Source of the DNA: Candidatus Scalindua sp.
GTDB lineage: Bacteria > Planctomycetota > Brocadiia > Brocadiales > Scalinduaceae
Assembly (NCBI GenBank): GCA_031316235.1
Contig: JALDRA010000001.1
Location: 3,750,001 to 3,782,000 of the forward strand
Direction of reading: 5' to 3'
DNA length: 32,000 nucleotides
Of the stretch, positions 1 through 32,000 are shown piece after piece (the stretch's first letter is position 1; every line of letters begins with the position of its first letter). A model generated the notes under the pieces. That model worked only from the letters and a program-made list of their open reading frames with translations, did not search any database and was not told the DNA's origin. The position numbers and the translations under genes were made by a program.

Positions 1-702
1 CGCCCGGGCGACACCCTGCTCTTACAGACAGGGTCACACTTCATGCGGGCCTATCGGAATGATCCGGCGTTTTACCTTGTGAGTAATGTGGAAGAATGGC
101 GTCCTCTTCGCCGGGATCGGGCATGGATCGCGGGGCTGCTCTTTGTTGTCCTCATTGTACTGATGACAACCGAACTTGTTCCGACCTTGATTGCGGCTGC
201 ACTTATCGCCGTCTTCATGGTGGCGATGGGTTGCATCTCTGCCGGAGAAGCCAGGAAGAGTGTCGAGTGGCAGGTTCTTGTTACGATTGCTGCGTCCTTT
301 GGTGTCGGAACGGCCCTGCAAAACTCTGGAGCGGCAACTGCAATAGCAGGCACTATCGTGGATATCACCAAAGCATGGGGTCCGGTTGCTGCCCTGGCTG
401 CAATCTATCTTCTGGGGTCAATCGCAACTGAACTGATAACGAACAATGCGGCAGCGGTTCTGCTGTTTCCCTTCTGCCTTGAAACAGCCCGTCTCTATGA
501 TGTCAGTTCCCGCCCATTCATCATTGCTCTTATCCTGGCAGCGTCGGCCAGTTTCATGACACCTATCGGGTATCAAACGAACATGATGGTTTACGGGCCG
601 GGTGGGTATCGTTTCTCCGATTTCCTCCGGATCGGCGGCCCTTTGAATGCAATTCTATGGATTGCCGCTGTTATACTGATACCGTTGTTTTGGCCTTTCT
701 GA
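1..702 (+). CDS. SLC13/DASS-type (ArsB/NhaD superfamily) anion permease, C-terminal part; the 5' end lies outside the window
   Basis: Frame 1 is open from nt 1 (RPGDTLLLQTGSHF..., resembling the end of a TrkA-C-like loop) and continues into ORF 43..702. It has several hydrophobic helices and the C-terminal stretch TPIGYQTNMMVYGPGGYRFSDFLRIGGPLN typical of SLC13/CitT-like permeases. Confidence 0.7.
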   Translation, partial: RPGDTLLLQTGSHFMRAYRNDPAFYLVSNVEEWRPLRRDRAWIAGLLFVVLIVLMTTELVPTLIAAALIAVFMVAMGCISAGEARKSVEWQVLVTIAASFGVGTALQNSGAATAIAGTIVDITKAWGPVAALAAIYLLGSIATELITNNAAAVLLFPFCLETARLYDVSSRPFIIALILAASASFMTPIGYQTNMMVYGPGGYRFSDFLRIGGPLNAILWIAAVILIPLFWPF

Positions 703-859
703 TGAAGCCTTAACTGAGACACCATATTTCTTTACACCATCCCCTTGCTTTGTTCCATGTATAATCAACCATAAATCATGAGTGTTTCACTATAAATTTA
801 TAGGGTGTGATTTATTGAAATGGGTATAACTATTTTAATAATGAACAAATTATTGTATA

Positions 860-1300
860 CTTAGGAATACTTCTGCAAAGAAAATGCGTAACAAATCAGC
901 GGGTCTAAAGAAAACCATGAGAGCGAGAATGCATTGGTCAATTGCAGATTTAGGCAAATGGCTCAAATCTGTGATCGCAGGTCATTGCAGATACTATGGG
1001 GTTCCTTGGAACGGCAAAAGCCTTACACGATTTAAATCAGAGATAATCCGTATGTGGTGTAAGTCATTACGGCGCGGAAGTCAGAAACATCGTATAACAT
1101 GGGGACTGATGAACAGGATAGCCAAGAGATGGCTACCTTGCTCTTTTTTATCTGCCATCCTTATCCATTGGAACGCATGCGCGTCAATACTTGAAGCAGG
1201 GGCCCAGTGCATTAGCAGTGCGAGCTGGGGTCTATACGGGGGGGGGTGCCGAGTAATCGGCATTCCTACCCTGATGAGTGCTGATTAAAACCGGCAAGAC
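860..1300 (+). pseudogene. Remnant of a group II intron reverse transcriptase/maturase (C-terminal X/maturase region only, frameshifted)
   Basis: ORF 884..1288 contains LKSVIAGHCRYYGVPWNGKS and ...IAKRWLP, resembling the maturase-domain motif (RGWxNYY ... WLP). The expected continuation HPYPLERMRVNT* appears in another frame (about 1155..1194), so there is a frameshift. A conserved-looking tail GPSALAVRAGVYTGGGAE lies in a third frame around a G8 homopolymer (1243..1250). There are no RT finger/palm motifs upstream. Confidence 0.6.
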
Positions 1301-1398
1301 TATTGAGGAATAGAATTTTCCGGAGCAATGTATCATGATGCGTATCGAGGTGATGAGAGGTGTGGCATTTCAGAGAGCTTTACCATTTTAGGTTTGGA

Positions 1399-1686
1399 TA
1401 TACTCATCTCATATTGGTTTTCGGATAAAATCCGAGATAAAATTGAGCGAATATACCTTCACCCAGTAGTGTCAGGTTAGGTTTTTGCGTAGGCGGCTTT
1501 TGTCATACCCGAACGTCTTAATCGGGTATTCAGAGACTCGTTTCATCATAGATTCCCGCTAAAAACATGCGGGAATGACAGTTTTTGGGCAATAAATTAA
1601 ATACGCAAAAAACCTAACTGGACACTGTTGACCTTCACCAAGATTTTGTTTCCGGTAAAACCGAAAACAAAATCGGTTTTAGTATA
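1399..1686 (-). mobile_element. MITE-A copy 1 (short variant), interrupted by MITE-B copy 1
   Basis: Termini are TATACTCATCTC... and ...GGTTTTAGTATA. It shares the TCGGATAAAATCCGA and GGTTTCCGGTAAAACCGAAAAC modules with the other copies, and its own sequence is split by a 167-bp insert flanked by ACCTTCACC. Confidence 0.8.
1464..1630 (+). mobile_element. MITE-B copy 1 (167 bp) with imperfect ~28-bp terminal inverted repeats and a 9-bp target-site duplication
   Basis: The ends CAGTAGTGTCAGGTTAGGTTTTTGCGTA ... TACGCAAAAAACCTAACTGGACACTGTTG are inverted repeats. They are flanked by direct ACCTTCACC (1455..1463 and 1631..1639). The conserved core is shared with copies at 8717 and 12890. Confidence 0.85.
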
Positions 1687-1765
1687 TATATCCCGACGGC
1701 CACAGCCCGCCTGAGCGAAAAGTCAGACAGGTCATTCAGCAGGTTCAGAGTTTTTCTGAATTAAT

Positions 1766-2227
1766 CTATATCCTGACTCCCACCTTCTTAAACTCTTTTT
1801 CACTGTATAGGATTACGTAGTCATTCAGACCTGTTTCCTGTTTTATTCGTGCGATAACGTCCTCACACTCTTCATCTGTGTATCCATGGATCATGGTGAA
1901 AACATTGTACTCCCAATCAGGAAATGTAGGTCTTTCGTAACAGTGTGTTACCTCCTCAAAAGCAGCCATAATCTTTCCGCATTCATCCACCCTGTTGCAT
2001 GGGACTTTCCACACAGTCATTGCATTTGAGTTGATGCCAATCATTCTATGGGCAATCGATGCTGCCAGACGTCTGATTTTCCCTTCTTTCAAGAGTTTTT
2101 TTGTTCTGTCGATTACCTCCTGCTCGGTTATCCCCATGGAAACACTGATATCTTTATATGGTGTTTTTGTAAGAGGGATGCCGTCCTGCATATATTTTAT
2201 CAGTTCTATATCTTTAACTTCGCTCAA
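1766..2227 (-). CDS. Siroheme decarboxylase subunit (AhbA/AhbB, NirD/L/G/H family; AsnC/Lrp-like fold)
   Basis: 153 aa. It has an N-terminal HTH-like LIKYMQDGIPLTKTPYKDISVSMGITEQEVIDRTKKLLKEGKIRRL and a C-terminal VTHCYERP...NVFTMIH pattern typical of NirD/AhbA-type proteins. It is paired with a paralogue immediately upstream. Confidence 0.7.
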   Translation of the reverse strand: MSEVKDIELIKYMQDGIPLTKTPYKDISVSMGITEQEVIDRTKKLLKEGKIRRLAASIAHRMIGINSNAMTVWKVPCNRVDECGKIMAAFEEVTHCYERPTFPDWEYNVFTMIHGYTDEECEDVIARIKQETGLNDYVILYSEKEFKKVGVRI

Positions 2228-2321
2228 CTCTGAACTCCTTATTGTTTTAAATTTTGTACCCGTGAAGATTGATCACCTCTCACCTGAGATGAGGTACAGA
2301 TTGTTTTCATGAAAAAGAAGA

Positions 2322-2789
2322 TTAACAAATTTTGAATTTTACCCCAATCTTGAATTTTTTTGTAGTTGGCAGACAACGAACTTGCAAACCCGTTCTCTCT
2401 TCTATTTCCTCGATGTTTTCCTGAAGCTTTTCTTTTGTGGGTGCAGACATCGTAAACCAGATATTAAGCGGGATGGGATGGTTCTTACCCTTCCTGAGGT
2501 AGTTATGGGAGACACCGCTATAGCCGTTAATAATTTCGCTTACCTCTCCTATCTTATCCTCCGGTACCTTCATTGCAGCCAGAGTGGCACTGTTGCCTAC
2601 GGCCTGGGTATTTATGATGGGGGCAAGGCGGCGCACGTATTTCCCCTCAATCATAAACTTTATTCTTTCAATTACTAAATCTTCATCTAGATCCAGCTCC
2701 CTGGCAAGATCGAGAAAAGGCCTGTTTGTCAGGGGTAGATTTGTTTGAATTCTTTGCAGTATTTTTTTATCAGTTACACTAAGAGCCAT
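2322..2789 (-). CDS. Siroheme decarboxylase subunit (AhbA/AhbB, NirD/L/G/H family)
   Basis: 155 aa. It shows ILQRIQTNLPLTNRPFLDLARELDLDEDLVIERIKFMIEGKYVRRL, VSHNYLR and NIWFTM motifs, the classic two-gene AhbAB/NirDL-GH arrangement. Confidence 0.7.
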   Translation of the reverse strand: MALSVTDKKILQRIQTNLPLTNRPFLDLARELDLDEDLVIERIKFMIEGKYVRRLAPIINTQAVGNSATLAAMKVPEDKIGEVSEIINGYSGVSHNYLRKGKNHPIPLNIWFTMSAPTKEKLQENIEEIEERTGLQVRCLPTTKKFKIGVKFKIC

Positions 2790-2831
2790 TTTTTTTCGTT
2801 TCGTATTGTATTGGAGTGTTATAAAATTAGA

Positions 2832-3854
2832 TTAAGTGCACATCATCTTTTTTTGGTCAGCGTGGCGTAGCGGATTGTAATCTTCACTAACCAGCCTTCT
2901 CTTAAATTCATCAATCCCTAATCTTTCAACTAATGTTCCGAATCGTTTTTCCTTTTTCTCAGTGAGTATAGCGTCTATGCATATGTCAAGGGCCCTGAGC
3001 ACTTCTGACTCGTCTGCAAACTCGATAAGGTCATCAGCAAAGCGTGGATGCCTTCCTAATTTACCTCCTATCATCACGCGAAAACGGTTCTTATCCTTTT
3101 TTATCGTACCAGTAGGACACACTTCCGCGCAGAGACCGCAGTGGAGGCAGCGGTTGTATTGTATGGTAACTTCCCGTTTTTTTTCATCAGAAGGAGGAGT
3201 TTCCCCCTCGATTGATGTACCCTGATGCTGATTTGACAAGCCTGCTATCTTGATCGCATTTTCCTTACAGGACCTCAGACAGTTTCTGCATCCAATGCAC
3301 GCAATCTCCCTGTCTACTTCCACCTTTGCCCTGACGTGGACACCGAAGTCCTTTATCTGCGGCTGTGAGCAGGAGTTCGGGCAGCTGGCTAATGCTATCT
3401 TCAGTCTCTGATGCGGAAGGATCTTGCCTTCAATCCTGTTTATAAGCAGCCTGCTGAAGCCTACTTCCCTCAGCCTGTCTTTTATCTTCTGTAAAAGTCC
3501 TTTAAGCCCCATGATTAAAAACGGGCAGTCTACCTCTTCACCGCGACACACACTTATGTTGTACATTGCCGGGTACCCATCTTCCAGCTCGAATTCTCCA
3601 GATCTCTTAAGAAGTTCATACTTGTCATCCTCTATACAAGGATCTGTGGAAAACGGGTCGGCACTTTTTATATCGCCATTATCACCATCACCCTTTGTCC
3701 CCATAAAACCAGCTTTCGCCTCTTCGACATCAGTGACGCTGACAGTAGTTTTTCCTCTCTCACTTGCAAACTTTTCTATCTTTGTGCGTGCAAGCCTGCG
3801 TACAAAAACAGGAACTTTTTCCAACCTTGCACGTGCTTCATCATCCCATTCCAT
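2832..3854 (-). CDS. Fe-S protein: N-terminal PCP_red-like domain fused to a sulfite/nitrite-reductase-like (Dsr-LP-type) module with an inserted 2x[4Fe-4S] ferredoxin domain
   Basis: I place the start at MEWDDEARARLEKVPVFVRRLARTKIEKFASERGKTTVSVTDVEEAK, which fits the PF08369 pattern W..eA...L.kvP.FVR. A siroheme-type Cys pattern is present (CRGEEVDC ... SCPNSC). There are two ferredoxin motifs, CIGCRNCLRSC and CLHCGLCAEVCP, followed by MIGGKLGRHP. The upstream 23 codons of ORF 2832..3923 look non-coding. Confidence 0.6.
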   Translation of the reverse strand: MEWDDEARARLEKVPVFVRRLARTKIEKFASERGKTTVSVTDVEEAKAGFMGTKGDGDNGDIKSADPFSTDPCIEDDKYELLKRSGEFELEDGYPAMYNISVCRGEEVDCPFLIMGLKGLLQKIKDRLREVGFSRLLINRIEGKILPHQRLKIALASCPNSCSQPQIKDFGVHVRAKVEVDREIACIGCRNCLRSCKENAIKIAGLSNQHQGTSIEGETPPSDEKKREVTIQYNRCLHCGLCAEVCPTGTIKKDKNRFRVMIGGKLGRHPRFADDLIEFADESEVLRALDICIDAILTEKKEKRFGTLVERLGIDEFKRRLVSEDYNPLRHADQKKMMCT

Positions 3855-4041
3855 AGAGCAAATTAATCCTTTAAAAACCGCAGTGTATCGAATTGAAACA
3901 ATACAACTCTGATAGTAATTCAAAAAAGTAAGTGTACAGTTTGAGCCATTAAATCGAGATACGGCATGACAGCAAAAACGATACGTGAAATCTTATTATA
4001 TTTTAATCAGATAACTAGTCAAACAAAATTTAACAAATGTT

Positions 4042-4725
4042 TTACCTGACCTGCTGCTCCAAATGGTGTATAAGACCATTGGCTATTTCCTTTTTACTGC
4101 AAAACAGGTTTGTCATTTCCAGGTTATTACACACAAAATATGCAACATGGCGTTTGTCGGAGATGTCCCGGGAATCATTTGCAATAATTAAATCAGCGGC
4201 ACTTTGTGTTAAAAAATCTTGAGCAATTTGCAGCAATTCTTCCCTTCTCTTCTGTACCACTAATTTAAATCCAACGAGATATGATTCCGGCCATATATTT
4301 CTTATAATGTTTATGACCTTTCGTGTTTTTACGAGTTTTATTATCAATTCTTCGTTTTCAGAGGAAATTTTGTCTGATTGTCTTTCATCCGGCACATAAT
4401 CAGCCACAGCCATTGCATGCACAATGACATCAAAATTTCGATTTCTTAACGAGAGCTGGAATGTATCCTCCAGGTCTTTGTTTGTTTCAATTTCGATCAA
4501 TTCAAGATGATACGGCATGATATCACTGCACTCTTCTATCTCAGGAACAACACTTCCCTTCCCGTGTACATAGGTGACATGGGCACCATGAACCAGTGCT
4601 TCCATCGCTATTTCCTGACTGAGTCTTCCTGTTGAGATGTTTGTTATAAAACGGACAGCATCAAGATATCCACGTGTTGAACCGGCGGTAACAAGGATAT
4701 TTTTCCCATTAAGTGTAGAGATCAT
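4042..4725 (-). CDS. coaB: Phosphopantothenate-cysteine ligase-like protein (stand-alone CoaB/DFP C-terminal domain, divergent)
   Basis: GKNILVTAGSTRGYLDAVRFITNISTGRLS resembles the CoaB motif TAGGT.E.ID.VR.I.N.SSGK.G. AMAVADYVP matches the AAV(A/S)D(F/Y) motif. No CoaC flavoprotein domain is attached. Confidence 0.6.
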   Translation of the reverse strand: MISTLNGKNILVTAGSTRGYLDAVRFITNISTGRLSQEIAMEALVHGAHVTYVHGKGSVVPEIEECSDIMPYHLELIEIETNKDLEDTFQLSLRNRNFDVIVHAMAVADYVPDERQSDKISSENEELIIKLVKTRKVINIIRNIWPESYLVGFKLVVQKRREELLQIAQDFLTQSAADLIIANDSRDISDKRHVAYFVCNNLEMTNLFCSKKEIANGLIHHLEQQVR

Positions 4726-4838
4726 AAATTTACCAGTTCTCTCAAACCAAAAAGAGATTCCGCGTGTACAGCGGAGAGGAGGGGGGCGATCAGCCCCTGC
4801 CGAATAGGTCTTGTCATGATAACCGTGGCGATAGAAAA

Positions 4839-4972
4839 ATCTAAAACTGATTTGGTTTTAGATTTTTCTAAAAATGAAATCCTGACTGCAGCTATCCCCG
4901 GACAAAAGCCGAGGGTTTTAATCGCTCCGTTTTTCACGGATTGTATCCGCAAACTATTATAAGATGAGTATA
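4839..4972 (+). mobile_element. MITE-A copy 2 (divergent, long variant)
   Basis: ...CTAAAACTGATTTGGTTTTAGATTTTTCTAAAAA...CCCCGGACAAAAGCCGAGGG...CGGATTGTATCCG...AAGATGAGTATA is collinear with the other copies. It contains the uninterrupted GATTTTTCT site that is duplicated around MITE-B in copy 4. Confidence 0.65.
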
Positions 4973-4991
4973 AAAGGGCATTTTGTCGTGT

Positions 4992-6530
4992 TTACTCATC
5001 TTGTAGTTCTATGGTGTTTACCTCTCCGAGTTCTGTCAGAGGTTTATCGAACTGCGCCATATCACCGATTACGAGCAATTTCATCTTGTCCGGATGGAGA
5101 TATTCTTTTGCAACACGCAATAAATCTTCCCTGGTTACGGCTTTAATTTTATCCAGGTACGTTTCAAGGTAGTTGAGCGGAAGTCCTTCATATTCGAGAT
5201 CAACCATCTGGCCAACTATACTGGCGCTCGAAGTGAATTTAAAGATAAACTGGTTAATATAGGTATCCTTGGCTAATTCCAATTCATCATCAGCAACAAG
5301 TTCCTCCCGTATTTTTGTTACCTCGTTCAGGGCAAGGGTAACGGCCTGTACGGTCGATTTGCTCTTTGTTTGACATGAAATGAAGAAAAAGCCCAGGTCT
5401 TTCGGTGTATAAAAGGCACTGTATGCTGAATATGCCAATCCCTTGTCAGAACGGACTTTACTGGGTATTCGTGCTATAAAGCCACCATCCCCAAGGATAA
5501 AATTCATGATCTTGATCGGGAAATAGTCCTTGTTCAATCGATTGATGCCAATGTGGCCGGCTACTACATGAGTCTGGTTTACATCTTTGTAGATATAGTT
5601 AACAGATTTTTCAAACTGCTTTGTTACCGGAGGTATTTCAGGGAAATCTATCTCAGCTTTCTCCCATTCCCTGAATACATGTTTCAACTTCCTGAGAATT
5701 TCCTCTGTATCAAAATCACCTGAAACACCCATGATGAAATTATTCGGGTGAAAGTATTTTTTATGAAATGTAACCATATCGTCTCTGGTTATCTTTTCAA
5801 TAGTATCTTTATATCCATCCGTTTTCCTGCTATAAGGGTGATCGGGATTGTAAATTAACCTTCTGAATTCCCGAAAAACTATCTGGTCTGATCTGTCGTT
5901 TTCCCGCCTTATGCTTTCGAGTATCTCATCCTTTTCCTTTTTTATCATATCGTCGGGAAAGGCAGGGTTCATGAGCACGTCGGCAAAGATTTCCAATCCT
6001 GTATCCATGTCTTTTTTCATTGTTGACAGTGATGCACCGCCTGATTCCCTTCCAATGGAAGTTTCAACGGATGCTGCAATAAATTCGAGTTCTTCATTTA
6101 TCTGGTCCGGAGTCCTTGTTTTCGTACCGCCCCTTCGCATCACGCTGCCAACTAGATTTGCAAGCCCAGCTTTTTCTCTGGGTTCATAAACGGCACCTGT
6201 CCTGACTTGTGCCGTAATCCTGAATAGCGGCAATTCATGGTCTTCAAGAAGATAAATTATCATGCCATTGTCCAGAACAACTCTTTTCGGTTTTGGCGGG
6301 GTAAACTCTATCGGTTTATGTTTCATTTGCGATACAGTTTTAGCCCCTTCTGACTGAGGTTCTGAAGACTTCAGCCCCAGAGACAGTTCCTGTTCTCTTC
6401 CCAGATGATCACCATGCTCGCCATAAGCAGGATGTGTGCCACATTGCATCAAGGCAGACATTGAGAAAAGAGAGATTGCTGAAAAAAGTAAAATTGAACT
6501 CAGTGAATAGTTAGCTCTCTTTTTTTTCAT
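4992..6530 (-). CDS. M16 (pitrilysin/insulinase) family peptidase-like protein, probable non-catalytic subunit, secreted
   Basis: 512 aa with an N-terminal signal-like segment (SSILLFSAISLFSMSALMQC). It has M16 domain architecture but no HxxEH motif (the equivalent region reads GLANLVGSVMRRGGT). It overlaps the end of the upstream M16 gene by 20 nt. Confidence 0.7.
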   Translation of the reverse strand: MKKKRANYSLSSILLFSAISLFSMSALMQCGTHPAYGEHGDHLGREQELSLGLKSSEPQSEGAKTVSQMKHKPIEFTPPKPKRVVLDNGMIIYLLEDHELPLFRITAQVRTGAVYEPREKAGLANLVGSVMRRGGTKTRTPDQINEELEFIAASVETSIGRESGGASLSTMKKDMDTGLEIFADVLMNPAFPDDMIKKEKDEILESIRRENDRSDQIVFREFRRLIYNPDHPYSRKTDGYKDTIEKITRDDMVTFHKKYFHPNNFIMGVSGDFDTEEILRKLKHVFREWEKAEIDFPEIPPVTKQFEKSVNYIYKDVNQTHVVAGHIGINRLNKDYFPIKIMNFILGDGGFIARIPSKVRSDKGLAYSAYSAFYTPKDLGFFFISCQTKSKSTVQAVTLALNEVTKIREELVADDELELAKDTYINQFIFKFTSSASIVGQMVDLEYEGLPLNYLETYLDKIKAVTREDLLRVAKEYLHPDKMKLLVIGDMAQFDKPLTELGEVNTIELQDE

Positions 6531-8022
6531 TCGTATTTCCTTTCTCCTTTTTCACCAAGATTCCGACAGTCCGGTTTGTTTGTTTGAAATATTTGTTTGC
6601 AACACGCATTATATCCTCAGGAGTAACAGACAGAGTGTTTTCAACCAGGGTATTAATATAACCCCAACCCAGGATTGCCTCGTAAGAAGCAATCCTGCTT
6701 GCCAGCCCTGATGCAGATTCGAGGCTTCGTATAAAATCTGCTTCAAGTTGATTCTTGATTTTCTGTAATTCATGCCCGGTTACGGGTATAGTCTTTAATT
6801 TGTCCAGCTCCTCATAAATTGCCACTTCCACGTCCTCTGCAGTATGTGGACTCCTGGGAGTACAGAAGAAGAGAAAGGTATCCGCAAATTTAGAAGGTCC
6901 TCCATAAGCGTGAGCCATTACTGCTATCTGTTTATCTTCAATCAGGCTCTTATATAATCTTGAAGTCCTTCCGCTCGAAAGTAGAGCCTCGATAACGTCA
7001 AAGACATATTGATCCGGGTGCCCGATTGCCGGTTTGTGATAGGCTATAGAGAGTACCGGATTAGCATCATATTCTACATAAACGCGACGCTCACCTATCT
7101 GCTTCGGTTCCTTCGTGGTAACTTCCGGAGAAGGTGGCTGGCGTGGAATATCACCAAAGTATCTTTCTACAAGACCGATTACCTCTTCAGGATTGATGTC
7201 GCCGACTGCAACAATAACAGCATTGTTTGGTGAATAGTATTGTTTGAAATATTGCGCCACCTCACTTTTTTTTATGTTTTTCAAATCAGACATCCAACCT
7301 ATTACAGGCCAGCCGTAAGGATGAGCCGTAAACGCAGCCGCATTTAACTGTTCGAATAACAGGCCAAAGGGGCTATTCTCAGTACGAAGACGCCTCTCTT
7401 CCATTACAACATCCCGTTCTGAATAGAATTCTCTCAAGACAAGGTTCTGCATGCGGTCTGATTCCATAAATGCCCACAGTTCGAACCTGTTTGACGGAAG
7501 GTCACAGTAATAAAAAGTCGCGTCACTGCTGGTCGCTGCATTAAGGCCTGTGGCACCATTTTTCAGATAAATTGACCACATCTCATCTTTAATGATCAGT
7601 TCCTTTTGTCTCTTCCAGAGATCCTGCAATTCACTCTCCAGGAGTGCTACTGTCTCTTTGTTGGCCTTGGTACCCTTCGCATTTTCAGCTTCAATCTTAA
7701 TTATGAGCTCTTCCTCTTTTTTCAGGAGAGGTTTTTCTTTTTCATAATCTCTGGTCCCGAAAATGTCTGTCCCTTTAAACATCATGTGTTCAAATAAATG
7801 TGAGGCGCCCGTAATCCCGGGACGTTCGTTTGCAGATCCCACCTTATAAACAACTCTCAATGAAACAATTGGTACATCGTGTTTTTCCAGCATCAGAATT
7901 TTCAGCCCGTTATCAAGAATATGCTCCTTTATATCGAGCTGAAGTTTCTGGGCATATGCTGTTGCGCAAAAAAAGATAATAATGGGGATCAGCAAAAATC
8001 TTACTTTCGTAAACTTCATCAT
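6511..8022 (-). CDS. M16 family zinc metallopeptidase, catalytic subunit, secreted
   Basis: It carries the HLFEHMMFKGT (HxxEH) zinc motif and the downstream EERRLRTENSP glutamate region. I place the start at MMKFTKVRFLLIPIIIFFCATAYA (signal peptide), which is preceded by GGAGAGGAG on the coding strand. The longer ORF to 8172 adds an implausible leader. Confidence 0.75.
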   Translation of the reverse strand: MMKFTKVRFLLIPIIIFFCATAYAQKLQLDIKEHILDNGLKILMLEKHDVPIVSLRVVYKVGSANERPGITGASHLFEHMMFKGTDIFGTRDYEKEKPLLKKEEELIIKIEAENAKGTKANKETVALLESELQDLWKRQKELIIKDEMWSIYLKNGATGLNAATSSDATFYYCDLPSNRFELWAFMESDRMQNLVLREFYSERDVVMEERRLRTENSPFGLLFEQLNAAAFTAHPYGWPVIGWMSDLKNIKKSEVAQYFKQYYSPNNAVIVAVGDINPEEVIGLVERYFGDIPRQPPSPEVTTKEPKQIGERRVYVEYDANPVLSIAYHKPAIGHPDQYVFDVIEALLSSGRTSRLYKSLIEDKQIAVMAHAYGGPSKFADTFLFFCTPRSPHTAEDVEVAIYEELDKLKTIPVTGHELQKIKNQLEADFIRSLESASGLASRIASYEAILGWGYINTLVENTLSVTPEDIMRVANKYFKQTNRTVGILVKKEKGNTNEKKES

Positions 8023-8168
8023 AAACTCCTCTCCTGGTCCATGGATCAAGGCAGCCATGGCCATAATTTCATCAACATCTGGATTCTTCAAACATTCGGA
8101 GCGATTAACCCCACGATCTAAGGAAACAACTGATATACAAAAAAGGTTCCGTACAGAGGCGATCCATT

Positions 8169-8552
8169 TCATTGCCTGGTGTAGGCAGATTGGGTATTTT
8201 TGATTCTCAACATAGTTTTGGGCAAACTTTTCCTCACCTCAGTTTTATAAAAAAACCCGCATTTATCTTTTATGTGTGAAAAGAAATCTCTACTGTTGAA
8301 GGGGTAAAGTTCGCACATACCGGGCCTTCGATCATGAATCATACACATAGCAAGATTATTGTTATCATATAATAATCTTGGACATCGAATTGAAGCCTGA
8401 CAACACTGGCCGCACCTTTTACAATCACCCTTTCTCTCCTTTATCGATATGGTTACTTTCTCTTTATGAAATAAATGGTAATATCTTCTCCAGATCTGAT
8501 GGATCAGAGAAGAAAAGAAAACACTCATATTTAGCACAATATTGCTCCTCAT
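8169..8552 (-). CDS. YkgJ-family cysteine-cluster protein (CxxCxxCC putative Zn/Fe-chelating domain)
   Basis: CKRCGQCCQ ... CMIHDRRPGMCELYPF matches the UPF0153/PF03692 pattern. Confidence 0.6.
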   Translation of the reverse strand: MRSNIVLNMSVFFSSLIHQIWRRYYHLFHKEKVTISIKERKGDCKRCGQCCQASIRCPRLLYDNNNLAMCMIHDRRPGMCELYPFNSRDFFSHIKDKCGFFYKTEVRKSLPKTMLRIKNTQSAYTRQ

Positions 8553-8716
8553 ATAAGATTTTTTATATCAAACGCTTAAGTAACGAACTATACAGAAAAA
8601 AACAAAGAACAATTATAATACCTTTATCAAGTAAATCAATGTAAATTTTGACTTATACTAGTCGTGAAATGAAATTAGAAGAAATTGATAAAAAAGATGT
8701 TACGTTTGCTTTTATT

Positions 8717-8883
8717 CAGTAACGTCTGGTCAGGTTTTCGCATGCACAGCATTTTGTCATACCCGAAGGTTTTTATCGGGTATCCAGAGGTTCGTGTATC
8801 TTAGATTCCCGCTAAAAACATGCGGGTATGACTGCTTTGGGCCAATAAGAGAGATCCTGCGAAAACCTGACCGGGCACTATTG
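8717..8883 (+). mobile_element. MITE-B copy 2 (167 bp, most divergent copy)
   Basis: The ends are CAGTAACGTCTGGTCAGGTTTTCGCA ... TGCGAAAACCTGACCGGGCACTATTG. The core TTTTGTCATACCCGAAGG...ATCGGGTATCCAGAGG...AGATTCCCGCTAAAAACATGCGGGTATGAC is shared with the other copies. Flanking (C/G)TTTTATT is an imperfect duplication. Confidence 0.8.
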
Positions 8884-8900
8884 GTTTTATTGGAAAATTT

Positions 8901-10778
8901 CTACCTCTTAAGCCATTTCATAAAATTTTCTTTGAGACGATCGATTTCATTCATCTCTGATCGCCTTTTTAGGATACTGACCAGTTTTGCAGGGTAATCT
9001 GTTACGATGTTGTCCACCCCCAGATAAATGAAGTGTTCCATCGCTACTGGGGTATTTACGAGCCATACATGAACCTCCTTCTCCCTCTTCTGGGCCTTGC
9101 TTATAAAAGACGCAGTTGCTTTATTTCTGAAGATGCTGAAAAAGTCGACATTACAATCAAACACACTCCCTATCGCCTCAAAGAAGATAAAGCCTACCTT
9201 AATTCTGTTGTAAAGTTCCTTCACCTTCAACAGCTCCTGGTAATTCATTGATGTAATAATACACTGATCTGCAAAGTCTTCACTTCGAATAATACTCACT
9301 ACCCGTTCTGTGAGTTTCTGATTGTGTTTGTAAAACTTCAATTCAATATTCAGCTTGATCCTGTCTTGTGCGACCGCAATCGCCTCCTCAAGAGTTGGAA
9401 TCTTCTCACCCGCAAATTCAGGAGAGAACCAGCTGCCGGCATCGAGCTCTCTTACCTCTGCAAATGTTGTTTCCCAAATATTCAGTTTCTCTCCCGTTAC
9501 CCGCATAAGGTCAGAATCATGCAGAACAACAATGACACCATCCAACGTTTCCTGAACATCAATCTCGGCATAATCCGACTGATCAGTAATAGCCTGCCGG
9601 ATAGCACTCAATGTATTCTCAGGAGCTCTGGTAGAACTTCCACGGTGTGCCGTCACCTCTACCCTGTCCAGTTTATGGATGCCTGCTGCGAGGAAGATTC
9701 CCAGTGTCACTACTGAAATCAGAATCATTGCTGTCACCACCCAGGGAGTAACCTTTTGAAAGAGCCTGAAGTAAGAAGGGTTCTCTTCACTAATGTTACT
9801 TTCACTTTTGACGTCTTCCGGTACAATGAGTTCAGTAGTATGCAATCTGCGGTAATACAGTTGAGTCAGCACGATGCTGAAAACCGGGCTGACAAGTAAT
9901 ATGAGAAGTGTACTGAAGATAAAATCAAAGATATACAGAAATGACATTATGGGAATGGCTATCTTCGGGCTTGATCCTATAATCCCCAGAATGAAGCTGT
10001 TGATATAAGCATAGCCTGTCGTTGTTACGGTAATGAATACCCATATACTTACAATCCAGAGGATGAGGATCTTGAGTATCTGCATCCCTACTCCCTGCAC
10101 AAGTTCACCACTCCTTCGAAAGACCCCGCCCACAGGCTCATTCTCCAGTAATGTCAGGTGAAGTATGAATATCCATCGCGTCAGATATTTTAACGTGAGG
10201 GTAAGGTGACCGATAAGGCTTAATCCCCCTATGGATATGGAAATCCAGAACGCTGGTGGCCTTCGGACATAATAGTAGTTAATATCGTAGTCAGTGAGAA
10301 TCGTAAAATAGGTTATTCCCAATATCGCCAGGAAAGGGAGTGAAAAGAGGGCAAATCTCAGGAAGAGGTTTGCCCCCAGTATCAGGATAATAGGTATTTT
10401 CCGCAGAGCACTTGTCATGGATTCCACAATGCCTGCCTTCTTCTGGATTCGGGCCTTAGAGCAGATAAGGATAATCCCGGACTGTTCGGTGAATATCAGA
10501 AAAAAAGTGATTATGATCCAGACAGAAAGAGTCAGACCTCCTTTTAAACTAAAAATATAGGATATAACATATTCATTTGTTATGGAGGTTTGCCCTGATG
10601 ATTTAATTAGGAAGGTATAAATAAGAGATGAAACGGGAGAAAGCACAATTACCGACACGGTGAAAAACGCTATCTGGTACCAGATGTAGTGTGTAATTCC
10701 CCACCGAAACTCCCTGATGAGTTCTGAAAATGTGTCTGTGATTTTCAGGTAATGCCTTCCTTTACCATGATAATTCAA
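8901..10778 (-). CDS. Membrane-anchored glycerophosphodiester phosphodiesterase (GDPD domain with a multi-pass N-terminal membrane domain)
   Basis: The N-terminal ~340 aa are strongly hydrophobic. The C-terminal part has VTAHRGSSTRAPENTLSAIRQAI...AEIDVQETLDGVIVVLHDSDL, the GDPD catalytic His/Arg/Glu/Asp pattern. Confidence 0.8.
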   Translation of the reverse strand: MNYHGKGRHYLKITDTFSELIREFRWGITHYIWYQIAFFTVSVIVLSPVSSLIYTFLIKSSGQTSITNEYVISYIFSLKGGLTLSVWIIITFFLIFTEQSGIILICSKARIQKKAGIVESMTSALRKIPIILILGANLFLRFALFSLPFLAILGITYFTILTDYDINYYYVRRPPAFWISISIGGLSLIGHLTLTLKYLTRWIFILHLTLLENEPVGGVFRRSGELVQGVGMQILKILILWIVSIWVFITVTTTGYAYINSFILGIIGSSPKIAIPIMSFLYIFDFIFSTLLILLVSPVFSIVLTQLYYRRLHTTELIVPEDVKSESNISEENPSYFRLFQKVTPWVVTAMILISVVTLGIFLAAGIHKLDRVEVTAHRGSSTRAPENTLSAIRQAITDQSDYAEIDVQETLDGVIVVLHDSDLMRVTGEKLNIWETTFAEVRELDAGSWFSPEFAGEKIPTLEEAIAVAQDRIKLNIELKFYKHNQKLTERVVSIIRSEDFADQCIITSMNYQELLKVKELYNRIKVGFIFFEAIGSVFDCNVDFFSIFRNKATASFISKAQKREKEVHVWLVNTPVAMEHFIYLGVDNIVTDYPAKLVSILKRRSEMNEIDRLKENFMKWLKR

Positions 10779-10876
10779 GTATCCGTAAAAGTACCACTAT
10801 AGTCTCACCTACGTTGAGCTATCTATAATTGCTAAAAACCCTTAAAACTCACTTACAAGGTGATACCAATTTGTTA

Positions 10877-11017
10877 TATACTCATCTCATACTGGATTTC
10901 GGATTCAATCCGAGATAAAATTGAGCAAATAAAGTCCTCGGTGCCTTTTGTCCGGTGATACCATTAACCAGGCTTTGGTTTTTAGATAAATCAAAAAGCC
11001 AGATTGGTTTCAGTATA
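10877..11017 (-). mobile_element. MITE-A copy 3 (divergent, long variant)
   Basis: TATACTCATCTCATACTGGATTTCGGATTCAATCCGAGATAAAATTGAGCAAATAAAGTCCTCGGTGCCTTTTGTCCGG...GGTTTCAGTATA is collinear with the reverse complement of copies 6 and 7. Confidence 0.7.
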
Positions 11018-11204
11018 TCTTCGCCCGGCGGTTTCCCGGCTCTTTCAAAATCAACTTTCAATGAATATCAGAAAACTGAAAAACCTTACTTCTGGCCAGG
11101 CGGAATGGGGGGGAAGTTACGGGATACCCAGGGATTCCGATGGGAAGAGCCGGTTAGACAGAACCCATGGATTCAGAATTTTGTAAAACCAGATAACGGT
11201 AATC

Positions 11205-12836
11205 TTACATAAGCGCTCTTCTGGTAATAGTTTCTGCAAGATTAATCAGGTCATCAGGGTTTCCAGGAGATCTCGTTTCTACATAAAGTCTCACCTTCGG
11301 TTCTGTCCCTGATGGTCGAATCAAAAACCATGAATCATCGTCGAGAACGGCCTTGATGCCATCCACAGTTATCAGAGATTTGATTATCTTTCCTGTATTT
11401 ATTCTATTGCCTACCGCCAGGGTATTCTTGAGAACTGACAATTTTTGGGAGAGTAGTTTGCCGGCCAGGGAACGATCTACCTCAACCCCGGCTCTTTTTG
11501 GGGAAAATGCCCCGAATTCTTTCTCCAGTTCACTCAGATACTTTCCGAGATTTTTGTCCATAACCGACATCATCTCAATTGCAAGGAAAAGTCCGAACAT
11601 CGCATCCTTTTCCAGTGTATTATTATACCCGGAAATTCCATCACTCTCTTCATAGGCAACTATTGCCCGTTCTTTTGCACCCTGCAGCAGATAAGGCCTG
11701 AAATTTTTAAAACCAACAGCCGTTTCCCTGACGGGAATGCCTAATCCCCGGGCGACAGCATTACCAAAATTACTGGTAGCTACAGATTTCACGAGCACAC
11801 CTGAGATGTTTTTATAGGTATGTAAAAAGTGTAACGCCATGGCCCCGAAGTGGTTCATTGAGATGTCAGTTTCACCATCAGTAAACCGTATCCTGTCGCC
11901 ATCTGGATCCATTATTACGCCGAGTTTAAGCCTGCTGGGTCTCTTTTTCAATGCATCCATCACGATCTTCATATTCTTTTCTGAAGGTTCAGGGGGAACT
12001 CCACCGAAAAGATAATCATCATTCGTCCTGAAATACTCTATCTTGGAATTTTCTCCGAGAAGCATGTTTGGTTTTTTTCTTGTGGCACCGTGTATGTGAT
12101 CGATACAGATAAAACAATCCTTGTCCTCTATGAAACGCCTGATCCTCTTAATATCGACAAGACCTCGTTTTTTTATGAAATCCTCATAAAGGGTTGTTGC
12201 ATTTATTTTGCAGACACCTTCAGGTTTTATCTCCTCAATAACCGAATTTTGAGCCATCAGCCTGTTTGCATTTTTCTCAATTATTGTTGTAATCTCAATG
12301 TCTGCAGGACCGCCGTCAGAGGGGTTGAATTTAAAACCGGAATAATTGGATGGATTGTGGGAAGGTGTTAGATTTATTGAACAGGCGGCACGAAGCATAT
12401 CAATGGAGGCGGAGAGTTCAGGTGTAATTGACTCTCCCGCGTAGTAAACCTTGATACCCGCACTCGTGAGTAGACCCATAACAGAAGAGGCAAATTCGGG
12501 TCCTAAAAATCTATTGTCATGACCTACAATAACTCCCCGTTGTCTGATCTCCTGAAAGTTTTCAACACCAAGTGCCTTCATCACTTCCGGATTTTCACCC
12601 CTGAACATTTCAATAATAGCTGTGGTAGTTATTCGGACATTGTTAAAGGTAAAGTCTGTTCCAATCTCACCTCTCCAGCCAGAAGTACCAAAGACTATTT
12701 CAGCAGGTTTTTTGTTCTCAAAAGCAAACTTTTTAATTGCTTTAAGAAGATGGGCGTTCCTCTTAATATCAGAGCATATGATCTTCCAACATTCACCAGC
12801 ATTGTGAAAACCGTCTGTTACCATACATTTCTCCAT
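11205..12836 (-). CDS. Alpha-D-phosphohexomutase (phosphoglucomutase/phosphomannomutase family)
   Basis: It has the active-site loop TPSHNPSNYSGFKF, metal loop MDPDGDRIRF, sugar loop AYEESDGISG and phosphate loop IRPSGTEPKVRLY. The start may be the second Met (MVTDG). Confidence 0.85.
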   Translation of the reverse strand: MEKCMVTDGFHNAGECWKIICSDIKRNAHLLKAIKKFAFENKKPAEIVFGTSGWRGEIGTDFTFNNVRITTTAIIEMFRGENPEVMKALGVENFQEIRQRGVIVGHDNRFLGPEFASSVMGLLTSAGIKVYYAGESITPELSASIDMLRAACSINLTPSHNPSNYSGFKFNPSDGGPADIEITTIIEKNANRLMAQNSVIEEIKPEGVCKINATTLYEDFIKKRGLVDIKRIRRFIEDKDCFICIDHIHGATRKKPNMLLGENSKIEYFRTNDDYLFGGVPPEPSEKNMKIVMDALKKRPSRLKLGVIMDPDGDRIRFTDGETDISMNHFGAMALHFLHTYKNISGVLVKSVATSNFGNAVARGLGIPVRETAVGFKNFRPYLLQGAKERAIVAYEESDGISGYNNTLEKDAMFGLFLAIEMMSVMDKNLGKYLSELEKEFGAFSPKRAGVEVDRSLAGKLLSQKLSVLKNTLAVGNRINTGKIIKSLITVDGIKAVLDDDSWFLIRPSGTEPKVRLYVETRSPGNPDDLINLAETITRRALM

Positions 12837-12856
12837 GAAAATTGCAACAATTGTAA

Positions 12857-13149
12857 TATACTGAAACCGATCTGGTTTTAGATTTTTCTCAGCGTTGTCC
12901 GGTTAGGTTTTTGCGTAGGTGGCTTTTGTCATACCCGAACGTCTTTATCGGGTATCCAGAGACTCGTTTCATCATAGATTCCTGCTAAAAACATGCGGGA
13001 ATGACAGTTTTAGGGCAATAATTAAATACGCAAAAACCTAACCGGACAACGCTGGATTTTTCTAAAAACCAAATCTTGGTGAAGGTATACTCGCTCAATT
13101 TTATCTCGGATTTTATCCGAAAACCATAAACCATTATAAGATGAGTATA
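12857..13149 (+). mobile_element. MITE-A copy 4 (short variant), interrupted by MITE-B copy 3
   Basis: TATACTGAAACCGATCTGGTTTTAGATTTTTCT | insert | GATTTTTCTAAAAACCAAATCTTGGTGAAGGTATACTCGCTCAATTTTATCTCGGATTTTATCCGA...AAGATGAGTATA. Confidence 0.8.
12890..13054 (+). mobile_element. MITE-B copy 3 (165 bp), perfect ~27-bp terminal inverted repeats, 9-bp target-site duplication
   Basis: The ends are CAGCGTTGTCCGGTTAGGTTTTTGCGTA ... TACGCAAAAACCTAACCGGACAACGCTG. Direct GATTTTTCT lies at 12881..12889 and 13055..13063. Confidence 0.9.
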
Positions 13150-13185
13150 TCTCAAAAAAAGGATATTTCGTCTGTTTTTTTAGTT

Positions 13186-13875
13186 TTAAAAACCTTCTAT
13201 TTTGATGTCGACTGTTTCAACAATGGCATCACGGATTTTGAGATCCTCTACCTGTTTTTGCGTGAGGCCTTTTACTCCCAGAAAAAAAGCACCCTTTACC
13301 TGGGCGTTTTGCAGGTTCGCACCATCGAGGGTGGTACCGCTCATATCAGCCCCGTTCAGATTGGAGTTCGACAGATCTGCATTCATTAATACAGCACCAC
13401 TCAAGTCAGCATTTCTCAAATCAGTATAAACAAGTACCGCATCTTTCAGGTTGGCATTAACCAGGCACGCACTATCCAGATTGGCATACGTAAGGTCTGC
13501 ATGCTCGAGCCCAGCTCCGCTGAGATCTGCATTGTACATGTAGGTATGCGCCAATTTGGCGTTGTTAAGATTTGCGTTAATCAGTGTCGCACCGAATAGA
13601 TTTGCACCGTTCAGGTCAGCACCGCTCAGACTGGCCATTCTCAAGTCGGCATAGAAAAGATTGCATCCATAGCATTCATTGGTAGCTTTCAACTTCTCGA
13701 TATTCTCTTTAACTTCAGAAGATGAAGCCTCTGTAGTTAACGGGAAAAGACCTTTCAATACAAGACAAAATACCAGGAAAAACAGTAGTGTAATACGAAT
13801 CACTCGAACCCTGTTGCACTGAAGCCATCTCTTCTTATAAAAGAGAGAATGTAAAGGGGAAAAATCCAAACGCAT
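13186..13875 (-). CDS. Secreted pentapeptide-repeat protein
   Basis: It has a hydrophobic signal-like N-terminus (ITLLFFLVFCLVLKGLFPL) followed by about 30 tandem A(D/N)LxG/A-type pentapeptides (ADLSGADLNGANLFGATLINANLNNAKL...). The exact start is uncertain. Confidence 0.8.
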   Translation of the reverse strand: MRLDFSPLHSLFYKKRWLQCNRVRVIRITLLFFLVFCLVLKGLFPLTTEASSSEVKENIEKLKATNECYGCNLFYADLRMASLSGADLNGANLFGATLINANLNNAKLAHTYMYNADLSGAGLEHADLTYANLDSACLVNANLKDAVLVYTDLRNADLSGAVLMNADLSNSNLNGADMSGTTLDGANLQNAQVKGAFFLGVKGLTQKQVEDLKIRDAIVETVDIKIEGF

Positions 13876-13937
13876 GAAAGATTATTTTACATTGAGACAA
13901 CTGTATGTCCATAAAAAAATAAACGCTTGTGATGGTA

Positions 13938-14047
13938 TATACATCATATAGTAGTTTTCGGATACAATCCGAGAAACAATTGAGCGAGTATACCTTCACC
14001 AAGATTTGGTTTCCGGTAAAACCGAAAACCAAATCGGTTTTAGTATA
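13938..14047 (-). mobile_element. MITE-A copy 5 (short variant, 110 bp)
   Basis: TATACATCATATAGTAGTTTTCGGATACAATCCGAGAAACAATTGAGCGAGTATACCTTCACCAAGATTTGGTTTCCGGTAAAACCGAAAACCAAATCGGTTTTAGTATA. It carries the intact ACCTTCACC site. Confidence 0.8.
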
Positions 14048-14292
14048 AATGCCAGAATTCTGTAATCACGGGAATTTCTCTGCATTTTCTCTTGAAAAAG
14101 CACTATTTGTTGTTACTATTTATTGATTAACTTTAATAGCCATATCGGAAAAGAGCAACGTTTTACTGTCGGTCTGAATATAAATTCACCTTTCTGGGAT
14201 TGTAAGAGTTCTTTCTTGCTTGAAAAGATAAACCAGCAAGGGTTTTGCGAAACGTATACAAGTAAGCAACCATTGATTATATTGTAATACTC

Positions 14293-14928
14293 ATGCAGAA
14301 CAGTAGTGTATTAAACTCAAACGTACTGGTCTTAAACAAGTTTTTTACAGCAGTTCACATTATTAATGCAAGGAGAGCGTTTGTATTGCTGTTTAAGGAA
14401 AGTGCAGAGGTTATTTCCATAGATAATGGGCAGTACAATTCATACGATTTTTCCCGCTGGGTTGAAATTTCCGCATACAGGAAAAATTCTGAATGGTGCG
14501 AAGACGAAGAATCTGAAAGTGTAAGTACCTTTTCAATTGAGATCAGGGTACCGAGGATTATTCGACTGGTATTTTATGACAAATTTCCTAAATCATACAG
14601 TAAGTTCAATAGAAGGAATATCTTTGCCAGAGACGAAAACAGATGCCAGTATTGTGGTAAAAAGTTTCAGCTTTCAGAATTAAGCCTGGATCATATTGTG
14701 CCCAGATCGCAGGGGGGAGGTAATACGTGGACTAATGTTGTATGTGCCTGTACAGAATGTAATAAAGATAAGGGGGGCAGGAGACCGGAAGAGGCGGGTA
14801 TGAAGCTCATTCGCAAACCGGTTAAACCAAAACATTGTAATGACTTACGCTTGAGATTTAATTCCAGTAAATATAGATCCTGGAAGCAATTTCTCAATAA
14901 CGCCTACTGGACGGTTCCTTTGGAATGA
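14293..14928 (+). CDS. HNH endonuclease family protein (COG1403/McrA-like, with an N-terminal VLVLN-type domain)
   Basis: CQYCGKKFQLSELSLDHIVPRSQGGGNTWTNVVCACTECNKDKGGR is the CxxC...DH...N...CxxCN HNH zinc-finger core. Confidence 0.8.
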   Translation: MQNSSVLNSNVLVLNKFFTAVHIINARRAFVLLFKESAEVISIDNGQYNSYDFSRWVEISAYRKNSEWCEDEESESVSTFSIEIRVPRIIRLVFYDKFPKSYSKFNRRNIFARDENRCQYCGKKFQLSELSLDHIVPRSQGGGNTWTNVVCACTECNKDKGGRRPEEAGMKLIRKPVKPKHCNDLRLRFNSSKYRSWKQFLNNAYWTVPLE

Positions 14929-16028
14929 ATAGGGAATATTATGTATCAATTCTATCAGGACATGAAAAAGGCATTATCTCAATCCCCATCAGATTCCTCC
15001 TTTCATTGTGCGCCTGTCTCTATTTTACCGTACTCCAGACAAGGAGCGCTCTCTATAAATACGGTGTTGCCAGAAGGCGCTGCCTGCCCGTAAAGGTTGT
15101 CAGCATTGGAAATATTACAACAGGAGGTACTGGCAAAACTCCGCTTGTTGAATTTGTTGCACGTTATCTCTCTTCGAAGAAAAAGAAAATTGCGATATTG
15201 AGCAGGGGATACGGAGGCAGAACAGCATCGGTGTCAGTGACTGCAACATCTACCGCAGAGGTTATTGAGCGAGATAAGACAGGTGTCAATGATGAATATC
15301 TTGTCTTAAACGAAAATCTCAATGATATTCCCATTTTACTTGGCAGGGACAGGATACTTAATGGGCACAAGGCAATCAGAAATTTTGGTGCGGAGTTCAT
15401 CATACTTGATGACGGTTTTCAGCACATCAGGCTTAAACGTGACCTGGACATAGTCATTATCGATACGCTTAATCCATTTGCAGGTGAATATCTCATACCC
15501 AGGGGGATGCTTCGTGAGCCACTGAAGTGCCTTGAACGGGCAGATCTGTTTATTCTCTCTCATTGCAATCAAATCCATGAGGAGGACCTGAAAACCATCT
15601 ATGCAAAGCTCAGGAATTTTAATTCTACCATTCCCATTTGCGAGTCAACTCATCATCCCGTTCATGTGGAGAATCTGGCGGATAATACAAAAGTAAAAAC
15701 TTTGTGGCTCAGGAAGAAAAGAGTGTACGGTCTCTGTGCAATTGGTAATCCGCAATCGTTTGCCGGTACACTGAAAGAACTTGATGCAGAAGTGATACAA
15801 TTTCGAACTTTTCTTGACCATCATGCCTATACACAGGCAGAATTAGATGATATTATTGCTGAAGCAAAATCTCTGAGGGCGGATGCCATTTTAGTCACCC
15901 AGAAGGATGCCGTAAAGATAAGAGGTAAGAATATTCATGATGCCCGCATCATGTCACTTGCTATTGAGATAAGGATCACTAAGGGAGCGAAGTTTCTGGA
16001 AGAAGCATTAACAAATATGCTCAATTGA
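14925..16028 (+). CDS. lpxK: Tetraacyldisaccharide 4'-kinase (lipid A biosynthesis)
   Basis: It has the P-loop VVSIGNITTGGTGKTPLVEFVARYL, then ILSRGYGG and ILDDGFQH motifs. The ATG overlaps the HNH stop codon (ATGA). Confidence 0.85.
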   Translation: MNREYYVSILSGHEKGIISIPIRFLLSLCACLYFTVLQTRSALYKYGVARRRCLPVKVVSIGNITTGGTGKTPLVEFVARYLSSKKKKIAILSRGYGGRTASVSVTATSTAEVIERDKTGVNDEYLVLNENLNDIPILLGRDRILNGHKAIRNFGAEFIILDDGFQHIRLKRDLDIVIIDTLNPFAGEYLIPRGMLREPLKCLERADLFILSHCNQIHEEDLKTIYAKLRNFNSTIPICESTHHPVHVENLADNTKVKTLWLRKKRVYGLCAIGNPQSFAGTLKELDAEVIQFRTFLDHHAYTQAELDDIIAEAKSLRADAILVTQKDAVKIRGKNIHDARIMSLAIEIRITKGAKFLEEALTNMLN

Positions 16029-16190
16029 GAAACCCGGGAAAAACAGGCTTGGAACCAGGATTTTTATTTACATCTGTATAAAAACTCTCTACAATGTTTC
16101 AGCAGCATCGCTGAAGTTATCTGCTGCAGGAGGAACTGATTGAATGAAACTCTTTGTTATTTCAGTGATTCTTCGTGACCTTTTTAGGGA

Positions 16191-16580
16191 GTGCTCTTCC
16201 GTGAAAAATGGAGAGACATGATGATAGTTTTCAGGAGAAATGAGGATAAATTCTTTTTGGCACTTGACAGGTATCCTGCTTCATTTTTCATTGAAATATT
16301 CAAGATAGGTCCGAACGTCTTGAAGTTGAAGAAGATAGGCGAGTGGAAGTTTATATTCATCGTCATGATGAGTGTGTGTCCGGAAGAGGTGCGGGTTGAT
16401 CTGGAACTTCGAGAAAACACAATCAAGGAATTACTTCTTCTCCAGCCTGAGATTAAAACCTACATCGATGAGATGGAAAAACATAAATGGATTGAAAGCG
16501 AAAAAGCCGGATATGACCTTGGCGGAAACGTACTCATCGACTGGATTTTACATTATTTATTAAATTCCCGCATATCATAA
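16191..16580 (+). CDS. Small hypothetical protein (the real start may be the MM at 16365, giving about 71 aa)
   Basis: The C-terminal part IDEMEKHKWIESEKAGYDLGGNVLIDWILHY looks like a conserved helical motif. From memory it resembles the HxWxxSExAGxDxG motif of DUF4032-type proteins, unverified. The N-terminal 58 codons look non-coding. Confidence 0.35.
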   Translation: MLFREKWRDMMIVFRRNEDKFFLALDRYPASFFIEIFKIGPNVLKLKKIGEWKFIFIVMMSVCPEEVRVDLELRENTIKELLLLQPEIKTYIDEMEKHKWIESEKAGYDLGGNVLIDWILHYLLNSRIS

Positions 16581-16846
16581 GTATAATACCAGATTCTGCA
16601 ACTCCCCACTGAATCTTTCCTGTTTACCTCTGCCATAATTGTCAGGATCTGTCTTTCTCTCTGATCCGGAGAGATTTCCATCAGGCCCCATGGCCAGGAG
16701 CAGAGAGTGTCCCGTAAATCACTATTGTCAATCAGTCGGCAAAAAGATGTTTAACCTTATGCCGGATAATCTCAACTGAAGATTTAGCTGATACTGGTGG
16801 CTATATAGCAGGTTTCTTTGCTCGCCAGCAATTATCGAGGTAATAT

Positions 16847-16985
16847 TATACTAAAACCGATTTGGTTTCCGGTTTTACCGGAAACCAAATCTTGGTGGAG
16901 GTATCCCCGGACAAAAAACGCCGAGGACTTTACTCGCTCAATTTTATCCCGGATTGTATCCGAAATCCAGTATGAGATGAGTATA
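16847..16985 (+). mobile_element. MITE-A copy 6 (long variant, 139 bp)
   Basis: TATACTAAAACC-GATTTGGTTTCCGG-TTTTA-CCGGAAACCAAATC (perfect 14-bp hairpin, 16859..16891) ...GGTATCCCCGGACAAAAAACGCCGAGGACTTTACTCGCTCAATTTTATCCCGGATTGTATCCGAAATCCAGTATGAGATGAGTATA. Confidence 0.85.
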
Positions 16986-17972
16986 TTTTAGAACTTTTGC
17001 GAAGCAGATAAAAAGTGAGTAAAAATCTACAATCTGGTTTACAAAATAATTAAACACTTGGTAAATTGAAATAATATGCTATACTTCTTTCTCAAGACTT
17101 TCTTTTAATACCTTTCAGTACACCCCGAATCAGGTGCCGTGATTTATAGAGCGAGAAACTGGGGAATGAGATGCAATCTCTATTTCCTGGGGTCCAGGGC
17201 AGATTTTCTGTAAGAATATCGGCGAAAAGTAAAGATATTGTAAATTCTTGTTGGTATGTTAGGCACCCGCTAATCATGCACATCCATCCGTTTTGGTAAC
17301 TTTCGAATAAGTTCCAAAAATGGCGAAAAACGAAACAGAAACTGTTGCACCCATTGTAAAGAATAATTAAGATTAATGTGTTTTGCTTTCACATAGAGTG
17401 TCTGATGATATAGGTTGGGAGTACTGGGACTACAAAGGAAATTGTCCCTTTTTGTGTAAACTATTATTTAAAATCAAAAATGGTAGATAGGCAGTTTGTA
17501 ACTTGCTGTAACAGATATGGTTATACAAGAATTGAGAAAAACGTGAAATATTTATGTATACTTATTCCTCTGTTTGTCCACAAAATACCCAAAAAACTTC
17601 CCCTTCGCTTGGGAGTACCTTTTTTAGTAAGTTACGTTAAGTGTATTGTTTACCATCATATCTCTGGAAAAAAAGTGAATTTGGTGTAGTATTTGCGTCT
17701 TATCGAATAAAGTGGTAATTCATAAGCATTCTCGGCACAGACGCTTATATTGGTTTTGCTCTGTAGAAAACATTGCAAATCGGAAGGCGTATGACCGTTT
17801 TCTATAAGTCGTTATGAATTAAGAGATTACGCCACAAATTCCCTGATGCGGTGAGAGAGATACGGAAAATCTATACTCCTCAATTAACATTTTAATTTTA
17901 CAAAAGTGGCAGTAAGTATCAAAGATATTAGAAAAAGTCTCAGATCTGAAAACGTGCAGGAATTGAGGTATG

Positions 17973-18111
17973 TATACTAAAACCGATTTGGTTTTCGGTT
18001 TTACCGGAAACCAAATCCTGGTGAAGGTATCCCCGGACAAAAAACGCCGAAGACTTTACTCGCTCAATTTAATCCCGGATTTTATCCGAAATACAGTATG
18101 AGATGAGAATG
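17973..18111 (+). mobile_element. MITE-A copy 7 (long variant, 139 bp)
   Basis: By manual alignment it differs from copy 6 at only about ten positions over 139 nt. It has the same orientation as copy 6. Confidence 0.85.
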
Positions 18112-18506
18112 TCTCTTCGGCAATGAGAGCGTATGGTCGATAGATGTACATCGAAAGGCTGGATAATTTCCAGTTATACCTTCAGAAGAATGTTCGAAGA
18201 TTGAAGGTGTTTCAATTTGCTGGTGCAATGGAATTAATTGTGCTCTGAGTCTTTGTAGAATTGCGATATGCATTCAAAATAGATGATAATAATAAAAAGT
18301 GCTGTAATTTTCGATTAAGGTTTCGATAATTATTGTGCCTTAGAAAACATTTGCATTATCCGCTTTAAGGGTTTTCATGGTGTAGTTGAGATGGCGGAGC
18401 TATGTGCGAATAACATATGTAACATGAGAATAGTTTATATCATACGGCCTTATATTTTAGAATTTACCATGGAAGAACAGTTTATCATTCTGACTTATTG
18501 TAATTC

Positions 18507-20597
18507 ATGAATATAGTTAAAAATCAACATATCGAGATATTGAAAGGTTTTTTGATTAAGAACAGGCGTATAGTGGTGACAGCCATTCATATCCTTCAGG
18601 TAGTGGTGGCGAATTATCTTGCCTTTCTCCTGAGATTTGAGACACCATTTTCGACTGTGTATGCAGACCAGCTGTTCCCTTCACTTCCTGTCCTGTTGAC
18701 AATCCGCCTTGCCCTTTACCTTCAGGCGGGCATGTATAAAGATCTCTGGCGTTATTCAAGTATCAGCGACATGATCAGTATTATAAGGACGGTTGCAATC
18801 GGAAGTGTCGTATTCTTTGTGATAAACAGGTATTTCCTGGGGAGTACCTACTATCCTCTCTCGGTGTACGTGCTTGAATGGATGCTGCTTCTGTTTATTT
18901 CCTGCGGGACCAGGCTTTTGATCAGGGTCTGTTTCAAGAAGTATCGAAGCTTTCAATCGTCAGCCAGAAAGATCCTGATTATTGGTACGACAGCTGGTGA
19001 AGCAATTGTACGGGATATGAAAAACAACCCGGGATCATCGTATAACCCGATCGGGTTCATGGACGAAGACCCGTATAAAAAAGGGCTTGAGATACACGGT
19101 GTTCCCATCTTCGGTCAAATAAGCGGCCTGGCTGGCGTGATAAAGAAGCAGAAGCCTGATGAGATACTGATTTCAATGGTTTCAACGGACAGTAAAACGA
19201 TTAAGAGTATCTATGACCAAAGTAAGCCCTTTAACATTCCTATCAAGAAACTGCCCGGGATAAATGATATCCTTGTGGGCAATATTTCCGTGGAAGCGAG
19301 ACTTGGTCAGCGTTTAATTGACGCCGGCATGGTGAAGGAAACCCAGATACAGGAGGCCCTTGCCTTACAGAAGAATGAGGGGGGGATGCTGGGTTCGATA
19401 CTGGTTCAAAGCGGGTATATCAAGGAGGAAGAGCTTTTTTCTTATCTTACCGAGCAGAGCGGTATTTCCCGTATGAAACCGATATCGCTTGAAGATCTGA
19501 TCCAGAGAGAGCAGGTGAGGTCTGACATACAATCAGTGCGGGAATTTATCCAGGGGAAAACGGTGATGGTAACGGGGGCAGGCGGTTCGATAGGGTCTGA
19601 GCTGTGCCGTCAGTTAATTAAGTACAACCCCGCTCACCTGGTGCTCTATGAGAGATATGAGAACAGTCTGTTTCATATAGATCATGAATTAAACCGTTTT
19701 GAAGAGAACAGGGCAAAGAAGAACTTTACGCCGGTGATAGGAGACATGCTGGATACCAGGAATCTGGAATATGTCTTTTCCACATACAGGCCTCAGATTA
19801 TTTTTCATGCGGCGGCACACAAACATGTTCCCCTGTTAGAGCAGAACCCGCTGGAGGCGGTCAAGAACAATGTCTTCGGTACAAAAAATGTGATAGAAGC
19901 GGCGGTGAAGTACAATGCGGAGAGTTTTGTGCTGATCTCATCAGACAAGGCGGTAAACCCGACAAGTACCATGGGGGCCACGAAACGCATAGCCGAGTTT
20001 TTAACGATAGCGATGAATGCCTTTTCAAGTACAAAATTTTCAACCGTACGGTTTGGAAATGTGCTGGGGAGTAATGGAAGTGTTATCAAGATCTTCGAGG
20101 AGCAGTTGAAGCGGGGAGGGCCATTAACGATTACGCATCCGGAGATAAAGAGGTTTTTCATGCTGATACCGGAGGCGATCCAGCTGGTTCTTATGGCGGC
20201 GGCGCTGAAGAAGGGTGGACAGATTCTGGTGCTTGATATGGGAGAGCAGATAAAGATCGTAGAGCTTGCGGAGAATCTGATAAGGCTTTCGGGGTTTGTT
20301 CCTCATAAGGAGATTAAGATGGAGTTTACGGGTCTTCGCCCTGGTGAGAAGTTGTATGAAGAGCTGTTTGACAAATCGGAAAAGGTTATCAGCACGATGC
20401 ATGAAAAGTTCTGGCTGACGATTCCTGAAACTCCTTCGATAGGGGAATTTAACAATCAGATTGCGGAACTTGAACGCATTGTTCGGGACAATGCAATAGA
20501 CGAAGTAGTCTCGGCAATTAAGGACATCGTGCCAAGTTTTAAATGTGATTACAACGCGAACTCTGATGAGATTGTCAAACAAGTGAAATCCGGGTAG
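18507..20597 (+). CDS. Membrane-anchored CapD/PglF/WbpM-type nucleotide-sugar 4,6-dehydratase (Polysacc_synt_2 SDR) with an inserted MshEN-like module
   Basis: It has four N-terminal hydrophobic helices, the Rossmann motif VMVTGAGGSIGSEL, the catalytic region ISSDKAVNPTSTMGATKRIAE, and VRFGNVLGSNGSV. Residues 265-317 form an extra segment described in the findings. Confidence 0.85.
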   Translation: MNIVKNQHIEILKGFLIKNRRIVVTAIHILQVVVANYLAFLLRFETPFSTVYADQLFPSLPVLLTIRLALYLQAGMYKDLWRYSSISDMISIIRTVAIGSVVFFVINRYFLGSTYYPLSVYVLEWMLLLFISCGTRLLIRVCFKKYRSFQSSARKILIIGTTAGEAIVRDMKNNPGSSYNPIGFMDEDPYKKGLEIHGVPIFGQISGLAGVIKKQKPDEILISMVSTDSKTIKSIYDQSKPFNIPIKKLPGINDILVGNISVEARLGQRLIDAGMVKETQIQEALALQKNEGGMLGSILVQSGYIKEEELFSYLTEQSGISRMKPISLEDLIQREQVRSDIQSVREFIQGKTVMVTGAGGSIGSELCRQLIKYNPAHLVLYERYENSLFHIDHELNRFEENRAKKNFTPVIGDMLDTRNLEYVFSTYRPQIIFHAAAHKHVPLLEQNPLEAVKNNVFGTKNVIEAAVKYNAESFVLISSDKAVNPTSTMGATKRIAEFLTIAMNAFSSTKFSTVRFGNVLGSNGSVIKIFEEQLKRGGPLTITHPEIKRFFMLIPEAIQLVLMAAALKKGGQILVLDMGEQIKIVELAENLIRLSGFVPHKEIKMEFTGLRPGEKLYEELFDKSEKVISTMHEKFWLTIPETPSIGEFNNQIAELERIVRDNAIDEVVSAIKDIVPSFKCDYNANSDEIVKQVKSG

Positions 20598-20737
20598 CTT
20601 CTGTTGAGTTTTTCAATTGATTGGTAGGACGAATTACTGGTATCCCGGTATGGACAGTACGTCACATTTGTCTGCAAAAGCATTTATTTTTTTACCGCTG
20701 TGTTCTAAACCTTATAACTTTTGAGTGGAGATTTTTT

Positions 20738-21511
20738 ATGAAAGCCGTTATCCTTGCAGGAGGTTTTGGTACCCGACTATCTGAAGAAACTGTCATACGT
20801 CCCAAACCAATGGTAGAAATCGGTGATAAACCCATCCTGTGGCATATAATGAAAATGTATTCTGCCTATGATATAAATGACTTCATTATCTGCCTTGGTT
20901 ATAAAGGTTACTTCATTAAAGAATATTTTGCCACGTATTCCATACACATGTCAGATGTTACATTCGACTTGCGTAACAACAATGTTGAGATTCTCCAAAA
21001 CGGTACTGAGCCGTGGAAGATAACGCTGATTGATACCGGTGAAAACACCATGACAGGTGGCCGTCTTAAGAGAGTTAAAGATTACATAGGTAATGAAACA
21101 TTCTGTATGACTTATGGAGACGGTGTGTCAGATGTAAATATAAGAAAGTTAATTGACTTTCATTTCGAACAGAAAACACTTGCTACATTAACTGCAGTAC
21201 AACCACCAGGACGTTTCGGCGCCTTCAAATTAAGTAGTGATCAAAATAAAATCTACGCCTTTAAAGAAAAACCTCAAGGTGAAGGTGCCATGATCAACGG
21301 TGGTTTTTTTGTATTGGAGCCTGGTGTAATGGACTATATAACAGATGACTCGAATGTTTGGGAGCGGGAGCCTTTAGAAAAACTGGCTCATGACGGTATG
21401 TTGGCAGCATACCGGCACCATGGGTTTTGGGAACCTATGGATACTTTGAGGGATAAAATGTATTTAGAAAAGCTTTGGAACTCTAGTAAACCTCCGTGGA
21501 AGGTGTGGTGA
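20738..21511 (+). CDS. rfbF: Glucose-1-phosphate cytidylyltransferase
   Basis: [64 protein letters not shown] is the textbook RfbF/DdhA N-terminus. The ATG at 20738 is preceded by GAGTGGAG, and the upstream 39 codons of the ORF look non-coding. Confidence 0.85.
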
Positions 21512-21516
21512 AAATT

Positions 21517-22629
21517 ATGGTACTACGAGCAAAAACGACAAATTTGTTACAAACGAAAACCTTAACAGAAAAGCAAAGAAAAAACAGTGAACTGAATACA
21601 GGAGAATCAAAGGAGGGAAATACTGTCCTCCAGTCGTATCCAAGACGTGTTATCCTGGAATTGACAAATGCATGTAACCTCAAATGCTTGATGTGTGGCA
21701 GAGATGAATCAGAATTTAACAATAGATTTTTTGATTTATCGTATTTGAAGAAGCTAGATACTGTATTGGAACATGCTGAAGAAGTTACCTTATTTGGATG
21801 GGGGGAACCGACAATACACCCAAAATTCGTCGATCTTTTAAAGTACATGGACCGCTTTCCGGTAAGGAAATATTTTGTTACAAATGGAACTCGATTGAAA
21901 AAGTTAAAAAATGCTATTTTCGATTATAATGTTGATATTATAGCCATCAGCCTTGATGGTGCAAGTGCGTTAACAAATGACAGGATTCGTGTGGGAGCGA
22001 GTTATGAGGAGATAATTACTGGTCTGTCGAGTATTGTTGAAGAAAAAAATAGACGCAAGAGCAGTTTTCCTTACATGAATTTTGTATTTACCGTTATGCA
22101 GTCAAATATTCATGAGTTGCCGGAAATGATTAAACTTGCAGCACGAATAGGATTAGAGGAGGTCAAGGTAGTTTATCTTACTGTATTCAGTGAGAGTCTG
22201 TTGCATGAGTCTTTATGGGATTCCAGCTCTGAGGTAAAGGATGTTTTTGACGAAGCGGTTCGACTATCAGAAGAATTAGGGATTAAAATAAAACTACCGT
22301 ATCTGCAGGGTGAAGATGTCGCCGGTCAACAATATCACAAGGACTGTTTTGTAGGTTGGCGCGATTTTTTTCTTGGTTCAGATGGTTATGTGCGACCTTG
22401 TCAATCTACAGCCATGAAGTTATTCAGCGATAATAGATACAGCACCTTTGAAGAGATGTGGAATTCCGCTGAATATCAGGATTTTAGAGGTCGAGTAAAC
22501 GCACATGATTCAATGCCAGAGGAGTGCAAACGATGTTACCAGTCATCGCATGCCAACTGGAATAAAAAGGAGTCTTTTATTCAAACAGGTGAGGCTTTTG
22601 CCCCAGAATGGGAAAAAAAGAAGTCATAA
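21517..22629 (+). CDS. Radical SAM enzyme with a C-terminal twitch/SPASM-like Cys-rich auxiliary domain
   Basis: The CxxxCxxC motif is in ELTNACNLKCLMCGRD. The C-terminal CFVGWRDFFLGSDGYVRPC (C-X12-G-X4-C) plus CKRC give four auxiliary cysteines. The start could also be the GTG at 21496, which overlaps the rfbF end. Confidence 0.75.
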   Translation: MVLRAKTTNLLQTKTLTEKQRKNSELNTGESKEGNTVLQSYPRRVILELTNACNLKCLMCGRDESEFNNRFFDLSYLKKLDTVLEHAEEVTLFGWGEPTIHPKFVDLLKYMDRFPVRKYFVTNGTRLKKLKNAIFDYNVDIIAISLDGASALTNDRIRVGASYEEIITGLSSIVEEKNRRKSSFPYMNFVFTVMQSNIHELPEMIKLAARIGLEEVKVVYLTVFSESLLHESLWDSSSEVKDVFDEAVRLSEELGIKIKLPYLQGEDVAGQQYHKDCFVGWRDFFLGSDGYVRPCQSTAMKLFSDNRYSTFEEMWNSAEYQDFRGRVNAHDSMPEECKRCYQSSHANWNKKESFIQTGEAFAPEWEKKKS

Positions 22630-22662
22630 GCGCAAAGAATGGATTTAATAAGGGTATTGAAG

Positions 22663-22801
22663 TATATTCATCTTACAATGGTTTTCGGATAAAATCCGAG
22701 ATAAAATTGAGCGAGTAAAGCCCTCGGCGTTTTTTGTCCGGGGATACCTTCACCAGAATTTGGTTTCCGGTAAAACCGAAAACCAAATCGGTTTTAGTAT
22801 A
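22663..22801 (-). mobile_element. MITE-A copy 8 (long variant, 139 bp)
   Basis: It is the reverse complement of the copy 6/7 consensus, TATATTCATCTTACAATGGTTTTCGGATAAAATCCGAGATAAAATTGAGCGAGTAAAGCCCTCGGCGTTTTTTGTCCGGGGATACC...GGTTTTAGTATA. Confidence 0.85.
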
Positions 22802-23169
22802 AACAGTAGTTGGAATTGAAGGGATAGTAATAAAAGAGCAAATGACCCGGGTTCGTGCGTGGAAGGATCGATGTGTGTTGTTAATCGCAGAAGTAAAAGT
22901 GATTGAGCATACAAGTGGTTGAAGAATGAAAGAAATAAAAATGCATACGTGTTGAGAAATATAGCAAAAAGGTATCAACCTGGCTCAGAGAATCTTTCAA
23001 TTATCATCATCATTTTCAATAGAAGAAATCAATGTCTCATATCTCAAAGAAACGTGCAGTACTTTCTTATCCAGGCAATATAGCAGAGAGACTAGCACGA
23101 GCATCAGGAAAAGAGTGTAATCAATCTGTATTTTGATATCCATTTACCCTGTAACCTATTAACTAATAC

Positions 23170-23700
23170 ATGATTTTTACCGAGACAAAACTAAAAGGTG
23201 CATTCATCATAGAACCAGAAAAGTTGAAAGACGAACGTGGCTTTTTTGCGAGAATATGGTGTAAAAAAGAATTTGAAGCTCACGGTTTAAATACACGTCT
23301 TGTTCAGACCAATGTAGCTTTCAATAAAAAAAAAGGAGTGTTGCGTGGTATGCATTATCAGGTAACTCCCTATGAAGAAACCAAGTTGATACGATGTACT
23401 GAAGGTGCAATCTATGATGTGATTATTGATTTAAGGGAAAGTTCTCCTACCTATAAGCAATGGATAGGTGTTGAGTTAACACAGGATAACTACAAGATGC
23501 TTTATGTTCCAGAATGTTTTGCTCATGGTTATCAGACACTTCAAGATAACACGGAGGTGTCGTATCAGGTATCACAATTTTATGCTCCAAATTCAGAGCA
23601 GGGCATTCGCTGGAATGATCCATCCTTTACTATTCAATGGCCGGAGGCTAAAGAAAAGATAATTTCTGTAAAAGATCAAAGGTGGCCTGACTATCGTTGA
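23170..23700 (+). CDS. NDP-4-dehydro-6-deoxyhexose 3,5-epimerase (RmlC/RfbC cupin family)
   Basis: TKLKGAFIIEPEKLKDERGFF, LRGMHYQ, KLIRCTEGAIYDVIIDLR and YVPECFAHGYQTL are RmlC signature regions. The nucleotide specificity (dTDP vs CDP) cannot be told from sequence. Confidence 0.8.
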   Translation: MIFTETKLKGAFIIEPEKLKDERGFFARIWCKKEFEAHGLNTRLVQTNVAFNKKKGVLRGMHYQVTPYEETKLIRCTEGAIYDVIIDLRESSPTYKQWIGVELTQDNYKMLYVPECFAHGYQTLQDNTEVSYQVSQFYAPNSEQGIRWNDPSFTIQWPEAKEKIISVKDQRWPDYR

Positions 23701-23772
23701 TTACATGATTTCTTGGAATGAATAATTGAGAACAAGTAAATATCTATAAACCAACTCACTGGAGGACAGAAA

Positions 23773-25059
23773 ATGATTATTGTTGATACAGCACTTGCAA
23801 AAAGGCATGAAGAAGGCAACCCGGTCAGGGTTGCCTTGGTTGGTGCTGGTTTTATAGGACGGGGTGTTGCATTTCAGATTCAAAATTACGTTAAGGGGAT
23901 GAGACTGGTAGCTGTCTCTAACCGTACGCTCTCCAAGGCGGAGCAGGCATTGCGTGAAGCAGGGGTCAGTGAAATCAATACGGTTGAAACCGTTGCCCAA
24001 TTAGAAGAGTCCATAGCAAAGGGACGTAGTGCGATTACAGATGATGTTATGCTTCTCTGCAAGGCAGACGGTATAGATGTTATCATTGAAGCAACAAGTG
24101 ATATAGAATATACCGCTCATCTGGCGACAAATGCTATTAAATACAAAAAACACATTGTTATCATGAATGCTGATCTGGATGCTACAGTCGGACCGATTCT
24201 TAAGGTTCATGCAGACCGTGCAGGTGTTGTCATAAGTGCTACAGACGGCGACCAACCGGGAGCCATGATGAATCTGTACCGCTTCGTTAAGACAATTGGC
24301 TATAACCCTGTTTTGGTAGGGAATATGAAAGGTCTCCAGGATTTTTACCGAACTCCTGATACGCAAAGAGAATTTGCAGCAAAGCACGGTCTATCACCTA
24401 AGATGGCTACCTCTTTTGCAGATGGAACAAAGATATCCATGGAAAACACTTTAGTCGCTAATGCAACTGGTTTTGGAGTTGGCAGAAGAGGTATGTATGG
24501 TCCTAAGTGTGATCATGTCAATGAATCGAAGGACCTGTTTTCTTTAGATAAACTTCTTAACGGTGGAATAGTTGATTACGTTCTCGGTGCCGAACCTGGT
24601 CCTGGTGTATTCGTCTTGGGGTACAGCGACGACCCCCACAGAAAGCCTTACATGAGATATTATAAGTTGGGTGAGGGGCCATTATACGTTTTCTATACAC
24701 CGTATCACTTGGCATCCCTGGAGGTACCGATCACCGCTGCACGAGCTGTATTGTTTCAAGATGCGTCCGTAACTCCAATTGCCGGACCTGTATGCGATGT
24801 AATAACCGTTGCCAAGCGAGATCTTAAAGCGGGAGAGGTGCTGGATGGTATCGGGGGATTTAACTGCTATGGTATGATTGAAAATACGAAGACATGTCAG
24901 AACGATAATTTATTGCTCATGGGTCTGTCTGAAGGATGTCTCCTTAAGAATGATATACCAAAGGACCAGGCTATTACTAATGGAGATGTGGAAAAGCCTG
25001 AAAGCCGTTTGGTCGACAAATTGCGGGCTGAGCAGGATGCTCATTTTCGAGTTTCATAA
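23773..25059 (+). CDS. NAD(P)-dependent oxidoreductase with a C-terminal SAF domain (COG4091-like, 'predicted homoserine dehydrogenase' type)
   Basis: It has the Rossmann motif VALVGAGFIGRGVAF and a C-terminal SAF-like VITVAKRDLKAGEVLDGIGGFNCYG. GGAGGA lies 5 nt upstream of the ATG. Confidence 0.6.
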   Translation: MIIVDTALAKRHEEGNPVRVALVGAGFIGRGVAFQIQNYVKGMRLVAVSNRTLSKAEQALREAGVSEINTVETVAQLEESIAKGRSAITDDVMLLCKADGIDVIIEATSDIEYTAHLATNAIKYKKHIVIMNADLDATVGPILKVHADRAGVVISATDGDQPGAMMNLYRFVKTIGYNPVLVGNMKGLQDFYRTPDTQREFAAKHGLSPKMATSFADGTKISMENTLVANATGFGVGRRGMYGPKCDHVNESKDLFSLDKLLNGGIVDYVLGAEPGPGVFVLGYSDDPHRKPYMRYYKLGEGPLYVFYTPYHLASLEVPITAARAVLFQDASVTPIAGPVCDVITVAKRDLKAGEVLDGIGGFNCYGMIENTKTCQNDNLLLMGLSEGCLLKNDIPKDQAITNGDVEKPESRLVDKLRAEQDAHFRVS

Positions 25060-25183
25060 TGCAATACAAGAATGTGATTTTCAAGGAAATGAAAATTTTA
25101 TAAATCCTATTAAAAGGAATCCAGTTTACATAACATTAATTTTTGATGATAAACGTTTATCGATATTGAAAATGGAGGCAAAA

Positions 25184-25948
25184 ATGAACCCTGTGAACAA
25201 GGTGCTTTCTTTATTTGGTTTAAGATTATCAAGAGAGAATAAAACGATTAAACCAAGAAATAAGAAAGAAAAGGAATTTAGGGAAAAATATGAATATTAC
25301 TTTAAACAGGCCGAAAATAATAAAAGAGGATTTAAAGTACTCAAGGACTACAGATACCAGGCAGGTGAACATCCTTTCTTCCGCAGCGATCTTCAATGTG
25401 AATTTGTTGCATATCATCTCTATAATGAAAAACCGGTAAAAGTATTAGATATAGGATCATGGAGGCATTTCATCATAGGGATGTTGGCTCATTATGACGT
25501 GACTACGATAGATTTTCGAAACAGAAAATCTATCTTGAAAAATGAAACTATTTTGACATGCGATGCCAAGGAACTCAATATTCCTAGTAATTCATTTGAT
25601 TCGGTAATATCTTTAGGCTCTGTTTACGTTTTTGGATTAGGAAGATATGGAGACGAGTTTGATTTAGATGCAGACATTAAAGCCCTTAACCATATGATCA
25701 GGGTATTAAAACCTGGCGGTCTTTTAATCTTTTCAACATCGATAACAGCAGCGCAGCCTACTGTTTTATTTAATAGGACAAGGATTTATAATTATGAAAT
25801 GATTAGAGGTTTGTGTGATGGTTTGGATTGTGTGGAGGAAAAATTTTGTGGTATACGATCGAACAAAGCTTCTTTTCTTAAACTTGAAGAACTAACAACA
25901 AATCCTACCGCTTTTGATATATATATGGGATGTTGGAGAAAAAAATAA
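25184..25948 (+). CDS. Class I SAM-dependent methyltransferase
   Basis: VKVLDIGSWRH (motif I-like), NSFDSVISLGSV (motif II-like) and VLKPGGLLIFS. The ATG at 25184 follows GGAGG (25174..25178). The ATG at 25172 is an alternative, and the longer ORF from 24878 overlaps the previous gene. Confidence 0.6.
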   Translation: MNPVNKVLSLFGLRLSRENKTIKPRNKKEKEFREKYEYYFKQAENNKRGFKVLKDYRYQAGEHPFFRSDLQCEFVAYHLYNEKPVKVLDIGSWRHFIIGMLAHYDVTTIDFRNRKSILKNETILTCDAKELNIPSNSFDSVISLGSVYVFGLGRYGDEFDLDADIKALNHMIRVLKPGGLLIFSTSITAAQPTVLFNRTRIYNYEMIRGLCDGLDCVEEKFCGIRSNKASFLKLEELTTNPTAFDIYMGCWRKK

Positions 25949-26225
25949 AATATACTAAAGCGGTATTTGTGATCATTGATACATTAATTATCTCAACAGA
26001 TCCGGTGGGTTTTATTCAAAAGGTGCAGAGTTAACATTCTTGAAACGATTAGGTGTCTTTGATAGAATCCGGGTATCTTCTATGTTAAATCTGCCAGTCA
26101 CCGGTTACGAAGAATCCGTTTACTGATTGTTTTTTTATTGTATATTACGTGAAATTTGTGTGTTCAATAGTGCGATTTATTAATATGCTGTTTGGTTCTG
26201 GCCTGTAAAGATTAGGGGGAAATAT

Positions 26226-27533
26226 ATGGATTGTTCAAAGTCTCTTAAGCTGAATAAAAGGTTTCATTCAATAATACCTGGTGGATCTCATACCTACGCG
26301 AAGGGAGACGATCAGTATCCTGAATTTGCTCTTCCGTATATAGTCAGGGGAGAGGGTTGCCATGTCTGGGATATGGATGGTAATGATTTTATTGAATACG
26401 GTATGGGGGTACGTACTGTAACACTGGGTCACGCATATAAGCCGGTAGTAGAAGCGGCTTATAAGCAAATGCTTAACGGGAATAATTTTATTCGCCCGGC
26501 AACAATTGAGCTTGAATGTGCTGAACAGTTGTTAGGTATGATCAAGGGCGCAGAAATGGTAAAATTTGCAAAAAATGGGTCGGATGCCAATAACGGGGCT
26601 ATTAAGTTATCAAGGGCTTACACGGGTCGAGACATCATTGCAATTTGCGGTAACCATCCATTCTTCTCTGTTGATGATTGGTTCATTGGAACAACCCCGA
26701 TGTCTTCCGGTGTGTCGAAGGCAGCGCAGGATCTAACGGTTAAATTTCAGTATAATGACATAGATAGTGTTAAAGCGCTTTTTGATCAGTATCCTGACAG
26801 AATTGCCTGTGTAATTCTGGAGCCTGAAAAAGAGCAGGAACCCCAGAATAATTTTTTACATGAGTTACAAAAACTGTGTAAAGAAAATGGTACAGTATTT
26901 ATTCTTGATGAAATGATTACAGGATTTCGATGGCATAACGGTGGAGCACAGAGGTTTCATGACATAATTCCTGACTTATCTACATTTGGGAAAGCAATTG
27001 GCAACGGTTTTTCTGTATCAGCACTGGTTGGCAAAAAAGAATTAATGGGTTTAGGCGGACTTGATCACGACAAAGAACGTGTATTCCTGATGTCTGCCAC
27101 TCATGGTGCAGAAAATCATGGTTTAGCTGCTGCCCTGGAGACGATGAAAATTTATCAAAATGAGCCTGTTGTTGAAACCCTTTGGCGTCAGGGTGAGCGT
27201 CTGGCATCAGGGCTCAGTAAATCGATTGATGAGAACAGCCTTACTAACCATATCTCAGTATTCGGCAGGCCATGCTGCCTTGTTTATGGCACTCGAGATA
27301 ATGAAAATAAACCTTCTCAGCCTTTTAGGACATTGCTGCTGCAGGAAATTATCAAGCGGGGAATATTAGCACCAAGCCTTGTTGTCAGTTATTCACATAC
27401 AGACGCAGATATTGACAGGACAATTGAAGCGTTTCATGAGGCTTTCGTTATATATCAGAAGGCTCTGAATGAAGGTATCGAGAAATATCTCGTCGGTCGA
27501 CCTGTTAAACCTGTGTGGCGAAGATTTAATTAA
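26226..27533 (+). CDS. Class III PLP-dependent aminotransferase (glutamate-1-semialdehyde aminomutase-like)
   Basis: IIPGGSHTYAKG, FILDEMITGFRW and STFGKAIGNGFSVSAL (PLP-lysine region) are present. AGGGGGA lies upstream of the ATG. Confidence 0.75.
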   Translation: MDCSKSLKLNKRFHSIIPGGSHTYAKGDDQYPEFALPYIVRGEGCHVWDMDGNDFIEYGMGVRTVTLGHAYKPVVEAAYKQMLNGNNFIRPATIELECAEQLLGMIKGAEMVKFAKNGSDANNGAIKLSRAYTGRDIIAICGNHPFFSVDDWFIGTTPMSSGVSKAAQDLTVKFQYNDIDSVKALFDQYPDRIACVILEPEKEQEPQNNFLHELQKLCKENGTVFILDEMITGFRWHNGGAQRFHDIIPDLSTFGKAIGNGFSVSALVGKKELMGLGGLDHDKERVFLMSATHGAENHGLAAALETMKIYQNEPVVETLWRQGERLASGLSKSIDENSLTNHISVFGRPCCLVYGTRDNENKPSQPFRTLLLQEIIKRGILAPSLVVSYSHTDADIDRTIEAFHEAFVIYQKALNEGIEKYLVGRPVKPVWRRFN

Positions 27534-27584
27534 TTATTAGAAAAAATCAAAAACTTCACTTGAAGATATATTAGATACAATTTC

Positions 27585-28451
27585 TTGAATTATTGTAAAC
27601 AAAATACGAGAACTTGCCGGGAAGTAATCGGTTTATTTCCTGCAGGTGGAAGGGCTTCCAGAATAGCTCCTCTGCCCTGCAGCAAAGAATTGTATCCGGT
27701 CGGATTTCATCCTGTAGGGAGAGACCGCAGCTTACGGCCCAAGGTGATTAGCCATTATTTGTTGGAGAAAATGCGGTTAGCTAATATTAGAAAGGCTTAC
27801 ATAATATTGCGTGAAGGGAAATGGGACATTCCTGCCTATTTTGGGAATGGTAAAATGCTTGACATGCACTTGGCATATCTGATGATGGATTTGCCATTTG
27901 GTGTGCCTTATACTTTAGACCAGGCATACTATTTTGTAGAAGACGCTATTATAGCCCTGGGCTTCCCCGATACGATTTTTCAGCCAGACGATGTCTTTGT
28001 AAAATTGCTTGCCAAACAGACAGAATCTGACGCTGATCTTGTGCTTGGTCTTTTTCCTGCTCTCCAGCCACATAAAACCGACATGGTGGAATTGGATGAT
28101 ATGGGCCGGATAAGCTCAATCACAATAAAACCTGGTAATACTAAACTTTTATATGCCTGGGAAACAGCTGTCTGGACCCCTGTTTTCACACGTTTTATGC
28201 ACGACTATGTATTGGACAGGCAGGTATTATGTGACGAGAACAAGATTGAAAATAATCTTGACAAACAGAAGGAATTACATGTAGGAGATATTATTCATGC
28301 TGCTATTCAAAATGATATGAAAATTGATGCAGTACTTTTTAAAGAGGGCAGCTGCTTGGATATTGGTACTCCTGATGATTTACTAAAGGCTGTTCAAATT
28401 ACAAATCAAGTTTCGTCGGACGATCAATTATTATCTTATAATGCAATATAA
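27585..28451 (+). CDS. Sugar-phosphate nucleotidyltransferase (NTP_transferase fold)
   Basis: VIGLFPAGGRASRIAPLPCSKELYPVG matches the GxGxR...K nucleotidyltransferase signature. The only in-frame start upstream of the motif is the TTG at 27585 with no obvious RBS, so the start is uncertain. Confidence 0.6.
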   Translation: MNYCKQNTRTCREVIGLFPAGGRASRIAPLPCSKELYPVGFHPVGRDRSLRPKVISHYLLEKMRLANIRKAYIILREGKWDIPAYFGNGKMLDMHLAYLMMDLPFGVPYTLDQAYYFVEDAIIALGFPDTIFQPDDVFVKLLAKQTESDADLVLGLFPALQPHKTDMVELDDMGRISSITIKPGNTKLLYAWETAVWTPVFTRFMHDYVLDRQVLCDENKIENNLDKQKELHVGDIIHAAIQNDMKIDAVLFKEGSCLDIGTPDDLLKAVQITNQVSSDDQLLSYNAI

Positions 28452-29406
28452 TAACAATTCCTATTTCTGGAAAATTATTAAGCGGCTGTCGAGAATGAAT
28501 TATTATTCTGCCAGGGCTTACTATATGCACAGGATGCATCAATTGAGCCGTCGCTATAAGGAGCCGCCTTTAATAATTTATCAAATGGGCAAAGTTGGCT
28601 CCCGAACAATCTGTAATTCATTGGAGAGTTTAAACCTGGATATGCCGATATATCATACACATGGTCTAACACGTAGTTATATCGCTGAAAGAGAAATAAG
28701 GAGCAAAAGATATTTTGGCAAAGAAGAGTCTAATTATATCCACCTTAATGTTCCTTGGAAAAGTCAATATCTTCGGAAACTGATTGACAGAGGTTTTGGT
28801 GGTAAAAAGTGTAAGGTTGTCACCCTTGTAAGAGATCCTATAGCCGTTAACATTGCCGGTTTTTTCGAAAGAATTGATAAGGTGGATTATAATGATTCTG
28901 AGCATGTATTTACAATCAAATCGATAAAAGATGAATATGAGTTTACCGGGCGGATTGATGATATGGAGTCACTAAAGCAGCTCTTCTTTGAAAAATATGC
29001 CCATGATGAGCCCTTGACATTTTACGATTGTGAGTTGAAGAGTGTTTTTGGGATCGATGTTTTTGAATGTGAGTTTCCGAAATCAGAAGGATATAAAATA
29101 TATGAGGGAGAACATGCCGATGTTTTGCTGATACGGTTAGAAAGTCTTAACGAATGCGCTCAAAAAGCATTTAAAGAGTTCTTGCATATTGAAGGGTTTA
29201 CCTTGATAAATATAAACATCGGAAGTGAAAAAGATTACGCTTATCTTTACCAGAAGTTTAAAGACCTAGTCGCTTTGCCCGATACGTACATAGATAAAAT
29301 GTATAATTCTAAGTATGCACAACATTTTTATAGTGAGGAAGAAATCGGCCGTTTTAAAACCAGATGGCTTTCTTCAAAAAAAGATAGATGCCAGCAATTG
29401 GGATAG
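28441..29406 (+). CDS. Sulfotransferase-like protein (putative glycan sulfotransferase)
   Basis: YQMGKVGSRTI resembles the 5'-PSB loop (PKxGTT type) and VVTLVRDPIAVNIAGFF resembles the 3'-PB RDP motif of PAPS-dependent sulfotransferases. The match is weak and rests on motifs only. Confidence 0.4.
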   Translation: MQYNNNSYFWKIIKRLSRMNYYSARAYYMHRMHQLSRRYKEPPLIIYQMGKVGSRTICNSLESLNLDMPIYHTHGLTRSYIAEREIRSKRYFGKEESNYIHLNVPWKSQYLRKLIDRGFGGKKCKVVTLVRDPIAVNIAGFFERIDKVDYNDSEHVFTIKSIKDEYEFTGRIDDMESLKQLFFEKYAHDEPLTFYDCELKSVFGIDVFECEFPKSEGYKIYEGEHADVLLIRLESLNECAQKAFKEFLHIEGFTLININIGSEKDYAYLYQKFKDLVALPDTYIDKMYNSKYAQHFYSEEEIGRFKTRWLSSKKDRCQQLG

Positions 29407-29427
29407 GGATGGGGTTCGGTGAAGTAA

Positions 29428-29494
29428 AGAGACGAAAATAAAGAGAATTTCTTAACCAGTCTTAATGTTAAAGTCTCTTATTTTCGTTTTTTTT
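29428..29494 (+). terminator. Long AT-rich hairpin followed by a T7-8 run (intrinsic terminator-like)
   Basis: ACGAAAATAAAGAGA (29432..29446) pairs with TCTCTTATTTTCGT (29474..29487) with one bulge. An inner stem is CTTAAC/GTTAAAG. The structure is followed by TTTTTTT (29488..29494). Confidence 0.45.
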
Positions 29495-29534
29495 GCTAAA
29501 CAGCAGGAAGATCAGGACACTTAATTTAGGGAAA

Positions 29535-30788
29535 ATGAAGAATAAACAGATGAATTCATTGAAAACATATATGAGAACCAGGTATCCTGGGTTCTGGAAC
29601 CTCCTGAGAAAATTTAAAAAGAACACTGTAGTTCCGATTGTCGCCTTTTTCTCAGATCTCTACCTCAATAGCCGGTTTTTTCTCAGGAGAAGAAAGGGGT
29701 TTTCATCTGTACCGTGCCTGGTTCCATTTATGCGTTTGGAATTTCAGAAATTGGGAAGTGTTTCTACGTGCTGCACCGCCTTTACAAAAGTTAAATCTGT
29801 GGGGGATATGAAAACGCAGACAATTGAACAGATATGGAATGGAAGAAAAATAAGGAGGTTTCGAAAACAATTATTATTGGGACAAACATGTAAAGTATGC
29901 ATGCCAAATTGTGGTTATTTGAAGATTGGACCGATCTTTATTAAAGATATCTGCACTGACACACCAGAAGGAAAATCGCTTTATGATGATATTTCTCATG
30001 GGAGGGCAAAAATCAATTCACACCCTCTCAGGTTTAACCTTGCGAATTTTACGGTATGCAATCTCAATTGTGTCATGTGTCAATCCAGAGCTGTCGAAGC
30101 TCAAAATAAATCTATTCCCGAGTATGTAACAAAGACCCATGAAAACCTCAGGAACTATTTTGACAAGAAGATTACGCTCTATTTGTCAGGCAATGGTGAA
30201 GTCCTGGCCAGAAAGGACACGCGGGAACTTCTTCAGAATTTTGACAGTAAAAAATACAGTAAAGTTGATTTTCAGATCATAACAAACGGATTACTGTTTC
30301 AACCACGCATGTGGGAGACAATCAAACATAACAATTTTACCTACGCAAATATCTCAATAGATGCCGCAACGAAGGAGACGTATCAGAAAGTGAGACGTGG
30401 TGGGAACTGGGACCAATTGTTGGAAGCTTTGCAGGTATTTAAAAAAGCAAAAGAAGAGGGTAAATTTAGCAGTGTCAACATGAATATGACAGTTATGAAA
30501 AGTAATTTCAGAGAAATACCCCAATTTATTGAAATGGCGCGTGCAAGAGGATTCAATTCTCTGTTTACCAAGATCCGGGGGCCATTTAATGACGAAAATA
30601 TATTTGAATCAGATAATGAGGAAGCCCTTCAAGAACTAAAAGCGGTACTCTCTGATTCGAATCTTTATGGTGAAGATGTTGATATGAATGAACTACTCAA
30701 ATATATCCCTGAAAAATTCCATAAACGAATGGGGAATCACCTTACTTCAATATGGTACCCGGCATTTTTATTGAAAAAGCGTGAATAA
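29535..30788 (+). CDS. Radical SAM enzyme with an N-terminal twitch/SPASM-like Cys-rich domain (permuted order relative to 21517..22629)
   Basis: The N-terminal CLVPFMRLEFQKLGSVSTC (C-X12-G-X4-C) and CKVCMPNC come first, then the radical SAM motif NFTVCNLNCVMCQ. There are no cysteines after the core. I prefer the ATG at 29535, because the TTG at 29493 lies inside the terminator T-run. Confidence 0.7.
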   Translation: MKNKQMNSLKTYMRTRYPGFWNLLRKFKKNTVVPIVAFFSDLYLNSRFFLRRRKGFSSVPCLVPFMRLEFQKLGSVSTCCTAFTKVKSVGDMKTQTIEQIWNGRKIRRFRKQLLLGQTCKVCMPNCGYLKIGPIFIKDICTDTPEGKSLYDDISHGRAKINSHPLRFNLANFTVCNLNCVMCQSRAVEAQNKSIPEYVTKTHENLRNYFDKKITLYLSGNGEVLARKDTRELLQNFDSKKYSKVDFQIITNGLLFQPRMWETIKHNNFTYANISIDAATKETYQKVRRGGNWDQLLEALQVFKKAKEEGKFSSVNMNMTVMKSNFREIPQFIEMARARGFNSLFTKIRGPFNDENIFESDNEEALQELKAVLSDSNLYGEDVDMNELLKYIPEKFHKRMGNHLTSIWYPAFLLKKRE

Positions 30789-30934
30789 GGTCTGTGGTTT
30801 TTCACATGATTTTTTTTGAACCTGGAGTGGCGGTATATTTGATTTGTATGAAAAACAGGGTTTTTATTAAAAGGAATTTAAGGATAGAGATAATAAGTTT
30901 TTTAAGATTGAATTAATTGAGGTATAGAAATAGG

Positions 30935-31765
30935 ATGGAATTAAATAGCGATATGCGAACCATTATTAAACCAAGATCTGGATGGGAATTATTAAATTTA
31001 AGAGAACTGATAGAATACAGGGACCTGTTTTTTTTTACTGTCTGGCGTGATATCACAGCTCAATACGCTCAAACGGTTTTGGGCTTTTCATGGGCCATAA
31101 TCCAACCACTCGTGCAGATTGTACTTTTCTCCATTATATTCGGAAAGATTGCCAGGGTGTCTACAGACGGTGTCCCTTATCTCTTGTTTTCAAGTGTGGC
31201 GATCATACCCTGGACATACATGTCTCAGAGCATGACGATGTCTAGCCAGAGCCTTGTTCTGGGGTCGAAGATGCTTGGGAAGATATATTTTCCCAGGTTA
31301 ATCTACCCCATAACACCAGTTTTGTCTAATCTGGTAAATTTCGGTATTTCTATTATAATTATATTCTTCATAATGTTTTATTACCGTGTTTCCCCCACAT
31401 GGAACCTGCTTTATTTGCCATTGTTTTTTGTTATGATGATATCTGTTCCTCTTAGTGCAGGTCTGTGGCTATCTTCCCTCGCTATTCGCTATCGTGATGT
31501 AAAACATGGTATGCCCTTTTTTATCCAGATACTGATGTACACAGCGCCAATAGTATATACTGCTTCATCAGTACCTGAAAAATATCGCATGATCTACTCA
31601 ATAAATCCGATAGTAGGGGTTATTGAAGGATATAGGGCCTGTTTGCTCGGTACCGCTGTGCCCTGGCTTTATATCTGGCCAGGAATGGTTACAGCTGTCA
31701 TCCTGGTCATAAGCGGTGCATTTTATTTCAGGCGGTTTGAAAAAATTATTGTAGACGTTATTTAA
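30935..31765 (+). CDS. wzm: ABC-2 type polysaccharide exporter permease (Wzm/KpsM/TagG family)
   Basis: ELIEYRDLFFFTVWRDITAQYAQTVLGFSWAIIQPL is the typical N-terminal motif. About six hydrophobic helices follow. Confidence 0.8.
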   Translation: MELNSDMRTIIKPRSGWELLNLRELIEYRDLFFFTVWRDITAQYAQTVLGFSWAIIQPLVQIVLFSIIFGKIARVSTDGVPYLLFSSVAIIPWTYMSQSMTMSSQSLVLGSKMLGKIYFPRLIYPITPVLSNLVNFGISIIIIFFIMFYYRVSPTWNLLYLPLFFVMMISVPLSAGLWLSSLAIRYRDVKHGMPFFIQILMYTAPIVYTASSVPEKYRMIYSINPIVGVIEGYRACLLGTAVPWLYIWPGMVTAVILVISGAFYFRRFEKIIVDVI

Positions 31766-31799
31766 AGAAGAGATTTTTTCTGATAATGCAGGTACCGAA

Positions 31800-32000
31800 A
31801 TGAATGACAAAGACATAGCAATCAAAGTAGAGAATATAGGCAAATGCTATCGCATAGGGATGAAAGAGAATGTGCACGATACATTTGGTAAATCCATGTT
31901 CAATTTTTTAAAAAACCCTCTTAAAAACTATCTTAAATATCGATCACTTTATAATTTTAACGATATTAGTCCTGATCAGGACAACAACCATTCGGATATT
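31800..32000 (+). CDS. wzt: Polysaccharide ABC exporter ATP-binding protein (Wzt/TagH family), N-terminal 67 codons only
   Basis: MNDKDIAIKVENIGKCYRIGMKE... has the typical Wzt start (I.V.N..K.Y.I). It sits directly downstream of wzm and is truncated by the window end before the Walker A motif. Confidence 0.6.
   Translation, partial: MNDKDIAIKVENIGKCYRIGMKENVHDTFGKSMFNFLKNPLKNYLKYRSLYNFNDISPDQDNNHSDI

Follow-up and report, generated by a model that had tools for sequence, protein, structure and literature searches.

Bacteria switch between free-living and aggregated life mainly through c-di-GMP, and direct binding of this messenger gives post-translational control of glycan production in BcsA-PilZ, Alg44-PilZ, PelD and PgaCD. 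To our knowledge, the direct targets identified so far in polysaccharide production comprise synthases, co-polymerases and transcription factors, and none of the sugar-nucleotide enzymes PglF, WbpM and CapD has been described as a cyclic-dinucleotide target. MshEN_N, a 53-residue c-di-GMP receptor, was first defined in V. cholerae MshE (PMC5013675), in which the pattern RLGxx(L/V/I)(L/V/I)xxG(h)(L/V/I)xxxxLxxxLxxQ occurs in two copies with a 5-residue spacer (Wang et al., 2016). Isolated MshEN_N (residues 1-62) binds c-di-GMP at 0.35 uM, and MshEN_N-only architectures are listed in the second half of Supplementary Table 4 of the same study (PMC5013675), so that the module can work alone. In E. 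coli NfrB, a GT2 glycosyltransferase is activated by c-di-GMP through a C-terminal MshEN domain, and PGA and cellulose are cited alongside it as c-di-GMP-activated (PMC8669469).

Here we describe a module of this type inside a nucleotide-sugar dehydratase of Candidatus Scalindua sp. The gene lies in the window (the whole 32 kb stretch of DNA that was analysed), with the following features:

18507..20597, + strand: CapD/PglF/WbpM-type nucleotide-sugar 4,6-dehydratase-like protein, membrane-anchored and insert-bearing, 696 aa (ORF call; PF02719, PF13727)
18507..18956, + strand: N-terminal membrane region, residues 1 to ~150 (AlphaFold2 secondary structure; TIGR03025)
18729..19226, + strand: CoA_binding_3-like Rossmann domain, residues 75-240, membrane-proximal (PF13727, E 1.1e-15)
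19293..19466, + strand: 58-residue insertion, residues 263-320, four predicted helices (homologue alignment; AlphaFold2; Foldseek)
19299..19370, + strand: MshEN_N motif I, residues 265-288, RLGQRLIDAGMVKETQIQEALALQ (NF053729 positions 1-24)
19371..19385, + strand: five-residue spacer KNEGG, residues 289-293 (translation)
19386..19457, + strand: MshEN_N motif II, residues 294-317, MLGSILVQSGYIKEEELFSYLTEQ (translation)
19479..19511, + strand: PISLEDLIQRE element, residues 325-335, start of the catalytic domain (phmmer to PglF; homologue alignment)
19563..20414, + strand: Polysacc_synt_2 SDR catalytic domain, residues 353-636 (PF02719, 388 bits)
20621..31765, + strand: co-directional glycan gene cluster downstream of the dehydratase (Pfam scan)

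The reading frame and its translation are exactly those of the original prediction, which had placed the motifs at residues 265-317, and the product is identical to MDR4506237.1 / MEZ6157261.1 (NCBI, exact match). These public records carry the name 'polysaccharide biosynthesis protein [Candidatus Scalindua sp.]'. The host is a CapD/PglF/WbpM-type enzyme, as had been proposed: besides the 388-bit Polysacc_synt_2 match, PglF structures match its catalytic domain at ~300 bits. Five long N-terminal helices (2-18, 20-44, 50-73, 86-110 and 118-143) are predicted in the AlphaFold2 model of the dehydratase, and TIGR03025, the N-terminal transmembrane plus CoA_binding_3 module of EPS sugar transferases, matches residues 30-273. 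A CoA_binding_3-like domain is common to the dehydratase and to WbaP/WcaJ-type transferases. The NCBIfam scan returned PseB/FnlA matches together with EPS_sugtrans matches at the N-terminus, and no match to GT2 or any other glycosyltransferase family appeared in the Pfam scan of the dehydratase.

In the catalytic domain, VTGAGGSIGSEL spans residues 355-366, and the NAD(P) site TGAGGSIG (TGxxGxxG type) is present and invariant across the family alignment. Residues S479-D480-K481, M489 and K493 pair with the STDK...M...K positions of PglF, whose catalytic residues we take to be the triad T395, D396 and K397 and the pair M405/K409. Their roles are reportedly those described by Riegert et al. in 2017. 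The catalytic D, K, M and K columns are invariant in the family, and position 479, equivalent to PglF Thr395, is Thr in 113 members and Ser in 8, Ser being the residue of the Scalindua clade. Judged by these residues, the catalytic machinery of the insert-bearing dehydratase is intact.

Nucleotides 19299-19457 translate to RLGQRLIDAGMVKETQIQEALALQ-KNEGG-MLGSILVQSGYIKEEELFSYLTEQ (residues 265-317), with both 24-residue motifs in register across a 5-residue spacer in the Wang 2016 arrangement. Just two residues depart from the consensus, the same two that had been noted from the ORF: at position 17 of motif I, I281 replaces Leu, and motif II opens with M294 where the consensus has Arg. The curated NCBIfam model NF053729.1 ('c-di-GMP_motif') spans exactly these residues over its full length (profile 1-53 of 53, E 1.4e-16), with a score of 60 bits in the whole protein and 65 bits for the segment alone, where 38 is the cut-off; NF008411 and NF012033 match the insert only, and their 26-34 bits fall far short of the respective cut-offs (1170 and 537). 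Comparison of the segment with PDB sequences by phmmer returned V. cholerae MshE (5HTL, E 6.7e-9) and T. thermophilus PilF (E 2.2e-20), with the PilF GSPII-B constructs matching at 1e-5 to 1e-6. The segment is thus genuinely homologous to the MshEN_N c-di-GMP-binding module and no look-alike.

One expectation of the original prediction, a match to PF05157 (T2SSE_N/MshEN), failed in Pfam scans of both the whole protein and the isolated segment. This silence is uninformative because the model represents the C-terminal subdomain, which is absent from the insert: in the control ATPase P0130 the PF05157 match (residues 61-147) lies beyond the first N-terminal motif stretch. The insert has no C-terminal alpha/beta subdomain (MshEN_C / T2SSE_N1), and in the homologue alignment Q317 is separated from the start of the catalytic-domain element by only ~7 residues, which together with the missing PF05157 match places the protein in the MshEN_N-only class.

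Alignment with insert-less homologues delimits the module sharply. All five full-length CapD/WbpM-type proteins aligned (from Legionella, Bacillus, Deinococcus, Leptospira and Rhizobium) show a single clean 58-column gap opposite residues 263-320, and we call the segment a clean insertion because exactly these residues are lacking in each of them; homologues do have only a short linker here, as had been proposed. The segment lies, as first described, between the CoA_binding_3-like half (75-240) and the SDR motif of the Polysacc_synt_2 domain. The EDLL.R element is retained downstream as PISLEDLIQRE, which pairs with DISIEDLLARK at the opening of the solved PglF catalytic domain (phmmer to 5BJU/5BJW) and forms a conserved column block in the alignment with the insert-less homologues.

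Four helices (261-272, 278-291, 295-301 and 307-318) appear in both AlphaFold2 models, and the insert is predicted to be a compact four-helix bundle, with pLDDT values of 61-85 that convey moderate confidence only. The best Foldseek match of the insert-only model is MshE 5HTL (rmsd 1.1 A over 54 columns, 39% identity), and the top PDB matches are almost all c-di-GMP-bound MshE or PilF GSPII-B (rmsd 1.1-1.6 A, probability about 1.0), the E values of only 0.04-0.9 reflecting the small size of the domain. The 58-residue insert is probably soluble; mutations diagnostic for such modules are available from MshE, NfrB and PilF, and for PglF and WbpM there is an established enzyme assay. In both models helix 1 begins four to five residues before R265; this modelled start resembles an apo, partly occluded state and counts against the binding reading.

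The same architecture recurs in the databases. All 120 best matches (56-99% identity) carry the insert without gaps, and these carriers come from Scalindua, Nitrospirota, Thermodesulfovibrionales and candidate division WS5. The insert-bearing dehydratases are a conserved subfamily across several phyla and no one-gene oddity. Pairwise identities average 0.66 within the insert, 0.73 in the SDR domain and 0.59 in the CoA_binding_3 domain; by this measure the insert is about as conserved as the catalytic domain. Among 47 diverse family inserts NF053729 matches all 47, the NfrB model NF008411 matches 36 and TIGR03029, whose positions 2-56 match the Scalindua insert, matches 21. The family comprises at least 120 clusters at 90% identity, a lower bound because short-query word-index searches gave almost nothing useful: a 115-aa junction query against proteins yielded 5 candidates, and the insert profile yielded 348 candidates with 7 matches, all of them short GspE N-terminal fragments. 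About five clusters at 50% identity (P0121, P0122, P0083, P0126 and P0127) span the whole junction, and a contig search with the single protein found four Scalindua loci, one insert-less Rhizobiaceae match and no others.

Within the insert, none of the 121 family sequences varies at G267, L285, Q288, G296, L299 or L314, and G292 and G293 of the spacer are nearly invariant. Position 294 is Arg in 97 of these sequences, Lys in 16, Met in 7 and Leu in 1. In the phmmer alignment M294 falls on Leu196 of PilF GSPII-B, a domain that binds at 6 nM with Lys and Leu at the first positions of its motifs, that is weakened by L196R and strengthened by K167L, and for which the consensus was widened to (R/K/L)LG (PMC11731258). 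These data argue against Met294 as a site-disabling residue. Ile/Leu swaps cost just 2.4-fold in binding (PMC12002112), and by analogy with the known binders I281 and M294 are within experimentally tolerated variation. A Ser at the start of motif II abolished binding in one PilF construct, and PilF GSPII-A restored to consensus was still non-binding in its full-domain context (PMC12002112), so that a perfect consensus is no guarantee of binding. The GSPII-A site is blocked by an N-cap motif (T/S/D at the N-cap with E/Q/D at N3). By inspection of the sequence only, no ideal motif of this kind precedes R265, and an N-cap-stabilised helix extension as in GSPII-A was set aside on this ground.

The Xanthomonas PilB N-terminal domain binds PilZ and not nucleotide, and its PilZ complexes (7LKM/7LKN/7LKO) are among the Foldseek neighbours of the insert model. 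The insert might accordingly be read as an MshEN_N-derived structural or docking element, serving as a spacer, an oligomerisation bundle or a partner site (for PilZ or a transferase), with c-di-GMP input indirect or absent. In two loci (L015 and L018) the gene directly after the insert-bearing one codes for a small PilZ protein, GSPII domains with near-consensus motifs can fail to bind, and XpsE is a known degenerate non-binder (PMC5013675). However, the PilB-PilZ structures match at 17-18% identity and with a worse rmsd than the c-di-GMP-bound structures, and only 2 of the 9 loci have a PilZ gene as neighbour. Known non-binders have moreover lost key residues, XpsE through G11V, G40L, L54H, L58C and Q61V (PMC5013675) and GSPII-A through H33, S39, A41 and R62 (PMC12002112), whereas all 121 family sequences keep both Gly-3 positions, the Leu clusters and Q288 unchanged. 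Invariance of Gly-3 and Gln-24 is hard to explain by fold alone because both contact the ligand and do not serve core packing. We regard a purely structural or docking function as unlikely, though deserving of weight.

That the physiological ligand is another cyclic dinucleotide, such as 3'3'-cGAMP, appears distinctly improbable. Each half-site recognises one purine and motif II opens with Met, not Arg, and Wang et al. report cGAMP binding by MshEN as well (PMC5013675). Nevertheless the guanine-recognising Gly-3 backbone geometry and the Leu clusters are kept in both half-sites, and the signalling genes near relatives are GGDEF and PilZ genes and not cGAMP synthases. A chance, amphipathic-helix or low-complexity likeness in an ordinary variable linker, to which the silence of PF05157 and a sole, sub-threshold Pfam match to the segment (DUF4388, E 0.033) might seem to point, is refuted to near certainty by the full-length NF053729 match above its cut-off here and in all 47 family inserts, by the significant phmmer matches to solved MshE and PilF and the Foldseek structural matches, by the 58-residue gap in ordinary homologues, by an ungapped segment as conserved as the catalytic domain, and by the fact that the Pfam model covers another subdomain.

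Genomic context bears on the pathway. The cluster downstream of the dehydratase encodes a nucleotidyltransferase, a radical SAM/SPASM protein, an RmlC-like epimerase, a DRL-type oxidoreductase and a methyltransferase, and then a class-III aminotransferase, a second nucleotidyltransferase, an NKWYS protein, a second radical SAM protein and an ABC-2 (Wzm-like) permease. Nucleotidyltransferase, methyltransferase and RmlC-like genes trail the insert-bearing gene in most relatives examined, some loci adding DRL, Aminotran_3 and ABC-2/Wzt. Directly upstream of the insert-bearing gene, relatives have genes for a DegT aminotransferase and a small Bac_transf transferase, with DegT alone at one locus. 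DegT is linked to the insert-bearing gene in 7 of 9 non-Scalindua contexts, in 5 of which the PglC-like/Bac_transf transferase is adjacent and in 1 fused; P0126 is a natural transferase-dehydratase fusion in which the insert is present. Neither the PglE-like aminotransferase nor the PglC-like transferase was found by tblastn in the window or within 10 kb in the four Scalindua loci, and their linkage is a typical, not a strictly defining, feature. The partner genes are adjacent in most relatives and are not in the window, so that the place of the enzyme at the entry step of a glycan pathway is assigned from the relatives. Homology to PseB, FnlA and PglF, together with the aminotransferase and transferase neighbours in relatives, points to UDP-GlcNAc 4,6-dehydratase activity. 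The ORF-poor stretch of 1.9 kb upstream was considered as decayed DegT, transferase, NusG or PilZ genes and was negative by tblastn. The 32 kb window contains no c-di-GMP-metabolising genes, and a scan of its whole length detected no c-di-GMP riboswitch or other Rfam family at the gathering threshold; a GAF-GGDEF gene stands at the edge of one relative locus.

Starting from the established homology, insertion, predicted fold and family-wide conservation of ligand contacts, we favour with fair confidence a PglF/WbpM/CapD-type inner-membrane UDP-HexNAc 4,6-dehydratase in which the inserted MshEN_N module gates glycan commitment by c-di-GMP. Direct action of c-di-GMP on a UDP-GlcNAc-committing enzyme is suggested because the binding module sits inside it. 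The stand-alone four-helix module, placed in the linker between the membrane-proximal Rossmann-like and catalytic SDR domains, would bind one extended c-di-GMP monomer in the cytoplasm, with contacts from the Leu/Ile clusters, from Q288 and Q317 and from the backbone amides that follow G267 and G296, and with R265 and M294 stacking on the guanines. Binding of c-di-GMP, which we infer with indirect support from the invariance of ligand-contact residues in the family, would order the bundle so that the catalytic domain is held differently relative to the membrane domain, the dimer partner or an adjacent phosphoglycosyl transferase. In this way the ligand would gate the step that commits UDP-GlcNAc to becoming a 4-keto-6-deoxy (bacillosamine-type) priming sugar, and surface or extracellular glycan would be made when c-di-GMP is high. 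Activation rather than inhibition is presumed by analogy with NfrB and MshE, and the logic of c-di-GMP allosterically turning on glycan synthesis is taken from NfrB (PMC8669469). More tentatively, and at somewhat less than an even chance, the conserved family in Nitrospirota, Thermodesulfovibrionales, candidate division WS5 and anammox Planctomycetota directly gates, by c-di-GMP, an SDR enzyme at the first committed step to a bacillosamine-type priming sugar, so that glycan or EPS output would be controlled at precursor commitment and not at the polymerase, possibly within a dehydratase-aminotransferase-transferase initiation complex.

If correct, the proposal would give the class of SDR sugar dehydratases its first member under cyclic-dinucleotide control, and a receptor module in a UDP-GlcNAc-committing enzyme would add a new control point, at precursor supply and initiation. 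The insert family occurs chiefly in bacteria that are uncultured or difficult to grow and that matter for the environment and for engineering, namely anammox Scalindua and Nitrospirota. We know of no receptor that has been linked to the c-di-GMP/EPS correlation in anammox granular sludge. There, c-di-GMP levels correlate with EPS content (review PMC11224092), and the module, if it binds, would connect c-di-GMP at the molecular level with the formation of aggregates or EPS in consortia of anammox and nitrite-oxidising bacteria. Public annotation would miss this signalling input because every named member is called a 'polysaccharide biosynthesis protein' or an epimerase/dehydratase. The architecture also appears to be undescribed, as had been surmised: we found no paper combining MshEN with CapD, WbpM, PglF, EpsC, a dehydratase or an epimerase in this sense, and the domain architectures tabulated by Wang et al. 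in 2016 (PMC5013675) do not include it.

Among known systems, MshE (5HTL) and PilF GSPII-B (8PDK) share with the insert the two 24-residue motifs, the 5-residue spacer and the (here predicted) four-helix bundle, at ~39-41% identity over 53-54 aligned residues with the ligand-contact positions kept, and PilF GSPII-B also shares the hydrophobic start of motif II (L196 there, M294 here). They differ in that here the N-terminal subdomain stands without MshEN_C/T2SSE_N1, and is embedded in an enzyme, where theirs forms the N-terminal part of an ATPase for secretion or pili. The Methylobacillus EpsG-type tyrosine kinase (MshEN_N - AAA_31; TIGR03029) likewise carries MshEN_N only on an exopolysaccharide-pathway protein (PMC5013675), although there the module is N-terminal and is joined to a BY-kinase-like ATPase, which does not modify sugars. 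C. jejuni PglF, P. aeruginosa WbpM and S. aureus CapD have the same transmembrane helices, CoA_binding_3-like domain, EDLL.R linker and Polysacc_synt_2 SDR domain, and the relatives' gene lies beside a PglE-like aminotransferase and a PglC-like transferase; those enzymes, however, like the five aligned homologues, run from 'G.+.V' to '...EDLL.R' directly, without the 58-residue module. BcsA-PilZ, Alg44-PilZ, PelD and PgaCD would be alike, if the proposal holds, in that c-di-GMP binding to a biosynthetic membrane protein controls glycan output, but they use other receptor folds and act on synthases or co-polymerases, not on nucleotide-sugar-modifying enzymes. With NfrB the dehydratase shares the fusion of an MshEN-type module to a membrane-associated polysaccharide-biosynthesis enzyme. 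NfrB, however, is a processive polymerase controlled at the polymerisation step through a terminal, full MshEN domain, whereas here an SDR dehydratase at the precursor-commitment step bears an internal MshEN_N-only module; the Scalindua enzyme is not an NfrB-type member, but by analogy may work like NfrB.

The segment encoded at window positions 19299-19457 is a copy of the 53-residue MshEN_N module, the MshE-type c-di-GMP-binding unit of two 24-residue motifs joined by a 5-residue spacer, and it lies within a CapD/PglF/WbpM-type dehydratase:

18507..20597, + strand: insert-bearing dehydratase gene, an ORF of 696 aa

Translation gives RLGQRLIDAGMVKETQIQEALALQ / KNEGG / MLGSILVQSGYIKEEELFSYLTEQ (residues 265-317), in exact agreement with the motif sequence of the original prediction. 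The homology to the MshE-type motif is real by three independent tests. The NCBIfam model NF053729.1 ('cyclic di-GMP-binding domain-containing protein, MshE-related'; 53 positions, cut-off 38 bits) matches residues 265-317 end to end with 60 bits (E 1.4e-16). With the segment as phmmer query, the only significant matches among all PDB sequences were MshE/PilB/PilF N-terminal domains, including V. cholerae MshE (5HTL, E 6.7e-9) and T. thermophilus PilF (2.2e-20 over several repeats). Finally, when modelled by itself with AlphaFold2 (pLDDT 72), the segment is a four-helix unit, and nearly all of the PDB structures that Foldseek places closest to it are c-di-GMP-bound MshE or PilF GSPII-B, the first being 5HTL (54 columns, 39% identity, rmsd 1.1 Å).

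The original prediction had proposed Pfam searches with PF02719 (Polysacc_synt_2) and PF05157 (T2SSE_N, the Pfam MshEN model), and had named the lack of a T2SSE_N match as evidence against itself. PF02719 matches residues 353-636 with 388 bits, while PF05157 matches neither the whole dehydratase nor the isolated segment, a result that at face value contradicts the prediction, although the three tests leave the homology standing. The control was a pilus ATPase, P0130, in which PF05157 with its 90 positions aligns to residues 61-147, past the first N-terminal motif stretch; PF05157 therefore models the C-terminal subdomain, which is missing from the dehydratase. The insert is an 'MshEN_N-only' module; such modules are known in several other architectures, and isolated MshEN_N binds c-di-GMP unaided with a KD of 0.35 µM (Wang et al., PMC5013675).

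The module is an insertion relative to ordinary enzymes of this type. A tblastn search of plasmid records yielded 708 records with CapD/WbpM-type genes, from which five annotated full-length proteins (Legionella, B. thuringiensis, Deinococcus, Leptospira and Rhizobium; 35-40% identity) were aligned with the dehydratase. Residues 263-320 face one clean 58-column gap in all five, positioned between 'GNISV' and 'RMKPISLEDL', and DISIEDLL, the start of the solved PglF catalytic domain, aligns with residue 325; the short linker of the homologues and the retained EDLL.R element, both given in the original prediction, are thus borne out. Pfam further assigns residues 75-240 to CoA_binding_3 and gives no domain to residues 241-352, while in NCBIfam the C-terminal half matches PseB and FnlA and residues 30-273 match N-terminal models of EPS sugar transferases. 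The alignment with PglF spans 340 residues of the catalytic domain at about 300 bits. The window enzyme retains TGAGGSIG, D480-K481, M489 and K493. Residue 479 (window 19941-19943) is Ser in the Scalindua clade and Thr in 113 of 121 relatives and in PglF (Thr395, the catalytic Thr), a conservative exchange. The PglF entry 5BJW, to which the sequence is closest in the PDB, itself has SSDK here, as against STDK in 5BJU.

Insert-bearing dehydratases form a conserved subfamily and are not a one-off. A database search with the full protein, which places the window dehydratase in Candidatus Scalindua, found the architecture in all 120 best matches (56-99% identity, 663-740 aa), with the tandem motif ungapped throughout; named among these 120 are Planctomycetota/Scalindua, Nitrospirota, Thermodesulfovibrionales, candidate division WS5 and Ca. 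Sulfobium. Four Scalindua MAG loci encode proteins with 81-90% identity to the window dehydratase, whose exact sequence is deposited at NCBI as MDR4506237.1 / MEZ6157261.1 under the name 'polysaccharide biosynthesis protein'; this and 'epimerase/dehydratase' are the only public names for insert-bearing proteins. NF053729 is passed by 47 of 47 diverse inserts. Over 121 sequences G267, L285, Q288, G296, L299 and L314 are invariant, a set that includes both Gly-3 positions and Gln-24 of motif I, and L266 (or Ile), L270, L295 and L310 are nearly so. The Gly-3 region provides the backbone amides by which the Hoogsteen edge of guanine is recognised, and Gln-24 of motif I touches ribose and phosphate (PMC5013675); the ligand-contact residues are under purifying selection. 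With the Scalindua clade left out, mean pairwise identity is 0.66 for the insert, 0.73 for the SDR domain and 0.59 for the CoA_binding_3 domain.

After clustering at 50%, only about five representative clusters cover the whole junction, which suggests a compact clade, probably derived from one insertion event and afterwards transferred from phylum to phylum. Outside the CapD-type proteins, the insert is most similar to N-terminal fragments of GspE found in Nitrospirota and Thermodesulfovibrionales (P0290, P0293-P0295; 43-51% identity), and since these come from phyla in which insert-bearing dehydratases are commonest, there is a weak hint that GspE-type ATPases may have donated the module. Scalindua genomes carry two paralogous insert-bearing dehydratases, about 90% identical: the proteins of loci L001 and L002 in one Scalinduaceae MAG, and P0272 and P0273 in the window's own genome. 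The window's downstream genes are common to L001 and a further Scalindua locus, L003, while L002 and L004 lie in a different context.

As to departures from the motif, Ile281 for Leu is conservative, and a double Ile/Leu swap in PilF constructs cost 2.4-fold (PMC12002112). Met294 replaces the Arg that opens motif II; of the 121 sequences, 97 have R here, 16 have K, 7 have M and one has L, Met being confined to the nearest relatives within Scalindua. phmmer aligns Met294 with Leu196 of PilF GSPII-B, a domain with Lys and Leu as its two first residues and a c-di-GMP affinity of 6 nM, in which L196R weakened binding 4-fold and K167L improved it to 2 nM (PMC11731258), and Met294 is therefore no ground to expect a loss of binding. 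The same work widened the consensus to (R/K/L)LG and concluded that very high affinity is favoured when the first residue is large and hydrophobic (PMC11731258). Ser at the first position of motif II abolished binding in a GSPII-A construct, and GSPII-A restored to consensus still did not bind in the full-domain context (PMC12002112), a failure caused by an additional helical turn, stabilised by an N-cap, and by contacts between the subdomains. In the AlphaFold2 models helix 1 of the insert begins at residue 260 or 261. Inspection of the sequence ahead of R265 found no T/S/D...E/Q/D capping pattern, so that the predicted extension would be closer to the unfoldable extension of apo GSPII-B than to the locked extension of GSPII-A.

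Nine non-Scalindua gene contexts were examined. In seven a DegT-type aminotransferase gene lies directly upstream of the insert-bearing gene, and in five of these a Bac_transf (PglC-like) phosphoglycosyl transferase of ~200 aa stands between the two; in the remaining two the transferase is fused to the dehydratase (P0126) or the aminotransferase occurs by itself (L021). A NusG-like gene is often found farther upstream and a sigma-54 response regulator downstream. Wza- and Wzz/kinase-type export genes lie upstream in L021 and in the other two of the nine contexts. Most loci have a nucleotidyltransferase, methyltransferase and RmlC-like set downstream, and some DRL, Aminotran_3 or ABC-2/Wzt; the window's own downstream genes include much of the same set. 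The natural fusion P0126 (Nitrospiraceae, MDA8172480.1; L011 8001-10694; 897 aa, present on 8 contigs) reads PglC-like Bac_transf phosphoglycosyl transferase, CoA_binding_3, MshEN_N insert, Polysacc_synt_2 dehydratase, and suggests that transferase and dehydratase act as a physical unit. In two Nitrospirota-type loci (L015 9171-9548 and L018 8174-8473) the insert-bearing gene is directly followed by a PilZ gene, in both cases for a small protein with RxxxR and NISETG signatures, and a third locus (L014 1-255) has a GAF-GGDEF gene at its edge. c-di-GMP appears to feed into the clusters in more than one place.

Neither the aminotransferase nor the transferase is present in the window or, in the four Scalindua loci, within 10 kb of the gene. 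The region upstream of the window dehydratase holds few ORFs and is bracketed by two copies of a dispersed intergenic repeat:

16581-18506, directly upstream of the dehydratase gene: ORF-poor stretch of 1.9 kb with no ORF >73 aa
16847-16984, 17973-18110, 22660-22802 (-), 10876-11017 (-) and 4841-4972: full-length copies of the ~140-nt repeat in the window
13990-14060, 1631-1691, 1397-1453 and 13088-13153: partial copies in the window
L002 12147-12287 and 16692-16778, L003 7450-7619, L004 5389-5501: copies in other Scalindua loci

In relatives from other phyla NusG-like, DegT aminotransferase and PglC-like transferase genes fill the position of this stretch, in which tblastn found no remnants of them. 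The repeat, with at least five full-length copies in the window and others in further Scalindua genomes, shows 70-94% identity among copies and holds a 33-nt palindrome, GATTTGGTTTCCGGTTTTACCGGAAACCAAATC. It has no Rfam match, and its RNAalifold consensus has three hairpins, with covariation all but missing (1 compensatory pair); the repeat resembles either a REP- or MITE-like element or a family of small structured RNAs. Downstream, ORF 20621-21511 is listed from a TTG start with ~39 extra residues lacking a family match; the ATG at 20738 (MKAVILAGG) is the start of the nucleotidyltransferase domain and of the Scalindua orthologues, which leaves an intergenic gap of ~140 nt behind the dehydratase gene. 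The sugar-nucleotide/ABC-transporter glycan cluster also encodes two radical SAM/SPASM enzymes (21496-22629 and 29493-30788), in one of which the SPASM domain precedes the radical SAM core. Such a complement is unusual in loci of the O-antigen or capsule type.

We consider it likely that the insert binds c-di-GMP. A change in enzyme output would be a further step beyond binding, suggested by the position of the module within the sole tether between the membrane-proximal and catalytic domains and by the precedent of NfrB, a polysaccharide enzyme reported to be activated allosterically by c-di-GMP on its MshEN domain (PMC8669469). By analogy, the effect is assumed to be activation, not inhibition. 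Taken whole, control of the dehydratase by a c-di-GMP module is reasonably probable. The main alternative, which we consider improbable, is that the insert serves for docking or as a structural element and that c-di-GMP acts only indirectly, as in the PilB-PilZ complex of Xanthomonas; we retain it because PilZ genes are sometimes adjacent and PilB-PilZ complexes are among the weaker Foldseek neighbours. The invariance of the Gly-3 and Gln-24 positions speaks against it. Another ligand, e.g. cGAMP, is possible but less likely, and chance similarity of the segment to the MshE motif is excluded.

Both the MshEN_N module and the fact that it fuses promiscuously with other domains were already known, the published architecture table listing ATPases, GT2 transferases, REC, HD-GYP, CheA, CheX, kinases, peptidase M23, TrxB and AAA_31, with no Polysacc_synt_2/CapD enzyme among them (PMC5013675). 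Full-text searches, whose coverage excludes many subscription papers, found no description of MshEN in a CapD/WbpM-type enzyme, in keeping with the original prediction, in which direct second-messenger control is not known to be described for the family. A c-di-GMP specialist would find the arrangement noteworthy, not astonishing; its value is that it is conserved, occurs widely in uncultured lineages of environmental importance and can be tested at once. What is new relative to the known systems is that a familiar receptor module sits inside an output enzyme of a new class, where it would form a new point of control.

Follow-up and report, generated by a model that had tools for sequence, protein, structure and literature searches.

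The protein RS2, encoded in the analysed window (a stretch of 32,000 nucleotides from Candidatus Scalindua sp.), is a radical SAM enzyme in which a twitch module precedes the radical SAM core. We consider it probable that RS2 belongs to a large and widespread group of radical SAM proteins that carry the twitch before the barrel, of which the NCBIfam family NF033640 is a curated subfamily. RS1, a second radical SAM enzyme of the window, is distantly related and keeps the canonical domain order. The role of RS2 in glycan tailoring and the roles of its clusters are putative. In textbooks, SPASM/twitch domains are found on the C-terminal side of the barrel. The same position is described in the RadicalSAM.org overview (PMC9477430), according to which some clusters of the SPASM/twitch megacluster have extra conserved cysteines N-terminal to the barrel, with no structures available (PMC9477430). 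RS2 and its parts were delineated as follows.

29535..30788, + strand: RS2, a radical SAM enzyme whose twitch module is N-terminal; 417 aa when read from the ATG at 29535 (ORF list, Pfam)
29535..29699, + strand: RS2 residues 1-55, long N-terminal helix (AF2, alignment A1)
29700..29924, + strand: RS2 residues 56-130, twitch (half-SPASM) module (Pfam, near-invariant cysteines, BtrN alignment, AF2)
30012..30584, + strand: RS2 residues 160-350, radical SAM partial (beta/alpha)6 barrel (Pfam PF04055, invariant cysteines, AF2)
30057-30080, + strand: RS2 CxxxCxxC motif (C175, C179, C182)
30585..30785, + strand: RS2 residues 351-417, cysteine-free helical C-terminal tail (cysteine positions, twitch HMM)

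The open reading frame of RS2 opens at a TTG codon at position 29493 (ORF list). An alternative start at Met6 (29550), which is used by the 100% identical database protein P0001 and by the Scalindua orthologue, may be the true one. The cysteines of RS2 are confined to positions 61, 79, 80, 119, 122, 126, 140, 175, 179 and 182, and the first-pass annotation was thus correct in noting that no cysteine follows the core, the last one being the terminal residue of the CxxxCxxC motif. The placement of a cysteine-rich module before the core was likewise borne out by Pfam, which assigned SPASM (PF13186) to residues 61-122 with 38.5 bits (gathering threshold 21.5) and Radical_SAM (PF04055) to residues 174-334 with 63.9 bits (gathering threshold 29.5). 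The module reads C61-x12-G74-x4-C79-C80 ... C122-x3-C126, and the pattern C-x12-G-x4-C ... C-x3-C is kept in more than 100 relatives of RS2. C61, C79, C80, C122 and C126 are all retained among relatives, while the triad C175-x3-C179-x2-C182 is invariant across the 88 relatives of alignment A2. The string CKVC that had been quoted for this module is indeed present in RS2, but its first cysteine, C119, is not conserved.

RS2 shows the pattern of the SPASM/twitch subgroup, namely C-x9-15-G-x4-C, a beta-hairpin, a helix and distal cysteines, and it departs from the canonical placement in that the module spans residues 61-126 and the core starts from residue ~160. RS2 lacks the full two-cluster SPASM set of seven or eight cysteines, including C-x2-C-x5-C-x3-C. 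Judged by these sequence features, the N-terminal segment is a genuine twitch-type (one-cluster) module, and residues 56-130 are predicted to form the binding site for one auxiliary [4Fe-4S] cluster. The assignment of ligands is ambiguous, because five cysteines are conserved, including the CC pair, rather than four. The CC pair was also considered as a possible hallmark of N-type modules; this was rejected, since the pair occurs in 119/130 N-type modules, yet also in 6/10 C-type modules.

The AF2 model of RS2, computed with alignment A2, is a single confident globule with a mean pLDDT of 94.4 and a pTM of 0.90. Its twitch region combines a beta-hairpin (67-70/75-77) with helices in residues 97-114, which corresponds to twitch topology, and its core consists of six beta/alpha units (166-371) that are followed by the helical tail. 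The N-terminal helix is modelled as two helices, 2-16 and 18-54; according to alignment A1 it is restricted to a close clade (>50% identity), and the more distant relatives start at the twitch. Since the maximum Kyte-Doolittle average over 19 residues is 1.34, residues 1-55 are read as amphipathic with no clear transmembrane segment, and a function of this helix as a transmembrane anchor was dismissed because its hydropathy is too low. A Foldseek comparison of the RS2 model with the PDB matched radical SAM cores with a probability of 1.00, the core matches being BlsE, viperin, MoaA, anSME, SkfB and TYW1, with TM-scores on the query of <=0.40. No solved structure with the twitch-first order was retrieved by this comparison, which aligns sequentially and matched the core alone.

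RS1 is encoded 8 kb upstream of RS2 in the same gene cluster, with both genes on the + strand.

21517..22629, + strand: RS1, canonical-order radical SAM/twitch enzyme, 370 aa (Pfam, PqqE alignment, HMMs)
21628-22170, + strand: RS1 core, residues 38-218
22342-22545, + strand: RS1 twitch, residues 276-343

In RS1, Pfam identified Radical_SAM at residues 48-180 and, behind it, SPASM at residues 277-341 (45.4 bits), both above gathering, which agrees with the order of core and then twitch that had been assigned to this protein. RS1 is moreover colinear with PqqE 27-325. Its cysteines are at positions 53, 57, 60, 277, 295, 337 and 340, and the latter four are the likely cluster ligands. The cores of RS1 and RS2 are related (BLASTP E 2e-15), as claimed in the first-pass annotation, and all strings quoted there in support are present in the proteins. 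The cysteine modules could be aligned as well, with RS1 277-340 matching RS2 61-123 at a BLASTP E of 0.016. When separate twitch and core HMMs were made from the 88-sequence alignment A2 of RS2 relatives, the twitch HMM matched RS1 276-332 with 25 bits (E 9e-10 in a single-sequence search) and the core HMM matched RS1 38-218 with 108 bits. Judging from these matches, the similarity of the two proteins and their opposite domain order are well beyond chance: core and twitch are homologous, whereas the order in which they are joined is reversed.

The idea that RS1 and RS2 are close paralogues had to be abandoned. Since their cores share just 24% identity, they represent distant relatives and no recent duplicates, and the syntenic locus of Candidatus Scalindua sp. 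AMX11 keeps an orthologue of RS2 without RS1, the slot of RS1 being occupied there by an NDP-sugar 4,6-dehydratase-type gene. The presence of RS1 and RS2 in one window is best read as that of two separately recruited tailoring enzymes. The nearest NCBIfam models of RS1 are TIGR04317 (W_rSAM_matur) and TIGR04311 (rSAM_Geo_metal), and it stays far under both cut-offs (150.7 versus 380 and 119.2 versus 400, respectively); its nearest structure is PqqE (6C8V).

A phmmer search with RS2 against 1.84 billion cluster representatives gave 14,969 matches at E<=1e-3, of which 4,087 had E<=1e-10 and 119 had E<=1e-30. Among the best 150 matches, the majority align from RS2 residue ~57-61, where the twitch starts, right through the core, and in most of these 150 relatives C-x9-15-G-x4-C precedes CxxxCxxC by 105-120 residues, as it does in RS2. 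The survey of homologues for both orders that had been suggested was carried out by scoring 182 collected proteins with the twitch (T) and core (R) HMMs. The architecture T-R was found in 151/182 proteins and R-T in 4/182, while 11/182 showed R only and were mostly fragments. The remaining architectures were T-R-T-R (6/182), R-T-R-T (5/182), R-T-T-R (2/182), T-R-R-T (1/182), R-T-R (1/182) and (R-T)x3 (1/182).

The curated NCBIfam family NF033640 (N_Twi_rSAM, twitch domain-containing radical SAM protein) has a cut-off of 170 bits, and RS2 scored 89.6 bits against it. RS2 is therefore a relative of this family and not a member. RS2 60-339 is colinear with positions 4-299 of the NF033640 profile and the RS1 core with positions 102-305, from which it follows that the NF033640 model itself is twitch-first. 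Among the 88 relatives of RS2, 73 match NF033640 at E<1e-20 and 0/88 reach the cut-off of ~170 bits. Ten further matches, outside these 88, were mostly TIGR04317-like. The RS2 clade is related to NF033640, but has no model of its own. A protein that does pass the cut-off, WP_221067113.1 from the Methylomagnum ishizawai plasmid pRS11DPr1 (174.4 bits), was found by tblastn in annotated plasmids; its RefSeq name is 'twitch domain-containing radical SAM protein', and its SPASM match (32-94) is followed by Radical_SAM (140-299).

These findings change how the N-terminal twitch of RS2 is to be viewed. It had been presented as an oddity, with the proviso that N-terminal placement might turn out to be the norm of a described family, and this is what was found, given the predominance of T-R among the relatives, the twitch-first model of NF033640 and the like architecture of the Methylomagnum member. 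Taken together, the sequence data indicate that the reversed order is the standard layout of a large, catalogued and uncharacterised family and not a local peculiarity of a pair of paralogues. Our literature search returned no relevant account of an N-terminal SPASM/twitch, a circularly permuted radical SAM protein or a SPASM radical SAM protein in O-antigen, and no demonstrated function of the curated family NF033640 was found. A profile-driven search for named homologues gave generic names only. The tetraether synthase GDGT-MAS, with its 'N-terminal auxiliary cluster', was examined as a possible precedent and set aside, as the paper on it uses no SPASM/twitch terms and just its core matched the RS2-family profile.

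The genes around RS2 provide a further indication of its role, and three conserved neighbours were assigned.

27585-28451, + strand: nucleotidyltransferase, conserved upstream neighbour of RS2 (Pfam)
28441-29406, + strand: NKWYS capsular-polysaccharide-type protein, conserved upstream neighbour of RS2 (Pfam)
30917..31765, + strand: ABC-2 (Wzm-type) polysaccharide export permease, conserved downstream neighbour of RS2 (Pfam)

According to Pfam, the window also codes for a PglF-like Polysacc_synt_2 dehydratase, a second nucleotidyltransferase, a dTDP-sugar 3,5-epimerase-type protein, a DRL oxidoreductase, a methyltransferase and a class-III aminotransferase. The context of the window is that of a polysaccharide locus. 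An Rfam scan of the whole window returned zero RNA families at the gathering threshold. In the syntenic AMX11 locus, the RS2 orthologue is a single ORF with 83% identity, and the order nucleotidyltransferase - NKWYS - RS2 - Wzm - Wzt is kept, with the Wzt ATPase carrying a Wzt_C domain. The homologues P0014 and P0019, each of which adjoins a second radical SAM gene, and the Methylomagnum protein are encoded amid glycosyltransferases, methyltransferases and Wzm/Wzt-type transporters, while no obvious glycan locus surrounds the gene for the homologue P0011. In addition, fusions of the T-R module with GT2, GT1/4, GT29-like, class I methyltransferase and TPR domains were found, the longest of these proteins measuring 2,689 aa. 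The gene context and these fusions point to glycan tailoring, and we infer that RS2, a radical SAM enzyme of the N-twitch type, is a putative glycan-tailoring enzyme and that its locus is a Scalindua-like one for O-antigen or capsule.

A mechanism can be proposed on this basis, although no biochemically or structurally characterised protein of the twitch-core architecture was found in the literature and the substrate, the reaction and the role of the cluster are for this reason what we infer for RS2. C175, C179 and C182 would bind the SAM-cleaving [4Fe-4S] cluster and yield the 5'-deoxyadenosyl radical, which would remove a hydrogen atom bound to a sugar carbon in a nucleotide-sugar or in the glycan. 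The fully ligated auxiliary [4Fe-4S] cluster would be bound by C61, C79 (or C80), C122 and C126, and the second cysteine of the CC pair might act as hydrogen donor or alternative ligand. In the partial TIM barrel of radical SAM enzymes, the twitch closes the open side, which the two ends of the core chain border. In RS2, the auxiliary cluster is proposed to close this open side between strand beta1 and the beta6/alpha6 end, a site that would be reachable from either end of the chain. By analogy with what has been proposed for BtrN, the twitch cluster may accept or relay an electron from the sugar radical, and the sugar would leave the reaction oxidised, epimerised or rearranged in another way. 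The substrate could be a nucleotide-sugar, or a growing or terminal O-antigen or capsule glycan that is exported via the adjacent Wzm/Wzt transporter.

The existence of a large reverse-order family shows that the auxiliary-cluster module is positionally flexible, and such a family lends itself as a natural test for the way in which the partial barrel is closed at its open side. As the twitch-first family is abundant and glycan-linked, and as no characterised member or solved structure was found, it is a sensible target in the search for new radical carbohydrate chemistry. For the window itself, the outcome is mostly a correct annotation of RS2.

With respect to the origin of the swapped order, we give close to an even chance to a strict circular permutation, in which a tandem duplication to R-T-R-T was followed by loss of the outer halves to leave T-R, with the cluster placed as in BtrN-type enzymes. 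The permuted order that had been inferred from RS1 and RS2 was upheld by Pfam, BLASTP, the HMMs and the PDB profile, which show both modules to be homologous in swapped order to those of RS1 and also to those of BtrN. The T-R family has proteins with a C-terminal twitch, RS1 being one of them, among its nearest relatives, and natural tandems in both registers occur among close relatives (R-T-R-T five times, T-R-T-R six times and (R-T)x3 once), together with the mixed forms R-T-T-R and T-R-R-T. Because such tandem fusions in both orders, and even mixed ones, are found among the nearest relatives, an origin by duplication and truncation is plausible. In the protein P0069, the central twitch is separated by 59 aa from the preceding core and by 22 aa from the following one, and with this spacing it could serve either core. 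The geometry of the partial TIM barrel, in which both ends of the core chain border the open side, is also consistent with a permutation. On the other hand, no relic of a twitch was detected in the tail of RS2 (the twitch HMM scored ~1 bit on residues 351-417) and no relic of a lost N-terminal core was found in its head. Furthermore, the T-to-R linkers of the R-T-R-T proteins measure ~60-540 aa versus ~35 aa in RS2. A first NJ tree divided the cores into 15 of C-type, among them that of RS1, and a block of 160, of which 151 are N-type, but in the corrected bootstrap analysis the support was 22/100 and the C-type block was not recovered. We tentatively go one step further and suggest, as a possibility that we rate somewhat below even, that the N-twitch enzymes are a true circular permutation of a BtrN-like core-twitch ancestor, with the tandem fusions as living intermediates and the position of the cluster kept at the open side of the barrel. 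If true, it would be the first circular permutation to be documented in the SPASM/twitch subgroup; the twitch-first proteins would moreover constitute a large and wholly uncharacterised class of glycan-tailoring radical enzymes, and the RS2 clade would be a new subfamily tied to Wzm/Wzt-exported polysaccharides.

Independent domain shuffling, by which a twitch was joined N-terminally to a core whose C-terminal module had been lost or had never existed, appears rather unlikely to us. The twitch may in that case sit elsewhere and serve another role, for example electron entry from a partner or the binding of a glycan or carrier. Such shuffling would be in line with the PDB profile scores, in which the core scores best with BlsE, viperin and MoaA (52-58 bits) and the twitch with BtrN, with the free recombination of the RS2 family with many other domains, and with the mixed-order fusions, which show that the module is mobile. 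It is less readily reconciled with the tight twitch-core spacing of ~105-120 aa from the first cysteine to CxxxCxxC across very diverse relatives, with the single confident globule predicted by AF2 (pTM 0.90), and with the presence of both RS2 modules in the nearest C-type relatives. Lastly, the view that the cysteine pattern of RS2 arose by chance, represents a zinc ribbon or comes from the end of an adjacent gene that an assembly or frameshift error joined to RS2, for which one could invoke the general possibility that cysteine-rich segments bind zinc, is effectively refuted by a SPASM score above the Pfam gathering threshold, by the full cysteine pattern in more than 100 relatives, by the identity of the gene upstream of RS2 (NKWYS, not radical SAM) and by the same single ORF in Scalindua AMX11.

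The twitch-first arrangement that we assign to RS2 can be compared with known systems. RS2 shares with the NF033640 member WP_221067113.1 a twitch that comes first, a core that follows ~110 residues later and the C-x(n)-G-x4-CC hairpin motif, the two proteins being 23% identical over 290 residues; the genes of both also lie in the company of glycosyltransferase and ABC-transporter genes. RS2 differs from this member in its C-terminal tail and in an additional N-terminal helix of 55 residues. The definition of the twitch domain goes back to BtrN, the archetypal twitch enzyme, which has an abridged barrel. Among all PDB sequences, BtrN, a 2-deoxy-scyllo-inosamine dehydrogenase (PDB 4M7T/4M7S), was the best match to the RS2-family profile, although the match is weak, with two stretches of ~33 bits each. 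These stretches are swapped, in that profile positions 107-229 correspond to BtrN 19-142 and positions 5-83 to BtrN 165-243, and the auxiliary ligands C169, C187, C232 and C235 of BtrN align with C61, C79, C122 and C126 of RS2. The twitch is thus C-terminal in BtrN and N-terminal in RS2, which in addition has a fifth conserved cysteine, C80; the substrate of BtrN is carbohydrate-like. The best single-stretch match of the RS2 family, limited to the core, was to the cytosylglucuronate decarboxylase BlsE (PDB 7VOB) with 57.7 bits. BlsE was also the best match of the RS2 fold, with an rmsd of 3.7 A over 211 columns and a TM-score on the query of 0.39 for the core alone; it has no N-terminal cluster domain and is a radical SAM enzyme that modifies a sugar nucleoside.

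The first 55 residues of RS2, the radical SAM enzyme whose twitch module precedes its core (window 29535-29699), are confidently predicted to form a long amphipathic helix. This helix is kept only within the clade of more than 50% identity; in remoter relatives the N-terminus lies right at the twitch module and the helix is absent. Met6 (29550) is the start in both the database copy of RS2 and the Scalindua orthologue.

Among the collected RS2 relatives, two or three complete units of radical SAM core plus twitch occur within one chain; the units may follow one or the other register throughout, or the registers may be mixed. Core-twitch repeats are found in P0062, P0066, P0079, P0102, P0116 and P0138, twitch-core repeats in P0069, P0088, P0111, P0117, P0125 and P0131, and mixed registers in P0085, P0098 and P0114. 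Judged by its spacing, the central twitch of P0069 could serve either of the flanking cores.

A second radical SAM gene directly adjoins the RS2 homologue in two other loci (L004:4996-6300 and L005:9301-10575, the latter with a SPASM domain), and it is therefore suggested that radical SAM enzyme pairs are a recurring feature of such glycan clusters. At the locus of Ca. Scalindua sp. AMX11 that carries the RS2 orthologue, the gene for a 258-aa nucleotidyltransferase is followed by an NDP-sugar 4,6-dehydratase-type gene (L001:1509-2603). In the window this slot is occupied by RS1 (21517-22629), the radical SAM enzyme of canonical order, and no such dehydratase-type gene adjoins RS1. The middle of the locus differs as well, encoding a DRL oxidoreductase and a DUF268-type methyltransferase in the window, but a C-methyltransferase, a DUF4910 protein and an acetyltransferase in AMX11. 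Together, the slot swap and the differing middles suggest serotype-like variation and, possibly, that a deoxy or otherwise modified sugar is made by way of radical SAM chemistry.

Directly 3' of the RS1 stop codon lies one copy of an intergenic repeat of about 140 nt, which is dispersed through the window in either orientation:

1397-1690, repeat
4930-4972, repeat
8723-8853, repeat
10876-10962, repeat
12896-13127, repeat
13936-14060, repeat
16846-16988, repeat inside the ORF-poor gap 16580-18500
17960-18113, repeat inside the same gap
22660-22803, repeat directly 3' of RS1

The repeat contains short hairpins (e.g. TTTTCGGATAAAATCCGAGA) and is MITE- or REP-like; an Rfam search of the window matched it to no family.

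Unrelated to the twitch order of RS2, two neighbouring siroheme-decarboxylase NirDL-like genes (1766-3923, minus strand) adjoin a gene for a NIR_SIR/ferredoxin-domain protein. This arrangement is consistent with an anammox-type organism that makes heme by an alternative route or produces heme d1.

Lastly, six relatives are giant proteins. The twitch-core module is located at or near the C-terminus of P0040 (1756 aa), P0042 (1566 aa), P0043 (1065 aa), P0045 (1935 aa) and P0047 (2689 aa), the sole exception being P0050 (1892 aa), where it lies mid-protein. A Pfam scan covering P0040, P0042 and P0043 showed the module to be preceded by methyltransferase, TPR, GT2 or GT29-like domains, a layout that resembles that of O-antigen chain-terminating or tailoring multidomain enzymes.
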